Origin: Candidatus Beckwithbacteria bacterium GW2011_GWC1_49_16
GTDB taxonomy: Bacteria > Patescibacteriota > Microgenomatia > UBA1400 > CG1-02-47-37
Length of the DNA: 64,000 bases
Direction: 5' to 3'
Assembly: GCA_001029675.1 (NCBI GenBank)
Contig: CP011210.1
Location: 256,193-320,192 of the forward strand
Of this stretch, positions 1 to 64,000 are shown in pieces (position 1 is the first letter of the stretch; each line of letters starts with the position of its first letter). The notes under the pieces were generated by a model. That model had not been told where the DNA came from and did no database searches. It saw only the letters and a list, made by a program, of their open reading frames with translations. The translations under genes and the position numbers were made by a program.

Positions 1-130
1 GTCGGCCAAACGACTTTTTTTAATTCCGTCAAAGACTCTTTGACGAAACGTTGAGGCGCTGATTGTACCATACTTTAACACGTATGGTACCACAGAAAGG
101 TGAGCGCGTGGTATACTTAAAGTCCTAGAT

Positions 131-1027
131 ATGGCAGGAGGCAAGAAAATCTCCAAGGCGGTAATCGCGGTAGCTGGCTACGGCACCAGGTTTTTGCCGG
201 CGACTAAGAATCAACCCAAGGAAATGCTGCCGATCATCGACAAGCCGATCGTCCAGTATTTGGTAGAAGAGTGTGTTGAATCAGGGATTGAAAACATCAT
301 CATGGTGACGCGGTTTGGCCAGAGCGTTTTGGAAAACCATTTTGATTCCAATATCGAACTGGAGCAGCAGCTTCGGGCCAACGGCAAGCTTAGCTTACTC
401 AAAAAAGTCCAGAGGGTGAGCCAAATGGCTAACATTGTCTATGTGAGGCAAAGGAAGCACTTTCCTTATGGCAACGGCACACCGCTTCTGGCGGCCAAAG
501 ATTTGATTGACGAAAACGAAGCCTTTGTGTTTATGTGGGGGGACGACTTGGTCAAAGCAAAAGTGCCGGCCACCAAGCAGATTATTCAGGTGTGGGAGAA
601 AGAGGCCGGCGCTTTGGTGATGGCGGCCCAAGAAGTGCCGGCAGACGAGGTGGACCGCTACGGGATTGTTAAACTCAAAAAGGGCAGCGAGAATCAAGTA
701 GAGGCGTTGGTAGAAAAGCCGGAGCCCGACAAGAGTCCGTCGAGGCTGGCCCAATACGGCCGGTTTGTTTTAGACAGAAGAATCATCGACATTTTGTGGG
801 AGAATTTTGAAAAAAAGAGCTTGGGTAAAGGCGGGGAATTGTGGTTGACCGATGCGATCGAGCAGTTTATAAGAGGCGGTGGTAAGGTGGTAGTGGCGGA
901 GGTTGCCGGTAAGTGGATGACAACGGGAGATCCGCTTCGGTACATGCAAACCCAAGTGGAGTTTGCTTTGGAGAGAGAAGATTTAGGGAAAGACTTTAGG
1001 AATTATTTAAAGTCTTTAAGGCTGTAG
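131..1027 (+). CDS. galU: UTP--glucose-1-phosphate uridylyltransferase (sugar nucleotidyltransferase)
   Basis: N-terminal AVAGYGTRFLPATKxxPKEMLP motif typical of GalU-type nucleotidyltransferases; 298 aa. Confidence 0.8.
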   Translation: MAGGKKISKAVIAVAGYGTRFLPATKNQPKEMLPIIDKPIVQYLVEECVESGIENIIMVTRFGQSVLENHFDSNIELEQQLRANGKLSLLKKVQRVSQMANIVYVRQRKHFPYGNGTPLLAAKDLIDENEAFVFMWGDDLVKAKVPATKQIIQVWEKEAGALVMAAQEVPADEVDRYGIVKLKKGSENQVEALVEKPEPDKSPSRLAQYGRFVLDRRIIDILWENFEKKSLGKGGELWLTDAIEQFIRGGGKVVVAEVAGKWMTTGDPLRYMQTQVEFALEREDLGKDFRNYLKSLRL

Positions 1028-1226
1028 TTTAGCCAATGCGTCAGGGTAAAATTGTTTCTCAACTTTCACAGATTATCTTGTCAATTGAGGCCGTTTCATC
1101 ACAGAGTCTGTCTTGGAGCTTGGATACCTGTCACGCGTGGGCGGCGGGTTACTCTTTGGGTAATCTTGGGAAGTCGTTGATAGGGAATGATATAGTTAAA
1201 GGGTTAAAGATGGCAAAAATACTAGA

Positions 1227-2222
1227 ATGAATGGTTGGTTTAAACGGCATTGGTGGTGGGTGTTGATTTTACTAGCGGTTATTGGAGCGACTTGGTGGGT
1301 GAGAACTGACAAACAAGTGTTTTTGAGCCCGGAGGCGCCGTATGTTTTGCTAGAAAAACCTTTGGAAAAATACAGCTTTGCCAATTTGCGCCAAGCCTCA
1401 TTTACCGGCAGCGAGATCAAGCTGGAGCGGGTGTTGGCGGAGGAAGCCGGTTACACCAGTTGGATGTTTGTCTATGACGCAGATGGGGGGAAAATCAGCG
1501 GCCAGGTAAATATTCCTAAAGGAGAGCCGCCGGCTGGCGGTCGGCCGGTGATTGTGATGTTGCGGGGTTACGTCGATCAAGAGATTTATGAAATAGGAGT
1601 GGGAACGAGTCGGGTGGCGGCAGTTTTGGCCGCCAACGGCTTTATCACTTTGGCGCCGGATTTTTTGGGCTACGGCGAGTCGGATCTGCCGCCGAATAAT
1701 ACTTTACAGGAACGATTTATGCGGCCGGGGCAAGTGATTCAACTAATTGAATCGGTAAAAAGCTTGCCGCAGGCTGACCCTGACAGGGTGGGAATTTGGG
1801 GGCACTCCAACGGAGGCCAAATTGCTCTTTCGGTTTTGGAAATAACCGGCAAAGACTATCCGGCGGTTTTGTGGGCGCCGGTATCAAAGCCTTTCCCTTA
1901 CTCGATTCTTTACTACACCGATGAGTTTGACGACTACGGCCGGGCTTTGCGCCAGGTGGTGGCCGGGTTTGAAGCAGTCTACAACGCCGACGACTACTCG
2001 ATTCACCGCTACTATGACTGGATTTCTGCCCCGACTCAAATCCATCAGGGCACCAGTGATGACGCCGTGCCCTATGAGTGGAGCCAGGAGCTCAACGATC
2101 GGCTGGAAGCTCTGGACAAAGAAGTGGAGTTTTACACCTACCCGGGAGCGGATCATAACTTGCTGCCGGCGTGGGATACGGCAGTTAGTAGGAGTATGGA
2201 GTGGTTCGCCGCGAGACTATAG
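1227..2222 (+). CDS. membrane-anchored alpha/beta hydrolase (S9 peptidase / dienelactone hydrolase-like)
   Basis: N-terminal TM helix; GHSNGG nucleophile elbow (GxSxG); GADHNL near C-terminus. Confidence 0.55.
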   Translation: MNGWFKRHWWWVLILLAVIGATWWVRTDKQVFLSPEAPYVLLEKPLEKYSFANLRQASFTGSEIKLERVLAEEAGYTSWMFVYDADGGKISGQVNIPKGEPPAGGRPVIVMLRGYVDQEIYEIGVGTSRVAAVLAANGFITLAPDFLGYGESDLPPNNTLQERFMRPGQVIQLIESVKSLPQADPDRVGIWGHSNGGQIALSVLEITGKDYPAVLWAPVSKPFPYSILYYTDEFDDYGRALRQVVAGFEAVYNADDYSIHRYYDWISAPTQIHQGTSDDAVPYEWSQELNDRLEALDKEVEFYTYPGADHNLLPAWDTAVSRSMEWFAARL

Positions 2223-2229
2223 GTTAATC

Positions 2230-2238
2230 TGGTATAAT
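2230..2238 (+). promoter_or_regulatory. extended -10 element (TGgTATAAT) about 8 nt upstream of the rpoD ATG; leaderless-like geometry
   Basis: TGnTATAAT at 2230-2238 and ATG at 2247, read directly from the sequence. Confidence 0.3.
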
Positions 2239-2246
2239 CGGGGCTT

Positions 2247-3842
2247 ATGATGGCGGAGATGGAAAACAAACCGGTGAGTCAGGAGTTAGGCGCTGAAGGC
2301 GGTGCCAACTTGACGCCGCTTGAGAGCCTGATCGAGATTGGCAGAGAAGGCGGTCTGGTGACTTTTAATGATGTTTTAAGTTTTTTCCCCGACGTCGACG
2401 AACCCGGGGATTTTGATCGAGTATTGGATTCTCTACAGACAGCAGGGATATTGGTGGTTGAGGAAGAAGTTGAGTCGGAGCCAACGGATGAGGATTTGGC
2501 CGATAACGAACTGACCCGTCTAAGTAGCGGGACAGATTTAAAGCATCTTAATTCAGATGATATCGTGGGAACGTATCTTAGAGAAGTGAGCCGAGTGCCT
2601 TTGTTGACCGGCAAAGAGGAGGTTAATTTAGCCAAAAGGATTGAAAAAGGCAGGCAGGCGAGAGAAGAAGTGGCAGAGGGAGATTATGAGGCGGAAGAGT
2701 TGGGGAGGTTTCGGGAAATCATAGACAGTGGTGATGAGGCCTTTAAGCATTTAGTGGCTGCCAATGGGCGTTTGGTAGTCAGCGTGGCTAAAAAATACAT
2801 GGGGCGCGGCGTGCCTATTGAGGATTTAATCCAAGAAGGCAACATTGGCCTAATCAGGGCGGCTAAAAAGTTCGACTATCGTCGGGGTCATAAGTTTAGC
2901 ACTTACGCCACTTGGTGGATTCGGCAGGCTATCACTCGGGGGATTGCTGATCAGGGCAGGACGATCAGAGTTCCGGTTCATATGGGAGATAGTATTAACA
3001 AGATGCTTAAAGTGCAGCATCAGTTAGTCCAGAAACTTGGTCGAGAACCAACTAATGAAGAGGTGGCGGCGGAGCTTGATAAGACTAAGACGAGTAAAGC
3101 ACCGATTACGGCTAGTAAGGTAAAAATGATGAAGCAAGTTGCCAGAAGGCCGTTGTCTTTGGAGCAGCCGACCGGAGATGTTGAGGATGATTCGGTGTTG
3201 GGAGACTTTGTTGAGGATAAGACTGAACTACCGCCAGATGAAACTGCGGCAAACAACTTACTCAATGAACATTTGGCGGAGGTGATGGCAGATTTGCCGC
3301 CAAGAGAACAGCGGGTGTTGGAGTTAAGGTACGGCTTGGCGGACGGAATGGCTTACACTTTGGAAGAGGTCGGCAGAAAAATGGGTGTAACTAGAGAGAG
3401 GGTGAGGCAAATCGAGGCTCAGGCGTTATCGAGAATGAGACACCCGATGGTGAGAAAGAGGTTAAGAGAGTATTTGTCTGAAGATACATTTGAATATTTT
3501 AAGAAACCAAGTCTTGAGCGAGCGAGAGCGTCAAGAGAAAACATATTTAAGACTGGCAGTTTTGATAGCTACTATCTTAGTCTTTCCGGGAGAAAAAACC
3601 CGATGGTGGTAAGCAGCTTAGATCGATTGGGGGGCATAAGTTTGAGCGAAATTAATAAAACTCTTCTGGGATTTTTAAATTTTGAAAGAAGGGTGCTGAA
3701 AAAAGCTTTGGGAATAGAATTGGAAAGGGGTTTTGTTTATTCGGTGCCAGGGATTATGAAAGAGACCGGGTTATCGCGGTACGCGATTGAAGGAATTATT
3801 TCCAGGGGTTTGGCTGAAATAATGGCGAGATATAAAGGGTAG
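2247..3842 (+). CDS. rpoD: RNA polymerase sigma-70 factor RpoD carrying an extra C-terminal extension of about 120 aa
   Basis: Regions 1.2, 2 (YATWWIRQAITR), 3 and 4 (LEEVGRKMGVTRERVRQIEAQAL) are present. The ORF continues about 120 aa past the normal end and includes an HTH-like stretch (GIMKETGLSRYAIEGII). Confidence 0.85.
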   Translation: MMAEMENKPVSQELGAEGGANLTPLESLIEIGREGGLVTFNDVLSFFPDVDEPGDFDRVLDSLQTAGILVVEEEVESEPTDEDLADNELTRLSSGTDLKHLNSDDIVGTYLREVSRVPLLTGKEEVNLAKRIEKGRQAREEVAEGDYEAEELGRFREIIDSGDEAFKHLVAANGRLVVSVAKKYMGRGVPIEDLIQEGNIGLIRAAKKFDYRRGHKFSTYATWWIRQAITRGIADQGRTIRVPVHMGDSINKMLKVQHQLVQKLGREPTNEEVAAELDKTKTSKAPITASKVKMMKQVARRPLSLEQPTGDVEDDSVLGDFVEDKTELPPDETAANNLLNEHLAEVMADLPPREQRVLELRYGLADGMAYTLEEVGRKMGVTRERVRQIEAQALSRMRHPMVRKRLREYLSEDTFEYFKKPSLERARASRENIFKTGSFDSYYLSLSGRKNPMVVSSLDRLGGISLSEINKTLLGFLNFERRVLKKALGIELERGFVYSVPGIMKETGLSRYAIEGIISRGLAEIMARYKG

Positions 3843-3843
3843 T

Positions 3844-3852
3844 TGCTATAAT
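3844..3852 (+). promoter_or_regulatory. extended -10 element (TGcTATAAT) 8 nt upstream of the ATG at 3861
   Basis: Same geometry as the rpoD upstream element; overlaps the rpoD stop codon. Confidence 0.3.
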
Positions 3853-3860
3853 GATCTTTA

Positions 3861-5177
3861 ATGCCTACCGATAAGCACGAGTTGCCTCCGGAAAGTTTGG
3901 ATTTGAAACAAGCGCTTCACGAAGAGCGGCATATGCTCGAGGACGTCGAGACACCAGTGGTGACGGTATCAGCCACTTACCGCAAAGAGCTGGCGTATAA
4001 ATATCAGACTTTGGTTCACGCCGCGTCTGACGTGGTTTTCTCCCGGGCCCACTACTCGATGGCCGAGGCGGTGGTGCGGGCGTCGACTCTTTTAGGAAGA
4101 GCGGCCCACATGGCGGATCCGACTAACTTTGTTTCGCACCGCGATTGGCAAAAGGTTCAGTTTACCGAAAAAGTGGGGCAACTGATGGCCCGGTCAAAGA
4201 TACTCAAGTGGGTTAAAGACAAAGTCGACACCGTGGCTAGAAATCAACTGCCGATCAACCAAGCGATTACCCCGCCTTTAATTTACCTTACCGGCAGAGT
4301 CCGTTGTCCGGTGGTGTCGCTACACTATGAAGTGGGCAATATTTTGGTTGAAAACGGCCGGGAGGTAGTTCAGGTGGTGACCGACCCGCACGTTAGGCCG
4401 CAGTATTTAACCTGCCTGCCTTCAGACAAAATTACCTACTGTGTTTTTGACGAGAGGACTAAAAAGGATTTATTAAAGCAGGCCAGAAAGATGGGGAAAA
4501 ATATCAAGCGGGGGCAGGTGGCAGTCACCGGGCCGCCGGTAGACCCGAGAATTGTCAGATTGGGTAGAAGCGTTAAAGATCTTGGTAAAAACGAGATGGT
4601 CAATTTGGCGGTGGCGACGGGAGGTTTAGGGACGAACATGGACGAAATCAGGCAAATTTTGGACCAGCTGGTGCCGCTTCTTAAGCCTCCGGCTAAAATT
4701 AGGCTGTTCTTGTACGCCGGAACGCATCGGGACTTTAGGGCTTTGTTTGAGGACTATGCCGAGGACAACGGGGTGAGGATCGGTAACCTGGACGATGAGC
4801 TGGCACCAATAAGGATTCTTTACGAGGACTCGATAATTGATGCCAACAACAACCTGATCCGTTACATGTTTCCTTGGGCTCACGGAGTGGTGACCAAGCC
4901 GTCGGGAGACATGGCTTACGACGCGGCCGCGGCCGGGTGCTTTTTACTCTTTTTGAAGCCTTGGGGAGAGTGGGAAGAAAACATTCAAAAGCGGTTTGTC
5001 AAACGCCGCGTGGGTTATGATTTTCCGCCGGAAGATGCTTTGGAACATTTTAAAAGTTTGTGGTCGAGGGGGTTACTTAATAGCGCCATGAGCCGGGCGC
5101 GCCGGCTGCCCAAAATTTTCCGCGAAGGCGCCAAAAACATCGTTAGGGTGCATCAAGGTAAGCCGTGCCGGGTGTAG
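3861..5177 (+). CDS. glycosyltransferase, GT28 / MurG-UgtP-like C-terminal domain (tentative)
   Basis: AVATGGLGTN and AHGVVTKPSGDMAYDAAAAGCFLLF resemble the nucleotide-sugar binding half of MurG / MGDG synthase family enzymes. Confidence 0.4.
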   Translation: MPTDKHELPPESLDLKQALHEERHMLEDVETPVVTVSATYRKELAYKYQTLVHAASDVVFSRAHYSMAEAVVRASTLLGRAAHMADPTNFVSHRDWQKVQFTEKVGQLMARSKILKWVKDKVDTVARNQLPINQAITPPLIYLTGRVRCPVVSLHYEVGNILVENGREVVQVVTDPHVRPQYLTCLPSDKITYCVFDERTKKDLLKQARKMGKNIKRGQVAVTGPPVDPRIVRLGRSVKDLGKNEMVNLAVATGGLGTNMDEIRQILDQLVPLLKPPAKIRLFLYAGTHRDFRALFEDYAEDNGVRIGNLDDELAPIRILYEDSIIDANNNLIRYMFPWAHGVVTKPSGDMAYDAAAAGCFLLFLKPWGEWEENIQKRFVKRRVGYDFPPEDALEHFKSLWSRGLLNSAMSRARRLPKIFREGAKNIVRVHQGKPCRV

Positions 5178-5179
5178 AG

Positions 5180-5250
5180 CAGGGGCGGCAGGAGTCGAAC
5201 CTACAGTCCGGGTTTTGGAGACCCGTGGTTTGCCATTAACCGACGCCCCT
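5180..5250 (-). tRNA. tRNA-Trp (anticodon CCA)
   Basis: Reverse complement folds as a cloverleaf. Acceptor AGGGGCG pairs with CGCCCCT. Anticodon loop is CUCCAAA. T-loop is GGTTCGACTCC. Confidence 0.85.
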
Positions 5251-5337
5251 ATGAGGCTATTTTAACACGAAGTGGGTTTCGAGCCAGCCACCTATTGACA
5301 AGCGCATTTATTTTCGGGTATTGTTTGTATAGAGGAT

Positions 5338-6111
5338 TTGAGTATGAGGTGGGATAAAGTTATAGTTCACAAAGCTAGGAAATTAAGAACAGGAGGAAGA
5401 ACCTATTCAGAAATAAATGCTCAGCTGGGAGTTAATGTGCCGAAATCTACTTATAACTTTTGGTTTAAAGACTTAATTTTGCCAGAGTCGTACTACAAAA
5501 GAATTGAGAAGTTAAATAAGAAAAATTTTAGTAAGGCGATTCGGGCGGCTCAAAAGATAAACAGGGAAAAATTGATGGCCAGGATTGATAGGCTTAGGGG
5601 TAAAAATAAACACTTGGTTGGTAGAATTGACAAGCAAACAGGAAAATTGCTTTTGGCAATGTTGTATCTGTGTGAAGGGAATAAGTATCCTTCCCATCAG
5701 GCTCTGCGGTTTGGCAGTTCCCATCCGGCAATGTTGAGATTGTTCATTGCTTTATTAAGGAGTTGCTTTAGGCTTGATGAAAATAAAATTAGAGGAGAGT
5801 TGCAATGCCGGGCCGACCAAGATACAAGAAAGCTGCAAAAATTTTGGAGTAAGGTAACAGGAATTTCCTTAAGTAGATTCTATCCAGCAAGAATTGATAA
5901 AAGGACAATAAATAAGCCGACAAAAAAGAGAGATTACAAGGGAGTTTTTGTTGTCAATTACTTTGACGTAGAAGTACAACTTGAGTTACAATTACTGGGT
6001 GAGTATTTAGGAGAAGAAGGGCCCGTAGCTCAGTTGGTAGAGCGCCTGCATGGCATGCAGGAGGTTTCAGGGGTTCGAGCCCCCTCGGGTCCACAGTTTA
6101 CTTCAACTTAG
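5338..6111 (+). CDS. HTH-domain protein with a LAGLIDADG-like motif (putative homing-endonuclease-like). The ORF runs in-frame through tRNA-Ala
   Basis: N-terminal HTH (RTYSEINAQLGVNVPKSTY). LLAMLYLCEGNKY resembles a single LAGLIDADG motif with an acidic residue plus Gly. No stop codon before the tRNA, so the last 30 codons are tRNA sequence. Confidence 0.35.
   Translation: MSMRWDKVIVHKARKLRTGGRTYSEINAQLGVNVPKSTYNFWFKDLILPESYYKRIEKLNKKNFSKAIRAAQKINREKLMARIDRLRGKNKHLVGRIDKQTGKLLLAMLYLCEGNKYPSHQALRFGSSHPAMLRLFIALLRSCFRLDENKIRGELQCRADQDTRKLQKFWSKVTGISLSRFYPARIDKRTINKPTKKRDYKGVFVVNYFDVEVQLELQLLGEYLGEEGPVAQLVERLHGMQEVSGVRAPSGPQFTST
6019..6093 (+). tRNA. tRNA-Ala (anticodon GGC)
   Basis: GGGCCCGTAGCTCAGTTGGTAGAGCGCCTGCATGGCATGCAGGAGGTTTCAGGGGTTCGAGCCCCCTCGGGTCCA; G3:U70 identity pair present; anticodon loop AUGGCAU. 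Confidence 0.85.
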
Positions 6112-6271
6112 TGGTTTCTTTGTGCAAGGTGTGCTGGCGGCAAACCTTGCAGTATTTTTTTAAAGATAGCTTTTCGGTAGTGGTGGTGCGGTTCTTTTGG
6201 GAAATGTAGTTTTGGGAACCGCAGACAGAGCACTTAAAAGCGATTAAAATTCTTGGTCCTTTTTTAGCCAT
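6098..6271 (-). CDS. rpmG: 50S ribosomal protein L33
   Basis: Hand translation gives MAKKGPRILIAFKCSVCGSQNYISQKNRTTTTEKLSLKKYCKVCRQHTLHKETTKLK, with the Cys4 zinc-ribbon pattern of L33. It is below the 60-aa cutoff of the ORF track. Confidence 0.85.
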   Translation of the reverse strand: MAKKGPRILIAFKCSVCGSQNYISQKNRTTTTEKLSLKKYCKVCRQHTLHKETTKLK

Positions 6272-6361
6272 ACTTCGACTCCTTCCAGTCGCTCAGTACA
6301 AGTAATATTCAGAGGCCAATTGTAACAGATTGGTTTGTACTGAGCAATTTAATGCGAAGTG

Positions 6362-6434
6362 AGCCGAGACCGGGAATCGAACCCGGGACCTCGAACTTAC
6401 CATGTTCGCGCTCTACCGACTGAGCTATCTCGGC
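6362..6434 (-). tRNA. tRNA-Thr (anticodon GGU)
   Basis: Reverse complement is GCCGAGATAGCTCAGTCGGTAGAGCGCGAACATGGTAAGTTCGAGGTCCCGGGTTCGATTCCCGGTCTCGGCT. Anticodon stem is CGAAC/GTTCG and the loop is AUGGUAA. Confidence 0.8.
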
Positions 6435-6474
6435 ACCTCGCTGCGCTCGGTGTAAACACAGCAACGAAGGTATT

Positions 6475-7134
6475 TTACGCCAGCCGTCTAACTTTTTCCA
6501 GCACTGCCTGCCAGTTTTTACAGGGAACGATGTTGATATCCGAGCGGGGGGCCTGGTCGGGGTAGTCGTAAAGGAACAGAACTCCTTGATAGTTTTTAGA
6601 CAAATCTTTAGCTAGCTGGGGGTGGTCGTCGACCATACCGATTACCTGGGGGTAAAGGTATTCTAAGACTTTGGCTTTCCAGGAGAGGCTTTCCGGGAGT
6701 TTAACTCCGGGGGTGCGGTAGGCGACTTCGGCTTGGGGAAAGCCGTATTTTTTGAGCCAGACTCGGGTGCCGGGCATGACCGACTTGGACCGGGCGGTAA
6801 GATAAACCACCACCGGGATAATTTGGTGAATTTGGTTGACGATGTGGTTGGCGTTTTTGATTAAGGGAAAATCGCGATGGAGTCTGTCGTCGTGGCGGAC
6901 TTGCTTTTCCCAGGCGCGAACCTCTTTGCCGCTCCAGTAGGGAGCATAGTAGGAGTAGCGGTATTTTTGTTGTACTTCTTCCACGCTCAAACCTTCGGGG
7001 TTGCCGAATTTTTCCATCAAACCTTTGATCCAAAAGTCACCGGTGCGGGCCAAGGTGTCGTCAACGTCGACGGCTAAACCCTTGAGTTTCTTTTTCTTGA
7101 GCTTGGCTTTAAGGTCTTTGATAAATGGGTGCAT
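6475..7134 (-). CDS. HAD-superfamily hydrolase
   Basis: DVDDTL (DxDxT motif I) near the N-terminus; 219 aa. Confidence 0.6.
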   Translation of the reverse strand: MHPFIKDLKAKLKKKKLKGLAVDVDDTLARTGDFWIKGLMEKFGNPEGLSVEEVQQKYRYSYYAPYWSGKEVRAWEKQVRHDDRLHRDFPLIKNANHIVNQIHQIIPVVVYLTARSKSVMPGTRVWLKKYGFPQAEVAYRTPGVKLPESLSWKAKVLEYLYPQVIGMVDDHPQLAKDLSKNYQGVLFLYDYPDQAPRSDINIVPCKNWQAVLEKVRRLA

Positions 7135-7780
7135 AGTTTAATGATTATAGCAACTTGTGATAAATTATCCTCTATGACGATAATAGAACGGGAAAGGGCG
7201 GGTGTGGCTCCAAGACTTGATGAGGCCCAAGGTTTGATAGTCGAGCTTAGTCAACGGTTGGAAACAGGGCTGGCGTTTTTGCTGGTTGATGGTCCGGTGG
7301 CCAGCGGTAAGACAGAGTTGGTTAAGGGGTTGAAGAGCGAATTTAATGGTCTTATGGGTGGGGTCGAGCCCACAGTAATTGAGGTTGACTGGGCAGTGCA
7401 GTCGCGAGAATATAGGAGTCAACATCCAGAAAAGCTTAATCGACACCAGGCTTGGTTCAGGCTGCACCGCCATTATGGTCTTCTACATCAGTATTTAAGA
7501 GGACAAGAGAATGGGGAATTAAGCATTACTCATAAAAATTTTTACCAAGCACAAAGTCGAACCAATAACTATTATGGTGGAGGCACCTTTGGAAGACAAA
7601 GTAAGGCGAATAAGGGAGAGAGCCAGGGCAAGAAATCAGGACCCCGATGAGCAGGAGAGGCGGATGCTAGAGGTGTTTGAAAAGGATTGGCTGTCAAGGC
7701 GGGAAGAGGTGTTGGCTCTGGCTGGTGGGGTGGCAGACTCAACCGAGGGGGAGTTTTTAGTGAGAAGGAATGGGGACTGA
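7129..7780 (+). pseudogene. P-loop NTPase / nucleoside-kinase-like gene split by a +1 frameshift (ORFs 7129-7650 and 7574-7780)
   Basis: Walker A LLVDGPVASGKTELV in the first ORF. The first ORF ends in low-complexity junk while the overlapping frame 7574-7780 reads as normal protein. Confidence 0.35.
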
Positions 7781-7785
7781 GAGTG

Positions 7786-7811
7786 GTGCTGGGGCCAGGG
7801 TTCGAACCTGG
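7786..7811 (-). repeat. 26-nt duplicate of the 3' end of tRNA-Tyr (att-like direct repeat)
   Basis: gtgctggggccagggttcgaacctgg is identical to 10111-10136, which is the T-arm plus acceptor 3' strand of the intact tRNA-Tyr. Confidence 0.7.
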
Positions 7812-7831
7812 TTTGGTAGTACAATAAACTT

Positions 7832-8395
7832 ATGTTAAAGATTAAGTTATATAAAGATTTACCTGAGGAGTTGAGATCAAAATATTCTAAACTGAAGAGG
7901 GGTGTTTTTGTTGGTGAAGCTCAGGAAGAAGAAGATGAGGGAATTGAACACGAAGAGGAATATTGTAGTGAAGCAGATCTTATCTGTTATTTAATTGCTT
8001 ATGAGGATGAGGAGATAATTGGGGGCTTAGAATTATTTAAAAGGAGGATTAAGCATCTTAATCAATTGATAATTTTAGGTGGGATTGGTAGTCTTTGGGT
8101 GAGAAAAGACAAAAGAAGGAGGGGTTTAGCTACAAAACTACTAAAGAAAGTAATGGAGGAATTAAAGATAAAAGGCTGTGAGGTGGTTTATTTATGTACT
8201 GATATAGGGAAATTAAAAAGTCTATATGCCCAAGTTGGCTTTGTGCCTTTAAAAAAGAATTATACTTTTGTAGGTAGGTCTGGGAAAAGATATTTTAAAG
8301 ATGACGGTATGATTGCTTTCATAAAACCTAAGGAAACTTTAAGGAAGATAGTTAAGAGTAAAGAACCATTCGATATTGGAGTAGGTAATTGGTGA
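7832..8395 (+). CDS. GNAT family N-acetyltransferase (AT-rich, probably horizontally acquired)
   Basis: RRRGLATKLLKKVMEEL acetyl-CoA-binding motif; codon usage visibly more AT-rich than the flanks. Confidence 0.7.
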   Translation: MLKIKLYKDLPEELRSKYSKLKRGVFVGEAQEEEDEGIEHEEEYCSEADLICYLIAYEDEEIIGGLELFKRRIKHLNQLIILGGIGSLWVRKDKRRRGLATKLLKKVMEELKIKGCEVVYLCTDIGKLKSLYAQVGFVPLKKNYTFVGRSGKRYFKDDGMIAFIKPKETLRKIVKSKEPFDIGVGNW

Positions 8396-8401
8396 ATTTG
8401 A

Positions 8402-8511
8402 TTGCCGAATTTTTCCATCAAACCTTTGATCCAAAAGTCGCCGGTGCGGGCCAAGGTGTCGTCAACGTCGACCGCTAAACCTTTGAGTTTCTTTTTCTTG
8501 AGTTTGGCTTT
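8402..8511 (-). pseudogene. duplicated 5' fragment of the HAD hydrolase gene, about 95% identical to 7001-7110
   Basis: Encodes ...KLKGLAVDVDDTLARTGDFWIKGLMEKFGN but lacks the start codon, and the C-terminal part diverges. Confidence 0.7.
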
Positions 8512-8537
8512 GTAGATTCGGTTTATAGTGTTGGAAT

Positions 8538-10067
8538 CTATTTTTCTCTTTGCTCTAATGACAGGGTGCCAAAATTGATTTTGGATTTTACAGGACCAAG
8601 AGGTTGCTGCAATTTTTGAAATTCAGGCACAAACATATATAGCCAACCTGGGTCAGATTCGTAGATAGAAAAGTGGGTTGGTTCAGATTGATCGGTTTTT
8701 TCAAGGAGGTCACTGCCGGTAATGCCAACTTGATCGGCGCCAACCCATTTGGGCAAATAACCATATTTTTGCTGGCCATACCAGGAGTAAAGATAAGCCC
8801 AAGTGGTGTTGTATTTATAAGGTGAAGTTAGGGTGGAAATGGAGAAGTTTTGTTTGTCGGCGGCTTGATAAGTGTAGTCAACCAGCTCGAGTAAACGGGA
8901 TAAGAAAGCTCCGTTTTGCACGGTGAAGATGTTAGAGTGAGATTGTCTGATTTGTTGAGCTGACTTAATGTTGGAGACAATAAACAAGATAGTGATTGAA
9001 CTGAGGCAGAAGGTTTTGAGCCAAGCTTGGTTTAGTTGTTTGAAAAGTAAGTACGAAAGAATGAGATAAAGAGCCGGTATTAGTCCGGTTAAAGAGTAGT
9101 AAGAAGCTCTGCCAGTGATTAGAAACATCAGTAAGGGACTGAATAGCCAAAGAACAAAAAAAACTTTCTTAGATGATGAAAGCTTTTTTAACAAGAAAAA
9201 AATTAAGGCGATTAAAATCAAAACAATTGAGAGGGTGGGGAAGGAAGGCAGAAGGGATAATTGGGCTTTTTGCAGATAAAGATTATAGATATTTTTAAGA
9301 ATACTCATTAGGCTAGGTTTTCCCCCTTCGTTAATATAGAAATCGCTAAGTTGATAAACATGATTAATGAGTAATTTGAGCTGAGTGAGAATCATAGTGC
9401 TGATAGCGATAAAGAAAATGGCCAATGATTTGAAGAAGTTTTTTGTGCCTAAAAAGAAGAAGTTTTTTTGCTTTAAGGTTTGGAAAAGGTAGATAGCTAA
9501 AGCAAGGCCGATTAAGTAAGTGGTGTAGAGGGTGGTTTGAATAGAAATGCCTAGGAATAGAGCAGTGAGGGGGAGGAATTTTTTTTGTTTTTTAAACAAG
9601 GATTGCCAAAGGTAATAGTGGAAGAAAGGGACAGACCAGGTAGTTAAGCTGGGAGCGCCGAGCCATGATCCGACTACAGCAGCGTCAACCGAGAAAGCAT
9701 AAAGCACAGAAGCCCAGATGCCAACTAGGCGAGATTGAAAGATTGTTTTACTAATTAAGAAGATGGGGATGACGGTTAGGGAACTTAAAAGGCTTAAGCC
9801 TAAAGTGGGGATTAATGGGTCACCGTGGGAGAGGGTGTATAAAGGGCCAATAACATAATAGTATAAAACACCGCCGTACAGTCTGTCGTTGGTGCTGCTG
9901 CTTGAAGGACCTTGAATTTTTAAATCTTTGTTTTCAAGAATTGATCGTGAAACGATGGCGTCTCGGGCTTGTTGAAAATAAAATTCAAAGTGATTATCCC
10001 TGATAAGATACCAGCGGAATAAGAAGCTTAGAGTGATTAAACTCACCAGAATGAGCTTTTGCCTCAT
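8538..10067 (-). CDS. polytopic membrane protein, possibly a GT-C-fold glycosyltransferase (ArnT/PMT-like), AT-rich
   Basis: 509 aa with at least 10 predicted TM helices and a loop-rich architecture. No confident motif. Confidence 0.35.
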   Translation of the reverse strand: MRQKLILVSLITLSFLFRWYLIRDNHFEFYFQQARDAIVSRSILENKDLKIQGPSSSSTNDRLYGGVLYYYVIGPLYTLSHGDPLIPTLGLSLLSSLTVIPIFLISKTIFQSRLVGIWASVLYAFSVDAAVVGSWLGAPSLTTWSVPFFHYYLWQSLFKKQKKFLPLTALFLGISIQTTLYTTYLIGLALAIYLFQTLKQKNFFFLGTKNFFKSLAIFFIAISTMILTQLKLLINHVYQLSDFYINEGGKPSLMSILKNIYNLYLQKAQLSLLPSFPTLSIVLILIALIFFLLKKLSSSKKVFFVLWLFSPLLMFLITGRASYYSLTGLIPALYLILSYLLFKQLNQAWLKTFCLSSITILFIVSNIKSAQQIRQSHSNIFTVQNGAFLSRLLELVDYTYQAADKQNFSISTLTSPYKYNTTWAYLYSWYGQQKYGYLPKWVGADQVGITGSDLLEKTDQSEPTHFSIYESDPGWLYMFVPEFQKLQQPLGPVKSKINFGTLSLEQREK

Positions 10068-10111
10068 TGAATGATTATAAAATTTTAGCTGGTTGGTTGC
10101 CAGCGGTATAG

Positions 10112-10194
10112 TGCTGGGGCCAGGGTTCGAACCTGGGTAGGCTTGCGCCGCGAGTTTTACAGACTCGTGTGTTTGACCACTCCACCACCCCAGC
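10112..10194 (-). tRNA. tRNA-Tyr (anticodon GUA), type II with a long variable arm
   Basis: Reverse complement is GCTGGGGTGGTGGAGTGGTCAAACACACGAGTCTGTAAAACTCGCGGCGCAAGCCTACCCAGGTTCGAACCCTGGCCCCAGCA. Confidence 0.85.
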
Positions 10195-10225
10195 GTGAGA
10201 ATATTTTAGCAGATTTTGTTTGGGG

Positions 10226-10299
10226 AGCCGCCTTTCGGATTCGAACCGAAGACCTGCTGTTTACAAAACAGCTGCTCTGGCCGGCTGAGCTAAGGCGGC
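10226..10299 (-). tRNA. tRNA-Thr (anticodon UGU)
   Basis: Reverse complement is GCCGCCTTAGCTCAGCCGGCCAGAGCAGCTGTTTTGTAAACAGCAGGTCTTCGGTTCGAATCCGAAAGGCGGCT. Confidence 0.8.
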
Positions 10300-10320
10300 A
10301 TACAAAAAAATGCCCCACTC

Positions 10321-10458
10321 GGCCGATTTCTGGAAGTTGGTCCCCAGACAAAGTCCAGGAGGGGTAGGCTGAGCCGACGGCAAAAGCCTGTCGAGCTACT
10401 TCTCCGAGTGAATTTCATTCGGAGCTTTACGCCTCCCTTTACACAATCATTGAGGAGT
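10321..10458. other. GC-rich, highly self-complementary intergenic segment (candidate structured RNA or leader)
   Basis: Closing helix ctggaag...cttccag. Internal hairpins ccccagacaaagtccaggagggg, cgacggcaaaagcctgtcg and ctccgagtgaatttcattcggag. No ORF is present. Confidence 0.2.
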
Positions 10459-10528
10459 AACCTTCCAGAATGTCAACGAGCCTCGTAGGGCAGGGTCACG
10501 ATGGATATCGGACCAAAATCATTATATC

Positions 10529-11008
10529 ATGGTGTCAATAGCTATGGCTGAAGAAGGAAGAGTAGAAAGAGAAGTTTATTTAGAAAGTTTGTCTCAGTCT
10601 GACCGTGAGAACTTAGGCTTGATAATGACGGCTTTTCTCGATTATTTAGATACAGAAAATCTTACAGGAGAACTTCTGGTTGTCGGTGGAAGCGTTGTGC
10701 CTGAAACTAGAGGCACAAAGCGTAAAGACATTGATTTAGTGCCGTTGATTGATAACCAAAGCTCGTTTGAGGATTTTGAAAAATTGGTGACTTTTTTTCG
10801 TGACAAAACAGAATTTATGAAGATAAAGGTAATAAGGCCGATTATTGACGAGGAGTTTGGAGATCCGGAGATTTTAAGACATGATGGTTCGTTTATCTTA
10901 CTGCCGGACGAGGGGACACCTTTTGAATTTATTAGAATTGATCCAACCGTTGATAAGGGAGATCGTTTTTTTAGCGTGTTGTTACCTAAAGCAACAGGTT
11001 CAAAATAA
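10529..11008 (+). CDS. minimal nucleotidyltransferase (Pol-beta superfamily, MNT-like)
   Basis: VVGGSVVPETRGTKRKDIDLV matches the GS-x11-DxD nucleotidyltransferase signature; 159 aa. Confidence 0.5.
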   Translation: MVSIAMAEEGRVEREVYLESLSQSDRENLGLIMTAFLDYLDTENLTGELLVVGGSVVPETRGTKRKDIDLVPLIDNQSSFEDFEKLVTFFRDKTEFMKIKVIRPIIDEEFGDPEILRHDGSFILLPDEGTPFEFIRIDPTVDKGDRFFSVLLPKATGSK

Positions 11009-11597
11009 ACTGGATAGGGGGCAGAATTAGGTTGATCGCCAAGGAGTTGCCGCCGATGGGAAGAATGAGCAGGATCAGTAGCAGCATGCCGTAGTCGCGC
11101 ATAAAGGAGTTATACTCGTCGGCCCAGTCCATCGGTAAAATACCGTAGAGGATTTTAGAGCCGTCAAGCGGGGGGACGGGTAGGAGGTTAAAGATAGCCA
11201 GGTTGACGTTGATGATGATCACCGGAACAAGTAGGGCAGTCAAAAGCGAGGCGGGGGCGAGTTTCATAATAAAAGATAAGACGACAGCTAAGGCGATATT
11301 GCTGGCCGGGCCGGCAAGAGAAATTAAGGCCGAGTCGCGTTTGGGGTGAGCCAGGTTAAAAGGATCAAAAGGCACCGGTTTGCCCCAGCCAAAGCGAAAA
11401 AGGAGTAACATGATCGTGCCGACTGGGTCAAGATGAGCCAGTGGGTTTAAGCTGACGCGGCCCGAAAGTCTTGCCGTGGGGTCGCCCAAGCGGTCGGCGA
11501 CAAAGGCGTGGGCAAATTCGTGGATGGTAACGGCGATGACCAGGCTTGCCGCCCAGACGAGAAAGAGGATAGGATTTGAGAGTAACTCGGTTAACAT
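10986..11597 (-). CDS. site-2 protease family (M50) zinc metalloprotease, small form
   Basis: HEFAHAFVA (HExxH) and NLLPVPPLDGSKIL (LDG motif); multiple TM segments. Confidence 0.7.
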   Translation of the reverse strand: MLTELLSNPILFLVWAASLVIAVTIHEFAHAFVADRLGDPTARLSGRVSLNPLAHLDPVGTIMLLLFRFGWGKPVPFDPFNLAHPKRDSALISLAGPASNIALAVVLSFIMKLAPASLLTALLVPVIIINVNLAIFNLLPVPPLDGSKILYGILPMDWADEYNSFMRDYGMLLLILLILPIGGNSLAINLILPPIQFILNLLL

Positions 11598-11629
11598 AAT
11601 ATAGATAGTATGTTATCATACTCCCCAAT

Positions 11630-11821
11630 ATGGCTTTAAAGTGTGACAACTGCGGCAAGGGAGTCCAGCACGGCAATTACGTTTCCCACGCCAAAAACCG
11701 AACCAAAAGAACTTTTAGGCCCAATTTGAAAAGGGTGACTTTAAAAATTGACGGCGCCAAAAAGATAATGACGCTTTGCGCTAAGTGCGTCAAGCTTTTA
11801 AAGAAGCGGGCCTATAAGTAG
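11630..11821 (+). CDS. rpmB: 50S ribosomal protein L28
   Basis: [36 protein letters not shown] matches the L28 consensus. Confidence 0.85.
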
Positions 11822-12384
11822 AGCCGGTTTTGTTTGATGTAGCGGGCAACTTTTGAGGGAACTAAGTGTTTGATCGACAGTTGGGCTTTGAGTCTTTTGC
11901 GCACCATGGTGGAGGAGATGTTGGTGACGATTTGCAGCGGGTGGGTTAGGGGTTTCATGCCCGGTTTTAATGGTTTTAAGGGAAAGCCGGCTCGGGGATA
12001 AACGTAAAAAGGCATGAGTTTGAGTAAGGTCTGCCACTGGGGCCAGGAAGTAAAGTTTTTTAGGTTATCAGAACCCATCAAAAAAGAGAACCGGTGTCGG
12101 GGATGCTTTTTTTTGAGGAAAGTAATGTGGTCAATGGTGTTGCCGGACATTTTATTATCAATGACACAGGTTTCGGTTTTAACCTGGCTGTTTTCGAGCA
12201 TTCGAGCCATGCTCAAGCGGTGTTTGACCGGAGCCAGATGAGAATTTTTGGCAAAAGAATGCTGGTAGTCGGGAAGCAGCCAGATTTGGTTGAGGTCTTT
12301 GATTAATTCAAAGGCCTGAGACAGGACTAGCTGGTGGCCTAAGTGGGCCGGATTAAAGGAGCCGCCAAAGAGGGTGACGTTCAT
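11812..12384 (-). CDS. nadD: nicotinate-nucleotide adenylyltransferase
   Basis: [12 protein letters not shown] (HxGH-type nucleotidyltransferase motif). Confidence 0.8.
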
Positions 12385-12388
12385 GGGG

Positions 12389-13084
12389 TTATTTTAGCAG
12401 ATGGGAGTAGCCGTTTTTGAATTGTTTGAGGCTGATCGGGTTTTTGCCCTCAAGTTGGACCATATTTTTAGGCAACAGCTTTAGTATTTTACCATTAGGC
12501 ATGGTTGTCCAAACCCCCGGCCAAGGATAAAAAGCCCGGATTTTTTTGTCGTCAACGCCGTGTTTAAACTCTTCCCAGGAAACAAAACCGTCTTTTTTAG
12601 TGAATTTGTGGCAGTATGGGGTAGGCGAATCTTTCGGTTGCGGCCTCGAGGTGATTTTGCCTTCGATATAATCGGGCAAGGTTGATATTAAAAGCTTAGC
12701 CCCTTCGGTAAAACAGCGCCTAAGCAGGCTTTTGACGGTGTCTTGAAGCAGGATTTTGACCGGTTTTTGGGCGACGATCGGGCCTTGATCAAACTCCTCA
12801 ACCATCTTGATAATCGATATCCCCGACTCTTTTGCTCCATTTAATATTTGGTAAGGCGCGGGAGTGGCGCCGCGGTAAGCCGGAAGAAGCGAGGGGTGAA
12901 GATTTAGCCCGCCGAACTTGATTTTCTCAAGAGTTTCTTGGGAGATTTTCTGGCCGTAGTCGGCCACGACGATCAGCTGGGCGCTTTTAAGGTTGTCAAC
13001 CAGCCTGTAACCGGCCTTTTCCAAGGCGCTTTTAACAATTTGCGAGTTCTCCGACGAGCCGAAAAAAAGAAGGTTAGGCTTCAT
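12389..13084 (-). CDS. fmt: methionyl-tRNA formyltransferase (short form)
   Basis: NLHPSLLPAYRGATP formyltransferase motif; adjacent to def; only 231 aa, so the C-terminal domain is reduced. Confidence 0.7.
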   Translation of the reverse strand: MKPNLLFFGSSENSQIVKSALEKAGYRLVDNLKSAQLIVVADYGQKISQETLEKIKFGGLNLHPSLLPAYRGATPAPYQILNGAKESGISIIKMVEEFDQGPIVAQKPVKILLQDTVKSLLRRCFTEGAKLLISTLPDYIEGKITSRPQPKDSPTPYCHKFTKKDGFVSWEEFKHGVDDKKIRAFYPWPGVWTTMPNGKILKLLPKNMVQLEGKNPISLKQFKNGYSHLLK

Positions 13085-13647
13085 ATTTTGGGAAAGTGTT
13101 CGGCGAGGGAAACCGGGTGGAAGTCGCCCTTTGTGTCGGACTTATAAAGCTGGTGGCCGGAGTGCTTCAAGTGATCGATGAACAAAATGCCGTTTAAATG
13201 GTCGAGTTCGTGGGCAAAGTAGGAAGAATGGGGCGGAGTCAGGGTTTTTTGTTTGAGTAAGCCCTTTAGGTTCATGTAGCTGACTTTGATTTTGATTGGC
13301 CGGTCGATAAAGCCCCAGTAATTTTCTATCGACAGGCAGCCTTCAAGAAAACGGGCCTTTTGGGGTAAGCTCGAGAGGGTTTTTGAAGAAGCTTTGACGA
13401 TTTTAGGGTTGACGACGATTTCGTAGCGTCCTTCTGGCATTTTGACCACAAAGATGCGGTAGAGCTGGTTAACTTGGTTTGAAGCCAGCCCCACGCCCAG
13501 GGGTTTTCCCCGGCGCGGCACCAGGGTTTTTAAAAGCTCTTGGCCAAACTCAAGAATTTCCGGGGTGAACTCGGTTACCGGCCGGGCTTTTTTTCTCAAG
13601 GCCGGGTGGGGGTATTGGACAATGGTGAACATGATGGTATTATACAA
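13081..13647 (-). CDS. def: peptide deformylase
   Basis: GVGLASNQV, EGCLS and HELDHLNG motifs (GxGLAAxQ, EGCLS, HExxH). Confidence 0.85.
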   Translation of the reverse strand: MYNTIMFTIVQYPHPALRKKARPVTEFTPEILEFGQELLKTLVPRRGKPLGVGLASNQVNQLYRIFVVKMPEGRYEIVVNPKIVKASSKTLSSLPQKARFLEGCLSIENYWGFIDRPIKIKVSYMNLKGLLKQKTLTPPHSSYFAHELDHLNGILFIDHLKHSGHQLYKSDTKGDFHPVSLAEHFPKI

Positions 13648-13861
13648 TTATGGTAACTGTAGGTAAGAGACCAGAAGATTTACAAGCCGAAGATCAAAGA
13701 GACGGCTTTTTTGCCCGACTAGGCAAGAGATTTGGAATTAAAGTGTCCTCTCCGGAAGCGCGTGAAGAGGTTTTAAGAAATCCTAGGGGTTCGAGAGATA
13801 TAGAGGCTGGAAAGAGAGAGGGAGGACAATTTAACCCCCCAGGGGTGGGAGAGAGAAAGGG

Positions 13862-15985
13862 TTAGAGTTCTTCCAGCTTGTCTTTGACGGTTTGGTTGGC
13901 GGGATTTAAGTAATCAAGGATGTATTGGTATTGAACGCGGGCCAGATCGAGTTGGCCGGCGTCTTGATAAAGGGAACCTAGGGCAAAACGGGCGGCTTCG
14001 TAGTTTGGTTTTAAGTCGATGGTTTTTTCCAGAATTTGTTGGGCCAGGCCGTTTTGACCCATTTGCACGTACAAAAGCCCTAGGTTGTAGTAGAGTTTGG
14101 CGTCGGTGGGCGAAAGCCTTAGGGTAGTTTCAAAGGCAGACAGAGCCTGCCCCCGGTAGTTTTCGTCGATGGTGGATAAAAGCAGGAAAATCTGGATGCG
14201 GGACTTCCAGTAGTTGAGGTGAACTTGGTTTTGTTGGTTGACAACATCGATTTGGGAGACGGCCTCTTTGACCATCTGGTCGCGGACGGTAGCGGCTTGG
14301 GTGGCCAAGACAGGGTCGGAATCGGTAAGTGTCTGTTGGTGGTAAAGAACGGCCAGTTTGGCGGCGGCCTCGGCGTACTCGGAGCGGAACAACGGCTCGT
14401 CAGGTTGGCTGTCGACGGACTGCTTGAGGGTGAGAAAGCCGTTTAAGATTTGGTCGGCGGCAACAAGGTTTTTACCGGTGTTGAAAGCGACGTCGGCGCG
14501 CCACATGGTAACCAGACCGAAAGCAAAGTAGGCGGCGGTTAGCCAGGCGGCGGTAAGGAAAAGGGATTGTTGGTTGTTGAGGGCTGATGGTTGAGTCGCT
14601 TGGTCGGTTTGAGGGGAAGTGAGGGAAAAAGCCAGTGCCGGCCACAAAAAGAAAAACAAAGACACGGGGACGACGGCAAAGCCGAAGAAGTTGGAGACGG
14701 ATAAGCCGATAAAGCCTGCCAGCAGGGCAATTTTCAATTCCCAATTTTCAATTTTCAAACTTTTTAGACACCAAATTGTAAACCAAATTTGCAGCAGCAA
14801 ATAGCTGCCTAAGCCAAAAATGCCCGTGGTAGCTAAAAAATTAAGGTATTCGTTGTGGGCTTTGTTGTAAAGAAAGTCCCATTCGGAAAGAAGGTTGTGG
14901 GCTTGGGGTTTGAAGTTGTAGTAGGAGTAGGCAAAAGTTTCTACGCCCGAACCAAACCAGGGGTAGGCGCGCCAGACATCAAGCGCCCCCTGCCAAACCA
15001 CGTTTCTTATTTCCTGGGAACTGGAGCCGCCCAAGGTAATGGCCGGAGGGGCAATCTCGTTTCCACCGTCCGAGGAGTCACTTCGTGCCACCTCGGAGGA
15101 GGAAACTTCAACACCACTCCGGGAGCGGAGAAACTCTTTGAAAGTGGGGGTCAAGTCGGTGCCGACGAGGCCGGCGATTAGGGCTAAAGCGGCGCTGGTG
15201 AGTAAAAACTTTTTCCAGGGAAAAGATTTAATTTTTTGCTTAAATAAAATTAAGATCCAGAAGACGGAGTAGGCGACGGCCAGCCCGGCCAGGCCGGAGC
15301 GGGATTTGGTGTAGAGCAAAGTGAGGTAGAAAGCCGTAATCAGTAAACCGTAAACGGTAATTTGTAATTTTGTTCTGGCTTTTAAGAAAAAGGCCAGGGC
15401 GACGGGGATGAGGGTTAAAAGATAGGCGGCCAGCCAGTTGGGTTGGCCCAGGGTGGAAAAAACCCGGTTTTTGACGTCCTGGATCCAGACGTGTTCGTCG
15501 ATGCCGAAGTGCTCTAAGATGCCATAGAGGGAAACTATCAGGGCGGTGGTCAGGGTGACTTTTAAAAATTTTTTGGTAAAGCGGGGCGAGGCAAGGTTTG
15601 AGATATAGGCATAGTAGAGGGTGAGGTAGCTCGCGGTGGACACAAGGCCGCCGTTGAAGCGGGAGTAATAGCCCCAAAGCGAAGTGTGGCGGTCGATGGA
15701 AAATACGGTTGAAACAAGTTGGGAGAGGAAAAATAGAAGTATTGGAATATCAAACGGGGTGCGCCTGAAAATCAAGCGCCGGGCGAGGATCATTTTGCTC
15801 ACCCAGGCGGCGGCGATAACCAGGGTGAAAAAATAAACTGCCAGAATCTTGTTAAACTCAAAGAGTTCGTAGTTAACCGGCGTTAAAATCAGGGGAACGA
15901 TGATGGTCAGAGCGTAAAAGGAGGCGCGGATGATTTGGTCGAGACGATGATTCAAGCTCATTGCTGCCAGTATAACATGATACAA
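13862..15985 (-). CDS. O-antigen ligase (Wzy_C) family membrane protein with C-terminal TPR repeats
   Basis: Many TM helices; C-terminal TPR-like repeats (AKLYYNLGLLYVQMGQ...). Confidence 0.6.
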   Translation of the reverse strand: MYHVILAAMSLNHRLDQIIRASFYALTIIVPLILTPVNYELFEFNKILAVYFFTLVIAAAWVSKMILARRLIFRRTPFDIPILLFFLSQLVSTVFSIDRHTSLWGYYSRFNGGLVSTASYLTLYYAYISNLASPRFTKKFLKVTLTTALIVSLYGILEHFGIDEHVWIQDVKNRVFSTLGQPNWLAAYLLTLIPVALAFFLKARTKLQITVYGLLITAFYLTLLYTKSRSGLAGLAVAYSVFWILILFKQKIKSFPWKKFLLTSAALALIAGLVGTDLTPTFKEFLRSRSGVEVSSSEVARSDSSDGGNEIAPPAITLGGSSSQEIRNVVWQGALDVWRAYPWFGSGVETFAYSYYNFKPQAHNLLSEWDFLYNKAHNEYLNFLATTGIFGLGSYLLLQIWFTIWCLKSLKIENWELKIALLAGFIGLSVSNFFGFAVVPVSLFFFLWPALAFSLTSPQTDQATQPSALNNQQSLFLTAAWLTAAYFAFGLVTMWRADVAFNTGKNLVAADQILNGFLTLKQSVDSQPDEPLFRSEYAEAAAKLAVLYHQQTLTDSDPVLATQAATVRDQMVKEAVSQIDVVNQQNQVHLNYWKSRIQIFLLLSTIDENYRGQALSAFETTLRLSPTDAKLYYNLGLLYVQMGQNGLAQQILEKTIDLKPNYEAARFALGSLYQDAGQLDLARVQYQYILDYLNPANQTVKDKLEEL

Positions 15986-16018
15986 TTTCTAATTGACCTA
16001 ATTTTTAATTAACCTAAG

Positions 16019-17068
16019 ATGAAATTTATCAATCTTTTTCGGCTGGTGGGGAGTGAGTTGGCGGTGGATTTGGGAACGGCCAACACGGTGATCTTTGTCA
16101 CCGGTAAAGGGGTGGTGGTGCGCGAACCGACGGTGGTGGCCAGGAGAAAGAAATCCAAAGAACTTTTGGCGGTAGGGGGCGAGGCTAAAAAAATGCTGGG
16201 GAAAAACCCGGAAGAGATCGAGGTGGTCAAGCCTTTGGTCGATGGCGTGATTGCCGATTTTGACGCGGCCACCGACATGCTCAAATATTACTTTAGACAG
16301 CTTAGCCAGCACGGAGGGATCATTCCCCGGTTGTCGGGGCCAAAAGTCTTGGTGGGGATTCCCTCGGGGGTGACCGAGGTAGAAAAGCGGGCGGTGCAGG
16401 AAGCCGCGCTTAGCGCCGGCGCCCGCCAAGCCTTACTGGTGGAGGAGCCGATGGCGGCGGCGATCGGTTCGGGGCTGTCGGTAGAAAAGGCCGACGGCCA
16501 GCTGGTGGTGGACGTGGGCGGCGGTACCACCGAGATCGCAGTGGTGAGTTTGGCCGGGATAGTCATCAACAAATCGTTAAGGGTGGCAGGATCGGAAATG
16601 GACGAGGCGATCGTCAAGTCGACGAGGTTAAAGCACGGGCTACTCCTGGGGGAGGCGACGGCCGAGGAAGTGAAGATGGCCATCGGCAGCGCGGTACCGT
16701 TTCCCAGCGAAAAAAGCTATGTGGTGCGGGGAAGAAATTTGGAGAAGGGTTTACCCAAGTCGTTGAAGCTGGTAAGCGGCGAGGTAAGAGAGGCATTGGC
16801 GGGGGTGGTGCGCGAGATCGTGGCGGCGGTGGCGGGGACGATCGAGGAGACGCCGCCGGAGTTGGTGGCGGACATTTTAAAACACGGTATCGTTTTGTCG
16901 GGAGGCGGAGCCCAGCTTTATGGCATCGACAAGGTGATTGCTGAGGAAACTAGGATGCCGGTGTGGATGGTCGACGACCCCCAAGATGCGGTGGTCAGGG
17001 GCCTGGCGAAATTACTCCGAAACGGCAAACTTTTGGAGCAGGTTAAGGTGACAAGAGGCTTACGCTAA
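16019..17068 (+). CDS. mreB: rod shape-determining protein MreB
   Basis: DLGTANTVI actin-fold phosphate-1 motif; 349 aa. Confidence 0.9.
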   Translation: MKFINLFRLVGSELAVDLGTANTVIFVTGKGVVVREPTVVARRKKSKELLAVGGEAKKMLGKNPEEIEVVKPLVDGVIADFDAATDMLKYYFRQLSQHGGIIPRLSGPKVLVGIPSGVTEVEKRAVQEAALSAGARQALLVEEPMAAAIGSGLSVEKADGQLVVDVGGGTTEIAVVSLAGIVINKSLRVAGSEMDEAIVKSTRLKHGLLLGEATAEEVKMAIGSAVPFPSEKSYVVRGRNLEKGLPKSLKLVSGEVREALAGVVREIVAAVAGTIEETPPELVADILKHGIVLSGGGAQLYGIDKVIAEETRMPVWMVDDPQDAVVRGLAKLLRNGKLLEQVKVTRGLR

Positions 17069-17362
17069 ATTATTCTAATTACTAATTCCTAATTACTAAC
17101 TAAACACCAAAAAACCAATTACCAATGAACAAAGGGTTTGATTTGGAAGAAAGAACGGCTAAGTTTGGCGAAAAAGTGATACTGGTTAAATGCGCTACCA
17201 GCATTGGAGCCAATTACTGTGAAGCAGATGATGCGGAAAGCAGGAAAGACTTCAAACACAAAATTAAATCTTATTTTCAACTCAATTTATAAAAAGTTGT
17301 GAATTAGTTATTGGGTAATTTTGAATTTGTTAGAAATTAGATCAATTAGAAATTAGATATTG
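17068..17362. mobile_element. MITE-like element: remnant four-helix-bundle ORF flanked by imperfect inverted repeats of about 32 bp
   Basis: The left end (17068-17100, aattattctaattactaattcctaattactaac) is close to the reverse complement of the right end (17329-17362, gttagaaattagatcaattagaaattagatatt). Confidence 0.45.
17125..17292 (+). pseudogene. truncated four-helix-bundle protein (23S rRNA intervening-sequence protein family) remnant, 55 aa
   Basis: MNKGFDLEERTAKFGEKVILVKCATSIGANYCEADDAESRKDFKHKIKSYF matches the conserved SIGANYxEA...SxKDFxHK core but is internally deleted and C-terminally truncated. Confidence 0.5.
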
Positions 17363-17370
17363 AGTTAAGT

Positions 17371-18099
17371 ATGAAGTTAAGTAAGACAAAGGTTTATATA
17401 GTGTTGCTGCTAATCAGCGGTTTATTGTGGTGGGGTGATGGACGAGAATATTTTGACTGGTTAAGGCGGCCGGCGGCAAGGATTTTTCAACCTTTACGGG
17501 CCAAGCTGTATCAAACCCAAATTAAGCCAGAGCCGGAAAGGGCGGAGAAGCTGCAACAGCAGTACGATTTGCTGACTGTCGAGGCAATGAAGTTAAGAGA
17601 AGAAAACGAAAGTTTAAGAAAGCTTTTGGGGGCAAATTTACCGGCGTCGATGGCTTTTATCCCGGCTAAAATTTTAAAGCTTGATGAAGACGAAATCCGG
17701 CTTGATGTCGGCAGTGACCAGGGGGTCAAGACAGGCCAGACGGTGATCGGCGACGGGGCGCTTGTCGGTCAAGTGGTGGAGGTGACGGCGACCGAGGCGG
17801 TGGTGAGATTGCTTTTGAGCCAAGACAGCCGGGTCTTGGCGGTGACGGCCGGCGGGGCAGAGGGAGTGGTAGCGGGGTATTTGGCAGAGGCGGGGTTGAG
17901 ATTGACAGAGGTTTTAAACAAACATGAATTAAATCAGGGAGAGCTGGTGGTGAGTAAAGGAGGAGACGGGGTTAGGCCCGATTTGGGCATCGGCAGGGTG
18001 GCCGAGGTGTTCAAAGAGGACAGGCAAGTGTATCAGGAAGCCAAATTGGCCCCGATAGTTGATGTTTTAAGCTTAAATCAGGTGTTTGTGATCCGGTAA
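17371..18099 (+). CDS. mreC: rod shape-determining protein MreC
   Basis: N-terminal TM, coiled coil, then beta-rich domain (GDGALVGQVVEVTATEAVVRLL). Confidence 0.8.
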   Translation: MKLSKTKVYIVLLLISGLLWWGDGREYFDWLRRPAARIFQPLRAKLYQTQIKPEPERAEKLQQQYDLLTVEAMKLREENESLRKLLGANLPASMAFIPAKILKLDEDEIRLDVGSDQGVKTGQTVIGDGALVGQVVEVTATEAVVRLLLSQDSRVLAVTAGGAEGVVAGYLAEAGLRLTEVLNKHELNQGELVVSKGGDGVRPDLGIGRVAEVFKEDRQVYQEAKLAPIVDVLSLNQVFVIR

Positions 18100-18101
18100 G
18101 C

Positions 18102-18407
18102 CTACTGACCTAAAATCATCTCCATGCCCTGGCGGTGAAGGTCGAGGATGGCGTCGACTTTTTGGGTAAAACTCAATGGTTCGGCGCCGATTTGCTTGAT
18201 GGTAAGTTGGTTGAGGCCGGAGTTTGCCGGTTGGTCGGCGGGATAATCAAGCTCGTCGGCTAAAGGGTCGGGAGGGATAGCTTCTTCGATTAAAATGGCG
18301 TTTATGGCCGGCAAAGACGAGGGGACGATGAGGATGGGGTAAGCCAAATAAATGAACATGAGAGTCAAGATGAAGACCAACGAACGCCAGAGGATCCTTA
18401 AAGACAT
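18102..18407 (-). CDS. hypothetical small membrane protein (uncertain ORF lying in the mreC-mreD gap)
   Basis: ORF with an N-terminal TM helix and an acidic tail; it fills an otherwise unusual 330-nt gap. Confidence 0.2.
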   Translation of the reverse strand: MSLRILWRSLVFILTLMFIYLAYPILIVPSSLPAINAILIEEAIPPDPLADELDYPADQPANSGLNQLTIKQIGAEPLSFTQKVDAILDLHRQGMEMILGQ

Positions 18408-18432
18408 AACTGAAATAGTATATCATGGGGTC

Positions 18433-18705
18433 ATGGAACGAATTAGGCTGATTATTTGGTTGTTGGCGATATCATTAATGGTGCTTCAAACCAGTGTTGT
18501 TGGTGGCAATTGGCTGTGGTTGGTGGTGGCGTGGTGGGGGGCGCGGGGAGATTTTTTGGAGATTTTTTTGGCAGGACTAGCTTTGGATTTAATCGGCGGC
18601 ACCAGGCTGGGAGTAACCAGCTTAGAGTTTCTGGGAGGGGGCTTGGTGGTTTATTTTGCGGCAAGATGGGTGAGGCAGCCCGACTATGGCAAGTTTGGTT
18701 TTTAA
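18433..18705 (+). CDS. mreD: rod shape-determining protein MreD (start chosen at an internal Met)
   Basis: Small polytopic membrane protein lying between mreC and mrdA, which is the conserved operon position. Confidence 0.45.
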   Translation: MERIRLIIWLLAISLMVLQTSVVGGNWLWLVVAWWGARGDFLEIFLAGLALDLIGGTRLGVTSLEFLGGGLVVYFAARWVRQPDYGKFGF

Positions 18706-20125
18706 GTGGTTTGAAGCGGCTTTGGTGGCCGTTTTTATGGTCTTGGTCGGCAGGGTGATGGTGCTGACGGTATGGGAGGGAAGTTACTATCGGGAATTGG
18801 CTGAAGGCAACCGGGTCGAGGTGGTCGACCTGCCGGCGGACCGGGGAGTGATGTATGACAGAAATGGAGTCCAGCTAGTCAGGAATACGCCGGAAGGCAG
18901 GGAATACATTTTTGGCAAAGCCCTGGCCCACGTTTTGGGGCACGTGGGGGAGATTAGCCAATTCGAGGGGGACACCGTGGGCAAGGTGGGACTGGAAAAG
19001 GAGTACGACGCGGTTTTATCAGGACAAGACGGGGCCTTGTTAGTAGAAAAGGACGCCGAGGGCAAGCTGGTCAGGGAAGTGGGCCGGAAAGACCCGGTGG
19101 CGGGAGAGAGTTTAGAGTTGACTGTGGATGTTTCTTTGCAGCAGAAAGCCTTTCAGGTTTTGGCGGGAAGATTAGGAGCGGTGATAGCTAGCGACTCTCA
19201 AACCGGAGAAATTTTGGCCTTGGTTTCTGGCCCGGCGTTTGACCCGAATAAAGTGGAGGAGGCTTTGGCTGATTCCAAATTGCCTTTGTTTGACCGGGCG
19301 ACTTCGGGTGAGTACCCGCCCGGTTCGGTTTTTAAAGTGGTGACGGCGACTGCCGGTTTGGAGGAGGGTCGGGTAAACGAGTCGACCCAAATCGAGGATA
19401 CGGGGGAGATCGTCATCGGCGACTTTCGCTACGGCAACTGGTACTACGATCAGTACGGCAGGAAAGAGGGCCTGCTTAATATTGTCAGGGCTATCGCCCG
19501 AAGTAACGACATCTTTTTTTACAAAATGGGTGAAGCTTTAGGGATTACCGCCCTGTCTGACTGGGCCAAATACTTTGGAGTCGGCCGGGCGGTGGGAATA
19601 GATTTACCGGGCGAGGCCAACGGCCTGATGCCGGATCCTGACTGGAAACAAAAATATATCGGGGAAAGCTGGTACCTGGGCGATACCTATATTTCTGCCA
19701 TAGGCCAGGGGAATATCTTGATGACACCTTTACAAGTCAACCAAATGATGAGCATTGTTGCCAGCGGCGGCCGCTGGTGCCGGCCTCACCTGGTAAAGTC
19801 CGAAACCAACTGTCAGAAGTTGGACATCAGTAACAAAACCATTGCTACGGTGACCGAGGGGTTAAAGCAAGTCACCGAGACCGGCGGGACGGCCTGGCCG
19901 TTTTTCGACTTTACGGTTGATGGCGAAAGAATCTTGGTGGCGGGTAAGACCGGCACGGCCGAGTACGGCGATCCGGATGATAAAACTCACGCCTGGTTTA
20001 CCGCTTTTGCGCCCGCCGATGAGCCGGAAATTGTGGTGACCGTTTTATTGGAAGGGGCGGGCGAGGGGTCAAACGAAGCCGCGCCGGTGGCCAAAGAATT
20101 ACTCGCGGAGTGGTTTAGGCGTTAG
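18686..20125 (+). CDS. mrdA: penicillin-binding protein 2 (transpeptidase), short form
   Basis: N-terminal TM, dimerisation domain, transpeptidase motifs (SVFK-type SxxK region, KTGTAE). Confidence 0.85.
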   Translation: MASLVFKWFEAALVAVFMVLVGRVMVLTVWEGSYYRELAEGNRVEVVDLPADRGVMYDRNGVQLVRNTPEGREYIFGKALAHVLGHVGEISQFEGDTVGKVGLEKEYDAVLSGQDGALLVEKDAEGKLVREVGRKDPVAGESLELTVDVSLQQKAFQVLAGRLGAVIASDSQTGEILALVSGPAFDPNKVEEALADSKLPLFDRATSGEYPPGSVFKVVTATAGLEEGRVNESTQIEDTGEIVIGDFRYGNWYYDQYGRKEGLLNIVRAIARSNDIFFYKMGEALGITALSDWAKYFGVGRAVGIDLPGEANGLMPDPDWKQKYIGESWYLGDTYISAIGQGNILMTPLQVNQMMSIVASGGRWCRPHLVKSETNCQKLDISNKTIATVTEGLKQVTETGGTAWPFFDFTVDGERILVAGKTGTAEYGDPDDKTHAWFTAFAPADEPEIVVTVLLEGAGEGSNEAAPVAKELLAEWFRR

Positions 20126-21777
20126 CGGTTTTTGCAGTATTTTAAGCACAGGGTGGGGTTGGGGGCGGTGCGACAAAGGTCTTGGCAATTTAGTGTGGTT
20201 GGTGGAGGAGTTGGGCTGGGACTGGGTGAGGGCGAGGGATACGGGTCAGGCGGGGGTGGGTTGTCAGCCTCAGGAAGATAGTCGGGGAAGGCGGTGGCCT
20301 CTTTCAGATTTAAGATATATTTCCACCAGTTGTTGAGCCGGGATGCGGTTGAGCCGGAGACCCTGGGTAAATGGCTAAACCAGTATTTATGAAAGTCGTA
20401 GCCGCTGCAGTTCCAGGCTTGGCAGTTTAAGTTTTGTTTGGCTTCGGTTAAGTCGGGATAGTTGACCCAGTCCTGACAGGTGCTTGGAACATAGGTTTGG
20501 TTGCTCCAGTCGTAGTCGGTAACCGAGTTGGGAGCGTAATGAATTGAACCGCAACCGCTGTAGTCGTAGTTCGGAGATTGAGCTTTTACTAAGGCGAATT
20601 TGTCCCAGTCATGGGCGGTGCGGTTTTGTGCCCAGCCGCCAAATGCTTGGGTTAGGGCCGACTCGGCCCTGTGGCCAAAACTTTCCAATGCCTCGTTGAT
20701 TTGTCTTTGGTAATTAAGGCCCATGATGGGCAGTTGACGTTGGCAGCCGGTGCCAGCCAGGGGGGGTGAGTTGTACCAAAAGGTGTCGGGTCCGGCCAGG
20801 CGAGATTCGTAAAAGCCAAACCAGGGTCCACCCCAAATCCAAAGCTCGTCTATTTGATTATCATTGACTCGATCGCAGATGTTGAATTGATCAAGGATTT
20901 TTAGATAATCTGCGGTGGCCGCGTCACAGTTGCCTTGAGCCATACAATCAAGGTAACTCTCGTCGGTAAAGTCAAAGCCGGATTCTTTTACTGGGAAGTC
21001 ATCGATGTCTTGCCAGTTGACGATTTGGTAGTTGACGTAGTAGTCGCTGACGGTTTTAAAATCTTGAACCAGCTGGTTGGTTAATTGTTGAGGGTCCTGC
21101 CAGTTATAGTAGTCATAGAGTTTGACTTTATCCTGACTTTCTAAAATTGGTCGGTAGTTGAGAACAACAACCTTGGTAGCTGTGGCTTGGTTGGGGCCCT
21201 GGATAGTGATGATTAGTTTGGCCGCCTTTTCTTCCTCCCGTTCGTAAGCATAGACCCGGCGGATGGTGGCAGATTGAGAGTCAAGAATGATGGTGAGGTT
21301 ATTGCCGGCTTGCCAGTCGGCTTGGTCGACGATTTCTTGAATCACCGGGGCAAGATCGGGAGTAGTTTTGGTGGTGTTAAAGTCCCAGTTGTCGGTGATG
21401 GTCCAGGCAGAGGTGTTGGTGGTGGGAGTTAAGTCTTTGGGTTGACGGCTGGTGCTTAAGGGGGTGGAGTCGGCGGTAGCTTCGGCGGCGATGGTAACGT
21501 TTAGGGGGTCGGTATAAGGGCCGTCGACGGTAAACTGCAAATGAGCCGAGACTACTTGGGAGCCTTGAATTATGGGGAGATTTTCGAAGCGGAAAGCGGC
21601 GGTGTATTGAGTATCGGGGCAGTTAGGGTCAGCTCCGAGGTAAATTTCGTTTCTGGTTTGGGAGTAGTCGCAGCCGGAGGTGGCGTCGTTGGCGCCAGAG
21701 TTTATCTGAAGCCGGTGGTCGGCGTTGATCACTTGGGAGGACCCCGTTTGGTAAATGGTGGGTTCGTTCCGAAACAA
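20122..21777 (-). CDS. secreted hypothetical protein (paralog A) with a PT-rich linker and a C-terminal Cys4 tail; the true start is probably upstream
   Basis: C-terminus ...SPSPSPSPTPPPTTLNCQDLCRTAPNPTLCLKYCKNR. Extending the frame upstream encodes a signal-peptide-like KFYFSSLIFIFFVAPLAGISLG before LFRNEPTIYQ, but it contains no ATG. Confidence 0.5.
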   Translation of the reverse strand: MFRNEPTIYQTGSSQVINADHRLQINSGANDATSGCDYSQTRNEIYLGADPNCPDTQYTAAFRFENLPIIQGSQVVSAHLQFTVDGPYTDPLNVTIAAEATADSTPLSTSRQPKDLTPTTNTSAWTITDNWDFNTTKTTPDLAPVIQEIVDQADWQAGNNLTIILDSQSATIRRVYAYEREEEKAAKLIITIQGPNQATATKVVVLNYRPILESQDKVKLYDYYNWQDPQQLTNQLVQDFKTVSDYYVNYQIVNWQDIDDFPVKESGFDFTDESYLDCMAQGNCDAATADYLKILDQFNICDRVNDNQIDELWIWGGPWFGFYESRLAGPDTFWYNSPPLAGTGCQRQLPIMGLNYQRQINEALESFGHRAESALTQAFGGWAQNRTAHDWDKFALVKAQSPNYDYSGCGSIHYAPNSVTDYDWSNQTYVPSTCQDWVNYPDLTEAKQNLNCQAWNCSGYDFHKYWFSHLPRVSGSTASRLNNWWKYILNLKEATAFPDYLPEADNPPPPDPYPSPSPSPSPTPPPTTLNCQDLCRTAPNPTLCLKYCKNR

Positions 21778-21910
21778 CCCCAGACTGATGCCGGCAAGCG
21801 GGGCGACAAAAAAGATGAAGATTAAGGAGCTAAAGTAAAACTTTTGAAAATAGGAGAGCTTTTCCAGATAGTTTAATCTAGCGTGAAAAGAGGACGGGTG
21901 TCAAGTAAGG

Positions 21911-23572
21911 CTAGCGGCAGTATCGAAGACACAACGTGGGGTTGGGGGTTTGTTGGCAGATTTGTTGACAGTTGGAGGAAGAAGGTGACGGAGTGGGCGT
22001 AGGTGTGGGTGAAAGGTAGGGGGTGGGGGAAGGTGTGGGTGTGGGGGAAGGGTTAGGTATCGGGGTGGGAAGAGGCAAGTCGGCTCTAAAAAGATGGACG
22101 TTGTAAGGGTTAAAAGTGGAGGTGGTGAAGTAAAAGCCCTGGCCGTTACCAACCATCAGGTTCTGATGGCTGAAGGCGCCGTAACAAGTGGGCAGGTTGC
22201 TTTGGCAATCTAGAAGAGTTTGGGGTGGGCTCCAAGGTCCCCAGAGGTTTTTGGCGGTAGTGAGCACCAGTTGGGCCGCTTGAGGGTTTAAGTAGCTGGC
22301 CTGCCAGAGGGAAAGATAAGGGTTGAAAACGACCGAGATTTCTCCGACCGGGTGGAAAGAAATGATAAAGCTGGCGTTTTGTTCTTGGTTAATCCACAGG
22401 CAATCGTTGGAGTCGGTCAGCTGGCAGAATTGGTAGGCGCTTGAGTCGGTGAGGTCGCCAGCGACGCGGGCTAGTTTGGCAAAGCCGGTTCTGCCGGCCG
22501 GAAGGCCAAAGAGGTAAATATATTCCGACGAGGGTGGTTTGACCGGGTAGATTTGGATAAAGTTTGAGTCAGAGCCGAAAAGGTTGTCGTGGCGGGTGAA
22601 GCTGGCGCCGTCGTTTTCGGAAACGGCCACGCCAGAAAAGTTTGCCTGCCAGTATCCGGGTTCGCCCCAACTTTTGACCGATTGGTAGAAGGCAAAGATT
22701 TTATTATCGTCAGATATGGCCCCGGTGGGAATCAAAGTAACTTCAGCGGCAAAGGTTTTGGAAGGGATGGCCTGTTTGACCTTTTTGTTTGCCAGAAGGT
22801 CAAAAATATGGTTTGACCGGGCGACGGTTTCTTGGTAGATGGCTTCAAACTGGGTGGCGGTGTCTTTGGCCCAGAGGTAATGGGCTTGGTAATCGAGATA
22901 GTCGCGGGCGCGGGTGGCCGGGTCATCGGGATTTTGGAAGGCAAAGCCGAGCAGGTTGAATCTAACGGCGGTTTTGGCGTAATAGGCGGCCAGCTGATCA
23001 GGCCCCTGGTTTTGATAAAAGGTAAGGATCTTTTTGAATTTACGGTTTAGCTCACCGGTTAAAACCGAAACTTCCTGGGTTCGGGACCATTGGTAGTAAA
23101 ACGAGTAGTTATCAAAGATGAGCTTGTCGATATCTTGGTTGGAGCTTTTTTCTTCTTCGGCTTGAATGACTGATTCCCGGGCGAAAAAGTCGGCCGGGTT
23201 TTTGTAGAGGTTTTGGGCGGTGATAAAGCTTAATTTTAGACAATCTTCCGGATCAGTATCCCGGGTAAAGGCTAAGATATTGGCCAGGTCGCTTTTGGGC
23301 TGATCCTGGCTTAAGTTGGTGTCGCCGAAGATAAAGTAAAGTTTATCTTTATGGGAGAAGCTGATGCCCAAATCGGTGCCTTTGACATTGGTAACGTTGG
23401 TGTTGTTGACGCCGGTTAACTGGCAGATTTGTTGGGTGGTGAAGGCTTCGGCCGCCGTCGCCCCCGGGATAGCCTGGTAGATTGCCGGCTCCGGGCGGCT
23501 TAAGAATACCGAGACGGGTCCCAAAACTAAAAAGGAAGCAAGAAAGAGTAAGAAAGATTTGTACTTAGCCAT
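21911..23572 (-). CDS. secreted protein (paralog B), DUF4185 / sialidase-like beta-propeller (tentative), with a PT-rich linker and a C-terminal Cys4 tail
   Basis: Signal peptide MAKYKSFLLFLASFLVLGPVSVFLS; LYFIFGDT and NLWGPWS motifs; C-terminus ...NCQQICQQTPNPTLCLRYCR. Confidence 0.5.
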   Translation of the reverse strand: MAKYKSFLLFLASFLVLGPVSVFLSRPEPAIYQAIPGATAAEAFTTQQICQLTGVNNTNVTNVKGTDLGISFSHKDKLYFIFGDTNLSQDQPKSDLANILAFTRDTDPEDCLKLSFITAQNLYKNPADFFARESVIQAEEEKSSNQDIDKLIFDNYSFYYQWSRTQEVSVLTGELNRKFKKILTFYQNQGPDQLAAYYAKTAVRFNLLGFAFQNPDDPATRARDYLDYQAHYLWAKDTATQFEAIYQETVARSNHIFDLLANKKVKQAIPSKTFAAEVTLIPTGAISDDNKIFAFYQSVKSWGEPGYWQANFSGVAVSENDGASFTRHDNLFGSDSNFIQIYPVKPPSSEYIYLFGLPAGRTGFAKLARVAGDLTDSSAYQFCQLTDSNDCLWINQEQNASFIISFHPVGEISVVFNPYLSLWQASYLNPQAAQLVLTTAKNLWGPWSPPQTLLDCQSNLPTCYGAFSHQNLMVGNGQGFYFTTSTFNPYNVHLFRADLPLPTPIPNPSPTPTPSPTPYLSPTPTPTPSPSSSNCQQICQQTPNPTLCLRYCR

Positions 23573-23599
23573 GAAATCAGGATATAGTGAAGGTTAGGC

Positions 23600-24478
23600 A
23601 TGAGTCAAGACGAGCTCAAGTACTGGGTGGGGGTGGCCGGGTTTGCCGGCATGGGGATAAAGCGGTTTACACTACTTAAAAAATACTTCGGGTCGGTGGA
23701 AGCGATTTGGCAGGCGTCGACAGGTAAACTAATATCTTTGGGAATAAAACCGGAAATGGCTAAAAGTTGGCAGGTGTGGCGCGAGGGCCGCGATCTCGAT
23801 CGGGAGATAGAAAGGTTGGGTAAGGAACTGATTAAAGTTATTACCATTGAAGATAGCAGGTACCCTAAACTATTAAAAGAGATTGACTTACCGCCATTTA
23901 TCTTGTTTGTTAAAGGTAAGGTAAACGTCCTAAACAGGCGGGCGGTAGCGGTGGTGGGGACGAGAAAGGTCAGCAGTTACGGCCGGAGGGTAACGGGTGG
24001 TCTGGTTAGTGGTTTAGTCAAAGAAAAACTGGTAGTGGTGTCGGGTTTGGCGCGGGGGGTGGACAGTTTGGCCCATCGGGCCACTTTGGCCGCCCGCGGA
24101 GTGACGGTGGCGGTTTTGGGGCACGGTTTAGACCGGGTCTATCCGCCTGAGAATCGACCTCTGGCAGAAGAGATCGTTCGCTCTGGTGGAGCCATCGTCA
24201 GTGAGTACCCCTTGGGTTATGGGATTCAAAAAGGCAATTTTCCGGCCCGAAACAGGATTGTGGCCGGTTTAAGTCTGGGAGTGGTGGTGACCGAGGGGGC
24301 GCACCGCAGCGGCACCAAGATCACGGCCGGTTTTGCGGCAGACTTCGGCCGCGAGGTTTTTGCCGTACCCGGGCCGGTAGGCAGTCCGACGTCCGTCGGA
24401 CCGGCAGATTTGATTAAACAGGGGGCAAAATTGGTGACGGGGGTCGAGGACGTTTTAGAGGAGTTGCCGCGGGGTTGA
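23600..24478 (+). CDS. dprA: DNA-processing protein DprA (Smf)
   Basis: Rossmann-like core AVVGTRKVSSYGRRVTGGLVSGL...VVSGLARGVDSLAH. Confidence 0.85.
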   Translation: MSQDELKYWVGVAGFAGMGIKRFTLLKKYFGSVEAIWQASTGKLISLGIKPEMAKSWQVWREGRDLDREIERLGKELIKVITIEDSRYPKLLKEIDLPPFILFVKGKVNVLNRRAVAVVGTRKVSSYGRRVTGGLVSGLVKEKLVVVSGLARGVDSLAHRATLAARGVTVAVLGHGLDRVYPPENRPLAEEIVRSGGAIVSEYPLGYGIQKGNFPARNRIVAGLSLGVVVTEGAHRSGTKITAGFAADFGREVFAVPGPVGSPTSVGPADLIKQGAKLVTGVEDVLEELPRG

Positions 24479-24511
24479 CAACATGTTATACAACATGTTA
24501 TATTAGGCTAT
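24475..24511 (+). promoter_or_regulatory. sigma70-like promoter (TTGACA, 17 nt, TTATAT) with a direct repeat acatgttata x2 (likely TA operator)
   Basis: ttgacaacatgttatacaacatgttatattaggctat immediately upstream of the RHH gene. Confidence 0.35.
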
Positions 24512-24781
24512 ATGTTAAAGACTTATCTTTACGTGCCAGACGAATTAAATCGTGAAGTCGAAGCTTTGGCTACGGCCGGTAAGACCAGCAAGGCGGCGGT
24601 GATCAGAAGTGCGCTTGATGCAGGAGTGAAAATGCTCAAGAGAAAAAAGACTGGTTCTGTGGAGGTTTTAAACCGAATAGCCGAGATTGGCAGAAAATAT
24701 AATCTTAAAGGGCCAAAGGATGCTTCTGCTAAGATGAATGAGTACCTCTGGGATAAAGATTGGAACAAAAAGGATGAATAA
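24512..24781 (+). CDS. ribbon-helix-helix (CopG/VapB-like) antitoxin
   Basis: 89 aa; RHH-like N-terminus; overlaps the downstream PIN gene by ATGAATAA. Confidence 0.55.
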   Translation: MLKTYLYVPDELNREVEALATAGKTSKAAVIRSALDAGVKMLKRKKTGSVEVLNRIAEIGRKYNLKGPKDASAKMNEYLWDKDWNKKDE

Positions 24782-25196
24782 ACAAACTTTGGTGGTGGGG
24801 GACGCAGATTCGATCGTGGCGCGAGCTAATCCCAACGACCTGAAGCACCAGGAAGCTAAAAAGATTACCGATAGACTTAGTGATTTGGAAGCCCAGCTTA
24901 TTTATCCTGTTACCGCTGTGGTTGAGGCGGTAACGTTTATTCAGCGAGCTTTAAATAGTGGGGCAACCGCTTATGGGACAGCGGTGGAGTTTATCGAGTC
25001 GGGGCAAGTGGCAGAGGTAGATGAAGAGATTTATTCCAGGGCCGTTAACGATTTTTTTGACGCCAGTGTCAGCAAACAGGATACTCTATTTGATTGTATC
25101 GTGGCTGCGGTGGCCAAGAAATACGGAGCGGAGGCGATTTTCAGTTTTGATAAGTTTTACCAAAAACACGGGTTTAAGTTGGCGTCAGAGCTGTAA
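24774..25196 (+). CDS. PIN-domain toxin (VapC-like)
   Basis: MNKQTLVVGDADSIV...FDCIVAAVAKKYGAEAIFSFDKFY, a PIN acidic quartet pattern; start overlaps the upstream stop. Confidence 0.65.
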   Translation: MNKQTLVVGDADSIVARANPNDLKHQEAKKITDRLSDLEAQLIYPVTAVVEAVTFIQRALNSGATAYGTAVEFIESGQVAEVDEEIYSRAVNDFFDASVSKQDTLFDCIVAAVAKKYGAEAIFSFDKFYQKHGFKLASEL

Positions 25197-25198
25197 AG

Positions 25199-27184
25199 AT
25201 GAAATTAATTGTGGTGGAGAGTCCGACAAAGGCCAAGACATTGTCTCGATTTTTAGGGGAAGACTATCAGATTGAGGCGTCGATGGGGCACATCAAGGAT
25301 TTACCTAAGAGCAAGTTGGGAGTCGATCTTGAAAAAAACTTTTTGCCCGACTACCAGGTAATCGAGGGCAAGAAAAAAGTGGTGGCGGCCTTGAAAAAGG
25401 CGGCCAATGGGGTAAGCGGGGTGATTTTAGCCACTGACCCGGACCGGGAAGGAGAAGCGATTGCGCGTCATGTTCAAGAGGTGTTGGGCGCAAATAACCA
25501 ATTTTCAAACTCCAATTTTCAAAGAATCGTCTTTCATGAGATTACTAAAACAGCGGTGTTGGGGGCGTTGGCGCACCCGGGAAAGGTGGATTTAAAGCTG
25601 GTAGATGCCCAAACCGCCCGCAGGGTTTTGGACCGGTTGGTTGGATATAAATTGTCGCCAATTTTATGGAAAAAGGTTCGTAGAGGTCTATCTGCCGGTA
25701 GGGTACAAAGCGTGGCAGTACGCTTAATTGTTGAGCGGGAGAAAGAAATCGAGGCTTTTTCGGCTATCGAGTATTGGGAGATTAAAGCACATCTTCGCGC
25801 GACCAAAGGCGAGGTTTGGTTTGATTTGGTTAAGGTCAATGGCAAGAAGCTTGAAGTGGGGAATAAAGAGCAAGCAGATAAGATTGTTGAGGATCTTGAA
25901 AAGGCTAAGTATAGACTAATAGAGGTAGCGGAGAAAGAGGTCAAGCGTTATCCAGCGCCGCCACTGATTACCTCGACTTTGCAGAGGAGTGCGGGCAATA
26001 GGTTTGGTTGGAGCGCCAAAAAGACTATGAGAGAGGCCCAAAGACTGTACGAAGAGGGTTTGATTACCTATCATCGGACAGATAGCGTTAATTTATCTGT
26101 GGTTGCTGTGGAAAAGGTGAGGAAAATGATTGAGGAAAGATACGGAGGCGAGTATTTGCCGGAAAAAGCGGTTTTTTATAAAGCCAAGTCTAAAATGGTC
26201 CAAGGAGCACACGAAGCGATACGGCCTACTGGGCTAAGCACAAAACATGAAGCACGAAGCACGAAACTAGGCAAAGGCGCGGTTTTGCTTTACCGGTTGA
26301 TTTGGGATAGGTTTGTGGCATCACAAATGAAGCCGGCAATAGTCAAAAGAACTATTGCCACTGGTGAAGCGAAAACGGACTCACTTTATTTATTTAAAGC
26401 GAAGGGCGAGCGGTTGGTGTTTGACGGCTGGTCAAAAATCAACGAAAAAATTAATTTACTGACAGTTCAGGAATTACCTCAACTAACAGAGGGAGAAGCG
26501 CTTCAATTAATTAAATTACAACCGGAGCAAAAATTTACCCAACCGCCGGCCCGCTTTACCGAAGCCAGTTTAATTAAAGAATTGGAGCAAAAGGGAATTG
26601 GCAGGCCGTCTACTTATGCGCCGATTATTTCTACCATTCTAATGCGTCAGTACGTAGAAAAAGAAGAAAGGAGTTTGAAGCCGACGGTGATTGGATTGAC
26701 GGTGACGGAGTTTTTGCTTAAACACTTCGCGGGCGTGATGGATTACGAGTTTACGGCTAAAATGGAAAACAATTTGGATCGGGTGGCGGAGGGCAAAGTG
26801 GTTTGGGTCAAGGTGGTAGAGGAGTTTTATCGGCCTTTTTCCGAGAGGCTAACCAAAACTGAGGAAAATGCCAAGAGGGTTAAAATCGCGGTAGAAAAAA
26901 CCGGTGAGGCCTGCCCGGAGTGTAAACAAGGCCTGCCTGCCGGCAGGCAGGGAGAGGTGGTAGTCAGAACCGGAAGGTTTGGCAAGTTTTTATCTTGCTC
27001 GCGGTTTCCGGAGTGCAAATACACGGCTAATTTCAAAGAGGTGGTCAGCGGAGTGGTTTGCGACAAGTGCGGCGGCCAGGTGGTGGTGAAAAAGACCAAA
27101 AAGGGTAAAAAGTTTTACGGTTGCGCCAATTACCCCAAGTGCGATTGGGCCAGCTGGAGCAAGCCCAAACCAAACAAAAGTTGA
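25199..27184 (+). CDS. topA: DNA topoisomerase I
   Basis: TOPRIM ESPTKAKT, active-site Tyr region, C-terminal Cys4 zinc ribbons (CPECK...C..C). Confidence 0.9.
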   Translation: MKLIVVESPTKAKTLSRFLGEDYQIEASMGHIKDLPKSKLGVDLEKNFLPDYQVIEGKKKVVAALKKAANGVSGVILATDPDREGEAIARHVQEVLGANNQFSNSNFQRIVFHEITKTAVLGALAHPGKVDLKLVDAQTARRVLDRLVGYKLSPILWKKVRRGLSAGRVQSVAVRLIVEREKEIEAFSAIEYWEIKAHLRATKGEVWFDLVKVNGKKLEVGNKEQADKIVEDLEKAKYRLIEVAEKEVKRYPAPPLITSTLQRSAGNRFGWSAKKTMREAQRLYEEGLITYHRTDSVNLSVVAVEKVRKMIEERYGGEYLPEKAVFYKAKSKMVQGAHEAIRPTGLSTKHEARSTKLGKGAVLLYRLIWDRFVASQMKPAIVKRTIATGEAKTDSLYLFKAKGERLVFDGWSKINEKINLLTVQELPQLTEGEALQLIKLQPEQKFTQPPARFTEASLIKELEQKGIGRPSTYAPIISTILMRQYVEKEERSLKPTVIGLTVTEFLLKHFAGVMDYEFTAKMENNLDRVAEGKVVWVKVVEEFYRPFSERLTKTEENAKRVKIAVEKTGEACPECKQGLPAGRQGEVVVRTGRFGKFLSCSRFPECKYTANFKEVVSGVVCDKCGGQVVVKKTKKGKKFYGCANYPKCDWASWSKPKPNKS

Positions 27185-27212
27185 TTTGGGCGGGTGATTT
27201 TAGTACATTTGA

Positions 27213-28628
27213 TTGATGGCAAAAAAGCGAGGACGCTTAGTTGTGCGGTATGGGCCGATGTGGTCGGATAAAACCAGTTGGTTAATAAAGCAGTTTGGTA
27301 AAGTGGCTGACACATTGGCTTTTAAGCCCGATATTGATACCAGGTATACTAGAAAGCCGGTTTTAAGGACTCACGATGGAAAGAGCGTGCCGGCAGTAAT
27401 GGTGCCAATTGATCAACCAGAAAAGATTTTCGAGGCAGTAAAAAGAAAACGGGGGGTAATAAAACGAGTGCTGATTGATGAAACTAACTTTTTTTCTGGT
27501 GGTTTGGTGAAAGTAGTTAGAAATTTGATTGGAATGGGGATTGATGTTTATACTGCTGGGTTAATCTTGGATACCGACCTGCAAGACTTTGGTCCAACCA
27601 GGAAGTTAACTAGGATGGCCGATGAGGTGGTAGAAAGTTTTGCTAGGTGTGATTTTATGTTTTTAACTGGTAGGTGTGGGAGGAGAGCCAGGTTTAACTA
27701 TTTTAAAGCAAAAAAGGATACGCAAATTGTGGTGGGGGCCGATGAGTTGTACGGCGTAGCCTGTGAAGATCATTATCAGGCCCTTCACTTTAAGACTGGT
27801 AGTCAAAAACAGTGGTGGTCAAGAATTAAGAAGCTGGTTGGGGCTAATCACCAAAAGAGCGACTGGAGTTGGTTTAGGCGATTAAAGTTACCGTCTAAGA
27901 AAAGGAGGCCGTTAAAGTTTTCCTTTGACCGGTGGCCAAGAATCGAAGTAGTAGCAGACAGTATGCGGGTGGGTAAAACTACGGCGGCTAGGGCTTTGGG
28001 TATAGAGCTTAAAAAACTGGGTCTGCCAGTAAGAGTCAGTTTAGAGGATTGGTCGAATAATCCCTATTTGGAAAAGAGTTACCTTGATTCGTCGGAATGG
28101 ATACTTTTGTCACAAGAGTGGTTTGCTAAGAAAAAATTTGAGCAAATTAAACGTGGAGAGAAAGAAGCAATATTTATTCAGGATGTTAGTCCGGAGATGG
28201 ATTTTGCTTATGCTTTGACCAATGTGCTCATGGGTAGGATGTCAAAGGAGCATTTTAAGGATTACTTTAAGTTCTATTCTAGCCACAAATGGGAAAATCT
28301 GCCGGCTCCAGACGTATTGGTTTATTTGACGATTAGCGATGAAGCCTTAGTGAAAAGGGCGTTGGAGAGTGTTAGGGATCTGGAGAAGATTGATCCATCA
28401 TATTTTTTGTTGATGCGAGCGGTTAATCGAACCTGGCTGGCTGATTCAGACCATATGACGGTGGTTAATATTGATACTGACGACCTTGATTTTTCTAAAG
28501 AAGGCCCGGCTAGAAAAGCCTTAGCCGGGCAGGTTTTAAAAAAACTACACGATTTAGGCTGGAAGTGGGATAATAGTTTTACTGCTGAGATGAAAAGGCA
28601 GGATTGGTTTGCTATGGTAGCAATATGA
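27213..28628 (+). CDS. tdk: fusion protein: thymidine kinase (N-terminal, about 195 aa) plus deoxynucleoside kinase (C-terminal)
   Basis: TK: GPMWSDKTSWLI P-loop, LIDETNFF, CxxC zinc motif. dNK: VVADSMRVGKTTAARAL P-loop and ISDEALVKRALESVRDLEKIDPSYF lid region. Confidence 0.7.
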   Translation: MMAKKRGRLVVRYGPMWSDKTSWLIKQFGKVADTLAFKPDIDTRYTRKPVLRTHDGKSVPAVMVPIDQPEKIFEAVKRKRGVIKRVLIDETNFFSGGLVKVVRNLIGMGIDVYTAGLILDTDLQDFGPTRKLTRMADEVVESFARCDFMFLTGRCGRRARFNYFKAKKDTQIVVGADELYGVACEDHYQALHFKTGSQKQWWSRIKKLVGANHQKSDWSWFRRLKLPSKKRRPLKFSFDRWPRIEVVADSMRVGKTTAARALGIELKKLGLPVRVSLEDWSNNPYLEKSYLDSSEWILLSQEWFAKKKFEQIKRGEKEAIFIQDVSPEMDFAYALTNVLMGRMSKEHFKDYFKFYSSHKWENLPAPDVLVYLTISDEALVKRALESVRDLEKIDPSYFLLMRAVNRTWLADSDHMTVVNIDTDDLDFSKEGPARKALAGQVLKKLHDLGWKWDNSFTAEMKRQDWFAMVAI

Positions 28629-29383
28629 AAAAACAACCGTGGTGGCAAGATCTTAAGAAAATTGGTAGCTGGCCGCTTGGTTGGTTAGCCGAAGTTGAAT
28701 TTCCTGACCAGAGGAAAGCTCAAAAGGAAAAGGGTAGAAAGTGGCCGAGAATTGAAGTGGGAGGCGACACCATGCGGGTGGGTAAAACCACGGCGGCAGT
28801 GGTGTTAAATGAACAGTTTAAGAGGAGGGGTCTGTCGGTTAATTTATCTGACGAAGATTGGCAGTCAAATCCATATTTGTTTGAAAGTTATCGGGATTCT
28901 TCCAAGACGATTTTTGAGTCGCAAAAATGGTTTGCTCAACGTAAGTATGAACAGTTAGGCAGGGAAAATAACTCGATTATGATTCAGTGCGTTCATCCGG
29001 AAATGGATTTTTGCTACGCTTTGACCAACGCGATTATGGGCAAGATGAATCAACGCCATTTTAAAGCCTATATGAGAGTTTATCTGTCTTTGGGGTGGGA
29101 TAAAATTGCGGCGCCTGATTTACTTGTTTATGTCACTGCCAGCGATGATATTTTAGTCAATCGAGCCCAACGGTCAGCGAGAGATTTTGAAGTAATTGAT
29201 CCGGAATATCTTTTGGTGATGAAGTTTTTAAACCAAACTTGGCTCAGTGGAGCTAAAAAGAGAATGGAGGTGTTAGTGATAGATACTGACAATTTTAACT
29301 TTGCCCTCAACCAGAAATCCAGAAAGGAGTTGTCTGACCAAGTGATTAAAAAACTAAAGCAGAGAGGTTGGAGATTAAAGTGA
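28625..29383 (+). CDS. deoxynucleoside kinase family protein (paralog of the C-terminal domain of the upstream fusion)
   Basis: GGDTMRVGKTTAAVVL P-loop, ASDDILVNRAQRSARDFEVIDPEYL. ATGA overlap with the upstream stop. Confidence 0.7.
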   Translation: MKKQPWWQDLKKIGSWPLGWLAEVEFPDQRKAQKEKGRKWPRIEVGGDTMRVGKTTAAVVLNEQFKRRGLSVNLSDEDWQSNPYLFESYRDSSKTIFESQKWFAQRKYEQLGRENNSIMIQCVHPEMDFCYALTNAIMGKMNQRHFKAYMRVYLSLGWDKIAAPDLLVYVTASDDILVNRAQRSARDFEVIDPEYLLVMKFLNQTWLSGAKKRMEVLVIDTDNFNFALNQKSRKELSDQVIKKLKQRGWRLK

Positions 29384-30033
29384 GAAAACAGCAGGGTAAG
29401 TTGATAGTTTTTGAGGGAATCGACGGTTCGGGTAAAGCCACGCAGGCAAAGTTATTGTTTAATTATTTAAAGAAGAGAAAAGTGGCTGTGGAGGAGATTG
29501 CTTTTCCAAGATATGACACCATTCACGGCCAGGTAGTTAAGCGGATGCTTCAGGGTGAGTTTGGTAAAAGCGTTAATCCCTATCTGGCCTGTTTGCCGTT
29601 TGCTTTGGACAGGTTGATGGCTAGAGATATGATCAAAAATTGGCTGGCTCAGGACAAACTAGTGATTGCCGACCGGTATGTGACGGCTAGTATGGTGCAT
29701 TTATCAGCTTTTTTACCGCAGGATAAGCAGCAGCGGAAGTTTATGGACTGGGTGGCGATACTTGAGTATCAGATTCATGGTTTACCGCTGGAGAACTTAG
29801 TGGTTTTACTGAAAGTGCCGGCGAGATTAAGCCAGAAGTTAATGGTAAAAAAAGACATGGTGGAGAAAGATTTAATTTATCAAAAACGGGTTTATAACCA
29901 GTATCAACAGATGGCTAAAAAATTTGGGCATTGGGTAGTGGTCGAGTGCGTTGATAAAAAAGAGGAGATTTTGCCCAAAAGTGAGGTCCACCAGAGGGTG
30001 CTTGAGGCATTAAAGAGAAGAAAGATAATTTAG
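29380..30033 (+). CDS. tmk: thymidylate kinase (GTG start overlapping the upstream stop)
   Basis: LIVFEGIDGSGKATQ P-loop; DRY-type motif ADRYVTAS. Confidence 0.8.
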   Translation: MRKQQGKLIVFEGIDGSGKATQAKLLFNYLKKRKVAVEEIAFPRYDTIHGQVVKRMLQGEFGKSVNPYLACLPFALDRLMARDMIKNWLAQDKLVIADRYVTASMVHLSAFLPQDKQQRKFMDWVAILEYQIHGLPLENLVVLLKVPARLSQKLMVKKDMVEKDLIYQKRVYNQYQQMAKKFGHWVVVECVDKKEEILPKSEVHQRVLEALKRRKII

Positions 30034-30072
30034 GGCTTGACAAGCCCCCATCGGGTTTGGTAACTTTAAATC

Positions 30073-30117
30073 CCAGAGCCACTGGTTGCCTCACGGCAAG
30101 CCAACTCTGGTTTTTTT
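30073..30117 (+). terminator. rho-independent terminator after tmk
   Basis: ccagagccactggttgcc-tcac-ggcaagccaactctgg followed by ttttttt. Confidence 0.6.
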
Positions 30118-30138
30118 ACGGCTCTGAAAGGAGAAAAG

Positions 30139-30396
30139 GTGAAGTTTCCGGAAGGAGCGCCGATTCAAATCAAGGGGTTAATGAGTCAAGACGGAGGAGG
30201 AACATTGCCAGTGGACGGAAAAGATGAAGGTAAGGGTCAAGAAGCTTCAGTAAAACCACCCCATTGGACAGCCATTCCAGACGAAGCATATAAGTCATCG
30301 CCCTGGTTAAAAGACCCTAAAGTCTTGGGGGCGAAACAAACTAGGACAAAACCTGCAACGGTAAGAAAGGGCACTAACCCTGCAGGCAATCCGTAA
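30139..30396 (+). CDS. small Gly/Lys/Pro-rich hypothetical protein (GTG start, good RBS aaaggag)
   Basis: 85-aa ORF bracketed by two intrinsic terminators; strong SD 7 nt upstream. Confidence 0.35.
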   Translation: MKFPEGAPIQIKGLMSQDGGGTLPVDGKDEGKGQEASVKPPHWTAIPDEAYKSSPWLKDPKVLGAKQTRTKPATVRKGTNPAGNP

Positions 30397-30399
30397 GCG

Positions 30400-30422
30400 A
30401 CCACCCGAGAGGGTGGTTTTTT
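30400..30422 (+). terminator. rho-independent terminator
   Basis: accaccc-gaga-gggtggt followed by ttttt. Confidence 0.7.
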
Positions 30423-30461
30423 AAAGTATGAAAGTAAAGCATTAGAAGTTAAATAGTTTAT

Positions 30462-32078
30462 ATGAAGAAGGACTACTACACCAAAGTTTCAAGCTACGAA
30501 GCCAGAATGGGTGAAGTGAAGCGGGTGGTGCTTTTGTATTCTGGGGGTTTGGACACCAGCGTGTTGATGAAGTGGATTCAAGATAAATATAGGGCAGAAG
30601 TGATTGCCCTAACCATAGATTTGGGACAGCAAGGCGACGATTTAGACAAGATCAGAAATAAGGCTTTGAAGCTGGGGGCGAAAAAAGCTTATGTGATTGA
30701 TGCCAAAGACGAGTTTGCTGATGAATATTTGTCGCACATGATTAAGGCCAATGGTTCATATCAGGGGGACTACCATATATCGACAGTGAGTAGGTATTTG
30801 ATGGCCAAACTGGCGATTGTGGTAGCTACCAAAGAGAAGGCTGACGCAGTGGCTCACGGTTGTACCGGAAAAGGTAATGATCAGGTGAGGATTGATTCGA
30901 GCATTTTAACTTTAAACTCCAACGTTAAAATTATTGCGCCAATTAGAGAGTGGGACATGACACGGGAAGCGGAGATCGAATACGCTCAAAAACACCAGAT
31001 TCCTGTGCCGGTAAAGAAAGATTTTCCTTACAGCGTGGATGATAATATGTGGGGAATGACTTGGGAGGGTGGGGAGATTGAAGACCCGGGTAAAATTCCT
31101 CAAATCGACCGGTTTTTGACTGCGTGTAGAACCTTGGACAAGACACCGGATAAACCGCAGATGATTACTTTGGAGTTTAAAAAAGGCGTCCCTTATAAAC
31201 TCAATGGTAAGAGTTATAAGTTAGCAGAGATGATTATGAGGCTTAACAAAATAGCCGGCAGACACGGAGTCGGGGTGGTTCATCATGTGGAAGACAGGCT
31301 AGTGGGCCTAAAAACGAGAGGGGTGTATGAGCATCCCGGTGGTCATACTATTATCCAGGCTCATAAAAATCTAGAGAAGTATGTTTGCACCAGAAGAGAA
31401 AACGAGTTTAAGGAGATTATGGATGTGAGATTTGGCTATCTTTGCTACGGGGCTTTGTGGTTTGACCCAATTATGGATGATATTAGAACTTTGAACGACA
31501 AAATTAACGAAAAGGTAAACGGTAAGGTAACGCTTAGGCTCCATAAAGGCCACGCGACTGTGGTGGCGATGAGGTCGCCTCATGCGCTTCACCACGTGTC
31601 GTTTGAGGACAAGGCGACACCATTTAATGTGATGACCAGTGCGCCTTTTATTGAGGTTTACTCGATGCAGATGAGGTTGTCGCAACAGCGGGGTGAGAAA
31701 AGAGTTTTGTTGTCGATTGGGAGGCAGGGAAATAAAGAAAAATTGTTACCGACTGCCAGGAAGCTTTCTAAGTTGGGTTACGTGATTTTTGCCACTGAAA
31801 AAACTCACAGGTTCTTAACTGAAAATGCGGTGTCCAATTACTTGGTGTATAAAATCAGCGAGAAGAAAGCCCCCAATTTGGGGGTGATGCTTAACGAAAA
31901 GGGGTTTGATCTGATTGTAAACATTCCCACGTCAAGCGTTGACAAGAAAGAAATGACCGACGGCAAGCTGATTCGGCAAAAGGCGGTGGATGATAAAGTG
32001 ACTCTGTTGACGACCGTGGACACAGCCAAGCGCCAGATTGAAAAGCTATATGAAGCTAAATTTGGTAAGCTGGAGTGA
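30462..32078 (+). CDS. argG: argininosuccinate synthase fused to a C-terminal MGS-like domain (CarB allosteric-domain type)
   Basis: VVLLYSGGLDTSV PP-loop and HGCTGKGNDQVRID. C-terminal 130 aa (RVLLSIGRQGNKEKLLPTARKLSKLGYVIFATEKTHRFL...DLIVNIPTS) matches an MGS-like fold. Confidence 0.75.
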   Translation: MKKDYYTKVSSYEARMGEVKRVVLLYSGGLDTSVLMKWIQDKYRAEVIALTIDLGQQGDDLDKIRNKALKLGAKKAYVIDAKDEFADEYLSHMIKANGSYQGDYHISTVSRYLMAKLAIVVATKEKADAVAHGCTGKGNDQVRIDSSILTLNSNVKIIAPIREWDMTREAEIEYAQKHQIPVPVKKDFPYSVDDNMWGMTWEGGEIEDPGKIPQIDRFLTACRTLDKTPDKPQMITLEFKKGVPYKLNGKSYKLAEMIMRLNKIAGRHGVGVVHHVEDRLVGLKTRGVYEHPGGHTIIQAHKNLEKYVCTRRENEFKEIMDVRFGYLCYGALWFDPIMDDIRTLNDKINEKVNGKVTLRLHKGHATVVAMRSPHALHHVSFEDKATPFNVMTSAPFIEVYSMQMRLSQQRGEKRVLLSIGRQGNKEKLLPTARKLSKLGYVIFATEKTHRFLTENAVSNYLVYKISEKKAPNLGVMLNEKGFDLIVNIPTSSVDKKEMTDGKLIRQKAVDDKVTLLTTVDTAKRQIEKLYEAKFGKLE

Positions 32079-33055
32079 TGGTTAAAAAAACTGATGGTTG
32101 GGACTTAAAAAGGTTGCTTGTTGAGGAAATTAAAAAGCAGGGCGGCTGGGTTAATACTCATGCTCATTTTGATAGGGCTTATACTATTTCTCCAAAGCTT
32201 CTTAATCAAGCACATGCGCTTATGGAGCGGAAATGGACTTTGGTTGACCCTATGAAACGGGCTTCTAGCGAAGAGGTATATGAGGCGAGAATCGAAAGAG
32301 CTGTGAGGGCGATGATTAGTCAGGGAGTATCTGCTTGTGCGACATTTATTGATGTTGACCCTGTTGCTGGACTTAGAGCAATAAAGGCAGCATTGAAGGT
32401 AAAGAAAAAATACGCCGGGAAAATTACCATGTTGCTTATTAATCAAGTACTTAAGGGTGTAATTGATGAGGACTCGAGACGATGGGCAGAAAAAGCCTTA
32501 GAGTATGTTGATATTATTGGCGGTAATCCTTCTAAAGACCGACCTCAACCCAGAAAACATCTGGATATTGTGTTGGGATGGGCGAAGAAGACGGGCAAGA
32601 TGGTTCATGTACATATAGATCAGGAGAATAATCCGAAAGAACACGACACTGAACTGTTAGCAAGAAAAACAATAGAGCATGGCCTTGAAGGAAAGGTGGT
32701 AGCGGTTCATTCAATTTCAGTCGGGGCTCAACCAAAGAAGAGAAGAAAAGAAATTTACAAGTTGATGAAGGCGGCTGGATTGATGGTTGTCTGTTCGCCT
32801 TCGGCGGCCATTTCCATGAAGCCGTTGTCATACAGAACAGAAATTCACAATAGCATTGCTCCGGTGCCAGAACTTCTAGATGCGGGGATTACTGTAGGGT
32901 TAGGGTGTGATAATATCGGTGATATTTTTCAGCCGCTGGTTGATGGAGATATGTTTACAGAGTTGAGGTTTTTGGCAGAAGCGTGTCGATTTTACGAGCT
33001 TGATCAGCTGGTGAAAATTGCTACTATTAATGGTAAAAAGGTTTTAGGGATTTAA
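32075..33055 (+). CDS. amidohydrolase-superfamily metal-dependent hydrolase (dihydroorotase-like, possibly PyrC)
   Basis: NTHAHFD (HxH), HVHID and a late GCDNIGD Asp. Translationally coupled to argG (GTGATGG overlap) and directly upstream of pyrD. Confidence 0.5.
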   Translation: MMVKKTDGWDLKRLLVEEIKKQGGWVNTHAHFDRAYTISPKLLNQAHALMERKWTLVDPMKRASSEEVYEARIERAVRAMISQGVSACATFIDVDPVAGLRAIKAALKVKKKYAGKITMLLINQVLKGVIDEDSRRWAEKALEYVDIIGGNPSKDRPQPRKHLDIVLGWAKKTGKMVHVHIDQENNPKEHDTELLARKTIEHGLEGKVVAVHSISVGAQPKKRRKEIYKLMKAAGLMVVCSPSAAISMKPLSYRTEIHNSIAPVPELLDAGITVGLGCDNIGDIFQPLVDGDMFTELRFLAEACRFYELDQLVKIATINGKKVLGI

Positions 33056-33056
33056 A

Positions 33057-33977
33057 ATGGCAGATCTAAAAGTAAAGTTTTTAGGATTAACTTTTGCCAA
33101 CCCGCTGGTGATGCCGTCGGGGATTATTCAGGAGATTGGCGACCACGTGCGGGCGGAAAAAGCCGGGGCCGGCGGGGTGACGACGAAATCTTTAACCAAA
33201 GAACCCAGGGAAGGAAATCCCCTGCCGCGGGTGATCAAATATCCCTTTGGGCTGTTGAATTCGGTGGGTTTGAGAAATCCGGGGATCAAAGAAGGGGTTA
33301 AGCAGCTAAAGGAGTTTGTGGCCCAAAGCAAGATTCCGGTGATTGCCAGTGTTTTTTCGGCCAACGTGCCGGATTTTGTCAGTCTGACAGAACAGGTGGT
33401 AACAGCAAAGCCTGATTTTATCGAGCTCAATCTTTCCTGTCCCAACACCACCGACGAGCTGGGCGAGTCGTTGGGCATGGGGGCGGAGTCAACGGAAAAG
33501 TCAGTAGCGGCGGTGAGGCAGGCAGTGGGAAAAAAGATTAAGTTGATCGCCAAGTTGAGTCCGAATGTGGCCAATATCGACCAGGTAGCCAAAGCCGCGT
33601 CTGACGCGGGAGCCGATGCCATTTCCGCCATCAACACCGTCGGCCCGGGGATGGTGATTGATATTGCTACCAAAAAGCCCAGATTGGGCAACAAAAAGGG
33701 GGGAGTGTCCGGGCCGGGAATCAAGCCGGTGGCGGTGCGGTGTGTTTATGATATTTATAAAGCGGTTAAAATTCCGATTATCGGCATGGGCGGGGTGGAG
33801 ACAGTTTTAGACGTAGTGGAGATGATGCTGGCCGGGGCGACGCTGGTGGGGGTGGGGTCGGCTACCTACAGGCACGGTTTTGGGGTGTACCAAAAGATTA
33901 ACCAAGGTTTGGAAAAATACCTGGAAGAGAATAAGATTAAATCATTAGCAGAACTCGTGGGAGGAGCTCATGAATGA
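33057..33977 (+). CDS. pyrD: dihydroorotate dehydrogenase (class 1-like)
   Basis: FANPLVMPSGI, LNLSCPNT, GMGGV TIM-barrel motifs. Confidence 0.8.
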   Translation: MADLKVKFLGLTFANPLVMPSGIIQEIGDHVRAEKAGAGGVTTKSLTKEPREGNPLPRVIKYPFGLLNSVGLRNPGIKEGVKQLKEFVAQSKIPVIASVFSANVPDFVSLTEQVVTAKPDFIELNLSCPNTTDELGESLGMGAESTEKSVAAVRQAVGKKIKLIAKLSPNVANIDQVAKAASDAGADAISAINTVGPGMVIDIATKKPRLGNKKGGVSGPGIKPVAVRCVYDIYKAVKIPIIGMGGVETVLDVVEMMLAGATLVGVGSATYRHGFGVYQKINQGLEKYLEENKIKSLAELVGGAHE

Positions 33978-34617
33978 CGTAGTAGCTATCTTAAAAAGAA
34001 TCGGGGCGGTGATCACCAACGATCACTTTGTTTACACTTCCGGCAAGCACGGCGAGGTGTATATCAATAAAGACGCGCTTTACCCGCATACTAAGGAAAC
34101 CAGTGAAGTCTGCCGGATTATGGCGGAAAAGTATAAAGATGCTGATGTAGAGGCGGTGGCGGCTCCGGCCGTGGGCGGAACGATTTTGTCCCAATGGGTG
34201 GCTTATCACTTGAGCCAGATAAAGGGTAAAGAGATTTTGAGCGCCTATACGGAAAAAGACGCCGGCACGACCGCTTCGGCGGCGGAGTCAAAGCAATTGT
34301 TTCGTCGCGGCTACGACGCCGTGGTCAAAGGCAAAAAAGTTTTGGTGGTGGAGGATTTGACTACCACCGGCGGTTCGGTGAAACAGGTAGTCGATTGCGT
34401 GAGAGATGCCGGCGGCGAGGTGGTCGGCGTCTGCGTCATGGTCAACCGCGACCCGGAAAATGTCAATTCCGAGTCAGTCGGGACGCCGTTTACGGCCGCC
34501 GGGGTGCTTAAAGCCGAAGCCTTTGACGAGAAGGACTGCCCGTTTTGTAAACAGGGCAGACCGATTAATACCAAAATCGGCCATGGAAAGAAATACCTGG
34601 AAGAGAAAGGTAAATGA
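33970..34617 (+). CDS. pyrE: orotate phosphoribosyltransferase
   Basis: PRPP-binding VLVVEDLTTTGGS. Confidence 0.8.
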   Translation: MNDVVAILKRIGAVITNDHFVYTSGKHGEVYINKDALYPHTKETSEVCRIMAEKYKDADVEAVAAPAVGGTILSQWVAYHLSQIKGKEILSAYTEKDAGTTASAAESKQLFRRGYDAVVKGKKVLVVEDLTTTGGSVKQVVDCVRDAGGEVVGVCVMVNRDPENVNSESVGTPFTAAGVLKAEAFDEKDCPFCKQGRPINTKIGHGKKYLEEKGK

Positions 34618-35036
34618 GTTACGTAGTTTTTTCGATTGCTACGGCTTTGTTTTTTTCGCTGACTTTTTTATTAAGAAAGCTGGCGGTTAAAACTCTGCCG
34701 TTTTCTGCGGCTTTACTGATCGAGGTGGTGGTGGAGTTGGTTTTGTTCGCTATTTTGTTTTGGGTTTTAAAGCCGGAAGGCAGGGTGGAATTGGACTGGT
34801 CAAACAAGGGAGTAAGATACGCGGTTTTGGCCGGAGTGATGGTGGCTTTGGGTGTGGCAGCCAATATCTTGGCAGTCCGAAGTGGGTTTTTGTCTAAGGT
34901 GGTAGCGATTACCTCACCGAGCCAGATTATTTTCGGGGTGCTGTTGGGGCTGGTTTTATTAAGCGAAGCATTGAGCCTGAGGCAGATCGTGGGGGTGATA
35001 CTTGGAGTAGTGGGAGTAATTTTAGTAGTTTACTAG
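34614..35036 (+). CDS. small EamA/DMT-family membrane protein (4 TM)
   Basis: 140 aa with four hydrophobic segments; C-terminal SLRQIVGVILGVVGVIL. Confidence 0.45.
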   Translation: MSYVVFSIATALFFSLTFLLRKLAVKTLPFSAALLIEVVVELVLFAILFWVLKPEGRVELDWSNKGVRYAVLAGVMVALGVAANILAVRSGFLSKVVAITSPSQIIFGVLLGLVLLSEALSLRQIVGVILGVVGVILVVY

Positions 35037-35038
35037 CC

Positions 35039-35614
35039 ATGAAATACAAAGTCGGGGTTTTTGGGTCGGCGGTGGATGAGGGGGACGAGGTGATGGCTAA
35101 GGCGCGGCAGGTGGGCGAAGCGCTGGGTAAGTTTAAAGAGAAAATCATCGTGGTGACCGGTGCCTGCAGCGGCGTGCCCTACGAGGCTGCCCGCGAGGCG
35201 GCCAAGGCAGGAGTAACGGTTTGGGGTTATTCGCCCGAGTTTGATGTTTCAGGCCAAAAGCGGTTTACTCCGGAGGATGACTTGTCAATCTATCAAAGAA
35301 TAGTTTTTGTGCCGCGGCAGTTTGGTTTTGAAGACAGGCCGATGGTGAGGAAAAAGTACAGAAACGTGATTTCTACCGCCGACTGTGACGGGGCCATTTT
35401 TATTGCCGGCCGCTGGGGGACGCTTCACGAGTTTAGCTCGTTAGTTGACTATGGCGGAGTCTGCGGAGTTTTGACCGGCACTGGGGGTATCGCCAAGGAA
35501 CTGCCGCAACTAGATGCCAAGGTCAAAAAAGCCGGCTCGGGGAAAGTGATTTTTGATGTAGATCCTGCTAAGCTGGTCAAAGGAGTGATTGATGAGATTT
35601 CAACAAAAGCTTAG
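35039..35614 (+). CDS. LOG/SLOG-family Rossmann-fold nucleotide-binding protein
   Basis: VGVFGSA...VVTGACSGVPYEAAREA...GRWGTLHEF. Confidence 0.45.
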   Translation: MKYKVGVFGSAVDEGDEVMAKARQVGEALGKFKEKIIVVTGACSGVPYEAAREAAKAGVTVWGYSPEFDVSGQKRFTPEDDLSIYQRIVFVPRQFGFEDRPMVRKKYRNVISTADCDGAIFIAGRWGTLHEFSSLVDYGGVCGVLTGTGGIAKELPQLDAKVKKAGSGKVIFDVDPAKLVKGVIDEISTKA

Positions 35615-36365
35615 TGCGATCCAGAAGAAAAATAACTCGCTGGTATGCGTGGGGTTAGACCAGGGCGAATTTGAGTTTGATAAAAAAATTATTGAAAAAA
35701 CCCACGACTTGGTTTGCGCTTACAAACCCAATTTTTCCTTTTACGAGGCCCGCGGCGAAACGGGTTGGCGGGATTTGAAACTGACGGCGGAGTATTTAAG
35801 AAAAAACTACCCGGAAGTGGTGACCATTGCCGACGCCAAACGGGCAGATATAGGCAACTCCAACCAAGGGTATGTCAAAGCCATTTTTGACGAGTTAAAG
35901 TTTGACGCGGTCACGGTGCATCCCTACTTGGGTCGGGAGGCGGTGTTGCCGTTTCTTGAACGGGCGGACAAGGGAATATTTGTTTTGTGCCGGACGTCAA
36001 ACCCCGGAGCGGGCGAGTTTCAGGATTTGAAAGTTGGTTCTGCGGCGGGTTCGGGGCAAAAACCTTTGTGGCAGGCAGTGACGGAAGGGGTGCGTGATGA
36101 CTGGAATGAAAACGGCAACGTGATGCTGGTGGCCGGAGCCACTTACCCGGAAGAACTCAAAAAGATTAGAGAAGTAGTGGGGGAGATGACGCTTTTGGTG
36201 CCTGGAGTCGGGGCCCAAGGCGGCGATGTAGCCAAAACCGTCAAAGCGGGGGTAAACAGCCGAGGCGCGGGGATGATTGTTAATTCCTCGCGGGGGATAA
36301 TTTTTGCCGACGATCCGAGAACAGCGGCGGAAAAATTAAGAGACGAGATAAACTCGTTTAGATGA
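35589..36365 (+). CDS. pyrF: orotidine-5'-phosphate decarboxylase
   Basis: IADAKRADIGNS (DxKxxDI motif), VCVGLD. Confidence 0.8.
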   Translation: MMRFQQKLSAIQKKNNSLVCVGLDQGEFEFDKKIIEKTHDLVCAYKPNFSFYEARGETGWRDLKLTAEYLRKNYPEVVTIADAKRADIGNSNQGYVKAIFDELKFDAVTVHPYLGREAVLPFLERADKGIFVLCRTSNPGAGEFQDLKVGSAAGSGQKPLWQAVTEGVRDDWNENGNVMLVAGATYPEELKKIREVVGEMTLLVPGVGAQGGDVAKTVKAGVNSRGAGMIVNSSRGIIFADDPRTAAEKLRDEINSFR

Positions 36366-37240
36366 AGTTAACTTTTGCCGGACACTCGGTGGAAATAGTT
36401 TCGGCCCGGCCGGGAGAAAAGATCGACGTTGCCAAACTGTTGGCATACCCAGATGAGTTTCACGGTGACACCCGGGTGAATCATTTGGTTAAGTTCGGCG
36501 ATTCGTTTAGCAGTTTAATTGGTCAAAGCAGGGCGGTTTTGCCGAAAGAGGCAGTGGTGGTTTTAGAACATCATTTTGACGAGGCCAAGAAACTGATGGA
36601 TAAAATTAACGCCTTAGCGCAAAGGTTGGTGGCAGAGCCGGAAAAGTACGACGACATCGGTTTTTGCCGACAGTATTTTGAGCTGGCCCGCGCCGGCTAC
36701 AGCTTGCTTGCCAAGCACGAAGCCGAGTTTGGTTTTGATGCTAAGTCTATTCCGGTGAGTCTGGAGCGGGCAGGGCTGGTGACTACCAGGTTGGCCGGGG
36801 GACTCACTCAAGACGCGGTTATTGATAACGAGGTGGCGGTGGTGACCAAAAGGGTTCACCTTAAAGGCGAGCCGGAAACAAATTTGGCGGTGACGGTCAA
36901 ATGGCGGGATAAGCATAAGCTGATTTCAATCAACGGCCGGGAAGTTTTACTGGCTGATTTTGTCAATCCGGCCTCGGGAGCGAGCGGGGCGGCTTTTTTA
37001 CTGGCGGCCAAAGTGGTGAAAGTTTACCCAATTAAAGTACAGCATCGGTCGGTATCTTTAACCCGGCAGGGGGTGAATTTGATCAAACCAGCGCTGAAAG
37101 AGCTGGGAGTGAAAACCAGTTTTTACAGCGTGGGAGAGGCCAGTCAGCTTAACCGCCAGTATTACCTGGTTGGTAATCGAGCCGTGGCTGACGCCGGCCA
37201 GGTTTTGCGGCATTTTCTGCCTAAGTTTTACAAAGATTAA
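36362..37240 (+). CDS. hypothetical protein embedded in the pyr/pur cluster
   Basis: 292-aa ORF with translational coupling on both sides; no motif recognised. Confidence 0.4.
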   Translation: MKLTFAGHSVEIVSARPGEKIDVAKLLAYPDEFHGDTRVNHLVKFGDSFSSLIGQSRAVLPKEAVVVLEHHFDEAKKLMDKINALAQRLVAEPEKYDDIGFCRQYFELARAGYSLLAKHEAEFGFDAKSIPVSLERAGLVTTRLAGGLTQDAVIDNEVAVVTKRVHLKGEPETNLAVTVKWRDKHKLISINGREVLLADFVNPASGASGAAFLLAAKVVKVYPIKVQHRSVSLTRQGVNLIKPALKELGVKTSFYSVGEASQLNRQYYLVGNRAVADAGQVLRHFLPKFYKD

Positions 37241-37260
37241 GCCCCGTGATATAAGAAGTT

Positions 37261-38148
37261 ATGTTGGTGTTTAGCGGGTCGTCAAATAAGCTTTTGGCCC
37301 AAAGAGTCGCCGCCAAACTAAAGACGCGGCTGGGCAAAGTGGAATTGTCGCGGTTTGCCAACGACGAAGCCAGGGTGTGGGTGAAAGAGGCAAGGGTGGG
37401 TAAGAGAGCGATTTTAGTCCAGTCGATGAGCGCACCGACCGATGAGCATTTAATCGAGTTTTGTTTATTGGGAGATGCTTTGGTGAGGCGGGGGGTAAAA
37501 AAAATTATCGCCGTTATCCCCTGGCTGGGGTACACCAAACAGGATAAGGTGTTTCGTCCGGGCGAGCCTTTGTCGGTGGCAGTGATTGCTAAAATCATCG
37601 AGCTTTTACCGCTTCAAAAGGTGATTACTTTTGACCTTCACAAACCGCATACAAGGCGGTTTTTTAAGACTCCGATTGCCAATTTGTCGGCCCGGGAGCT
37701 GCTCGAGGAATATTTTAGAAAACGAGTCAGCAAAAACACCATTGTCGTAGCGCCTGACGTCGGTTCGGTTAAATCCAATACCAGCTTTGCCAAGAAGCTG
37801 AAGCTGCCTTTGGTAAAGATTGATAAAAAGCGGAGTCTGGCCAACGGTAAAGTCAGGGTGGGGGGAGTCAGCGACGAGGTTAAAGGGAAAAGGGTGCTAA
37901 TTAAAGACGACATGATTGCTACCGGCAGTACTTTGATTGAGGCGGTCAAATTCTTGAAAGCCAAAGGGGCAAGTCAGATCGAGGTGGCGGCGACTCATCA
38001 TCTGTATGTGCCGGGGGCGCAGGCAAAACTTGATCGAAGCCCGATTGCCCGCGTGGTGGTGACGGATACGGTCGAGCCTAGAGTAAAGTCAAAGAAATTG
38101 GTCGTTTTGTCCGTGGCGGAGGTGATCGCCCGCGAGATCAGAGTTTAA
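37261..38148 (+). CDS. prs: ribose-phosphate pyrophosphokinase
   Basis: VAPDVGSVK and LIKDDMIATGSTL PRPP-binding loop. Confidence 0.85.
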   Translation: MLVFSGSSNKLLAQRVAAKLKTRLGKVELSRFANDEARVWVKEARVGKRAILVQSMSAPTDEHLIEFCLLGDALVRRGVKKIIAVIPWLGYTKQDKVFRPGEPLSVAVIAKIIELLPLQKVITFDLHKPHTRRFFKTPIANLSARELLEEYFRKRVSKNTIVVAPDVGSVKSNTSFAKKLKLPLVKIDKKRSLANGKVRVGGVSDEVKGKRVLIKDDMIATGSTLIEAVKFLKAKGASQIEVAATHHLYVPGAQAKLDRSPIARVVVTDTVEPRVKSKKLVVLSVAEVIAREIRV

Positions 38149-38191
38149 TTTGGGGCTTGACAGAAATCTAAGTCAAAGCTAAATTCAACTT

Positions 38192-38218
38192 AGGGCTTGA
38201 TTCAGGCCCTATTTTTTT
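38192..38218 (+). terminator. probable intrinsic terminator after prs
   Basis: agggc-ttgattcag-gccct then atttttttg. Confidence 0.4.
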
Positions 38219-38254
38219 GGGAAACAAATTACTTTTAGGGCCGGAAAGGAAGAA

Positions 38255-38467
38255 ATGAGCGGAGAGAGGTGTTTTCCTGGAGCCGAAGCATTTCTTGTGA
38301 GGCAAGCTGATAAGGCTGGTGAGAGCGGCGGGAGCAACGAAAAAGCAGAACGCCCAGTGGTTCAAGTAGATACTCGTCCGCCGCAAGTAATTCATAAAGA
38401 ATGGCAAGAGGAACAGGCTAGACAGCCCAAGCCGAAGGTGCGCTCATGGACCGGTCGTGGTGGGTGA
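38255..38467 (+). CDS. small hypothetical protein (70 aa)
   Basis: Strong RBS ggaaaggaagaaATG; overlaps the next small ORF. Confidence 0.3.
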   Translation: MSGERCFPGAEAFLVRQADKAGESGGSNEKAERPVVQVDTRPPQVIHKEWQEEQARQPKPKVRSWTGRGG

Positions 38468-38742
38468 AGGAGGGAAAAATGTCAAATTGTGAAGTAGACT
38501 TGGGGCCAAAGGATCCTCCCAGAAGAGTGGGAAATAACTGGGTTAAGGCAAATGAAAATTGGGAGTTAGTAGTAACTGAAAGAGAAGATTATCGACCTAT
38601 GGGTGGGGAAGTCAAACGCAAAAGGGTGGTATGTGGCAATGGATCTGTGAGTATAGGTGAAGTGACTTTTAAGCCTAAGGGTTGGCCTGGTATCAGACAG
38701 GCTGCGGCTACTCGTAGAGGACAGTTGATCGAGACAATTTAG
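38446..38742 (+). CDS. small hypothetical protein (98 aa; alternative start MSNCEV at 38479 with RBS aaggaggg)
   Basis: ORF plus SD; no homology recognised. Confidence 0.3.
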   Translation: MDRSWWVKEGKMSNCEVDLGPKDPPRRVGNNWVKANENWELVVTEREDYRPMGGEVKRKRVVCGNGSVSIGEVTFKPKGWPGIRQAAATRRGQLIETI

Positions 38743-38764
38743 TATTGTTTGGTATACTCAAACT

Positions 38765-39385
38765 ATGAGGACAGAGTTGTTAGCAGATTTGAAGTTTTTG
38801 AGAAGTGAGTTTTTGCGGGACGCCAAAGTCATTGACGCGGATAAAGGTTATATTTCGGTGTCGGCCTTTAACTTGCGGATGAAGCCGAAGATTTTGGCGG
38901 TGGCGGCGCGAGTCATAGCGGCCGAATTCAGAAAAGATGAGATCAGCGCCATCCACGGCATCCCCCATTCGGGCAATTTTTTGGCCACGGCGACGGCGAT
39001 TGAACTCAATCGCGATGTCAGGCTGCACGCGTCAAGAAAAGACCAAAACATTCCTGCCTCCTGGAAAGACGTTTATCGGGAAGAGATTCGTTCTTTTACC
39101 ACCAGCTCGGCAGGAATTGATGTGTTTTCGGGGATCAACTTGTCTTTTGTCAAAAAAGGCGACAAGGTGTTACTTTTGGATGACGTTTGCGCCACGGGTG
39201 AGACTGGCTACCGGATTGTAGCAGGCTTAAAAAAGCGGGGGGTCAACGTCGTCGGCTTCGCCGTTTTGTGGGATAAAGTGTTTCAGGGCGGAGTGGACAC
39301 GGTGGCGAAGTTGGGGATAAAAGTTTTTTCCTGCGTGCGGGTGAAAAAGTTAGGCCGTGGCGACCAAGTGGAACTTTTAGAATGA
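38765..39385 (+). CDS. type I phosphoribosyltransferase (purine/pyrimidine PRTase)
   Basis: VLLLDDVCATGETG PRPP-binding motif. Confidence 0.65.
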   Translation: MRTELLADLKFLRSEFLRDAKVIDADKGYISVSAFNLRMKPKILAVAARVIAAEFRKDEISAIHGIPHSGNFLATATAIELNRDVRLHASRKDQNIPASWKDVYREEIRSFTTSSAGIDVFSGINLSFVKKGDKVLLLDDVCATGETGYRIVAGLKKRGVNVVGFAVLWDKVFQGGVDTVAKLGIKVFSCVRVKKLGRGDQVELLE

Positions 39386-40896
39386 TTGCCGTTATCGACT
39401 TTGGCTCCCAAACTGCCCATTTGATCGCTAGGAGGGTGAGGGATCTGGGTGTGGCGGCCAAGATATTTAGTTTTAAGACGAAGGCCATGGCCCTGAGCGA
39501 AGCGGAGGGGATAATTATCTCCGGCGGTCCGGGGACGATATACCTGCCCGGGGCGCCGAAGCTGGATAAAAAAATTTATTCATTGGCAGTGCCGGTTTTA
39601 GGGATTTGCTACGGCATGCAGCTGATGGGTGACCAACTTGGCGGTAAAGTAAAAAAGGGCAGCAGCCAGGAGTATGGCGGGGTGAGGGTAAACTTAAAAA
39701 AGTCGAAGCTTTTTGAGGGAGCGGGCGGGTGGCAAAGGGTATGGATGAGTCATAGCGACCAGGTGGTTAAACTTCCTTCAGGTTTTGTCAGGACGGGGGA
39801 AAGCCGCGGCACTAAAAATTTGGCCATGGTTGACGAAAAACGAGGACTTTACGGGGTGCAGTTTCATCCCGAGGTGGTCCATACCCAAAAGGGCAGGAAA
39901 ATTTTGAAAAACTTTTTGTTTGACATTTGTGGGGCGAAAAAGAATTGGGGTAAATCAGAGTGGCTTGAAAGTAAGCTCGCGGCGATTAGAAAAGAAGCGG
40001 GAGTCAAAAGAGCCATTTGCGGTTTGTCCGGCGGAATAGACTCGACCACGGCGGCGGCGATGGTTTTTCGGGCGATAGGCAAAAATTTAACCTGTGTTTT
40101 TGTCGACAACGGCTTGATGAGGCTGGGTGAAGCCGGGCAGGTCAAAAAAGATTTTAAGGAGTTTTTTGGAGATAATTTGGTAGTGGTTAGAGCCCAAAGG
40201 GAGTTTCTAGCCGCCTTAAAAGGGGTAACCGATCCGGAGAAAAAAAGAAAGATCATTGGCAGGCTTTATATCCGGCTGTTTGAGGCAGAGGCTAAAAAAG
40301 TTGGGGCAAGTTACTTGGTTCAGGGAACGATTTACCCTGATGTGATTGAAAGCGCCCGAATGCACGATGCCGCCGCTAGCATCAAAACCCACCACAACGT
40401 CGGCGGCTTGCCCAAGAAAATGCGTTTGCAGCTGATTGAACCCTTGCGAGATCTTTATAAGGATGAGGTCAAAGCGGTGGCAAAAAAACTTGGTTTGCCC
40501 CAAAGCGTTATCGAGCGACAACCGTTTCCGGGGCCGGGTTTGGCGGTGAGAATCAGGGGCGAGGTGACTTTAGCCAGGCTTGCCCGCTTGCGACAGGCAG
40601 AGGGGATTTTAAAAGAGGAGATGGAAAAAATTACCCGGCCGAAAGATCTATGGATGGCCTTTTGTGTTTATGTGCCGGTTGCCACCACCGGCGTCAAAGG
40701 CGACTCCAGGAGTTTTGAAGAGATGATTGCCATCCGTTCGGTTGACTCGACAGACGCGATGACGGCGAACTGGACCAGGTGGCCTCCTGGCTTTTTAGCC
40801 CGGGTGTCGGCTCGTATCGTCAACGAGGTACCGGGAATAAACCGGGTAGTATATGATATTACTACTAAGCCTCCGGCGACCATGGAGTGGGAGTAA
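39382..40896 (+). CDS. guaA: GMP synthase (glutamine-hydrolysing)
   Basis: GATase catalytic Cys region GICYGMQ; SGGIDST PP-loop; C-terminal dimerisation domain. Confidence 0.9.
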   Translation: MIAVIDFGSQTAHLIARRVRDLGVAAKIFSFKTKAMALSEAEGIIISGGPGTIYLPGAPKLDKKIYSLAVPVLGICYGMQLMGDQLGGKVKKGSSQEYGGVRVNLKKSKLFEGAGGWQRVWMSHSDQVVKLPSGFVRTGESRGTKNLAMVDEKRGLYGVQFHPEVVHTQKGRKILKNFLFDICGAKKNWGKSEWLESKLAAIRKEAGVKRAICGLSGGIDSTTAAAMVFRAIGKNLTCVFVDNGLMRLGEAGQVKKDFKEFFGDNLVVVRAQREFLAALKGVTDPEKKRKIIGRLYIRLFEAEAKKVGASYLVQGTIYPDVIESARMHDAAASIKTHHNVGGLPKKMRLQLIEPLRDLYKDEVKAVAKKLGLPQSVIERQPFPGPGLAVRIRGEVTLARLARLRQAEGILKEEMEKITRPKDLWMAFCVYVPVATTGVKGDSRSFEEMIAIRSVDSTDAMTANWTRWPPGFLARVSARIVNEVPGINRVVYDITTKPPATMEWE

Positions 40897-40899
40897 GTT

Positions 40900-41556
40900 A
40901 TGCGCAAAAGCGGCGTCATTACCGTAATCGGCAACATTGCTTCGGGTAAGTCGACGGCGGTGCCGATTCTGGCAGAGGCTTTGGGCGGCCAGGCAGTATT
41001 TGCCGACGAGCTGTTCCAAACCGTGGACCCGTTTCGGGATAGGTTTTTAGTTGACATCAAGCGTTGGGCTTTAGCCAACGAGTTGTGGCTGGCGGTGGAG
41101 AGGGTGAATTTATTGAAAACCCACCTTAAGGATGCTAAGCGTCGCTGGCAAGTGATCGACAGCGGGATATTGATGAGTTGGGCTTTTACCCACAGTCATT
41201 TTTTGGCCGGCAATTTGACCGAGGACGAGTGGCGTTTGTTTGAGGTGATTTACCGGCGGTTGACCGATGATTTTTTGGCCGGCACGGTGGTGGTGGCCTT
41301 AAGCTGTCCGGTGGCGACCTTGAGAAAAAGGGTGGTCAAAAGGGGTAGAGTTGAAGAGGAAAGGCGGTTTGAGATTAAATATTACCAAAAAAAGTATCTT
41401 AACAATATTAATAAGGGCTTGACGGCGTTGAAGCGGAAGTTAAGACAAGAAAAGAAAGTTAAATTAATCAGCGTCAACGAAGGTAAGATTATGGATTTTG
41501 CCGCCACCGAGCGGGGCAAGAAACAACTGGTGCGGCTGGTGAAAAAAGAACTTTGA
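40900..41556 (+). CDS. deoxynucleoside kinase (dAK/dCK/dGK family), third paralog
   Basis: ITVIGNIASGKST P-loop; ERV/DRY region; LRKRVVKRGRVEEE lid. Confidence 0.7.
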   Translation: MRKSGVITVIGNIASGKSTAVPILAEALGGQAVFADELFQTVDPFRDRFLVDIKRWALANELWLAVERVNLLKTHLKDAKRRWQVIDSGILMSWAFTHSHFLAGNLTEDEWRLFEVIYRRLTDDFLAGTVVVALSCPVATLRKRVVKRGRVEEERRFEIKYYQKKYLNNINKGLTALKRKLRQEKKVKLISVNEGKIMDFAATERGKKQLVRLVKKEL

Positions 41557-42890
41557 GGTTAGAATACTCTATGGTGATGGACAAAATATTTGAGATTATT
41601 AAAAAAGAAAAAAAGCGGCAGCGGGAAGAGCTGGCGATGATTCCCTCGGAGAACTTTGCCTCCGAGGCGGTGATGCGGGCGGTGGGATCGTCCTTGATGA
41701 ACAAGTACGCCGAGGGTTATCCCAGGAAACGCTATTACCAGGGCAACGTCAACATGGACCTGGTGGAGAGTTTAGCTCAAGAGCGGATTCTTAAAGTTTT
41801 TGGTTTGAATGAGGCAAGGTGGGGGGTTAACGTCCAGCCCTATTCGGGTTCGCCGGCTAACTTGGCGGTTTACAATGCGCTGCTTGCCCCGGGCGACAAG
41901 ATGATGGGCATGTACTTGCCAGACGGCGGGCACCTAACCCACGGTTGGCGGCTTGATAGTCGGCCGATCAGCATTACTTCAAAGTTTTACCGCTCCGAGT
42001 TTTACCATGTGGATCGTAAAACCCGCGTCTTTAACTACGCGGCCATTGCCAAACAGGCCAAAAAGTACCGGCCGAAAATTATTATTTCCGGCGGCACGGC
42101 TTACCCGAGAAACATCAACCATAAAAAGCTGGCCGGTATTGCCAAAAAAGTCGGGGCTTACTACCTGGCCGACATTGCCCACGAGGCGGGACTGGTTGCC
42201 GGCGGCGCCAACCCGTCGCCGTTTCCTTATGCCGATGTGGTCACTTTTACCACCCACAAGACATTTCGCGGTCCCCGGGGAGCGGTAATTGTGGCCAGAC
42301 GCGACTTGATTGACAAGATTAATTTTTCGGTTTTTCCCGGGCTTCAGGGAGGGCCGCATCTTCATACCATCGCCGGGATTGCGGTGGCGGCCGGTGAGCT
42401 TACCACGGCAAGTTTCCGCCGCTACGCGAGGCAAGTGGTCAAAAACGCCCAAACACTGGCGGCGGAACTGAAAAAAGGAGGACTGGATATTGTCTCCGGA
42501 GGAACGGATAAACACTTGGTGCTGGTTGATTTAAGAAACCTTAAGCTTTCCGGGTGGACGGTAGCCTGGGCTTTGGATAAAGCGGGAATTATTGCCAATA
42601 GAAACACCGTGCCCTACGACACCGCCTCGCCCTATTATCCTTCGGGACTAAGACTGGGGACGCCGGCGTTGACCAGCCGGGGAATGAAGGTGCCGGAGAT
42701 GAAAAAAATCGCCGTTTGGATTTTGGCAGTAATAGACCACGTCAAAAAAGAAAAGATGCCTGAAGGTAAAAAAGCGGTTAACCGCTTTGCCAAAAAGTTT
42801 AGACAAGCAGTAGACCGCGACCCCTGGCTTAAGAAACTGAACCGAGAAGTGACGGCTTTTGCCAAGAAATACCCTTTGCCGGGAATATAA
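41553..42890 (+). CDS. glyA: serine hydroxymethyltransferase
   Basis: TTHKTFRGPRGA PLP-lysine motif. Confidence 0.9.
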   Translation: MRLEYSMVMDKIFEIIKKEKKRQREELAMIPSENFASEAVMRAVGSSLMNKYAEGYPRKRYYQGNVNMDLVESLAQERILKVFGLNEARWGVNVQPYSGSPANLAVYNALLAPGDKMMGMYLPDGGHLTHGWRLDSRPISITSKFYRSEFYHVDRKTRVFNYAAIAKQAKKYRPKIIISGGTAYPRNINHKKLAGIAKKVGAYYLADIAHEAGLVAGGANPSPFPYADVVTFTTHKTFRGPRGAVIVARRDLIDKINFSVFPGLQGGPHLHTIAGIAVAAGELTTASFRRYARQVVKNAQTLAAELKKGGLDIVSGGTDKHLVLVDLRNLKLSGWTVAWALDKAGIIANRNTVPYDTASPYYPSGLRLGTPALTSRGMKVPEMKKIAVWILAVIDHVKKEKMPEGKKAVNRFAKKFRQAVDRDPWLKKLNREVTAFAKKYPLPGI

Positions 42891-43696
42891 TGGCGCGAGT
42901 GTTTGACGGCGAGGCTTTGGCTAAGAAAAAAGAAGGCGAGCTTAAAACAAAGATAGAGCGGCTCAAAAAGCAGGGCAAAGGCGCGAAGCTGGCGGTGATA
43001 GTTTTTTCAGACGATGCGGCGGGCAAGCTTTATAGCGACTTGAAGCAGGCGGCAGCCGAAAGGGTGGGGATAGAGTTTGAGGAATTTAACTTTAGTGACA
43101 TTGACCTAGAGCCGGTGATTAAACTGATAGGCAGGTTAAACCGCGACCCGAAAGTGACCGGGATAATGATTCAGCGGCCGGGGGTATCTTGGGGGAAAAG
43201 CCGGGGAATGGATAGAGTTGGGTTTGAGGCCTGGTGGGTACAATTGGTTAAAACAATTGTACCAGGGAAGGATGTTGATGGTTTAAGGCAGGGGAGTCGC
43301 TTTGTGCCGGCTACGGTCAAAGCAGTCGAGGCGATCCTTAACTCGCTGCCGTCCCGGGACGGAAAAGTGGTCGTGGTGGGGAGTTTGGGCTTGGTGGGGC
43401 GGGCCTTGGTGAAAAAACTTGGAGCGACCGGAGTTGACATTGAAACAAAAGATCTGGGAGCGATTACTCTAGAAGCTGACGTTCTGATTTCGGCTGCGGG
43501 GCAGCCCAATTTGATCACGGTCGAAATGGTCAAAGACGGGGCAGTGGTAATTGACGTGGGTTGGCCCAAAGGCGATGTGGATTTTGAGGCGGTAAAACGC
43601 CAAGCGGCAGTAATTACGCCGGTGCCGGGAGGGGTGGGGCCGGTGACTGTGGTTAGCTTACTTGAAAATTTAGTCGAGGCGGGGTATAGTAACTGA
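42890..43696 (+). CDS. folD: bifunctional methylenetetrahydrofolate dehydrogenase / cyclohydrolase
   Basis: VVVGSLGLVGRAL Rossmann region; PVPGGVGPVTV. Confidence 0.8.
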   Translation: MARVFDGEALAKKKEGELKTKIERLKKQGKGAKLAVIVFSDDAAGKLYSDLKQAAAERVGIEFEEFNFSDIDLEPVIKLIGRLNRDPKVTGIMIQRPGVSWGKSRGMDRVGFEAWWVQLVKTIVPGKDVDGLRQGSRFVPATVKAVEAILNSLPSRDGKVVVVGSLGLVGRALVKKLGATGVDIETKDLGAITLEADVLISAAGQPNLITVEMVKDGAVVIDVGWPKGDVDFEAVKRQAAVITPVPGGVGPVTVVSLLENLVEAGYSN

Positions 43697-43700
43697 TCTA

Positions 43701-44438
43701 ATGACCAAAAAAACGACCAAAAAAACAGACTACAAAATCGACCTGAAGGAGTTACTCGATGCCGGGTGCCATTTTGGCCACCAGGCCAGGCGGTGGAACC
43801 CGAAGATGAAGCAGTACATTTATGTCAAGCGCGACGGGGTGCACATTTTTGATCTTGAAAAAACGGCTGCCCACCTCTCGGCGGCGATGGAAAAGGTGCG
43901 GGATTTGGTAGCCGAGGGCAAAGAGGTGGTGTTTGTCGGCACCAAAAGACAAGCCTCTTCGATCGTGGAAGAGGAAGCCAAAAAAGTGGGGGCGCCTTAT
44001 GTGGCCATCCGCTGGCTGGGAGGAACGGTGACTAATTGGGAGCAGATTAAAAAGGGAATCGACAAGTTGAATGAGTATGAAGAAAAAAAAGCCAAAGGCG
44101 AGTTTAAAAAATATACCAAAAAAGAAAATTTATTGATCGCCAGGGAGATGGAAAAGCTAGACCGGTTTTTAGGGGGGTTGAAGACTTTAACCCAGATTCC
44201 GGAGGCGATTTTTGTGGTGGATATCAAAAAAGAGGTGGCAGCGGTAAAGGAAGCCAAGATCCGCGGCCTGGAGTTGATCGCCATGGTCGACTCAAACGCT
44301 GACCCCGACGTGGTGACCGATGTGATTCCGGCCAACGACGACGCGGTCCGGTCGATCAAATTAGTGGTAGCCAAAATGGCCCAAGCTTACAGTGACGGCA
44401 AGGGCTTAAAAGGCAAAAAGCCCAAGGCAAAATCATGA
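43701..44438 (+). CDS. rpsB: 30S ribosomal protein S2
   Basis: LLDAGCHFGHQARRWNPKM. Confidence 0.9.
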   Translation: MTKKTTKKTDYKIDLKELLDAGCHFGHQARRWNPKMKQYIYVKRDGVHIFDLEKTAAHLSAAMEKVRDLVAEGKEVVFVGTKRQASSIVEEEAKKVGAPYVAIRWLGGTVTNWEQIKKGIDKLNEYEEKKAKGEFKKYTKKENLLIAREMEKLDRFLGGLKTLTQIPEAIFVVDIKKEVAAVKEAKIRGLELIAMVDSNADPDVVTDVIPANDDAVRSIKLVVAKMAQAYSDGKGLKGKKPKAKS

Positions 44439-44890
44439 GTAAAATTTCTTTAAAAGACATCAAAAAACTAAGAGACGAGACCGGGGCGGGGTTGATGGAG
44501 GTGAGAGTAGCCCTTGAGGAGGCGGGAGGCAAGGCTAAAAAGGCTAAAGAGATTTTGAAAAAGCTGGGGGTCAAAAAAGCAGCCAAACGCGGCGACAAAG
44601 CCACCGATGAGGGTTTTATTTTCACCTACGTCCACCAGGGCAGGATCGGAGCCATGGTCAAGCTGCTTTGTGAGACTGACTTTGTGGCCAGATCGAGTCA
44701 GTTTCAAAAATTGGGAGCTGAACTGGCGCTGCAAATTGCCAGCATGGAGCCAAAAAACGTTGAGGCGCTTTTAAAGCAGGAGTATATCAGGGACAACAAA
44801 ACCAAGATTGCCGATTTAGTGGCCGCGGCCGCGGCCAAACTCAAAGAGAACATTAAGGTGGACGATATCGCGAGATTAGCTTTAAAGTAA
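44435..44890 (+). CDS. tsf: elongation factor Ts (short, 151 aa)
   Basis: KKLRDETGAGLMEVRVAL UBA-like N-terminus. Confidence 0.8.
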   Translation: MSKISLKDIKKLRDETGAGLMEVRVALEEAGGKAKKAKEILKKLGVKKAAKRGDKATDEGFIFTYVHQGRIGAMVKLLCETDFVARSSQFQKLGAELALQIASMEPKNVEALLKQEYIRDNKTKIADLVAAAAAKLKENIKVDDIARLALK

Positions 44891-44931
44891 TACTTGACAA
44901 TATAGTAATACTTATTTATAGTAGTATTACT
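44889..44931 (+). promoter_or_regulatory. promoter (TTGACA, 17 nt, TATAGT) embedded in the inverted repeat agtaatact...agtattact (TA operator)
   Basis: agtaatacttgacaatatagtaatacttatttatagtagtattact. Confidence 0.4.
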
Positions 44932-45174
44932 ATGACGATTCTTTCTACCGTAACCACCAAGGGCCAGGTGACTATTCCCCAAGAGTTTAGACAAATGCTG
45001 AACATTAAACCAGGCCAAAAAGTACAATTTTCCAAAGGCGGGTCAGGAGCAATTAAGCTTAAACCTGTACCTGATTTTGCGGATATGATGGGTTACTTTA
45101 AAACTAAAATTAAATACAATAAAAAGGCTGCTAGAGCAGCTTACGTTAAGGATTTAATTGCTGGTAAAATCTAA
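44932..45174 (+). CDS. AbrB/MazE/SpoVT-family antitoxin
   Basis: TTKGQVTIPQEFRQMLNIKPGQKV swapped-hairpin motif. Confidence 0.6.
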   Translation: MTILSTVTTKGQVTIPQEFRQMLNIKPGQKVQFSKGGSGAIKLKPVPDFADMMGYFKTKIKYNKKAARAAYVKDLIAGKI

Positions 45175-45557
45175 TGGTTATTGATACGGATATTATTATT
45201 CGATTTATAACCCAAGACGATAACCAAAAGGCGAAAAAATTTCAAGTTTGGCTGAAAAAAAACAAAAAAATTCTCCTGTCTGATGTTACGGTTGCCGAAA
45301 CCTATTGGGTGCTTAAGTCTTTTTACGGTTTTTCTCAAAAAAGAATAATTATCAGTCTTGAATCACTGGTGAGCTATAACAATATCGTATGTAATAAAGT
45401 TTTGCTGTTATCAACGATGGCGCAATTAAAAAGATATAAGATTAGTTTTGTTGATGCTTACGCGTCAGCATATAGTTTGCTGGAAAATGATGGGAAAATA
45501 CTTTCTTTTGACAAGGATTTTGACAAAATTAAAGGCATTAAAAGAATTGAACCTTAG
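45174..45557 (+). CDS. PIN-domain toxin (VapC-like)
   Basis: MVIDTDIIIRF...SFDKDFDKI acidic residues; ATG overlaps the upstream stop. Confidence 0.7.
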   Translation: MVIDTDIIIRFITQDDNQKAKKFQVWLKKNKKILLSDVTVAETYWVLKSFYGFSQKRIIISLESLVSYNNIVCNKVLLLSTMAQLKRYKISFVDAYASAYSLLENDGKILSFDKDFDKIKGIKRIEP

Positions 45558-45580
45558 TGTGTTAGACTATAAGAAATAAT

Positions 45581-46141
45581 ATGGACGAGTCGATATTTGC
45601 CTCGGGTAAAGCCAAGATGGACCAGGTAGTCGAGCTGGTGAGTCAAGAATTGGATCAAGTCAGAACCGGCAGAGCCAAGCCGGCCTTGGTGGAACGGGTT
45701 AAAGTCGAAGCCTATGAGGGGACGACGATGGAGGTACGGGAAGTGGCGGCGATTGCCGCCCCCGACCCGCATTCGTTGATTATCAAGCCGTGGGATACCA
45801 ACGTTTTAAAGTCTTTGGAAAAAGCGCTTCTGAAAGCTGATTTAGGGGCAAGTCCGGTAGTCGAAGGAGAGCAGGTGAGGTTGACGATTCAGCCCTTAAG
45901 CCAGGAGCGCCGGGAAGAGTTGGTCAAACAGGTTGGTCAAAGAGTCGAGAGTGGTAAGGCGATGTTGAGACAGATAAGAAACGAGGTAAAGCATGAAATC
46001 GACGAACACGAAGACGACCCAGGGGTGTCGGAGGACGACGTTCACGCCATGTATGACCGGCTGCAAAGTTTAATTGACGATTACAACGGCAAGCTTGATT
46101 CTCTCGAGGAAGCCAAGGCCAAAGAATTGATGGAGCTGTAA
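45581..46141 (+). CDS. frr: ribosome recycling factor
   Basis: Typical RRF length and sequence (EAYEGTTMEVREVAAIAAPDPHSLIIKPWD). Confidence 0.9.
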   Translation: MDESIFASGKAKMDQVVELVSQELDQVRTGRAKPALVERVKVEAYEGTTMEVREVAAIAAPDPHSLIIKPWDTNVLKSLEKALLKADLGASPVVEGEQVRLTIQPLSQERREELVKQVGQRVESGKAMLRQIRNEVKHEIDEHEDDPGVSEDDVHAMYDRLQSLIDDYNGKLDSLEEAKAKELMEL

Positions 46142-46155
46142 AGTAAATTAACCTA

Positions 46156-47235
46156 ATGCAAATCATTATATTCCTGATTATCTTGTCCGTCTTGGTTTTG
46201 ATCCATGAGCTGGGGCATTTTGTGGCAGCGAGAATTTTTGGCATTAAAGTGGAGGAATTTGGTTTGGGCTATCCGCCCAAGGTTTGGGGTAAAAAGGTCG
46301 GCGAGACTATCTATAGTATCAACTTTCTTCCCTTTGGTGGTTTTGTCCGGCTTCTGGGAGAAAACCCCACTTCGCTCGAAGAGTTACGCGGGGCAGGCGT
46401 TGATAGAAAGAGAACGTTTTTCAGCCAGAAAAAAAGAGTCAGGACGGCGGTTTTGACGGCCGGGGTGGCGATGAACTTTTTACTGGGAGTGATTCTGTTT
46501 AGCGCCATTTATACCAAAATCGGCATTCCCGAGGAAACCGATTATCTGACGGTGACCGGGGTGGCGGCCGGGTCGCCGGCAGAGGCGGCCGGAGTCAAAG
46601 CAGACGATAGGATTGTCGGGGTAACCGGCCTTAGCTTTGAAGACGGAGAAGTGGACCAGGCGTTTATCGACCATGTTAACGCTCACCGGGGAGAAGAAAT
46701 TATTTTACAGCTTAAGGATGGCCGGCAGGTGAGGCTAGTTCCTAGAACCGAAGAAGCCACTCCGGCAAACCAAGGGGCTTTGGGAGTGGTGATCACCAAC
46801 GTTGATTTGATCCAGTATCCGATGTGGCAAAGACCATTCAGGGGCGCGGTCGTGGGTTTGAAAGAAGCGCTTTCGTGGGGCAGGGAGATTTTGGCCTCTT
46901 TGGGGCTGATGGTGGCCCGACTGGCTCAAGGGGTGGTACCCAAGGATGTCGCCGGGCCGGTGGGGATTTACGAGATCAGTAAAAGCGTGTCCCAGGAAGG
47001 CATTTTGGCGGTGCTACAGTTTATGGCGGTGTTGTCGGTCAACCTGGCTATTCTCAATTTACTCCCCCTGCCGGCGCTTGACGGAGGCAGGCTGGCTTTT
47101 GTGGTGGTGGAGGCGGTCACCGGCAAACGGGTCAAGCCGGAAGTAGAGCAGTGGGTTCATCTTGTCGGTATGGTCTTACTCTTGGGCCTGATGGCCCTGG
47201 TGACCATTGCCGATATCAGGCGGCTGGCGGGGTAG
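46156..47235 (+). CDS. rseP: RIP metalloprotease RseP (M50 with PDZ)
   Basis: HELGHFVAA HExxH; PDZ segment; NLLPLPALDGGRL. Confidence 0.85.
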   Translation: MQIIIFLIILSVLVLIHELGHFVAARIFGIKVEEFGLGYPPKVWGKKVGETIYSINFLPFGGFVRLLGENPTSLEELRGAGVDRKRTFFSQKKRVRTAVLTAGVAMNFLLGVILFSAIYTKIGIPEETDYLTVTGVAAGSPAEAAGVKADDRIVGVTGLSFEDGEVDQAFIDHVNAHRGEEIILQLKDGRQVRLVPRTEEATPANQGALGVVITNVDLIQYPMWQRPFRGAVVGLKEALSWGREILASLGLMVARLAQGVVPKDVAGPVGIYEISKSVSQEGILAVLQFMAVLSVNLAILNLLPLPALDGGRLAFVVVEAVTGKRVKPEVEQWVHLVGMVLLLGLMALVTIADIRRLAG

Positions 47236-47268
47236 GTTTGACATTTTTACATACATTGTATATACTTT
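47236..47268 (+). promoter_or_regulatory. promoter (TTGACA ... TATATA) with palindromic tacatacattgtatata upstream of relB
   Basis: gtttgacatttttacatacattgtatatactttgtgtat. Confidence 0.35.
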
Positions 47269-47577
47269 GTGTATATGAGTGACACAGCGGTAATCAACAT
47301 CAGAACCGATGCTCGGATAAAGGCTCAAGCCCAAAGAGTGGCCAAGGAAGCCGGTTTGACTTTGAGCGGCTTGATTAACTTTTTAATTAGAACAGTAGTA
47401 AAGACAAAAAAGTTGGAGTTTGACTTAAACGAGACGCCTAGCCCTTATTTGATTGAGTCACTTAAAGAGTCCGAAGAGGATATTAAAGCTGGTAGGGTTT
47501 CTCCGGCTTTTGACAATGTCAAGGACGCCATTGCCTGGTTAGAGGATAAAGACAGAAAGTATGTCAATCAGATTTAG
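47269..47577 (+). CDS. RelB/DinJ-family antitoxin
   Basis: VINIRTDARIKAQAQRVAKEAGLTLSGLINFLI, a DinJ-like RHH. Confidence 0.65.
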   Translation: MYMSDTAVINIRTDARIKAQAQRVAKEAGLTLSGLINFLIRTVVKTKKLEFDLNETPSPYLIESLKESEEDIKAGRVSPAFDNVKDAIAWLEDKDRKYVNQI

Positions 47578-47824
47578 CCGGAAGTTTAAAAAACAACATG
47601 GCAAGGCACCGCTAAAAATCAGAAAAGCATTCTACCAAAGGTTGACACTTTTTGAAAAAGACAAATTTTCTCCGCTTTTAAACAATCACGCTTTAAGCGG
47701 ACAGTGGCGAGGTTATAGGAGTATCAACATATCAGGAGATTGGCGGGCGGTGTTTATTGAGAGTACCAGAAGCAATTTGGTTATTTTTGTGGCTTTGGGC
47801 ACTCACAGCCAGTTATACGGCTGA
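47561..47824 (+). CDS. RelE/YafQ-family toxin
   Basis: LSGQWRGYRSINISGDWRAVFIE...ALGTHSQLY, a YafQ-like signature; overlaps relB. Confidence 0.65.
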   Translation: MSIRFSRKFKKQHGKAPLKIRKAFYQRLTLFEKDKFSPLLNNHALSGQWRGYRSINISGDWRAVFIESTRSNLVIFVALGTHSQLYG

Positions 47825-47897
47825 TTAATTTATAACTCATTTAGTCTTCATTGATTAGGTATTGACAAAGTAGTTAGTTTGTGCTTAACTTAAGTCA

Positions 47898-48083
47898 ATG
47901 AAAAAGCTGCAGTTATCGCTCACCCGCCAGGAAGCCCAGTTACTCGAACTCAAAGGCGCCGAACTTGGCTACGACCTGACCAAGTACGTTAAGTTCATTT
48001 TGGCGCGCGAGGCGGCCAGCGTGATGGAAGCCGCTCACCCCAGCCAGCCCCAAAAATTTGATCAGGATGATAAAATAGAGTGA
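47898..48083 (+). CDS. small RHH-like DNA-binding protein, 4 nt upstream of the large membrane protein gene
   Basis: LSLTRQEAQLLELKGAELGYDLTKYVKFIL; own promoter-like TTGACA...TTAACT upstream. Confidence 0.4.
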   Translation: MKKLQLSLTRQEAQLLELKGAELGYDLTKYVKFILAREAASVMEAAHPSQPQKFDQDDKIE

Positions 48084-48086
48084 TAT

Positions 48087-50486
48087 ATGACTATAGCTAC
48101 AGGTGAATTAGCTTTACCTTTGCCGCGCGCCAAACAAGGCGTGCCAGAAGTTAGGTCGATAGACTCTTCGGAATTACCGCCGTTGACAGTGGGGGAGATG
48201 TTGACTGATTTGACCCACGACGCCCAAGACTTATATCAGGCAGTAATGGGGGAAGCAGTGAGCAGATATAGTAGGGAGCCGGCCCTGCTTTTGGCTGATT
48301 TAAAAGAGGTGGGTCGGTTTGGCTTGGAGTTTATTAAGCAGCTACCCCAGGACGCCAGAGTTTTTGGTGAGATGATTGCCGGTTTGAAAGAAGCGGATTT
48401 TTCGTGGCGGAACCCAGACGGCGGCTGGAACAGGACAGGAATTTGGAACACGATAAAACTAGCTTTCACCGGTGTGGTAATTGGAGGTTTAGTGTCCGCC
48501 TGTGCTCAAGATCCTGAACGAGTCACTCCAACCCAAGACGGTGATGACGACTGGCTGGGGAGCGAGTGTGCTGGTTTGATAGGAGCGATTCACGGGTTAA
48601 ATCCCGACCAGGTAGATTTTGCTTTTGTTGACGCTAACTCTTTAGACTCCGGTGAGCTGGGCGCGCTTCAGGCTGACTTCCAGGCGGATATTCCCGGCGC
48701 CTTAGTCAGGGGTTTGGTTGGCGGTGCGGGAGATTTTCCGGTTTTGGGGCTGGCAGAGCCTGATAGTACCGGCCGGCTGCAGTCTGTTTGGGCAGTGCCG
48801 GTTTGCGAAGCGGGCGACTCTGTCGGCCTTGGGTTTATTTGGCCGGATTTAAGCCAGGTTGGCCCGGATATGATTACCAGAAGCAATGGTAGTCTGACGA
48901 TTCCTTTGCACCAGCTTGTTTTTAATCCGGAATCAGAGGATTTTGAGCCGGTCGAAGCAGCAACGCCTATGGTGGTAAGGGTTAATGAGGCTGGAGAGTT
49001 TACTTATGAGCTGGAAGGTCCGGATGGCGGAAAGGTGGTTCTGGTCGAAGAAAATTTGACCGATGCATTGGCTGCTGCTTTTTTGGTCGACCAGGTGCAC
49101 GACATTGTTGACGCAGAAAACGAGCTGGCAGGGACGCCGGCGTTTGTGGGTTTTAACCCGGAAATCGTGGCCTTAACCGGTTTGCCGGTAGAGGTTAACG
49201 GTCAAGAATATTGGGCTAACTCGTTTGAGTTGCAAGACGCCCTAAACGACCAAGGTTTGTCGCCGGCGGTGGTTACCGTCAACAACGGCGACGGCAGCAG
49301 TTTTAATGCTTTGAGCATTACTAAAAACGGCGAAGCCTTCGTCAGCTACGCCGATCAACTATATGACCCTTATGACGTCAATGGGCCGGAAGACAAGTTT
49401 ATCGGCATTAATGACGCTGGCATGGCCGAGTATGGTGATGAACTGGACCAGGCAATAATCACCTTGCCTAGCGAAGGCTTGGGTGACAACGTGGGCATAG
49501 CGGCCATGATCGTTACCGATCCGGATAAACTACCGGATCACTTAGGCGAGTTTAAGACAGGGACGGTAATAATTGCCACTGTAGACAAGAATACTAACGA
49601 GGTAATCTCGGCGGTCAGGGCCATTTGGGAGAAGGACGACAAGATCGATATCACCACCGCCGAAGGCAAGATAATTTTGACAGTTGACGAAGGCGACGGC
49701 CAAGTTAGCCGCCACGAGCTGACCACAGTGCTTGAATCTTCGGTGTCGCTACCGACGACTTTGCCCGAGGAGTTGCAAGTGCTAGTCGAGGAAAAAGGGT
49801 TAACTTATGACGATGAGACCAACACTTACGTTAATAGCTATGACGAGAAGAGGCTTTACCAAAACGAGGCCGGCGACTGGGTAGATTTTTACCAAGAGTT
49901 GATTGACAACGCGCCCACCAAGAATTTTTGGGAGAATCGAGAGACTGGAGATGGTGGTATTATCAATCGAGATGCTTGGCCGGTGTTTACCGGAGAAACA
50001 AGAACCATGGAAATGGAGCTCATTTCTGGTACTCAAGTAACTTTGGATGTTTTAGTGGCATTAATTGCAGACCCGACCAACCCAGAAATTATACGAACTG
50101 CCCTCATTCTTGAAAAAATGACCGACTCGAACGGCACAGAGCTTGCTAGCATCTCTCCCGCAGCCTCAGGTGGATACAGACCGATTTTTGAGCCAGGGAC
50201 AGAAAAAGTGCGCCTTAATAGTCTTGATGGTGATGGTGGTTTTTTAAGTGATTTTTCTGGCATGATAGCCGGTGACCAGTTAGGCATCAGTTATTGGTTC
50301 CATTTCCCTTCAATTCTTCCCAGTTGGGGCGTTAAACCAAACAGGGTCGGTTGGTTTTATGACTTAGATCAGACGACTGGCTCGACTAGGGTGCTTGAGG
50401 CGATGTTTTCTGGCCAAGCCTACGACTGGCCCGAAGACGGTTTGATTATCTCCGCGCACACCAACTGGGTATATGTCTTAAGATAG
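48087..50486 (+). CDS. large acidic membrane-anchored protein (about 110-aa cytoplasmic N-terminus, single TM, about 660-aa extracytoplasmic domain)
   Basis: One hydrophobic segment IWNTIKLAFTGVVIGGLVSACA near aa 115-135; the remainder is D/E/G-rich; no motif recognised. Confidence 0.45.
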   Translation: MTIATGELALPLPRAKQGVPEVRSIDSSELPPLTVGEMLTDLTHDAQDLYQAVMGEAVSRYSREPALLLADLKEVGRFGLEFIKQLPQDARVFGEMIAGLKEADFSWRNPDGGWNRTGIWNTIKLAFTGVVIGGLVSACAQDPERVTPTQDGDDDWLGSECAGLIGAIHGLNPDQVDFAFVDANSLDSGELGALQADFQADIPGALVRGLVGGAGDFPVLGLAEPDSTGRLQSVWAVPVCEAGDSVGLGFIWPDLSQVGPDMITRSNGSLTIPLHQLVFNPESEDFEPVEAATPMVVRVNEAGEFTYELEGPDGGKVVLVEENLTDALAAAFLVDQVHDIVDAENELAGTPAFVGFNPEIVALTGLPVEVNGQEYWANSFELQDALNDQGLSPAVVTVNNGDGSSFNALSITKNGEAFVSYADQLYDPYDVNGPEDKFIGINDAGMAEYGDELDQAIITLPSEGLGDNVGIAAMIVTDPDKLPDHLGEFKTGTVIIATVDKNTNEVISAVRAIWEKDDKIDITTAEGKIILTVDEGDGQVSRHELTTVLESSVSLPTTLPEELQVLVEEKGLTYDDETNTYVNSYDEKRLYQNEAGDWVDFYQELIDNAPTKNFWENRETGDGGIINRDAWPVFTGETRTMEMELISGTQVTLDVLVALIADPTNPEIIRTALILEKMTDSNGTELASISPAASGGYRPIFEPGTEKVRLNSLDGDGGFLSDFSGMIAGDQLGISYWFHFPSILPSWGVKPNRVGWFYDLDQTTGSTRVLEAMFSGQAYDWPEDGLIISAHTNWVYVLR

Positions 50487-50536
50487 GCTGTCAAACCGGT
50501 TGACTTTTAACCAGAGCTTCATGCTACCATTAGGTT

Positions 50537-51115
50537 ATGGATAACAGGAAGTTGATTTTGGTTAGCTACATTGTCCTGATTAGTCTGTTTCTTGGTTTTC
50601 TGGGTTACTACTGGTTTGTTAAATACTATGTTTTTCCCAAGCGATCAGATTTAACTCCTTTCCCGGTACTGTCTTCCAAATATGCGACCGTAGGGGTAAG
50701 CGACGAATGGCGCTTTGAGTATATTCAGCCTTTCTTAAAAAACTTTTTCTCTCAAGACGGAGTTAATTATCTTGAAGTTTTCTATTATGACACCGATAAC
50801 AAGAGGCATAATATTAAGCTATTTATTTCCGGTGGGTTTAAGAGTGAAGCTGTAGATGGTATAGGCTACGGTGACGGAACCGATTCGGGCTTGATTGATT
50901 TTGCTGAACTTAAAACTAAAATCAAGCCCGGCCAGCAGGTGGGGATAGAGTATTTAGCCAAGCCCTTTCCCAAATTTTTTAGAACGGAGCAGGTTTGTGC
51001 TAAGTTGGGACATTTATGCCTTTTGGCGGACATTATGGAAGAAAAGTCGCAGGAGGCAGAAGGGGCTACTTTTTTGGTGGCCACGGCTATTTACACCGAC
51101 TTATATGAAGAGTAA
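50537..51115 (+). CDS. small N-terminally anchored membrane protein
   Basis: N-terminal TM LILVSYIVLISLFLGFLGYYWFV; 192 aa. Confidence 0.4.
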   Translation: MDNRKLILVSYIVLISLFLGFLGYYWFVKYYVFPKRSDLTPFPVLSSKYATVGVSDEWRFEYIQPFLKNFFSQDGVNYLEVFYYDTDNKRHNIKLFISGGFKSEAVDGIGYGDGTDSGLIDFAELKTKIKPGQQVGIEYLAKPFPKFFRTEQVCAKLGHLCLLADIMEEKSQEAEGATFLVATAIYTDLYEE

Positions 51116-52856
51116 GTTGTTTTTGGTCGTCTTAGGGGCCATCTTTGGTTTGAGTTTACTGGTGGCAAAAGACAGGGTTTTGGCTGACGAACTTTGCCCC
51201 GGAGGCACTTGTTTGGGGGAGTCGGTATTGGACGTGTATGACTATTGTAAGGCACACCAGTCAGAAAACTGGTGTGTGCAATACTATGCCAGAGATACAG
51301 TTACTTGCGGTGCCTTAACTTGTAGGTATTCCAAGTTTAGCCTAGGCCCAAACGTTAAGTGTATTTCGGAGGATATCAGTATTAACCCTGAGTGTGATGG
51401 GACGACTTTTGAGATGCAGGCAGGTAGTTGTTGTAGTAATGATCCTGGTGGGGGTAGTGGTGGTAGTTGCCCGGCGGCGGCGGGGGTGCCGGGGAGCTTG
51501 ACCATTAGCCCCTCAAACGGCTCGACGACAGAGCCGGACGGGGACGGCAACATTACCGTGTCGTGGAGCTCTGACTCCAATGGCAAGGCTGACGTGTGGA
51601 ATTATGAGATTTACCCTGCCGGCACCAGTTGTTCTAACCCTTTGGCCTATTGCAGTCAGTTGGTGGGCCGGGACAACCGGTCTAAAACCTTTACTTCTGC
51701 CGCCGACACTTACTTTGCCCGGGTTCAGGGAGTCAACGTTTCCTGCAGTATTCAGCCCGGGCCGTGGTCATCAACCACCTTTTTTGTCGGCGAGCCTTTA
51801 GGAGATATATCCGGCACGGTCTATTTACTGGGTGACGGGAGTACCGCTAGCCAGGTGGGATTTTGCCAGCTTGATCCTGGTAGTAGCGCTAGTCCATTAA
51901 ATTTAGGTACCAATGTAACGGTTAGCAACCCGGGAAACTACACCGGAACGGTGGGCGGGGGCGGCAACTACACGGTGGCAGATGTTCCTGCCGGGGGAGC
52001 GTACACGGTGACTTTGGATCCTTCTACCTACACTTGCGCCTGTCCCTCGGGGACCTGCCAGTATGGGGGAGTCAGTTCTCCCCAAGCAGGAGTGGATTTT
52101 TATCTGACAGATTTAGCCGATGCCTGGTGGCAGGCAGAAGGGGGTAATCTTCATGCCGACGGCGGCAGTGTCTCGTCTAACATTCCGGCAAGCTGCGCCG
52201 GGCTGTGTTCGCCTTATCTTGTTACCGAGGATGCGTCCGGCACTACCGGTCTGGTGAGTTACACCGGGTCTTTGGTTACCGGCAGCGGCGACATTAGTCA
52301 GGACGGCAACGACTGGAATGCCAAGACCCAATACAAGGGGCTGGAAACCAAATATGCCTATTTTGCCCGGATTTTGGAGGACGACCCGGAAGAGGCAAGT
52401 GTTTGGGACGGGAGCGAGCCGGGAGCCTCCGGGGTCTATGCCGCCAGCGGGTCGACGGCTACCTTTGGTGGTGATTGGAGTATCGGCTCGGGTACGGCGG
52501 CGGTGATCCTGGTTGACGGCGACGTCACCATAGCCCAAAACATCAACGTTGACGAGGGCGGCTTTTTGGCCATCATTGCTTCGGGGAATATTTCGGTTAA
52601 CTCGGCGGTCACTAACGTCGAGGGGGTGTATATTGCGGACGGAGTAATTGCCACTGGGACAACGGGGACAGGTGACGAGCAGCTTATCGCCGAAGGCATT
52701 TTCACCGGTTGGGGCGGGTTTAATTTGGAGCGGGATCTTGACAGCGGCAACAACAACGAGGCGGCCGAGTACTTTATCTACCGGCCGGATTTACAGGTCA
52801 ACGCTTACCAGTACCTGACCCGTTCCAAGTACCGCTGGGAAGAAGTGGCGCCGTAG
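51105..52856 (+). CDS. secreted Cys-rich, Gly/Ser/Thr-rich surface protein
   Basis: Signal peptide MKSKLFLVVLGAIFGLSLLVA; 12+ Cys in the first 120 aa; GGGSGGS linker; beta-rich repeats. ATG overlaps the upstream ORF end by 11 nt. Confidence 0.45.
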   Translation: MKSKLFLVVLGAIFGLSLLVAKDRVLADELCPGGTCLGESVLDVYDYCKAHQSENWCVQYYARDTVTCGALTCRYSKFSLGPNVKCISEDISINPECDGTTFEMQAGSCCSNDPGGGSGGSCPAAAGVPGSLTISPSNGSTTEPDGDGNITVSWSSDSNGKADVWNYEIYPAGTSCSNPLAYCSQLVGRDNRSKTFTSAADTYFARVQGVNVSCSIQPGPWSSTTFFVGEPLGDISGTVYLLGDGSTASQVGFCQLDPGSSASPLNLGTNVTVSNPGNYTGTVGGGGNYTVADVPAGGAYTVTLDPSTYTCACPSGTCQYGGVSSPQAGVDFYLTDLADAWWQAEGGNLHADGGSVSSNIPASCAGLCSPYLVTEDASGTTGLVSYTGSLVTGSGDISQDGNDWNAKTQYKGLETKYAYFARILEDDPEEASVWDGSEPGASGVYAASGSTATFGGDWSIGSGTAAVILVDGDVTIAQNINVDEGGFLAIIASGNISVNSAVTNVEGVYIADGVIATGTTGTGDEQLIAEGIFTGWGGFNLERDLDSGNNNEAAEYFIYRPDLQVNAYQYLTRSKYRWEEVAP

Positions 52857-52903
52857 GATTACTTCTTGACAAATCTTTACATTTAGTATATTCTTTACTT
52901 ATT

Positions 52904-53161
52904 ATGAATGTAAATTATTCTATTACTTTACCGGTAAGCGCTAAGGGGCAGGTGACTATCCCTGTTAGCATTAGACGCCTACTTAAGCTTGATAAAACTC
53001 AAAGGGTAACAGCGGAAGTAATTTCTAAAGATAAAGTGATCTTAAAACCGATTAAATTTACCCTTGAAGATGTTTACGGCTCAGTTAAGCCGATTGCCAG
53101 GAATTTTAAAGAAATGAGGCAAATTGTCCGACAGGAGAGAGCGTTGCGGACAAGCGGCTAA
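52904..53161 (+). CDS. AbrB/MazE-family antitoxin (paralog of 44932)
   Basis: SAKGQVTIPVSIRRLLKLDKTQRV. Confidence 0.6.
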   Translation: MNVNYSITLPVSAKGQVTIPVSIRRLLKLDKTQRVTAEVISKDKVILKPIKFTLEDVYGSVKPIARNFKEMRQIVRQERALRTSG

Positions 53162-53574
53162 TGAAACCCACTTTTGTTGACACCAACATTTTTATTCGCT
53201 TTATTACTAAAGATGACTCTAAAAAAGCGGCTAAGTGCTGGTTATTGTTTAAAAAGGCCAGAGAGAAAAAAGTCATTTTAACTACCTCCGAGGCTATTCT
53301 GGCAGAAACGGTTTATATTTTGACATCTAAGGCGCTGTATGGGCTTTCGAGAGAAGAGGTTAGGGATAAACTCCAGCCTTTAATCGGGCTTAAAGGGCTA
53401 AAGCTTAACTTTAGAGTTGAAATATTAATGGCTTTGGATATTTTTGTAGAATACAAAATTGATTTTGAAGACGCTTTAACCGTGGCGCGAATGAAGAGCG
53501 AGCAGATAAAAAACATTTATTCTTATGATCAAGATTTTGACAAGGTGGATTGGATCGGCAGACAAGAACCGTAA
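53161..53574 (+). CDS. PIN-domain toxin (paralog of 45174)
   Basis: FVDTNIFIRFITKDD...YSYDQDFDKV. Confidence 0.7.
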   Translation: MKPTFVDTNIFIRFITKDDSKKAAKCWLLFKKAREKKVILTTSEAILAETVYILTSKALYGLSREEVRDKLQPLIGLKGLKLNFRVEILMALDIFVEYKIDFEDALTVARMKSEQIKNIYSYDQDFDKVDWIGRQEP

Positions 53575-53645
53575 GTTCACCTGGCGGGAAGTGACGTCGG
53601 AGCTTGGGGCTGGGATTTTAGGGGGAATTTTGATAGAGTAAACTC

Positions 53646-54875
53646 ATGCGTTATAGTCAGCTTTTTCCCAAGACTAAAAAGGAAGCGCCTAAGGGCGCCG
53701 AGAGCGTCAACCATAAGCTGTTGGTGCGGGGCGGTTTTATCGACCAACTGATGGCGGGGAGCTGGACGTTACTTCCTTTAGGCTGGCGGGTGGTCAATAA
53801 TATTAACCAGATTATAAGAGAAGAAATGAACGCCGTCGGCGGCCAGGAAATGCTGATGCCGTTGCTTCACCCTAAAGAGATTTGGAACGAGACCGGGCGG
53901 TGGGACAAAGCCGACGAGATAATGTACAAATTAAAAGACGCCCGGGACCGGGAATATGTGCTTTCCTTTACCCATGAAGAGATTGTCATGGATTTGTTGC
54001 GCAAAAACATAGTGAGCTTTAAAGATTTGCCGGTGGCAGTGTATCATTTTTCGACCAAGTTCAGAAACGAACCGAGAGCCAGGTCAGGGATTTTGCGCGG
54101 CCGCGAGTTTATGATGAAAGATCTTTATTCGGCGCATACCTCGGAGAAAGATTTGATGGAGTATTACGAGAAGGTTAAGGGGGCTTATGTGAAAGTGTTT
54201 GAGCGCTTGGGGTTTGACTATCGGGTGACCGAGGCCGGCGGCGGCGTGTTTACCGACAAAAATACCCACGAGTTCCAGGTGCTATCAGCGGGCGGCGAGG
54301 ACACGATTTTTTATTGCGACAGCTGCGACTGGGGAGCCAACCAGGAAATTTTTAAGGGCAGCCAGGGGGATAAATGCTCCGAGTGTGGTAAGGGTCAGGT
54401 AGTTAAGACAAAAGCGATCGAGGTGGGTAACGTTTTTCCTTTGGGGACCTGGTACGCGGAGAAGATGGGGATGTATTTTACCGACAGCCAGGGCCAGAAA
54501 AAGCCGGTTTGGTTTGGCAGTTACGGCATCGGCCCGACCAGGGTGATGGGGGCGTTGGTAGAAGTCAATCACGACGAGCGGGGCATTATCTGGCCGGAAG
54601 TAGTGGCGCCGTTTGCGGTGCATTTAGTGTCGCTTCCCGGGGCAGAAAAGCAAACCAAAGAAGCCTATGGCCAGCTTAAGGAGGTAGGAGTGGAGGTGTT
54701 GTGGGATGATCGGGAGGTGTCCGCCGGAGTTAAGTTTGCCGACGCCGATTTAATCGGCATTCCGGTAAGATTGGTGGCGTCGGCCAAGTCGAAAGATAAG
54801 TTAGAGTGGAAGGCAAGAAGTAGCGATAAAACCGAATTGGTGAGTTTAGATGAAGCGGTCAAGCGGTTAAAATGA
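53646..54875 (+). CDS. proS: prolyl-tRNA synthetase, short form lacking the INS editing domain, with an inserted Cys4 zinc ribbon
   Basis: Class II motifs; CDSCDWGANQEIFKGSQGDKCSECG insertion; 409 aa. Confidence 0.8.
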   Translation: MRYSQLFPKTKKEAPKGAESVNHKLLVRGGFIDQLMAGSWTLLPLGWRVVNNINQIIREEMNAVGGQEMLMPLLHPKEIWNETGRWDKADEIMYKLKDARDREYVLSFTHEEIVMDLLRKNIVSFKDLPVAVYHFSTKFRNEPRARSGILRGREFMMKDLYSAHTSEKDLMEYYEKVKGAYVKVFERLGFDYRVTEAGGGVFTDKNTHEFQVLSAGGEDTIFYCDSCDWGANQEIFKGSQGDKCSECGKGQVVKTKAIEVGNVFPLGTWYAEKMGMYFTDSQGQKKPVWFGSYGIGPTRVMGALVEVNHDERGIIWPEVVAPFAVHLVSLPGAEKQTKEAYGQLKEVGVEVLWDDREVSAGVKFADADLIGIPVRLVASAKSKDKLEWKARSSDKTELVSLDEAVKRLK

Positions 54876-55732
54876 AAACTATCGTCACCCATATTTTTCC
54901 CGACCTGGATGCGGTGTGCGCGGTATGGTTATTGAAGCGTTTTGATCACGAATTTGAGGGAGCCAAGGTAAAGTTTGTGCCGGCGGGGACGACCTTAGAT
55001 GACAAAGCGGTTGACAGCGACCCTGATGTAGTTCACGTTGACACCGGTCTGGGCAGGTTTGACCACCACGACAGCAACGCACGAACCTGCGCGGCCGACC
55101 TTGTCTTTAATTATTTAAAGAGTGAAAAAAACATTACTTTAAAATATCAAAGTGCGCTGGAACGCTTAATAGACTTAGTAATTCAGATAGATCATTTTGA
55201 GGATTTTTTCTGGAACGATGCGGCGGCCGATATTTATGATCTAAGCCTCCACCATCTTCTTGACCACCTGAAAATGTCGGGCCGGCTAAACGACAGAGAA
55301 CTGGTGGCTCAAGGGGAGTTACTCCTTGAAGCGGTTTTGTATGGCCTTCATCAGAAAGATTTGGCGGAGAAGGAGATTAGAAGCGGGATTGAGTTTATTT
55401 CTCCCTGGGGCAAATCTTTAGGAACGGAAACAAAAATGAGCCGGGTTTCTAAACTAGGACAGAAAATGGGTTTTGCCCTGATAGTGAGAAAAGAGCCGGG
55501 AACGGGTTTTGTGTCGGTCAAGTGCCAACCGAAGAAAAGTCTTGATTTGACTGCTGCCTACCAGGCGCTAAAACAAGCTGATCCAAAAGCAGACTGGTTT
55601 TTTCATCCCAGCCGTCATATAATCTTAAATGGCTCCAGACACAATCAAAAGGTGAAGGCCTCGAGCCTGAACCTAAAGGAGCTAGTAGACCTATTAAAGG
55701 GGGTGGATTTTTTAAATGCCGGTGGTGGTTAA
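54872..55732 (+). CDS. DHH-family phosphoesterase (NrnA-like nanoRNase / pAp phosphatase)
   Basis: FPDLDAV (motif I), GRFDHHD (DHH), C-terminal NAGGG (DHHA1 GGG motif). Confidence 0.6.
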   Translation: MKTIVTHIFPDLDAVCAVWLLKRFDHEFEGAKVKFVPAGTTLDDKAVDSDPDVVHVDTGLGRFDHHDSNARTCAADLVFNYLKSEKNITLKYQSALERLIDLVIQIDHFEDFFWNDAAADIYDLSLHHLLDHLKMSGRLNDRELVAQGELLLEAVLYGLHQKDLAEKEIRSGIEFISPWGKSLGTETKMSRVSKLGQKMGFALIVRKEPGTGFVSVKCQPKKSLDLTAAYQALKQADPKADWFFHPSRHIILNGSRHNQKVKASSLNLKELVDLLKGVDFLNAGGG

Positions 55733-55925
55733 ATCACAACCTGGTGAATCGACTGATCAAATAATCAAGAAGTTTAAAAAGAAAGTGCTGGCAAGTCAGC
55801 TTTTAACCAAGATTCGGGATCGGCAGTATTACAAGAAACCGTCGGTGAAGAAAAAAGAAAAACTGGCGGAGTTTAAAAGAAGAAGCAAGCGGCGCAAGCG
55901 TTTGAGGAAAAAGAAAAATAAATGA
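55716..55925 (+). CDS. rpsU: 30S ribosomal protein S21
   Basis: MPVVVKSQPGESTDQIIKKFKKKV...KRRKR. Confidence 0.8.
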   Translation: MPVVVKSQPGESTDQIIKKFKKKVLASQLLTKIRDRQYYKKPSVKKKEKLAEFKRRSKRRKRLRKKKNK

Positions 55926-56350
55926 TTTCAGTTGATAAGATCCGAACTGATCTAAACCAGGCAGTTAAAGCCAAGGACGCCGACAAGGTGTCGACCTTGA
56001 GAATGTTGTTGGCGGCGCTTCATAACGCCGAGATTGAAAAAAAGGGCGGACTTGAAAGTCAAGATGTGTTGAGGGTGTTAAAACAAGAGGCCAAAAAAAG
56101 GCAGGAATCGATCGAAGCCTACAGGAAAGGTGGGAGGCCGGAATTGGCGGACAAGGAAACAAGCGAGCTTAAAATAATTAAAGCGTATTTACCCCAAGAA
56201 ATGGGCGAGGAGGAAATAAGGCAGGCGGTGAAGGCAGTTCTCGCCGAGGCTAAAGGAGATTTTGGCCAGGCGATGAAGCTAGCGATGGTTAGGCTTGCCG
56301 GTAAGGCAGACGGGGCGGTGGTAGCCAGAATTGTAAAGCAAGAGTTATGA
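55922..56350 (+). CDS. GatB/YqeY domain protein
   Basis: Typical YqeY length and helical pattern (LRMLLAALHNAEIEKK). Confidence 0.75.
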   Translation: MISVDKIRTDLNQAVKAKDADKVSTLRMLLAALHNAEIEKKGGLESQDVLRVLKQEAKKRQESIEAYRKGGRPELADKETSELKIIKAYLPQEMGEEEIRQAVKAVLAEAKGDFGQAMKLAMVRLAGKADGAVVARIVKQEL

Positions 56351-56715
56351 GGTTGTCGGTGAGGCTGGCCTCACGCTACCGGGTCAAAAAAGAACTGCTG
56401 GAGCAAGCGGTCGCCAGGGTGATCAAAGGCCACGGTTTGACCGGTAATGTCGAGGTTTCGGTGAGCTTGGTTGACGACAAAAAGATGACTCAGCTCAACC
56501 GAAAATACATGGGAAAGCTTGGGACGACGGATGTTTTGAGTTTCCCTCTCGATAAAGAGCCAGGGCCGGATGGGGTGGTGAGATTGGGAGACGTGGTGGT
56601 AAGTTTTCCCGAGGCCACCAGGCAGGCAAACGAACGTGGGGTGGGGGTTGACGAAAGTTTGCGGTTTTTGACCGAGCACGGGGTGCTCCATCTTCTCGGA
56701 GTACATCATGACTAA
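56347..56715 (+). CDS. ybeY: rRNA maturation endoribonuclease YbeY
   Basis: HGVLHLLGVHHD zinc-binding motif. Confidence 0.85.
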   Translation: MRLSVRLASRYRVKKELLEQAVARVIKGHGLTGNVEVSVSLVDDKKMTQLNRKYMGKLGTTDVLSFPLDKEPGPDGVVRLGDVVVSFPEATRQANERGVGVDESLRFLTEHGVLHLLGVHHD

Positions 56716-56770
56716 ATTGACCTAATTTCTAATTGACCTAATCAATGACCAATGACACAATGACTAATAA
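56716..56770 (+). repeat. intergenic array of degenerate TTGACCTAAT units (ttgacctaat, ttgacctaat, tgaccaat, tgactaat) upstream of dnaX
   Basis: Direct reading. The same unit pair ttgacctaat / ttaacctaag occurs upstream of mreB at 15991-16016. Confidence 0.5.
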
Positions 56771-56779
56771 ATAAAAAGT

Positions 56780-58222
56780 ATGGCGTACTATTTAAAATAC
56801 CGGCCGCAAAAAATTTCTGATTTGGATATTAAGGAGGTTAGCTCTGCTTTGGGCGAGATTTTGGCAGCCAAAGACGTGCCCCACGCCTTTTTGTTTGTGG
56901 GGCCTAAAGGTACGGGTAAGACGTCGGCGGCCAGGATCGTAGCCAAGGCGGTAAACTGCACGGCTAAAAGGGGTAATCCGCCAGCCGGCGGAGAGCCGTG
57001 TAACAAGTGTGAGGCGTGTTTGAGTTTGAGCCGAGGGAACGCTTTAGATTTGATCGAGATCGACGCGGCCTCAAATCGGGGAATTGACGATATCCGGGAT
57101 TTACGGGAAAAGATCAGGCTGGCGCCGGCAAATTTAAGCAAAAAAGTCTACATCATTGACGAAGCCCACATGCTGACCAAGGAGGCCTTTAACGCGTTAC
57201 TGAAAACCCTGGAAGAGCCTCCAGAGCACGCTGTGTTTGTGCTTTGCACCACTCAAGCCGAGAAGATACCGGGGACGATTGCCTCGCGCTGTTGGCAGGT
57301 TAATTTTAGAAAGGCTAACTTAGAAGAAATTATCAGGGCGTTGACCCGGGTGGTCAAGGGAGAGAAGCTTAAAATTAGCCTCAATGATTTAAGGCTTATT
57401 GCCAAACAGGCCGGAGGAAGCTTCAGGGACGCGGTCAAAATTTTGGAGCAGTTGGCGGCGGCGGGGAAAAAGATCAGTTCGGCCAAAGTTGGTGAGGTGT
57501 TAAAGACAAAGTTGATGGGTGAGGAGCTTGATGACTGGTTGGTACTGGTTTACCAAAAAGAGGTTAATAAAGCTTTGGAGTGGTTAAGAAAAGCGGGCGA
57601 ACAAGGCATCGACGTGAAGCAGTTGGCGATTAACCTGGTGGAGCGGTTGAGGCAAGTGTTGTTTTTGCGCTTGGGCGTTGAGGAGGAGGCAAGCGACATC
57701 GACGAGCTAAAAGACAAAGATGAAGTTAAAAAATTGCTGGCGCTTTTGGCGGCGGCGGCCGAAAAAATTAAAGGAGCGGTAATAGAAAGTTTGCCTTTGG
57801 AGTTGGCGGTGGTGGAGTGGTCCGCCTCTGCTAAAGCTTCGGAGGATAAAGGGGGTAACCCCAGCCCACCCAGCCCAGAGCCTGATTTAAAAACCAAGTC
57901 GGGAAAGCTTAGCTTGAAGGCGGTGGAGGATAGGTGGGACGAGGTGCTAAAAGCCTTGCGGCCCCACAACCATAGTTTAGAGGCACTGCTGCGGGCGACC
58001 AAACCGACCGGTTTTGACGGTAAGAACCTGGTTTTAGAAGTGTTTTATCGGTTTCACAAAGAGCGTTTGGAGATAGCCCGCTACCGCGAGTTGGTAGAGA
58101 CGGTGGCTTCAAAAGTGCTTAAAAGCCCGGTGGGGGTGAGGTATTATTTAAGCGAGAAGGGGAAGAAAAGCAACGACGATGATATTATTAAAACTGCTCA
58201 GGAAGTTTTTGGGGGGAGGTGA
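56780..58222 (+). CDS. dnaX: DNA polymerase III subunit gamma/tau
   Basis: FVGPKGTGKTSAARI Walker A; CNKCEAC zinc module; sensor motifs. Confidence 0.85.
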   Translation: MAYYLKYRPQKISDLDIKEVSSALGEILAAKDVPHAFLFVGPKGTGKTSAARIVAKAVNCTAKRGNPPAGGEPCNKCEACLSLSRGNALDLIEIDAASNRGIDDIRDLREKIRLAPANLSKKVYIIDEAHMLTKEAFNALLKTLEEPPEHAVFVLCTTQAEKIPGTIASRCWQVNFRKANLEEIIRALTRVVKGEKLKISLNDLRLIAKQAGGSFRDAVKILEQLAAAGKKISSAKVGEVLKTKLMGEELDDWLVLVYQKEVNKALEWLRKAGEQGIDVKQLAINLVERLRQVLFLRLGVEEEASDIDELKDKDEVKKLLALLAAAAEKIKGAVIESLPLELAVVEWSASAKASEDKGGNPSPPSPEPDLKTKSGKLSLKAVEDRWDEVLKALRPHNHSLEALLRATKPTGFDGKNLVLEVFYRFHKERLEIARYRELVETVASKVLKSPVGVRYYLSEKGKKSNDDDIIKTAQEVFGGR

Positions 58223-58229
58223 AGGATAA

Positions 58230-58532
58230 ATGTTTGATAAAGTCAAACAGTTGGGCCAGTTGAAAAAAATGCGCGATCAGGCCCTAAAGATTCAGAAACA
58301 GCTGGCAGCAGAAACGATCGAACTTGATGAGGACGGAGTCAAGGTGGTGATTTCGGGTGACCAAAAACTGGTGAGTCTAGCCATAGATGGTATGGCCAAC
58401 GAGCGGGTGATGGCAGTAGTCAACAAAGCGGTAAAAAAGTCTCAAGAGTTGGCAGCGCGTAAATTGGCCGAGATGAGCGGGGGCTTAACGGGGCTGCTAA
58501 AAGGCCAAGGGCCGATGGGGGCAGGCGAGTAA
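58230..58532 (+). CDS. ybaB: nucleoid-associated protein YbaB/EbfC
   Basis: MFDKVKQLGQLKKMRDQALKIQKQL. Confidence 0.85.
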   Translation: MFDKVKQLGQLKKMRDQALKIQKQLAAETIELDEDGVKVVISGDQKLVSLAIDGMANERVMAVVNKAVKKSQELAARKLAEMSGGLTGLLKGQGPMGAGE

Positions 58533-58534
58533 GT

Positions 58535-59329
58535 TTAACTAAATCTTTCAAAGTCGATTTCGGATTCAACCGGGGGTTTGCCGAAGTGAAGGTAAGCGTT
58601 GCCGGAGCGCAAAAAGACCTCGATGAAAGGGTCGGGGCCGCCGGAACTGCCGGGGGCAAAAGCCAGGTCGCCGGCCTTGACGGCAAAGTTGCCGTTGGCG
58701 TAGTAGGCGGTATGGGTCAAGTGGTTGATGGTGATTCTTAGTTTTTCTCCGGGCTTGAATTTAACCTTAGAGCTTCTGACGGTGGTTTTGAGGTTGCCGT
58801 AGGAGTCGATGTGCATTAGCCGGTTTGGGGGAACTTCCGGTATGGTGGTTTTAGAAATTGGCGGACCTAAGTACTTTAATTTTTTGCCGCTTAAAATGCC
58901 GACGGCGGCTTGGGGCCAGAAGTCGCGGGAGCGAAACTGGGAGCCGCTGTGTTTGACGTTGACTAATTGGAGTTTTTTGATATGGGATTTTATAAAGCTT
59001 AAACAGTAGCCGGCGTTGACGGCGCAGATTTCCACGCCGTTTTCAAGCTTGAGGTAAACGAATTTTTCGCCTTCATTTTGAAGGCGCTTTTGGGGGTTGT
59101 CCTTCCGGGGAGCGGTGTTGGAGTAGATAAATAAGTTTTGGCTGGGGTTGTAAAGGGTTAGTTGGGCTAGACAAAAGCCAGTGTTGAGCGTGGAAAAAGG
59201 CGGAGTCGAGGTGGCAAAAACTTCGGCTTGGGGTAGCAGCTGTTTAAATCTTTGAATAACTTCGGCGAAGGCTAAATCACCGGTGCCGTAGTCAGCGACG
59301 ATATGGATGAAGGGAACTTTTGCGGCCAC
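58535..59329 (-). CDS. SAM hydroxide adenosyltransferase / SAM hydrolase (DUF62, fluorinase-chlorinase family)
   Basis: IHIVADYGTGDLAFAEV N-terminus; IDSYGNL motif. Confidence 0.55.
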   Translation of the reverse strand: MAAKVPFIHIVADYGTGDLAFAEVIQRFKQLLPQAEVFATSTPPFSTLNTGFCLAQLTLYNPSQNLFIYSNTAPRKDNPQKRLQNEGEKFVYLKLENGVEICAVNAGYCLSFIKSHIKKLQLVNVKHSGSQFRSRDFWPQAAVGILSGKKLKYLGPPISKTTIPEVPPNRLMHIDSYGNLKTTVRSSKVKFKPGEKLRITINHLTHTAYYANGNFAVKAGDLAFAPGSSGGPDPFIEVFLRSGNAYLHFGKPPVESEIDFERFS

Positions 59330-59351
59330 GGGGCTATGTTATACTGGGAAG

Positions 59352-59951
59352 ATGAAGTTGGCAAGGGGGGCAAGACGTTTAATCGACGCTTTTGAGCGCT
59401 TACCGGGTATTGGTCCCAAAACCGCCCAACGCTTAACTTTTTATCTGCTTCATAACCCGCAGAGCCAGCTAACCGAGTTTGGCGAGGCGGTCAGCCGGTT
59501 GAAACTGGATACCAAAGAGTGCGGTTTGTGCTTTAACGTGGGGGAAAAAGACCCGTGTGAAATTTGCACCGATAGAAACCGGGATCAAAGTAAAATTTGC
59601 GTGGTGGAGAGCGTCTTGGATATTTTAGCTATCGAGCGGGGTGGGTTTTACAGCGGTTTATACCACGCTCTGGGAGGGGCGATTTCGCCTTTAAATAACA
59701 TTGGGCCGGAAGAGCTTCATTTGAGAGAGCTAACGCCCAGGATTAAAAACGGTAAAGTAAGCGAAGTGATTATTGCTACTAACCCGAGTATGGAAGGAGA
59801 AGCCACGGCGATGTACATCGCCAAGTTAATTGGCAAACGCAAAACTCTTAAGATTACCCGGATCGGGCGGGGACTGCCGACCGGGGCCGATTTGGAGTAT
59901 GCTGACGAAGAGACTTTGAACCGCGCCTTTGAAGGCAGAAAGGAGTTTTGA
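59352..59951 (+). CDS. recR: recombination protein RecR
   Basis: HhH LPGIGPKTAQRL; Cys4 CGLCFNVGEKDPCEIC; Toprim. Confidence 0.85.
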   Translation: MKLARGARRLIDAFERLPGIGPKTAQRLTFYLLHNPQSQLTEFGEAVSRLKLDTKECGLCFNVGEKDPCEICTDRNRDQSKICVVESVLDILAIERGGFYSGLYHALGGAISPLNNIGPEELHLRELTPRIKNGKVSEVIIATNPSMEGEATAMYIAKLIGKRKTLKITRIGRGLPTGADLEYADEETLNRAFEGRKEF

Positions 59952-60475
59952 TGCCCAAGACAGTGGTGCGAGACGTTTTCGGCGAGTTATTGGAGACCGA
60001 TAAACAAACGGTTAAAGCCGGCGGCAAGGCGGCAGGCGATGTGGCTAAGCAAACGGCCAAAACGTTTTTGGGCCAGGGACAAACTGGAGGCCAGCGGCCT
60101 CCGGCGCCGTCTGCGGCCATTGACAGAATGGAAAGCCTGCGTCAGCAAAGGCAGCAGCAACAGCAAAGGGAGCAGGGAGAGGAAGAGACGAGAAAGAAGC
60201 AGATCGAAAAGTTGAAACAGATGGATAAGGATCGATCGAGAAAGGCCTACGAGGAAATCCAGCAGCAGATAAGACACTATCAAAAAATAAAAGCCAGCCA
60301 GCCGAGAAAGTATGTCACGGCTGCTCCGACTTTTGACCAAGAGCAAGTCGAGGACCCGGAAGGGTTTATGGAGAAGATGAAGAAAAAGGCGGCCAAAGCA
60401 AAGGAAAAGTTTTTGCCCTGGACTTCGAAAAAGGGCATGGGCACGGGAGAAATACAAAGAGGGGTGTCGGGATGA
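59948..60475 (+). CDS. hypothetical K/E/Q-rich coiled-coil protein
   Basis: RQQRQQQQQREQGEEETRKKQIEKLKQ low-complexity helix; translationally coupled to recR and cysS. Confidence 0.4.
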   Translation: MMPKTVVRDVFGELLETDKQTVKAGGKAAGDVAKQTAKTFLGQGQTGGQRPPAPSAAIDRMESLRQQRQQQQQREQGEEETRKKQIEKLKQMDKDRSRKAYEEIQQQIRHYQKIKASQPRKYVTAAPTFDQEQVEDPEGFMEKMKKKAAKAKEKFLPWTSKKGMGTGEIQRGVSG

Positions 60476-61893
60476 AGCTCTACAACAGCCTAACCCGAAA
60501 GCTTGAGGAGTTTAAACCGATTGTGTCGGGCAAAGCGGGGGTGTATACCTGCGGGCCGACGGTTTACGACTACATTCACATCGGTAACTGGCGTACCTAC
60601 GTGCTGGGAGATTTGTTAGTCAGGACGCTAACCTGGAATGGATTTAAAATTGATTACATTATGAACATTACCGATGTGGGGCACTTGACCGGCGACAATG
60701 CGGGAGACGCGGATACGGGTGAGGATAGGATGGAGAAGGCGGCGGAACGCGAGGGTAAAACGGCTTGGGAGATAGCCAAGTTTTATACCCAGGATTTTTT
60801 GGCTGGCTACGACAAGCTTAATTTAATCAAGCCGAAACAGTTTACCAAGGCCACGGAACATATAGCCGAGCAAATAGAACTGGTGAAAAAAATTGAGGCG
60901 GCAGGATTCACCTACAAGATCGAAGACGGCATTTACTTTGACATCCAGGCTTATGAAGCGGCGGGTAATACCTACGGGGCGTTATCGACCCTGGACCAGC
61001 GGGAGGCGGGGGCAAGGATTGAGCCTAACCCCGACAAAAAAGACCGGCGGGACTTTGCTTTGTGGAAATTTTCCCCCTCGACTGCGCTCGGGGCTGTAGT
61101 TCCCAAGCGGGAGATGGAGTGGGATAGCCCCTGGGGCGTGGGATTTCCCGGTTGGCACGTTGAATGTTCGGCGATGAGCATGGGCTATTTAGGGGAACAG
61201 TTTGATATCCATATCGGCGGAGAGGACTTAAGAAGCACCCACCACCCCAATGAAATCGCCCAGTCAGAGGCGGCAACCGGTAAGAAGCCGTTTGTCAAAT
61301 ATTGGCTGCACGGGGCCCACCTTTTGGTTGAAGGGGGCAGGATGGGTAAAAGCCTAGGTAACGCCTACACTTTGGCGGATTTAACCAAGCGCGGCTTTGA
61401 ACCCTTGGCTTTGCGCTACTTTTATTTGACCGGCCACTACAGAAAGCAATTAAACTTTACTTTTGAGGCTTTGGGTGCGGCCAGTGAGGCTTATAAAAAA
61501 CTAAGACAGGTGGCTGGTTCATGGCTGGGGCAAAAAGGCAGAACCAGTTTGAGCCAAGAAAAGCTCGAAAAACTTCAGGGTTTATCCTTGAAGTTTAGGC
61601 AGGCGGTAGAGAATGATTTGAACTTTCCCGAAGCTTTAGCGGTGGTATGGGAGATGGCCAAAAGCAACCTTCCGGAGCAGGACAAGAGTGAGCTTATGAC
61701 TGATTGGGATCAAGTATTGGGGTTAAAGTTAACCGAGCCGCCGCAGAAGGTAAAGGTGCCGGAAGAGGTTGAAAAGCTTATGGCCGAGCGGGAAAGGCTG
61801 CGGCAAGCCGGTGACTTTTCTAAGGCGGATAAGCTAAGAGAGGAAATTGAGGAAAAGGGTTTTAAGGTTGAGGATGACAAAATTAAGGCTTGA
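60472..61893 (+). CDS. cysS: cysteinyl-tRNA synthetase
   Basis: HIGN and RMGKSLGN (KMSKS) class I motifs. Confidence 0.9.
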   Translation: MKLYNSLTRKLEEFKPIVSGKAGVYTCGPTVYDYIHIGNWRTYVLGDLLVRTLTWNGFKIDYIMNITDVGHLTGDNAGDADTGEDRMEKAAEREGKTAWEIAKFYTQDFLAGYDKLNLIKPKQFTKATEHIAEQIELVKKIEAAGFTYKIEDGIYFDIQAYEAAGNTYGALSTLDQREAGARIEPNPDKKDRRDFALWKFSPSTALGAVVPKREMEWDSPWGVGFPGWHVECSAMSMGYLGEQFDIHIGGEDLRSTHHPNEIAQSEAATGKKPFVKYWLHGAHLLVEGGRMGKSLGNAYTLADLTKRGFEPLALRYFYLTGHYRKQLNFTFEALGAASEAYKKLRQVAGSWLGQKGRTSLSQEKLEKLQGLSLKFRQAVENDLNFPEALAVVWEMAKSNLPEQDKSELMTDWDQVLGLKLTEPPQKVKVPEEVEKLMAERERLRQAGDFSKADKLREEIEEKGFKVEDDKIKA

Positions 61894-61965
61894 CAGGAAG
61901 GAAGATGATCGGTAGATTTAGTCTATCTGTTAGTCTATTCGGGTAAAAATCCAAAAAGACTAAGT

Positions 61966-64000
61966 TTGACAATCGAGTCTTTTGGCGGCAAGGCTTTTAA
62001 TCTTTTTAAGATGGCCGCGTTTAACAAGGTGGCGGTGCCGCCTTTTTTTGTGGTTTCGGCAGATTTGTACCGGTTGCTTTTGAAGGAAGACAAAGCCTTG
62101 GCGCAGATGGTGGGGCGGTTGAACGACGGTTTGAAATTGCCCCAAGTGGAGGAGTTGACTGAAAAGATCCGCGGCTATTTTGGCAAGGTGACTTTGCCCA
62201 CTGCGGCGGAAAAAGAAATCATTACCGCCTACCAAAATTTAGACGGGATCAAACCCTTAGTGGCGGTCAGGTCCTCGGCGACGACTGAAGACTTAGCCGA
62301 GGCTTCGTTTGCCGGCCAGCAGGACACCTATCTTAATGTTTCCGGAGACAGGCAGCTTCTTACCAGCGTCAAGAAGTGTTTGGCGTCGCTCTTTACCACC
62401 AGGGCGGTGATGTACCGCAGGCGACAGAAAGTTAGTCAAAAGCGGGCGGCGTTGAGCGTGGTGGTGCAGAAAATGGTTAAACCAGTAGTTTCCGGGGTGG
62501 CTTTTTCGGTGGAGCCGACGACGGGTTTTGCCAGGGTAGTGAGGATTGAAGCCGCCTTTGGACTGGGCGAGGGCATTGTTCAGGGGCTGGTAACCCCGGA
62601 TACTTTTTTGGTGACCAAAAGCGGCGTGATGCTGGCACGCGACATGGGGGCTAAAGAAAAGCAGGTGGTCAAAGCGGCGGGGCGGGGGACTAAGATCGTC
62701 GCCACGTCAAAAAAGCAAGCGAGGAGTTGGACCCTGACCGACGGGCAAGTTTTGCGCCTGGCAGAAACGGTAAAAGAGATCGAGAGCTATTACGGCCATT
62801 TTGTCGACGTCGAGTACGCGGTCGACTCAAAGGGCAAGATTTGGTTGCTCCAAGTGCGGCCGGAAACTAAGTGGCAGGCATTGGCTGATAAAAATCCCAG
62901 CTTAATTCCTTTGAGCCAAGCCAGATTGGATGCCGAAGTAGCCAGGAAGCCAACTTTGACCGGTTTGGGAGTGTCGCCCGGAGCCGCCGCCGGCCGTGCG
63001 GTGTTTTTAGGGGAGGGAGAGTCGCTTTTAAAGGTGAAACCGGGGAACATTTTGCTTACCAAAAGGACTGACCCGGACATGGTGCCGGCGATGCAGGTTT
63101 GCGGTGGGGTAGTGACGGCGGTGGGCGGCAGAACCTCGCACGCAGCTATAGTTTCTCGAGAATTGACCCTGCCGGCAGTGGTGGGCACGGAAAATTTGGG
63201 TCAACTGAAGCGTCTGGACGGGCAAGACCTGACGATCGATGGCGACACCGGGTTGGTTTACCGCGGGCTCTTGCCTTTAAAAAAGCGGTCTGCGGACATT
63301 GATACCGGAAACGTTCCCAAGACCCGGACCCGAGTGGGGTTGATTTTGGCCGACGTTAACCAGGCGTTTAAACTTTCAAAGCTCTCCGAAAATGATTTTG
63401 AGGTGGGACTACTTCGGGCTGAGTTTATTTTGGGCCGGATCGGCATCCACCCCAAAGCTTTGGATGAGTTTGACCAAGGTAAACTGGCGCGCACCGCCCC
63501 AAAAGTGTCTCAAGCGATAAAAGACAAGCTGGTAAGTTCCGGCTTTACCTCGGGCAAGAAGTATTTTGTCGACGGGTTGGCTAGCGGCATGGGGGCGTTT
63601 GCCCAGGCTTTTTTTGGCCGGCCGGTGATTTACCGGACGACGGATTTTAAAACCAACGAATATAAGGCACAGTTAGTCGGCGGCGAGCTTTATGAGCCAG
63701 ATGAGGATAACCCGATGCTGGGCAACCGGGGAACGGGTAGGTATTTACAGGATGAGAATTTGAAATATTTAGGCTGGGAGCTTGAAGCCTTAGATATTGC
63801 CCGGTCAAAATTCGAAGGCGACAACTTAGAGCTAATGCTGCCGTTTGTCAGGACGCTGTTTGAAGCCCAAGAAGCGCTGAAGTTTATCAAGGCCAAAGCG
63901 AAAACAGGCAAGCTCAAAGTGATTGCCATGTCGGAAATTCCGTCCAATGCTCTTATTGCCACAGAGTTTATCAAAGTGTTTGACGGTTTTTCCTTGGGGA
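61966..64000 (+). CDS. ppsA: PEP-utilising enzyme (phosphoenolpyruvate synthase / pyruvate phosphate dikinase family), partial. It has a TTG start and runs off the window
   Basis: FGGKAFNL ATP-grasp N-terminus; phosphohistidine domain GGRTSHAAIVSRELTLPAVVG; C-terminal PEP-binding TIM region. It is absent from the ORF track because no stop codon lies within the window. Confidence 0.7.
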   Translation, partial: MTIESFGGKAFNLFKMAAFNKVAVPPFFVVSADLYRLLLKEDKALAQMVGRLNDGLKLPQVEELTEKIRGYFGKVTLPTAAEKEIITAYQNLDGIKPLVAVRSSATTEDLAEASFAGQQDTYLNVSGDRQLLTSVKKCLASLFTTRAVMYRRRQKVSQKRAALSVVVQKMVKPVVSGVAFSVEPTTGFARVVRIEAAFGLGEGIVQGLVTPDTFLVTKSGVMLARDMGAKEKQVVKAAGRGTKIVATSKKQARSWTLTDGQVLRLAETVKEIESYYGHFVDVEYAVDSKGKIWLLQVRPETKWQALADKNPSLIPLSQARLDAEVARKPTLTGLGVSPGAAAGRAVFLGEGESLLKVKPGNILLTKRTDPDMVPAMQVCGGVVTAVGGRTSHAAIVSRELTLPAVVGTENLGQLKRLDGQDLTIDGDTGLVYRGLLPLKKRSADIDTGNVPKTRTRVGLILADVNQAFKLSKLSENDFEVGLLRAEFILGRIGIHPKALDEFDQGKLARTAPKVSQAIKDKLVSSGFTSGKKYFVDGLASGMGAFAQAFFGRPVIYRTTDFKTNEYKAQLVGGELYEPDEDNPMLGNRGTGRYLQDENLKYLGWELEALDIARSKFEGDNLELMLPFVRTLFEAQEALKFIKAKAKTGKLKVIAMSEIPSNALIATEFIKVFDGFSLG

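Follow-up and report, generated by a model that had tools for sequence, protein, structure and literature searches.

The spacer between mreB and mreC in this genome is very probably the inert relic of an IVS-type cassette, a unit in which a four-helix-bundle (4HB) gene lies between inverted tandem-repeat arms. It can be aligned from end to end with intact cassettes of about 460 nt from unrelated bacteria, with a nucleotide identity of 72-83%. One cassette entered the mreB/mreC junction in the orientation of the operon, and its 4HB gene was later destroyed by two internal deletions (54 and 113 nt) flanked by microhomology, with both arms surviving. The window, that is, the whole 64-kb stretch of DNA analysed, comes from a Candidatus Beckwithbacteria-like genome. 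Together with about 80 related loci, the locus reveals a gene-plus-arm unit at protein-gene junctions of many phyla, nearly always in sense orientation, and a visible decay series that runs from intact copies through internally deleted ones and gene-less arm pairs to solo arms.

Organisation of the mreB-mreC spacer

The spacer occupies positions 17069-17370 (302 nt) and is AT-rich, with a GC content of 0.21-0.41 versus 0.55-0.69 within mreB. A sequence-only reading had described a spacer of about 300 nt with inverted ends; its coordinates and genes hold, the ends being located at 17068-17100 and 17329-17362. The features of this region are as follows:

16019-17068, + strand: mreB (PF06723, E=5e-121), the upstream host gene
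17068-17100, + strand: left arm, tandem array AATTATTC-TAATTAC-TAATTCC-TAATTAC-TAAC, with units of 9, 7, 7 and 7 nt
17101-17124, + strand: leader, 5' half of the inner stem (..ccaattaccaATG), pairing with 17304-17320 and colinear with L005/L017/L006
17125-17292, + strand: 55-codon pseudogene, remnant of a TIGR02436/PF05635 4HB gene (profile, phmmer, alignments)
17262-17302, + strand: ancestral 3' end of the 4HB gene, out of frame, ...KLNLIFNSIYKKL and stop (frame-1 translation; alignment columns 389-430)
17303-17328, + strand: trailer, 3' half of the inner stem (ttagttattgggtaatttt...), recognised by inverted repeat, fold and DNA alignment
17329-17362, + strand: right arm, an array in inverted orientation (GTTAGAAATTAGATCAATTAGAAATTAGATATT) that places TAG in several frames
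17371-18099, + strand: mreC (PF04085, E=3e-26), the downstream host gene

The element is about 295 nt long and consists of inverted arms and a dead ORF. The TAA stop codon of mreB is located at 17066-17068, and its final A also begins the left arm; 8 nt separate the end of the right arm from the ATG of mreC. Both ends of the spacer are tandem arrays, (CTAATTN)x3-4 on the left and two copies of TTAGAAATTAGAT on the right. The left arm contains TAA in all three frames and, according to DNA alignment, shares homology with its counterparts on the left of intact cassettes.

The inverted relationship of the arms was found by several methods. A repeat search of the spacer ends revealed 18-nt arm pairs with 83% complementarity and a 14-nt pair with 93%. 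Local alignment of the upstream flank with the reverse complement of the downstream flank gave 40 matches in 47 positions (17074-17122 with 17307-17357), and its score of 35 is above the maximum of 27 in composition-shuffled controls. The RNA fold joins the spacer ends with a minimum free energy of -64.1 kcal/mol (z = -2.67), and none of 100 shuffled sequences was equally stable. In the AT-rich class, the stem is composed of 6-bp blocks broken by mismatches and bulges.

The remnant four-helix-bundle gene

The assignment of the 55-codon ORF to the four-helix-bundle family, made earlier from its translation, was confirmed by a phmmer search, in which annotated four-helix-bundle proteins were found with E-values down to 4e-16 and 55-65% identity, and by alignment to intact 4HB cassettes. 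The PDB entry 2rld was matched at 6e-12. In profile searches, the remnant scores 20.2 bits (E=7e-4) against PF05635, whose gathering score is 33.8, and 25.1 bits against TIGR02436, whose cut-off is 24 and with which intact relatives reach 72-74 bits.

The gene carries two internal deletions. The first, of 54 nt, is in frame at about 17180|17181 and appears as an 18-aa gap in the protein alignment; the second, of 113 nt, shifts the frame at about 17261|17262 and lies inside short AAT/AATT microhomologies. Downstream of it, the ancestral C-terminus (...LNLIFNSIYKKL) can still be read in another frame, which is covered by the ORF 17204-17302, up to a TGA stop codon at 17300-17302. Thus, of the earlier suggestion that the ORF is internally deleted and truncated, the first part stands, with two deletions, and the second does not, since the 3' end is retained. 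Related 4HB proteins are mostly 113-131 aa long, and the full four-helix fold (~110-130 aa) is not present in the 55-aa remnant, from which about half of the protein has been deleted. The ORF descends from a gene of the TIGR02436/PF05635 family but, as a pseudogene, is not itself a member. At most 2 nt separate its start codon from the inner stem; no Shine-Dalgarno-like sequence was noticed upstream.

Comparison with intact cassettes

In the alignment with the L005, L017 and L006 loci, the arms, leader, ORF and trailer of the spacer are colinear with those of the intact cassettes, and exactly two gaps, of 54 and 113 nt, are present. An intact cassette (median length ~460 nt) contains one gene, which encodes a protein of ~120 aa from the TIGR02436/PF05635 (S23p/Avd-like) family. 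Inverted flanking arms scoring above every shuffled control were detected around 73 of 79 homologous genes, and the median arm score is 39 for 4HB genes versus 19 for other genes of the same loci. Each arm comprises 3-5 units, each 7 or 9 nt long, in which TAATT is followed by TC, AACC, GACC, ATTC or GATC. Conversely, 87 of the 98 CTAATT/AATTAG arrays (443 kb) adjoin a 4HB gene, and the remaining 11 occur either singly, as solo arms, or in arm pairs that lack a gene. RNAduplex gave mean energies of -49 kcal/mol for cognate and -38 kcal/mol for non-cognate arms, a difference that is not evidence because long windows pair spuriously.

The cassettes are strongly oriented. At 75 of 79 loci the cassette is co-directional with its upstream neighbour, where 50% would be expected at random (binomial p ~3e-18), and at 59 of 74 loci both neighbours are co-directional with it. 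The intact 4HB genes have dN/dS values of 0.03-0.13; by this measure, the intact 4HB gene is functional and under purifying selection. The sequence-only reading had called the 4HB gene a passenger, a term that is not supported for the single and strongly conserved gene of the intact copies.

Different stages of decay can be noted among the related loci. Truncated ORFs are present in L023, L026 and L077, and gene-less arm pairs in L017 (3467-3593), L069 (2100-2237) and L085 (2421-2495). No near-identical cassettes were seen between genomes, the nucleotide identity being 83% or less. No cassette relatives were found in the viral contigs searched, and none of the 11 related loci checked has an rRNA context. 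The suggestion of a small non-autonomous mobile element holds insofar as the decayed copy is colinear with intact ones, whereas mobility itself is deduced from their distribution.

Insertion into the mreB-mreC junction

Relatives for the junction were found through MreB homologues. Four of them (L085, L087, L089 and L090), with MreB 67-76% identical, have no spacer: the genes overlap at ATGA in L085 and L087, the junction is TAAATG in L089, and mreC follows straight after the stop codon in L090. Since mreB and mreC overlap or abut in these four relatives, the spacer is an insertion, as had been proposed from the sequence. Its base composition agrees with this, with a GC content of about 0.3 versus about 0.6 in the flanking genes. 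The insertion is not datable, as the nearest relatives are merely 76% identical in MreB. No target-site duplication is evident at the site. One candidate, in which TTGAGTTAA ahead of the mreC ATG would repeat the 3' end of mreB (TTGAGATAA where the L089 mreB ends), was rejected as unprovable at such divergence.

The same 55-aa ORF was found on 23 contigs from different samples, and the mreB-ORF-mreC context is present in all four places shown (L001-L004). L001 and L002 are identical to the window base for base, and the first differences of L003 and L004 are located well outside the spacer. On these comparisons, the locus is fixed in this population; as the population is clonal, the agreement between samples is no measure of constraint.

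Other arms in the window

No second exact copy was found in the window, either for the arm 25-mer or, by tblastn, for the ORF. Looser arm patterns revealed two relic sites, which brings the arm-bearing sites in the 64-kb window to three. The relics and the genes around the second of them are the following:

15984-16016, + strand: solo left-arm relic (AATTTCTAATTGACCTAATTTTTAATTAACCTAA), located after the conserved mreB -10-like box (gtataacatgaTACAAT) and before the ATG of mreB
56347-56715: ybeY (PF02130), upstream of the second solo arm
56715-56779, + strand: solo left arm (56715-56750) and the first 4HB codons (AATTGACCTAATTTCTAATTGACCTAATCAATGAC...), the remainder of the cassette being deleted
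56780-58222: putative dnaX, read from translation alone, downstream of the second solo arm

The arm at 15984-16016 is the complement of 17334-17354, within the right arm, in 20 of 21 positions and shares 97% identity with the L029 left arm across 31 nt. In the relative L085, a gene-less arm pair is located ahead of mreB, where the window has the solo arm. The arm at 56715 matches the L040 cassette, over its left arm and start codon, in 35 of 35 positions. Besides the copy at mreB-mreC, two further cassettes of the window have decayed more deeply, leaving solo arms. The terminal repeats are not unique: two further arm arrays are present in the window, in addition to the arms around 73 of 79 homologous genes elsewhere. 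For genome annotation, it is of practical use that AT-rich spacers of CPR genomes with CTAATT or AATTAG arrays are cassette relics rather than promoters or orphan small genes.

Possible effects on the operon and alternative explanations

When the spacer was scanned for promoters and terminators, only weak consensus matches were found and a terminator-like site was absent. This, together with the co-orientation of cassettes with the upstream host gene, suggests co-transcription of the spacer with mreB-mreC. Pairing of the arms in such an RNA could form an interrupted stem of ~45 bp whose loop is the remnant ORF. Cleavage of this stem by RNase III in the mreB-mreC transcript seems rather unlikely from our analysis. 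Within the 64-kb window, no RNase III gene was found. The consequence of the insert for the operon is probably small, and we somewhat favour the view that the present copy is functionally neutral, save that the translational coupling of mreB and mreC has been replaced by a 302-nt gap.

A different explanation assigns a function to the RNA: RNase III would excise the cassette RNA and split the mreB and mreC messages, giving them differential stability or expression, and the spacer would be kept for this reason. The pairing of the spacer ends in the fold, the fact that RNase III cuts the same anatomy in the IVS of Coxiella (PMC4990558), the co-orientation with host transcription at 75 of 79 loci and the fact that arms outlast gene decay are all consistent with it. 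However, an excess of G.U over A.C among arm mismatches, read on the sense strand, was not found (77 versus 99). In the AT-rich class, the spacers within the arms show no in-register complementarity (0.54 versus 0.48 matches per element, p = 0.28), and a stem of 6-bp blocks with internal loops is a poor RNase III substrate. In addition, the relatives run mreB-mreC without the spacer. We consider this function possible but doubtful.

The element had also been described as MITE-like. As a classical MITE, it would be a deletion derivative of an IS, its arms being terminal inverted repeats for a transposase acting in trans and the 4HB gene being cargo. Like MITEs and REPIN-like elements, the cassettes are small and intergenic, have inverted ends, have left several relics within this 64-kb window and include gene-less derivatives, the arm pairs. 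In contrast to them, none of the 79 intact copies contains a transposase, the 4HB ORF being the only gene between the arms, and no transposase-bearing parent was found. No target-site duplication was detected among 54 cassettes either, the longest string shared by the flanks averaging 3.54 nt for cognate and 3.48 nt for non-cognate pairs. Furthermore, the strong purifying selection on the internal gene is unlike that of cargo in a decaying MITE, the 75/79 orientation bias is not expected with symmetric terminal repeats, and the arms are arrays of tandem units rather than a single repeat. A MITE in the strict sense is thus quite improbable.

It is very improbable that the spacer was made by the host, as a real small gene for a 55-aa protein, an attenuator or a small RNA that evolved in place. 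The ORF is open over 55 codons, its 25.1 bits marginally exceed the TIGR02436 cut-off of 24, and the same ORF and context occur in several samples, with the locus identical where compared. Yet none of the four relatives with an mreC gene has the spacer, its sequence lines up from arm to arm with foreign cassettes, and the deletions have shifted the frame and left roughly half of the four-helix fold. The position of the start codon within 2 nt of the inner stem, with no Shine-Dalgarno-like sequence seen, also speaks against a translated gene, the sample identity reflects the clonal population, and an Rfam search of the window matched tRNAs alone, with no rRNA present.

The remnant of a diversity-generating retroelement (DGR), with the 4HB gene as its accessory protein Avd, is hardly credible: Avd shares the four-helix-bundle superfamily, the structure of BPP-1 Avd (bAvd) and a representative PF05635 structure being reported as homologous (PMC10053308), but no reverse transcriptase was called among the locus neighbours, no YxDD motif was found in a real ORF within 10 kb on either side, and the 79 cassettes stand alone between host genes, mostly co-directional ORFs that abut the arms, with neither a reverse transcriptase nor template/variable repeats seen nearby.

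Relation to known elements

A decayed IVS-type cassette, as we interpret the spacer, can be compared with several known systems. In the literature searched on IVS, CPR rRNA insertions and DGR/Avd, no repeat-armed 4HB cassettes between protein genes were found, which is not proof of novelty. In CPR bacteria, a few 16S/23S insertions encode 23S_rRNA_IVP, and many short non-intron insertions are located at known IVS sites (PMC11270868). These CPR/Patescibacteria insertions share the host group with the present locus; unlike it, they are described solely within rRNA genes, most encode homing endonucleases in introns, and repeat-armed cassettes at protein-gene junctions do not appear in that work (PMC11270868). 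The heptamer repeats of cyanobacteria and Beggiatoaceae (e.g., TAACTGA) are also intergenic tandem 7-nt units near start codons (PMC4679880). Most of them are direct repeats ahead of genes, and with the terms searched no link to a 4HB gene was found in that work, in contrast to the inverted array pairs around a 4HB gene seen here.

Among known kinds of element, the closest is the ORF-containing 23S rRNA IVS of Coxiella. That IVS has an S23p ORF and a 28-bp stem of terminal inverted repeats cut by RNase III, with 3-4 tandem heptamers (GACAGAT), variable in copy number, ahead of the ORF, which is in reductive evolution (PMC4990558). The 23S rRNA IVS of the Coxiella burnetii, Leptospira and Xanthomonas/Brucella type share with the cassettes one small PF05635/TIGR02436 ORF prone to reductive evolution, tandem heptamers as a 5' arm before the start codon, the sense orientation to the host transcript, and terminal inverted repeats that make the ORF the loop of a long hairpin (here 40/47, z = -2.67). 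They differ in location, as the cassette lies between protein-coding genes and not in helix 25 or 45 of 23S rRNA, and in their arms: here each side has 3-5 units of 7/9 nt, and arms of the AT-rich class lack strict in-register complementarity.

For the intact family, we regard it as about evenly balanced that three propositions hold together: the 4HB gene would be expressed by host read-through, the arms would serve as oriented recognition arrays, and stop codons in every frame would insulate the reading frames. Such arrays would serve the 4HB protein or whatever moves the cassette, rather than form a strictly paired stem, and the stops would separate host and cassette reading frames. We suggest more tentatively, as a minority possibility, that the ORF-bearing IVS of rRNA are a special case of a much larger and so far undescribed operon-riding class, whose only protein, an arm-recognising, Avd-like 4HB protein, would be needed for spread or retention. 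On the same reading, members of this class would insert at gene junctions between a stop codon and the following start codon, oriented in sense and with no target duplication, in Patescibacteria, Planctomycetota, Verrucomicrobiota, Ignavibacteria and others. The junction cassettes bear on the origin of the rRNA IVS and the function of the S23p ORF, both unclear in the literature, and the question of what an IVS is becomes tractable by comparison and experiment.

The GC-rich cassettes (L021, L030, L055, L056 and L078) have AATGAC-type heptamers, which by eye resemble the Coxiella GACAGAT in another register and can be taken as a lead.

The mreB–mreC junction

A member of a family of small cassettes, in which one four-helix-bundle (4HB; TIGR02436/PF05635) gene lies between two inverted arms of tandem 7- or 9-nt units, was inserted in the sense orientation at the junction of mreB and mreC; two deletions killed its gene, and both arms were retained. 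The intergenic gap comprises 302 nt (17069–17370), with a GC content of 0.21–0.41, and values in mreB reach 0.55–0.69.

Features at the mreB–mreC locus (window positions)
16019–17068, + strand: mreB (PF06723, E = 5e-121)
17068–17100: left end, tandem array AATTATTC-TAATTAC-TAATTCC-TAATTAC-TAAC
17125–17292: ORF of 55 aa (PF05635, E = 7e-4, a weak match below the gathering score)
17329–17362: right end, inverted array, TTAGAAATTAGAT twice
17371–18099, + strand: mreC (PF04085, E = 3e-26)

The inverted ends described in the sequence-only reading are real and beyond chance, since both the flank alignment and the RNA fold exceed shuffled controls. The upstream flank (17074–17122) matches the reverse complement of the downstream flank (17307–17357) at 40/47 positions with a score of 35 (shuffled controls, ≤27), and RNA folding pairs the spacer ends with an MFE of −64.1 kcal/mol (z = −2.67), equalled by 0/100 shuffles. 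The left arm, as read from the sequence, carries TAA in all three frames.

The 55-aa ORF passes the TIGR02436 "four helix bundle protein" model marginally (25.1 bits; cut-off 24) and matches 306 four-helix-bundle proteins at E ≤ 0.001 (best, 4e-16); the protein alignment has an 18-residue gap after FGEKVI. The spacer is colinear from arm to arm with intact elements of three unrelated Patescibacteria (L005, L017, and L006; 72–83% nucleotide identity), with exactly two gaps: one of 54 nt, in frame, at ~17180/17181, and one of 113 nt, frameshifting, at ~17261/17262. Short AAT/AATT microhomologies are located at both deletion points. Beyond the second deletion, the ancestral frame is still readable (...KLNLIFNSIYKKL, with the stop at 17300–17302). 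Thus, of the earlier proposal that the ORF is internally deleted and truncated, the first part stands and the second does not: the ancestral 3′ end remains, and the gene was killed by the two internal deletions.

The closest MreB relatives that the protein collection contains share only 76% identity. In all four of those that keep mreC, the two genes are adjacent, which confirms that the spacer is an insertion: L085 and L087 have an ATGA overlap of mreB and mreC, the two genes adjoin as TAAATG in L089, and in L090 mreC begins directly after the stop. The other two, L086 and L088, lack mreC; their mreB is directly followed by a small minus-strand ORF, which in the window is located downstream of mreC (18102–18407, no Pfam match) and which in L088 is followed by a PBP2 gene. 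There are 23 contigs, drawn from several samples, with an identical 55-aa ORF on record, the mreB–ORF–mreC context is found in all four places shown, and the compared contigs match the window across the locus; therefore, the insertion looks fixed in this population.

The cassette family

When one genome per species was scanned, at least 560 relatives of this 4HB subfamily emerged, of which the best 80 loci were kept. Their hosts are Patescibacteria, Planctomycetota, Verrucomicrobiota, Ignavibacteria, and bins labelled Gammaproteobacteria. The 4HB genes, when intact, mostly encode 113–131 aa, and the intact cassette has a median length of 460 nt (range 409–631). Nearly all flanks share a common design: upstream, an array patterned as AATTGACC-TAATTTC-TAATTAACC-TAA; downstream, its mirror image (TTAGGTTAATTAGAAATTAG...AATT). 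Each arm consists of 3–5 units of 7 or 9 nt (TAATT followed by TC, AACC, GACC, ATTC, or GATC). In GC-rich hosts the units are different (AATGACG, AATGACT, and AAATCCG), and the 7-nt period and inverted symmetry are kept (L021, L049, L056, and L073). Inverted flanks scored above every shuffled control in 73/79 loci, with a median of 39 versus 19 for other genes of the same loci. The arms are part of the cassette rather than general intergenic sequence, because 87 of the 98 CTAATT/AATTAG arrays in the 443 kb of DNA retrieved adjoin a 4HB gene, the other 11 being solo arms or gene-less arm pairs.

The dN/dS values of 0.03–0.13 between pairs of intact cassettes indicate that the 4HB gene matters in intact copies. 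Some pairs are orthologous and share their host context (L016/L018, L019/L053, and L035/L054), which shows long vertical persistence; further pairs, ~80% identical, are found in unrelated contexts. The viral contigs of IMG/VR yielded no cassette relatives. A second, gene-less arm set precedes or follows an intact cassette in L035 (~3340–3470), L044, L054, L059, and L041, as if cassettes were inserting beside or into one another in tandem or nested fashion.

The cassette points the same way as its upstream neighbour in 75/79 loci (p ~3e-18 against a 50% null), as its downstream neighbour in 62/74, and as both in 59/74. As a rule, the left arm begins at the host stop codon or within a few nucleotides of it; in 21/54 loci, as in the window, TA are the last bases of the left flank, and the first A of the cassette completes a TAA stop. 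The right arm ends 0–20 nt upstream of the next ATG.

Further relics and decay

Two more arm relics were found in the window, where 0.01–0.03 matches to the relic arm patterns are expected by chance.

Relics and adjoining features (window positions)
15984–16016: solo left arm AATTTCTAATTGACCTAATTTTTAATTAACCTAA, between the mreB −10-like box and the mreB ATG
56347–56715: ybeY (PF02130)
56715–56779: solo left arm with the first 4HB codons (ATGACCAATGACACAATGACTAATAAATAA), between ybeY and the next gene
56780–58222: next gene, read as dnaX from its translation

The relic at 56715–56779 matches the L040 cassette, which comes from an unrelated bin, at 35/35 positions. The arm at 15984–16016 shares 97% identity with an arm of L029 across 31 nt and is complementary at 20/21 positions to the right arm of the spacer (17334–17354), which it matches better, from 1.3 kb upstream, than the local left arm does. 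This solo arm would form the mreB 5′ leader, and its long-range pairing with the right arm, enclosing the whole mreB cistron, is possible. The −10-like box reads gtataacatgaTACAAT in the window and ...TAGAAT, 7–10 nt upstream of the ATG, in relatives; the conserved box gtataacatgNTAGAAT is only 7–10 nt before the mreB ATG in L086–L090 (~2470–2500), a distance short enough to suggest that mreB mRNAs of this group have little or no leader. An arm relic parts the box from the ATG in the window (15970–16018) and in L085, the closest relative (MreB 76% identical). The gene-less arm pair of L085 (2421–2495) is located right after the box, exactly where the window has its solo arm; this suggests that one old insertion, common to both lineages, took a different course of decay in each.

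Together with the truncated 4HB ORFs of L023, L026, and L077, the window relics make up a decay series: intact cassette, internally deleted cassette (the window spacer), arm pair, and solo arm. The family-level pattern exposed by this locus is more interesting than the single locus.

Possible function and comparison with known systems

The spacer would be co-transcribed with the operon, and the cassette ends would pair in the transcript. Selection for an RNA stem finds no support in two sequence tests: G·U mismatches between arms are not favoured (77 G·U versus 99 A·C), and in the AT-rich class the variable spacers of one arm are no more complementary, in register, to those of the other than expected by chance (p = 0.28). 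In the GC-rich class (L049, L056, and L073) the arms are in register. The arms look like oppositely oriented arrays from one unit repertoire, which fit recognition sites better than a strict helix. Since both tests fail to support the stem, the RNase III processing predicted by analogy is unlikely at the window locus. Most likely, the window copy is neutral, save for a 302-nt gap in place of mreB/mreC translational coupling.

The closest experimentally studied analogue is the Coxiella 23S rRNA intervening sequence (IVS), which contains an S23p ORF in reductive evolution, a 28-bp stem of terminal inverted repeats that RNase III cuts, and 3–4 tandem heptamers, variable in copy number, before the ORF start (PMC4990558). 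The window cassette is built like an ORF-containing rRNA IVS and would work like one; however, it differs in the defining feature of location, as it lies outside rRNA. AATGACG/AATGACT/AATGACA heptamer arms occur in GC-rich hosts (L021, L030, L047, L055, L056, L060, L064, and L078). By eye, the Coxiella heptamer GACAGAT, located in front of the S23p ORF, resembles AATGAC-type arms in another register, and such heptamers may be direct evidence of ends common to rRNA IVSs and junction cassettes. The label of a MITE-like element, proposed in the sequence-only reading, is not supported in the strict sense of a MITE: there is no transposase parent, and no target-site duplication was detectable at the cassette flanks (54 loci). 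A DGR component was ruled out, as no reverse transcriptase was found near the locus. Insertions encoding 23S_rRNA_IVP in CPR rRNA are already known (PMC11270868); the literature searched, which was limited in coverage, did not describe 4HB cassettes with repeat arms at the junctions of protein genes.

Other AT-rich segments are present in the window. A MazE-like antitoxin (PF04014) and PIN-domain toxin (PF01850) pair at 44932–45557 (GC ~0.30), between genes read from their translations as tsf (44435–44890) and frr (45581–46141), resembles a further small insertion between housekeeping genes. A GNAT acetyltransferase gene (PF00583) at 7832–8395, with a GC content of ~0.29 versus the window average of 0.49, may have been acquired.

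What the first reader, a model, noticed from the sequence alone, without database searches (positions are those of the whole stretch)
20122..23572. Tandem paralogous secreted proteins sharing a leader motif, a Pro/Thr/Ser linker and a conserved C-terminal C-x3-C-x9-C-x3-C tail
Two adjacent minus-strand genes of about 550 aa end in ...PSPSPSPTPPPTTLNCQDLCRTAPNPTLCLKYCKNR and ...PTPTPTPSPSSSNCQQICQQTPNPTLCLRYCR. After the predicted signal peptides both begin with R-x-EP-x-IYQ. The conserved Cys4 tail after a PT-rich stalk looks like a dedicated C-terminal anchoring or sorting module, functionally analogous to LPXTG, PEP-CTERM or Por C-terminal domains. I do not recognise it as a described family. 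The first gene has no ATG for its signal peptide, although the upstream in-frame sequence encodes KFYFSSLIFIFFVAPLAGISLG, so it probably uses a non-canonical start. The second body resembles DUF4185 / sialidase-like propellers.
Basis: seen in the sequence. Interest (0 to 1): 0.7.

Follow-up and report, generated by a model that had tools for sequence, protein, structure and literature searches.

The report
Shared four-cysteine hairpin tail on exoenzymes
Two neighbouring, otherwise unrelated exported enzymes of a tiny groundwater bacterium (Candidatus Beckwithbacteria) end in the same 20-residue four-cysteine tail, predicted to be a stapled helical hairpin on a flexible stalk; it is real and conserved but very rare, and it looks like a small docking or binding module, not a protein-sorting signal.

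Summary
The core observation holds. Two adjacent minus-strand genes (A 20122-21867, B 21911-23572) share a leader motif (R-x-EP-x-IYQ), a Pro/Thr/Ser linker and the C-terminal tail N-C-Q-x2-C-x3-PNPTL-C-L-[KR]-Y-C.

Corrections:
- The cysteine spacing is C-x3-C-x8-C-x3-C, not x9.
- The bodies are not paralogous. B is a DUF4185/GH183 propeller. A is an unannotated ~300-aa enzyme-like domain plus an accessory domain.

The tail matches no Pfam or PDB entry. A tail HMM run against 1.84 billion representative proteins recovered only A, B and one variant tail (x10 spacing) in another Microgenomates genome. DNA pattern scans of two public collections gave only chance hits.

AlphaFold2 predicts helix-loop-helix twice. 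This is the twin-CX3C arrangement of plant alpha-hairpinins and small Tim proteins, with no detectable homology to either. Seven of the 13 tail residues identical between A and B use different codons, so the similarity is old and selected.

In the locus of B's closest homologue, three adjacent unrelated genes likewise share only a 40-aa dockerin-like tail.

Best reading: a lineage-specific minimal docking or binding module. There is no hydrophobic segment, no processing enzyme in the window and only two carriers per genome, so an LPXTG/PEP-CTERM-like sorting signal is not supported. Interest is modest.

The parts
21911..23572 (-). Gene B: exported DUF4185 / GH183-like protein, 553 aa, ATG start
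   Evidence: ORF. Pfam PF13810 E = 3.1e-53, 181.5 bits against a cut-off of 39.5. PDB 8ic1 endo-alpha-D-arabinanase E = 4.2e-30, with the Glu aligned to E243 of that enzyme conserved. The identical protein occurs on many contigs of Ca. Beckwithbacteria.
23579..23608 (-). Promoter-like site of gene B (TTGACT, 18 nt, TATCCT); the -10 element ends 7 nt before the ATG, suggesting a leaderless mRNA
   Evidence: In this window 10 of 36 ATG genes have at least 5/6 of TATAAT 5-9 nt upstream, against 0.8 expected.
23474..23572 (-). Gene B leader: MAKYK, a 20-residue uncharged segment, then the motif R-P-E-P-A-I-Y-Q (23474-23497)
22085..22792 (-). Gene B, C-terminal part of the DUF4185 propeller (aa 261-496). 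The N-terminal part (GTDLG...FGDT, aa ~60-100) is separated from it by an insertion of ~150 aa that is also present in P0002.
21974..22084 (-). Gene B Pro/Thr/Ser linker (aa 497-533); its length varies between strains
   Evidence: Cluster members are 553, 547 and 545 aa long, differing by linker indels while the tail is invariant.
21914..21973 (-). Gene B tail NCQQICQQTPNPTLCLRYCR (twin CX3C, predicted helix-loop-helix)
   Evidence: AF2 of the tail alone: helices at 9-18 and 22-28 of the 30-mer, pLDDT ~82.
20122..21867 (-). Gene A: exported two-domain protein, 581 codons if started at the in-frame CTG 21867 (551 aa from TTG 21777; public gene calls use GTG 21732 and so lose the leader)
21875..21904 (-). 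Promoter-like site of gene A (TTGACA, 18 nt, TAGATT; 10 of 12 matches, the best in the region); the -10 element ends 8 nt before the CTG
   Evidence: The geometry is the same as for gene B.
21748..21867 (-). Gene A leader: (L/M)EKLSYFQK, a 23-residue uncharged segment, then the motif R-N-E-P-T-I-Y-Q (21748-21771)
   Evidence: AF2 places a helix at residues 2-22 of the 578-aa query, which starts at 21858. The DNA is identical in 7 assemblies.
21172..21735 (-). Gene A accessory domain. It is homologous to the C-terminal domain of P0072/P0200, so the domain order is permuted between the two proteins.
   Evidence: BLASTP E = 3e-24 against P0200 residues 359-528. No Pfam or NCBIfam match.
20284..21171 (-). 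Gene A core: widespread, unannotated ~300-aa enzyme-like domain rich in conserved Cys, His and Glu
20191..20283 (-). Gene A Pro/Ser/Thr linker
   Evidence: Strain variants carry substitutions here (N->H, P->T) but none in the tail. AF2 pLDDT < 50 for residues 541-555.
20125..20190 (-). Gene A tail NCQDLCRTAPNPTLCLKYCKNR (twin CX3C, predicted helix-loop-helix)
   Evidence: AF2 of the full-length protein: helices 558-563 and 568-577, with 10-residue-block pLDDT of 56, 77 and 68 over residues 551-578.

Best explanation
The tail is a self-contained mini-domain of about 20 residues. It consists of two short antiparallel helices joined by a P-N-P turn, stapled by its four cysteines (C1-C4 and C2-C3 disulfides, or a metal ion). 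This is a twin-CX3C helical hairpin.

It sits at the far end of a flexible Pro/Thr/Ser stalk on two unrelated enzymes. Both are exported, or membrane-tethered, by similar N-terminal hydrophobic leaders. One enzyme is a GH183-type glycan endo-hydrolase. The other is an uncharacterised hydrolase-like protein.

The hairpin most likely works as a minimal, non-covalent docking or binding module. It would bring both enzymes to the same partner, either a cell-envelope component, a glycan surface or a receptor protein. In that role it is the functional counterpart of the dockerin-like, SLH, peptidoglycan-binding or carbohydrate-binding modules that occupy the same position in homologues.

Shown: the motif, its conservation, its modularity, the predicted fold and its rarity. 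Inferred: disulfide or metal stapling, extracellular location and the binding role. The ligand is unknown.
For: 1. Modularity.
- A and B share only the leader and the linker plus tail.
- In P0072/P0200 the two body domains are in the opposite order to gene A, yet a variant tail (NSCQTKCLFFPPQFRKFCLKHCPK) again follows a PS linker at the very C-terminus.

2. Selection.
- 13 of 19 tail residues are identical between A and B, and 7 of those 13 use different codons.
- 7 of 10 leader residues are identical, and 6 of those use different codons.
- Strain variants change the linker's length and sequence but never the tail.
- Non-cysteine residues (Q, PNPTL, L, Y) are conserved beyond what the fold would need.

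3. Fold.
- Two AF2 runs give helix-loop-helix, one in full-length A and one on tail B alone at pLDDT ~82.
- The motif fits the alpha-hairpinin definition C1X3C2X4-20C3X3C4 (PMC11591084).
- The few non-significant Foldseek hits include two alpha-hairpinins, 7lxk and 5lm0.

4. Exported context.
- Each protein has a basic N-terminus followed by a 20-23-residue uncharged segment.
- Cysteine makes up 2.4% of A and 1.8% of B, against 0.3-0.4% in other proteins of the window.
- Homologues of A carry SLH, PG_binding_1, dockerin, PKD, PA14 and similar extracellular modules.

5. Positional equivalence.
- B's closest homologue P0002 ends in a dockerin-like tail instead.
- In its locus, three adjacent genes with unrelated bodies share only their last 40 aa (E = 2e-9 to 8e-6). 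Two further genes there share sub-threshold Dockerin_1 tails.
Against: - No ligand, partner or biochemical data exist.
- Only three carriers are known, in two genomes. The third was part of the search profile, and its tail is not significantly similar to B's tail on its own (BLASTP E = 0.39).
- The tail has only one aromatic residue, unlike typical carbohydrate-binding faces.
- AF2 confidence is moderate and the alignment behind it holds only 3 sequences.
- These organisms are anaerobes, and no disulfide-forming enzyme was seen in the window, so disulfide stapling is unproven.
- Gene A lacks a canonical start codon and may be weakly expressed or decaying.
- The dockerin-like label for the L027 tails rests on visual inspection and sub-threshold Pfam scores.
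Confidence: 0.45

Rival explanations
1. First reader's view. The tail is a C-terminal sorting signal recognised and processed by a dedicated enzyme (sortase-, exosortase- or rhombosortase-like), which then anchors the proteins covalently.
For: It sits at the extreme C-terminus after a linker, on exported proteins, and is shared by unrelated cargo. This arrangement is typical of sorting signals.
Against: - There is no hydrophobic helix or basic cluster. The tail ends 1-3 residues after the last Cys and is predicted to fold.
- Only 2 carriers were found in the genome and 3 overall.
- No sortase, exosortase or rhomboid family was found in the ORFs of the 64-kb window that were scanned or had pre-computed Pfam calls.
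- A related Microgenomates locus uses a classical LPVTG + TM + basic signal, so the lineage's sorting signals look conventional.
Confidence: 0.08
2. The four cysteines bind a metal ion (Zn2+, or Fe) instead of forming disulfides. The tail would then be a metal-stapled knuckle whose role is structural or redox- or metal-sensing. This differs from the best explanation only in how the hairpin is held together.
For: Four Cys lie in a compact 18-residue span. The organism lives in anoxic groundwater, where extracellular disulfides are not guaranteed. From general knowledge, reduced twin-CX3C small Tim proteins bind Zn2+.
Against: - No match to any zinc-finger or zinc-ribbon model.
- CX3C pairs placed on helices are typical of disulfide-stapled hairpins, whereas zinc knuckles typically use CX2C.
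- The bodies of both proteins also carry many conserved Cys in even numbers, as expected for disulfide-bonded exported proteins.
Confidence: 0.17
3. The tail has no specific ligand. It would be a compact, protease-resistant cap that protects the free end of the exposed linker, or a leftover from a partial duplication or recombination between the neighbouring genes.
For: The distribution is very narrow. The two carriers in the window are adjacent, so the shared ends could stem from one local recombination event.
Against: - Synonymous divergence alongside amino-acid conservation in both the tail and the leader argues for long-term selection.
- Surface residues other than Cys are conserved.
- A variant occurs in a different genome on a protein with permuted domains.
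- The parallel in L027, where three unrelated neighbours share a tail, suggests that a shared tail means a shared address.
Confidence: 0.2
4. The tail is released as a small cationic alpha-hairpinin-like peptide (antimicrobial or inhibitor), with the enzyme acting as its carrier or precursor.
For: It has the same Cys motif and predicted fold as plant alpha-hairpinins, which are cut out of larger precursors (PMC11591084). The tail carries a net positive charge (+2 to +4, counted from the sequences).
Against: No recognisable cleavage site. The cargo proteins are large conserved enzymes, not precursors. There is no homology to alpha-hairpinins.
Confidence: 0.04

Closest known systems
Plant alpha-hairpinins (e.g. 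EcAMP1, Tk-AMP-X2, vicilin-buried peptides)
   Same: Cys motif C1X3C2XnC3X3C4 with n within 4-20. Helix-loop-helix fold, predicted here and defined in PMC11591084. Small size and cationic character. Two of the six weak Foldseek hits are of this class.
   Different: No sequence homology and no significant structural match. Bacterial origin, not plant. Permanently fused to the C-terminus of large enzymes through a linker, instead of being excised as a free peptide. The loop is shorter (8-10 residues) and holds a conserved PNP turn.
Twin-CX3C small Tim proteins of the mitochondrial intermembrane space (Pfam zf-Tim10_DDP)
   Same: Twin CX3C motif forming a hairpin with two juxtaposed disulfides. 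Oxidative folding takes place outside the cytoplasm (PMC3759932, listed, plus general knowledge).
   Different: No Pfam match. Small Tims are stand-alone ~10-kDa chaperones with longer helices and wider spacing. The setting is eukaryotic.
Dockerin modules of secreted multi-enzyme systems (Pfam Dockerin_1)
   Same: A short C-terminal module shared by unrelated secreted enzymes encoded side by side. Dockerin or dockerin-like tails occupy the same position in homologues (P0122 and P0086; the L027 genes).
   Different: No Ca-binding loop repeats and no Pfam match. About 20 residues against ~60-70. No cohesin-like partner identified.
Fungal CBM1 (catalytic domain, Pro/Ser/Thr linker, then a ~35-aa four-Cys module)
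   Same: The architecture of enzyme, PT-rich linker and very small four-Cys terminal module is the same (general knowledge of CAZy family CBM1).
   Different: CBM1 is a beta-structure with a flat face of three aromatic residues and a different Cys pattern. No Pfam match here. The tail has a single Tyr (or His).
C-terminal sorting signals (LPXTG, PEP-CTERM, PGF-CTERM, T9SS CTD)
   Same: C-terminal position on exported proteins; shared by unrelated cargo.
   Different: No motif + TM helix + basic cluster. No 70-100-aa beta-sandwich CTD. Too few substrates per genome. No processing enzyme nearby.
GH183 / DUF4185 endo-D-arabinanases (body of gene B only)
   Same: Pfam PF13810 E = 3e-53. PDB 8ic1 E = 4e-30. 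The Glu aligned to catalytic E243 is conserved (PMC10509167, PMC10115798).
   Different: About 150 aa are inserted between the N- and C-terminal parts of the propeller. The substrate in a CPR bacterium is unknown. The two catalytic Asp residues could not be aligned by sequence search.

Membership tests
Sortase/exosortase-type C-terminal sorting signals (LPXTG, PEP-CTERM and relatives) | Tripartite signal: short signature motif, hydrophobic transmembrane helix, basic C-terminal cluster | tested here: not met
   The tails are NCQDLCRTAPNPTLCLKYCKNR and NCQQICQQTPNPTLCLRYCR. They have no hydrophobic stretch of 15 aa or more and are predicted to be a folded helical hairpin.
Sortase/exosortase-type C-terminal sorting signals (LPXTG, PEP-CTERM and relatives) | Many substrate proteins per genome carry the signal | tested here: not met
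   The tail HMM against 1.84e9 representative proteins found only A, B and P0072 at E <= 1e-3. There are no further copies in the 64-kb window. Caveat: divergent tails scoring below ~40 bits would be missed.
Sortase/exosortase-type C-terminal sorting signals (LPXTG, PEP-CTERM and relatives) | A dedicated processing enzyme co-occurs, often nearby | tested here: inconclusive
   None was found in the window's ORFs that were scanned against Pfam (40 ORFs, mostly >= 150 aa) or that had pre-computed Pfam calls around A and B. Only two M50 peptidases turned up. Some ORFs and the rest of the 1.05-Mb genome were not examined.
Alpha-hairpinins | Cys motif C1X3C2X4-20C3X3C4 | tested here: met
   C-x3-C-x8-C-x3-C in A and B and x10 in P0072. 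Definition taken from PMC11591084.
Alpha-hairpinins | Helix-loop-helix fold | tested here: met
   This is a prediction only. AF2 gives helices 558-563 and 568-577 in A and helices 9-18 and 22-28 in the tail-B 30-mer at pLDDT ~82.
Alpha-hairpinins | Two disulfides, C1-C4 and C2-C3 | not testable with these tools
   Needs mass spectrometry or NMR of the protein.
Alpha-hairpinins | Homology to known members; plant peptide excised from a precursor | tested here: not met
   No Pfam or PDB sequence match at E <= 10 apart from a chance-level PMEI hit, E = 0.26. Best Foldseek E = 2.7. The sequence is bacterial and fused to enzymes.
Zinc ribbon / zinc finger domains | Match to a known Zn-binding domain model, with CX2C-type knuckles | tested here: not met
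   No such Pfam family matches either tail. The Cys pairs are CX3C on predicted helices.
Dockerin type I (PF00404) | Duplicated Ca-binding loop-helix segments; Pfam match | tested here: not met
   No Dockerin_1 hit for A, B or the isolated tails. The tails have no D-x-D/N-x-D loops.
GH183 / DUF4185 (gene B body) | Pfam PF13810 above the gathering threshold and similarity to a characterised enzyme | tested here: met
   181.5 bits against a cut-off of 39.5. 8ic1 endo-alpha-D-arabinanase E = 4.2e-30.
GH183 / DUF4185 (gene B body) | Catalytic residues D33, D51 and E243 of EndoMA1 (PMC10509167) | tested here: inconclusive
   The Glu aligned to chain position 243 is conserved (GEISV against SEMSV). 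The N-terminal part of B, with GTDLG and FGDT 17 residues apart, could not be aligned to the PDB chain, so the two Asp are inferred by eye only.

The most novel reading that the evidence does not exclude
The matched leader and twin-CX3C tail mark a previously undescribed minimal surface-display or docking system of Microgenomates (CPR). In it, a ~20-residue cationic, cysteine-stapled hairpin would act as the smallest known 'dockerin'. It would plug several exoenzymes into a specific receptor on the cell envelope, or onto the wall of a host or prey cell, and it would be interchangeable with the dockerin-like tails seen in sister lineages.
Probability: 0.15. Interest if true: 0.55.

Novelty: new variant of a known kind. 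Interest (0 to 1): 0.3.

Why it matters
CPR bacteria are tiny, uncultured and thought to live attached to other cells. How they arrange enzymes on their surface is largely unknown.

If the tail is a docking module, it would be a very small, easily synthesised tag. Its partner could be fished out of enrichment material, giving a handle on CPR envelope organisation.

Neighbouring exoenzyme genes sharing a lineage-specific C-terminal tail appear both here and in locus L027. That pattern hints at a general 'same address tag' logic in Microgenomates.

The practical impact is limited by the motif's rarity (three proteins) and by the lack of any functional data.

Tried and rejected
1. A word-index protein search with the two tails concatenated found nothing, because no candidate shared three 5-mers with the query.

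2. A tail HMM against 1.84e9 representatives returned only its own three input proteins.

3. A degenerate DNA pattern (C-Q-x2-C-x3-P-x4-C-L-[KR..]-[YH]-C) was run on two collections. It gave 4 hits in genome contigs and 12 in metagenome contigs. All were out of frame or contained stop codons. Neither scan returned the source contigs themselves, so these collections evidently do not hold them or mask them. The negative result is therefore weaker than it looks. The x10 variant could not be scanned, because variable gaps need 4 plain leading bases.

4. Pfam, NCBIfam and PDB sequence searches of the tails and of protein A were empty.

5. Fold searches:
- The core of protein A gave only weak metzincin-like or Rossmann-like similarity. 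I do not assign it a function.
- The 30-aa tail model gave no significant hit.

6. I looked for an ATG-bearing variant of gene A's leader in a diverged strain (L026). The DNA was identical.

8. I rejected 'tandem paralogues', 'zinc ribbon' (no model match, CX3C spacing) and 'sequencing error removing the ATG' (7 identical assemblies).


Full report
**What is there**

The window comes from a Candidatus Beckwithbacteria genome (CPR/Microgenomates).
- Gene A's product is the NCBI protein 'UX85_C0003G0135 [Candidatus Beckwithbacteria bacterium GW2011_GWB1_47...]'.
- The same two proteins occur on a 1,049,888-bp contig. That length matches the complete genome CP011210 described in PMC7143001.
- Two adjacent minus-strand ORFs occupy 20122-21777 (or up to 21867) and 21911-23572.
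- They lie between mreB-mreC-(mreD)-pbp2 on one side and dprA, a small RHH/PIN-like pair and topA on the other.

**Checking the observation**

Pairwise BLASTP finds only two meaningful similarities:
- the tail: 13/20 identical, E = 1e-07;
- the leader: 13/30 identical, E = 0.017.

The bodies are therefore not paralogous. The Cys spacing is C-x3-C-x8-C-x3-C, not x9. A degenerate DNA pattern for the tail hits the window twice, against 0 expected in shuffles.

In six-frame translations of the window, L001 and L010, a C-terminal twin-CX3C motif occurs only in these ORFs and in P0072.

**The cargo proteins**

Gene B:
- It is a DUF4185 protein (Pfam E = 3e-53).
- It matches the solved GH183 endo-alpha-D-arabinanase 8ic1 (E = 4e-30).
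- The Glu aligned to the essential E243 is conserved (residues from PMC10509167).
- Its propeller is interrupted by an insertion of ~150 aa that is also present in its only close homologue, P0002 (45% identity).

Gene A:
- It has no Pfam, NCBIfam or PDB sequence match.
- Residues ~230-525 form a domain with hundreds of homologues (316 at E <= 1e-3). Outside the self-hit, the listed best hits cover about half of the query.
- That domain has invariant or near-invariant Glu, His and Cys residues and is modelled by AF2 at pLDDT ~98.
- Homologues combine this domain with SLH, PG_binding_1, dockerin, PKD, PA14, Kelch and carboxypeptidase-regulatory modules. It is therefore an extracellular enzyme family.
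- Gene A's N-terminal accessory domain equals the C-terminal domain of P0072/P0200 (E = 3e-24). The domain order is permuted between the two proteins.

**Export**

All three proteins (A read from the upstream frame, B, and full-length P0200) start the same way: a basic N-terminus, then 20-23 uncharged hydrophobic residues, then an Arg. AF2 models gene A's leader as a helix. I could not run a signal-peptide predictor. The long hydrophobic segment fits either a cleavable signal or an uncleaved N-terminal membrane anchor.

Cysteine makes up 2.4% of A and 1.8% of B, against 0.3-0.4% in the other proteins of the window. This is as expected for extracytoplasmic, disulfide-bonded proteins.

**Start of gene A**

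No ATG, GTG or TTG precedes the leader, and the DNA is identical in seven assemblies, including a strain with linker substitutions. Public gene calls start at GTG 21732 or TTG 21777 and so lose the leader.

An in-frame CTG lies at 21867. The best promoter-like site of the region (perfect TTGACA, 18 nt, TAGATT) ends 8 nt upstream of it. Gene B has the same geometry, with its -10 element ending 7 nt before the ATG.

In this window, 10 of 36 ATG genes have a near-consensus TATAAT 5-9 nt upstream, against 0.8 expected. Leaderless mRNAs therefore seem common here.

Gene A is thus probably transcribed as a leaderless, or nearly leaderless, message beginning at the CTG. Whether CUG initiates efficiently, or the gene is losing expression, cannot be decided here.

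**The tail itself**

Sequence and fold searches:
- It matches no Pfam family. The best hit is chance-level: PMEI, E = 0.26.
- It matches no PDB sequence.

Structure prediction:
- In full-length A, AF2 gives helices 558-563 and 568-577, at moderate confidence.
- For tail B alone, AF2 gives helices 9-18 and 22-28 with the loop at T-P-N, at pLDDT ~82.

With Cys at i and i+4 on each helix, this is the twin-CX3C helical hairpin known from two families:
- plant alpha-hairpinins, defined as C1X3C2X4-20C3X3C4, helix-loop-helix, two disulfides (PMC11591084);
- mitochondrial small Tim proteins.

A Foldseek search with the 30-aa model gave nothing significant. Two of its six weak hits are alpha-hairpinins (7lxk, 5lm0) and one is the disulfide-braced N-terminal hairpin of PMEI. 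This is a resemblance in architecture, not evidence of homology.

**Conservation**

- Between A and B, 13 of 19 tail positions are identical, and 7 of those 13 are encoded by different codons.
- In the leader, 7 of 10 positions are identical, and 6 of those use different codons.
- The similarity is therefore old and maintained by selection. It is not a recent gene conversion.
- Within the species, the linker varies in length (553, 547 and 545 aa) and in sequence, while the tail does not change.

**Distribution**

- A profile of the three tails, run against 1.84 billion representative proteins, returned only those three.
- The DNA pattern gave only chance hits in the GTDB species genomes and the JGI metagenome contigs.
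- Those scans did not even return the source contigs, so their coverage of this lineage is incomplete.
- The third member, P0072 (Microgenomates GW2011_GWC2_45_8), has C-x3-C-x10-C-x3-C with the same N..CQ, the same Pro at +4 and the same C-L-K-[H]-C, right at the C-terminus after a PS linker. Its tail is not significantly similar to B's tail on its own (E = 0.39). Its membership therefore rests on pattern, position and the homology of its body to gene A.

**A telling parallel**

The locus of B's closest homologue (L027) is a row of eight co-directional genes for exported proteins.
- Three adjacent genes with unrelated bodies share only their last 40 residues (...ILDLRxFL...FDYN[KR]LVENFG[KR]; E = 2e-9 to 8e-6).
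- Two more share sub-threshold Dockerin_1 tails (E = 6e-4 and 9e-3).
- One carries a classical LPVTG + TM + basic sortase signal.

So in these Microgenomates, neighbouring exoenzyme genes repeatedly share a short C-terminal module, and the type of module differs between lineages. The twin-CX3C hairpin occupies the slot that dockerin-like tails fill elsewhere. Genuine sorting signals in the group look conventional.

**Interpretation**

The best-supported reading (about 0.45) is a cysteine-stapled helical hairpin displayed on a flexible stalk. It would act as a minimal non-covalent docking or binding module that gives two different enzymes the same address.

Rivals:
- the same hairpin held by a metal ion (0.17);
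- a cap or recombination relic with no ligand (0.2);
- a processed sorting signal (0.08);
- a released peptide (0.04).

The sorting-signal idea fails its structural definition and the 'many substrates' expectation, and no processing enzyme lies in the ORFs of the window that were examined.

**Novelty and interest**

The structural principle (twin CX3C hairpin) and the architectural principle (enzyme, PT linker, tiny terminal module) are both known. This sequence family, and its use as a fused C-terminal module on bacterial exoenzymes, appears undescribed. It has only three members and no functional data. I rate it a new variant of a known kind, with interest of about 0.3.

Noticed in passing
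window 1-64000: GC skew is strongly positive (0.14-0.34) in every 2-kb bin, whatever the gene orientation. This strand G/C disparity has already been published for Ca. Beckwithbacteria CP011210 and its relatives and was interpreted as largely unidirectional replication (PMC7143001). Minus-strand genes, A and B included, are accordingly enriched in P, T, Q and N and depleted in G, E, K and V. This bias may favour PT-rich linkers.
   Followed up: partly
window, upstream of many ATG starts (e.g. 2247, 3861, 8538-10067(-), 24512, 38765, 45581): 10 of 36 ATG genes have at least 5/6 of TATAAT ending 5-9 nt before the start codon, against 0.8 expected at random positions. No Shine-Dalgarno-like sequence is visible. 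Leaderless mRNAs seem to be common in this genome.
   Followed up: partly
window 20284-21171 (-), core of gene A: A widespread, unannotated ~300-aa extracellular domain. It has 316 homologues at E <= 1e-3, in CPR, Chloroflexota, Myxococcota and others. It has no Pfam, NCBIfam or PDB match, and AF2 models it at pLDDT ~98. Conserved residues: E338, H396-R397-x-E399, H440, H496 and six Cys. The only structural hint is weak metzincin- or amidase-like similarity. It may deserve a family definition of its own.
   Followed up: partly
L027 1634-12465: A row of eight genes for exported proteins lies between grpE-hrcA and murJ. Three adjacent genes share only a 40-aa tail ending FDYN[KR]LVENFG[KR]. Two share dockerin-like tails. 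One has an LPVTG sortase signal. One is GH39. P0072 also sits next to murJ, a few genes from hrcA, which suggests a variable exoenzyme island at this position in Microgenomates.
   Followed up: partly
window 13862-15985 (-); L010 11989-14394: A 707-aa Wzy_C (O-antigen-ligase-like) + TPR membrane protein lies 4 kb from gene A. A PMT-family protein mannosyltransferase lies near P0072. Either could O-glycosylate Pro/Ser/Thr linkers. This is pure speculation.
   Followed up: no
window 20122-20125: The stop codon of gene A (minus strand) and the stop codon of the convergent pbp2/mrdA gene (18686-20125, plus strand) overlap by 4 nt. The two convergent genes therefore have no room for a terminator between them.
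   Followed up: no
window 24512-25196 (+): A small overlapping gene pair (89 aa, and 152 aa with a weak PIN hit) lies between dprA and topA. It looks like a toxin-antitoxin pair.
   Followed up: no
window 8001-10000, ORF 8538-10067 (-); also 3861-5177, 48087-50486, 50997-52856 (+): There is a dip to 38.6% G+C around a 509-aa minus-strand ORF with no Pfam match. Three further large ORFs (438, 799 and 619 aa) have no Pfam match either. None of them carries the leader motif or the Cys tail.
   Followed up: no

Follow-up and report, generated by a model that had tools for sequence, protein, structure and literature searches.

Bacteria of the CPR, or Patescibacteria, combine tiny genomes with a presumed dependence on hosts for many building blocks, and it is for this reason that how they acquire dNTPs is poorly known. 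Lactobacillus acidophilus R-26 has tandem-encoded heterodimeric deoxynucleoside kinases (dNKs), dAK/dGK and dAK/dCK, each with a subunit that is activated by its partner, and in Bacillus subtilis the dck and dgk genes are adjacent. Among thymidylate kinases (TMPKs) the type-I enzymes, as in yeast and human, have the P-loop GxDRxGKST, while those of type II, as in E. coli, have an arginine in the LID. Giardia is without ribonucleotide reductase (RNR) and depends on deoxynucleoside salvage, for which it has one TK1 and two non-TK1 dNKs (PMC11662666). The tandem-TK1 of Giardia intestinalis is a precedent for added domains or subunits raising substrate affinity in salvage-dependent organisms (PMC9190010, PMC11662666).

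The locus described here lies in a 64-kb window (the whole stretch of DNA that was analysed). It encodes a TK1-type thymidine kinase fused to a dNK-like domain, then a standalone paralogue of the latter and then thymidylate kinase (tmk). This arrangement, with its ATGA and GTGA overlaps, had been proposed in a sequence-only reading and is seen both in the sequence and in Pfam matches. The explanation that we favour, and hold to be likely, is that these genes form a genuine, co-transcribed operon for deoxynucleoside salvage in a CPR bacterium near Candidatus Beckwithbacteria, whose first gene, ORF1, specifies a real bifunctional polypeptide, with substrates and catalytic competence as we infer them from sequence motifs. 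A conserved polypeptide uniting two structurally unrelated deoxynucleoside-kinase families offers a handle on dNTP supply in the CPR. Full-text literature searches returned no paper on a TK-dNK fusion or on deoxynucleoside salvage in Beckwithbacteria, and this would be the first TK1-dNK fusion to be described.

Gene order and the standalone paralogue

ORF1 (27216..28628, on the + strand as are all the features below) encodes a TK1 plus dNK-like fusion protein of 470 aa. By both the ORF list and the sequence its frame is unbroken from TTG 27213 or ATG 27216 to the TGA at 28626-28628. Homologues start MAKKKGKLVV..., and because of this the ATG is the likelier start. Of the 471-aa ORF first described the open frame stands; the protein is probably one residue shorter. 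With the JGI start call, GTG 27243, strand beta-1 would be lost. ORF1 and ORF2 (28625..29383, 252 aa) overlap by 4 nt (aatATGAaaa, 28625-28628), as do ORF2 and tmk (29380..30033, 217 aa; aaaGTGAgaa, 29380-29383), and identical overlaps are present in the JGI gene calls on contigs with identical DNA. A terminator-like hairpin (CCAGAG...CUCUGG) followed by U7, at 30073..30117, marks the end of the transcription unit. It folds with -33.3 kcal/mol (z -2.7; equally stable shuffles, 0 of 200) and was missed by a simple terminator scan because its stem is bulged. Promoter scanning gave matches at chance level, with none between topA and ORF1, and the Rfam families matched in the window were tRNAs alone, the spacer 30034-30461 having no match.

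The product of tmk matches Pfam Thymidylate_kin PF02223 (E 2e-22, 80.4 bits, cut-off 27) and has the motifs FEGIDGSGKAT and ADRY; GGAG is 6 nt upstream of its GTG start. It would convert dTMP to dTDP. NCBIfam dTMP kinase models match it at 3e-36 and 3e-21, both below their cut-offs, TIGR00041 being just under at 76.2 bits against 83.25. An NCBIfam equivalog cut-off is reached by none of ORF1, ORF2, tmk and an ORF at 40900 considered below.

ORF2 belongs to the same dNK-like subfamily as the C-terminal half of ORF1 (Pfam dNK E 5e-16, 59.4 bits, cut-off 27). Its proposed status as a dNK paralogue is borne out by pairwise alignment with aa 200-450 of ORF1, to which it is 48% identical. Its identity to all members of the subfamily is about 53%, and no position for it in a neighbour-joining (NJ) tree is found in more than 14% of 300 bootstraps. 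Judged from these comparisons, ORF2 is an old paralogue. Its origin as a recent tandem duplicate of the C-terminal half of ORF1 was considered and rejected, the two being monophyletic in 5% of 300 NJ bootstraps.

The P-loop motif of ORF2 is GDTMRVGKTT, and its counterpart of the ERS motif reads QCVHPEMD, i.e. the acidic position has Cys in place of Asp. P0057, the orthologue of ORF2 (74% identity), has the same substitution, and so do P0076 and P0081. ORF2 is found only in the source lineage, beside the fusion; in relatives the fusion is followed by tmk. Its product probably broadens the range of substrates or divides it with ORF1, and may do so as the partner of ORF1 in a hetero-oligomer. By analogy with L. 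acidophilus it might instead be mainly a non-catalytic or activating subunit in a heterodimer with the dNK half of ORF1. A paralogous gene in tandem and translationally coupled, a cysteine that is kept in the orthologue and recurs elsewhere, and a distribution confined to the side of the fusion would all suit such a role, but ORF2 retains all the other invariant catalytic residues and standalone members of the subfamily occur without any partner gene nearby, so that we think it rather unlikely.

Arginines of the dNK-like domains

The dNK-like domain of ORF1 (aa 241-450, 27936..28565) matches Pfam dNK PF01712 over aa 249-442 (E 9e-18, 65.3 bits, cut-off 27) and the structure of Giardia dAK, PDB 8puu, by sequence (E 1.5e-8). 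Its dNK fold is evident from a Foldseek comparison of the ORF1 model with 8puu_A (E 1.3e-11, target-normalised TM-score, TMt, 0.80). The motifs present are the P-loop ADSMRVGKTT (which includes R251), E277, Y289, Q300, K307, QDVSPEMD and, in the LID, R381, R387 and E390. E277, Y289, Q300 and E390 are conserved in nearly all of 107 family domains. Other conserved dNK residues in the family are K254, T256, K307, D329, R381 and R387, the two LID arginines being invariant (the ORF2 LID is NRAQRSARDFE). We take E277 to correspond to the catalytic Glu, E52, of Drosophila dNK (Dm-dNK), Y289 and E390 to Y70 and E172, which contact the 3′-OH, and Q300 to the base-binding Q81. The numbering of the Dm-dNK sequence used for this matches residue names in the literature, and the comparison with the canonical sequences P0071-74 comes out alike.

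Compared with the P-loop consensus GxxGxGK[ST]T, both ORF1 and ORF2 keep GKTT and have Asp for the first Gly and Arg for the middle one. The arginine of the ERS/DRS motif, presumably the equivalent of Dm-dNK R105 and dCK R128, is missing (Val324 in ORF1 and Val also in ORF2). Its position is occupied by Val or Leu in 91 of the 107 domains and by Gln in one more, while the nearest canonical dNKs have DRT. No domain has both arginines: 92 have that of the P-loop without that of ERS, seven the reverse and eight neither, a covariation counted over domains that are phylogenetically non-independent. The P-loop arginine may compensate for the lost ERS transition-state arginine, and if so the dNK half is a case in nature of a catalytic arginine that has changed its place. 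As far as sequence relationships go, the dNK halves form a small subfamily, all of whose named records are of Patescibacteria.

Most likely this domain phosphorylates the deoxynucleosides other than those of the TK, namely dA, dG and dC. The residues expected to contact the 5′-OH (E277), the 3′-OH (Y289, E390) and the base (Q300, K307/D329) are conserved together with the LID arginines, and this makes it decidedly unlikely that the dNK-like domains act on another acceptor, e.g. dNMPs, or are nucleotide-binding modules that regulate or scaffold the TK. Such roles would accord with the widespread replacement of the ERS arginine, with the eight members that lack both arginines and with a P-loop arginine (x-R-x-G-K) placed, as we take it, where type-I TMPKs have theirs. 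Herpes TK, moreover, has a TMP-kinase side activity, and members of the subfamily in other lineages often have a further AAA_33 kinase and a TMPK as fusion partners or neighbours. However, the DRx arginine with which NMP kinases bind the acceptor phosphate is, to our knowledge, universal among them and is lacking from the dNK-like domains, and a canonical tmk is already next door.

The sequence-only reading had placed a third dNK paralogue at 40900. The 218-aa ORF there (40900..41556, between guaA and glyA) does match Pfam dNK (3e-17) and has GNIASGKST and an Arg-rich LID, but close paralogy does not stand: it is about 20% identical to ORF1 and to ORF2 and is without equivalents of Tyr70, Gln81 and Arg105. 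It is outside the kinase block and, by sequence, is a remote and atypical member of the dNK family.

The TK1 domain and its junction

The TK1 domain (aa 7-187, 27234..27776) matches Pfam TK PF00265 along that whole extent (E 3e-20, 73.2 bits, cut-off 20.6); the NCBIfam equivalog NF003296 scores 101.6 bits on ORF1, below its cut-off of 183. PDB 2orw is matched by sequence (E 2.6e-19) and, in Foldseek, by the AF2 model (E 6.5e-14, TMt 0.87), which has the TK1 alpha/beta plus lasso fold with a mean pLDDT of 84.9 for ORF1 and above 90 in the TK core. The motifs quoted beforehand for ORF1 were found, i.e. GPMWSDKTSWLI, LIDETNFF and the Cys/His ligands C145, C154, C183 and H186. The domain has the P-loop GPMWSDKT, D41-x-R43, IDETNFF with the catalytic E89, the lasso Tyr179 and two pairs of Zn ligands (C145/C154 and C183/H186), the first spaced Cx8C and not CxxC. 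E89, D41/R43 and Y179 are invariant across 49 sequences, and the full set of invariant TK residues in the family is K19, T20, D41, R43, D88, E89, C145, C154, Y179 and C183. Phosphorylation of thymidine, and probably also of deoxyuridine, would be the function of this domain.

Its Walker A motif keeps the Lys and Thr of GxxxxGK[ST] and has Asp for the last Gly. GPMWSDKT is fixed throughout a Beckwithbacteria-type clade, the same clade in which the CxxC Zn knuckle is widened to Cx8C, while more distant fusions have GPMFSGKT or GPMFAGKT. This pattern could be read as that of a catalytically dead TK kept for thymidine or dTTP sensing or for oligomerisation. We regard that as very unlikely, given the invariance of K19, T20, D41, R43, E89, Y179 and the Zn ligands, and since natural variation at the Walker A position (D, R, K, S, E, N or A) is seen in about one fifth of those standalone TK1 representatives that are nearest; nor was a second TK gene seen in the 64-kb window. 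With so many TK1 representatives varying at this position, the Asp was dropped as proof of inactivity. The description of both domains as complete needs correction, the TK P-loop having Asp for Gly and the dNK domains carrying an Arg in the P-loop but none in ERS. The TK Walker A Asp, the missing ERS Arg or the Cys of ORF2 could, any one of them, mean altered chemistry.

The stretch joining the two halves (aa 188-240, 27777..27935) has the pattern W..R(L/I)K...LP..RRPL...WPRIEV and is a conserved N-terminal extension of the dNK-like family. It aligns with aa 6-45 of ORF2 and with the N-termini of the standalone members P0053, P0058 and P0060; P226 and R230 are invariant. In the AF2 model it forms short helices (pLDDT 57-73). 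On this alignment the linker is a homologous N-terminal extension, not a read-through spacer. A Shine Dalgarno-like AAGGAGG at 27905-27911 was considered as the signal for a separate dNK start and rejected; no in-frame start codon is in range and the sequence encodes KRR.

Identical DNA is present in three other, separately assembled JGI samples, and a third-party MAG contig from the same organism (L009) encodes an identical ORF1 protein. The fusion, sought in relatives as had been suggested, is there: about 50 protein clusters from Candidatus Beckwithbacteria and other Patescibacteria have the TK plus dNK architecture at 37-57% identity, and a further 10 genome assemblies, all GTDB species representatives and not counting contig L009, have it too. 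Since the DNA is identical in three assemblies, about 50 diverged homologues all have a single frame and the linker is homologous, with its invariant residues, to the N-terminal extension of standalone members, the stop codon or frameshift that had been envisaged in the linker is not upheld, and it is barely credible that the 470-aa ORF is an assembly artefact joining separate tdk and dNK genes, even though the overlapping, unfused TK and dNK-like genes of one MAG (L026) imply that a single-base error could make or break the fusion. The fusion probably originated from such adjacent, overlapping genes, with the unfused state persisting in this one lineage.

Genomic setting and comparison with known systems

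The window also encodes dihydroorotase, DHODH, a phosphoribosyltransferase in the pyrE position, OMP decarboxylase, PRPP synthase and GMP synthase; no RNR was found within its 64 kb. In relatives RNR is often just upstream of the fusion, and elsewhere every genomic partner is an enzyme of deoxynucleotide metabolism (RNR, tmk, dCMP deaminase, PNP, ThyA, dUTPase/dCTP deaminase and a HAD nucleotidase-like protein). The rationale offered earlier, reliance on scavenged nucleosides, is weakened by the de novo pyrimidine genes, because of which a pure scavenger is not shown, and by the adjacency of RNR in relatives. The associated idea of channelling is not implied either, since the TK and dNK reactions run side by side on different nucleosides, neither feeding the other. 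Salvage kinases beside tmk, RNR, dCMP deaminase and pyrimidine genes are otherwise expected biology. The kinases themselves could serve as compact, possibly broad-range biocatalysts for nucleotide-analogue synthesis.

With the TK1 family (Thermotoga maritima TK, 2ORW, and Bacillus cereus TK, 2JA1) the TK half shares its fold (TMt 0.80-0.87), the catalytic Glu of DE..FF, D-x-R, and the Zn-binding lasso domain with its Tyr. It differs in its GPMWSDKT Walker A motif, the Cx8C spacing of the first Zn pair and the His as fourth ligand, and in being covalently joined to a non-TK1 dNK domain. The dNK half similarly has the fold of the canonical non-TK1 dNKs (Giardia dAK, 8PUU, with the TMt of 0.80 given above, Mycoplasma mycoides dAK, 2JAQ, Drosophila dNK and human dCK/dGK), and with them the catalytic Glu, the 3′-OH Tyr/Glu pair, the base-binding Gln and the LID arginines. 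Its basic/Asp pair (K307/D329) is as in purine- and cytosine-accepting dNKs, though with Lys for the usual Arg at 307. Unlike these enzymes, with their GxxGxGKTT, it has the arginine-containing P-loop (A/G)D(S/T)MRVGKTT, and Val or Leu for the ERS/DRS Arg; identity to any characterised enzyme is at most about 30%. Like Giardia dAK, whose extension mediates tetramerisation, it has an N-terminal extension before beta-1.

Two paralogous dNK genes side by side in one operon, plus a TK1-type enzyme, recall Lactobacillus and B. subtilis. Here, by contrast, one paralogue is fused to TK, the relationship between the two is old (48% identity) and a heterodimer of the pair would be hypothetical. The complement of one TK1-type unit and two non-TK1 dNKs is that of Giardia, whose own fusion is of TK1 to TK1 rather than to a dNK, and which has neither RNR nor any de novo synthesis, in contrast to the de novo pyrimidine genes of the window here.

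Type-I and type-II TMPKs illustrate that, within one kinase superfamily, the catalytic arginine can occupy different structural elements, as it may in the dNK-like subfamily. TMPKs keep the DRY/DRH arginine, however, which this subfamily is without, and the acceptor here is probably a nucleoside and not an NMP. As a tentative extension, which we would not expect to hold in full, the (A/G)D(S/T)MRVGKTT / QDV-PEMD proteins, so far only in Patescibacteria-named records, might be a mechanistically distinct dNK class with the transition-state arginine shifted out of the ERS motif and into the P-loop, comparably to the two TMPK types. The fusion and ORF2 might then form a high-affinity hetero-oligomer, via the TK1 tetramer and dNK dimer interfaces and the N-terminal extension, that supplies all four dNMPs, and the extra paralogue may offset loss of the RNR that is syntenic in relatives. 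Set beside the known systems, the ORF1 fusion is a modest new form of known enzymes and not a new kind of system.

The three-gene unit and its fused first gene

ORF1, which runs to 28628 from ATG 27216 or TTG 27213 in the ORF listing, is followed on the same strand by ORF2 (ATG 28625 to 29383) and tmk (GTG 29380 to 30033). Each of the two later starts overlaps the TGA of the gene before it (aatATGAaaa at 28625, aaaGTGAgaa at 29380), as the sequence-only reading had noticed, and GGAG with 6-nt spacing is ahead of the tmk GTG. Homologues of ORF1 begin MAKKKGKLVVRHGPMW, so ATG 27216 is its likely start; the database call, GTG 27243, would cost strand beta-1. A promoter scan found no promoter-like site in the 31-nt gap between topA and ORF1, and at 30073-30117 a bulged hairpin with U7 after it (fold −33.3 kcal/mol, z −2.7) looks like the terminator. 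The three genes form one transcription unit and are translationally coupled. (The 428-nt spacer 3′ of tmk, 30034-30461, in which nothing matched Rfam, contains a short, perfect hairpin (30034-30048) and an 85-aa ORF at 30139-30396, a gene according to JGI and without a Pfam match.)

Pfam places TK at aa 7-187 of ORF1 (E 3e-20), dNK at aa 249-442 of ORF1 (9e-18) and aa 50-243 of ORF2 (5e-16), and Thymidylate_kin at aa 11-196 of tmk (2e-22), all four scores far exceeding the gathering scores; matches to NCBIfam thymidine-kinase and dTMP-kinase models are all under equivalog cut-offs.

The TK-dNK fusion first claimed from the sequence is real. A protein identical to ORF1 is on 7 contigs, the three places fetched being three different JGI samples with DNA identical to the window across 27101-30120; L009, a third-party MAG contig of this organism, encodes an identical protein. 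Relatives have it too: the architecture recurs in ~50 protein clusters (37-57% identity), several named Candidatus Beckwithbacteria or Patescibacteria, and, L009 not counted, ten more assemblies, all GTDB species representatives, have the ORF intact. An AlphaFold2 model from 49 sequences has a mean pLDDT of 84.9, with both cores >90 and the linker at 57-73. In Foldseek searches its N-terminal half matches TK1 structures (2orw, target-normalised TM-score 0.87) and its C-terminal half Giardia deoxyadenosine kinase (8puu, 0.80). ORF1 is a bifunctional TK1+dNK polypeptide, the activities themselves being predicted. Its 'linker' (aa 188-240) aligns with the first 45 residues of ORF2 and the N-termini of standalone members, P226 and R230 being invariant, and judged by this alignment is not a spacer. 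In one MAG (L026) a 189-aa TK and the dNK-like gene are separate, overlapping ORFs, plausibly the pre-fusion state.

Across 49 fusions the TK half keeps K19, T20, D41-x-R43, D88-E89 (IDETNFF), Y179 and the zinc ligands C145, C154 and C183. The Beckwithbacteria-type clade has Cx8C rather than CxxC as first zinc pair, His as fourth ligand, and a Walker A of GPMWSDKT, the last Gly being replaced by Asp; in fusions further removed it reads GPMFSGKT or GPMFAGKT. The Asp is no evidence of an inactive TK: ~1/5 of the nearest TK1 representatives, drawn from a 1.84-billion-protein library, have D, R, K, S, E, N or A there, and the Asp is therefore recurrent natural variation.

Arginines of the dNK-like domains

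The C-terminal half of ORF1, ORF2 and all relatives above ~43% identity have in common a P-loop, (A/G/S)D(S/T)MR(V/I)GKTT, and a second motif, QDV-PEMD(F/Y), in place of the GNIGSGKTT and QDRTIYED of the nearest canonical dNKs (P0071-74, ~32% identity). Residues were mapped by aligning the dNK-like domains with canonical sequences and with a Drosophila dNK (Dm-dNK) sequence whose numbering matches the published residue names. In the alignment the catalytic base E52 corresponds to E277 of ORF1, the 3′-OH ligands Y70 and E172 to Y289 and E390, the base-binding Q81 to Q300 and the LID R169 to R387. The Arg of the ERS motif, R105, corresponds to V324. Where dNKs that accept purines and cytosine, dCK and dGK among them, typically have an Arg/Asp pair, ORF1 has K307 and D329.

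A P-loop Arg without an ERS Arg is found in 92 of 107 family domains and the reverse in 7; 8 have neither and none has both. Type-I thymidylate kinases have a catalytic Arg in the P-loop, and that of the dNK-like domains occupies the same position. We propose, as a hypothesis and not a demonstration because the covariation is phylogenetically non-independent, that the transition-state arginine moved from the ERS motif to the P-loop. This is a small family, with no more than 35 cluster representatives at E ≤ 1e-30, and its named records are Beckwithbacteria, Woesebacteria, Microgenomates or Patescibacteria.

Related lineages also have triple fusions of TK, dNK-like and AAA_33 'predicted kinase' domains (~630–685 aa), and dNK-like + AAA_33 fusions. 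Longer architectures are at L008 5001-6917 (P0043) and L032 4001-5341 (P0053) among fetched loci, and in proteins P0042, P0076, P0078 and P0054. The AAA_33-bearing fusions may be multi-step salvage enzymes; among their neighbours are a HAD nucleotidase-like protein and TMPK joined to Nuc_deoxyrib_tr or HD domains.

Paralogues and genomic setting

ORF2, rightly read earlier as a paralogue, shares 48% identity with aa 200-450 of ORF1 and keeps all invariant residues save D323, which is Cys (QCVHPEMD), as in its orthologue P0057 (74% identity); P0076 and P0081 show this change independently. Of all fetched loci, those from the window's own population are alone in having this extra gene between fusion and tmk; at other Beckwithbacteria-type loci tmk directly follows the fusion. 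A recent tandem duplication is disfavoured, ORF2 and ORF1 being monophyletic in just 5% of bootstrapped NJ replicates. ORF2 joins the Beckwith fusions in 14% and P0058/P0076/P0081 in 5%; the NJ trees give it no placement, and it is therefore considered an old paralogue. At the locus of the standalone P0058 the order dNK-like, tmk, ArgG-MGS, pyrC, pyrD is that of the window from ORF2 on.

The supposed third dNK paralogue, at 40900-41556, scores above the dNK threshold of Pfam. Its P-loop (GNIASGKST) is canonical and its LID rich in Arg, but it is only ~20% identical to ORF1 and ORF2, lacks equivalents of Tyr70, Gln81 and Arg105, and matches no NCBIfam family. It sits between guaA and glyA, 3 nt past the guaA stop and with a 4-nt overlap with the listed glyA start.

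The gene order in relatives is topA, ribonucleotide reductase (with ATP-cone), fusion, tmk, dCMP deaminase and PNP, after which come pyrimidine genes. Elsewhere, in other lineages, AAA_33 kinase, HAD nucleotidase-like protein, and TMPK fused to Nuc_deoxyrib_tr or HD are joined to the dNK-like domain or lie beside it, with ThyA and dUTPase/dCTP deaminase near. All these partners act in deoxynucleotide metabolism, so association supports the assignment. In the 64-kb window there is no RNR, and the fusion follows topA without an intervening gene. Downstream are ArgG-MGS, dihydroorotase, DHODH, PRTase, OMP decarboxylase, PRPP synthase, a second PRTase, GMP synthase, the distant dNK-family ORF (40900), SHMT and FolD. 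Reliance on scavenged nucleosides was the rationale first offered for the fusion; given these genes, a pure nucleoside scavenger is not established.

ArgG-MGS (30462-32078, with 32075-33977; counterpart at L030 6040-7671) is immediately 5′ of dihydroorotase and DHODH. Its argininosuccinate synthase is above the NCBIfam equivalog cut-off (473 bits vs 334), and its C-terminal MGS-like domain is most like the allosteric tail of carbamoyl-phosphate synthase large subunit. Relatives carry two ATCase-like genes or carA/carB at this position, and the order tmk, ArgG-MGS, pyrC, pyrD is repeated on an unrelated metagenome contig; it may be an unusual way into pyrimidine synthesis or of regulating it. 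The pyrimidine/PRPP run also holds a SLOG cluster-4/TIGR00725-like protein of LOG type (35039-35614), possibly a nucleotide-processing enzyme, a half-size EamA transporter (34614-35036) and a 292-aa ORF (36362-37240) without Pfam or NCBIfam family.

Elsewhere in the window, a PIN-domain protein (24738-25196, between dprA and topA; a 140-aa gene in JGI) and an overlapping 89-aa gene just upstream look like a toxin-antitoxin pair. GC skew is strongly and evenly positive (0.14-0.34 across all 2-kb bins) and the + strand carries most of the genes, which fits a single replichore. At 8001-10000 GC falls to 0.39 over a 509-aa minus-strand ORF without Pfam family. Pfam gave none at E ≤ 1e-5 for ORFs of 619, 551 and 438 aa (50997-52856, 20122-21777, 3861-5177), or at E ≤ 1e-3 for the 799-aa ORF at 48087-50486.

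Proposed working and known parallels

The TK domain would produce dTMP (and dUMP), the dNK-like domains dAMP, dGMP and dCMP, with R251 standing in for the ERS Arg, and tmk would convert dTMP to dTDP. The two fused activities run in parallel, so the fusion cannot channel an intermediate; fixed stoichiometry and higher-order assembly are more plausible benefits.

A literature search found no paper on the fusion or its dNK subfamily, and some members are already labelled 'thymidine kinase/deoxyadenosine/deoxycytidine kinase' or 'deoxynucleoside kinase' in databases. The novelty is a conserved Rosetta-stone fusion and an unusual arginine arrangement in known enzyme families, not a new type of system. 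TK1 enzymes are tetramers and dNKs dimers; the dAK/dGK of Lactobacillus are tandem-encoded heterodimers, and ORF2 may pair likewise with the dNK half of ORF1. For assembly the parallel is with Giardia, whose TK1 and dAK gain affinity for their substrates from added domains or subunits, the dAK tetramer being built by N-terminal extensions (PMC9190010, PMC11662666).
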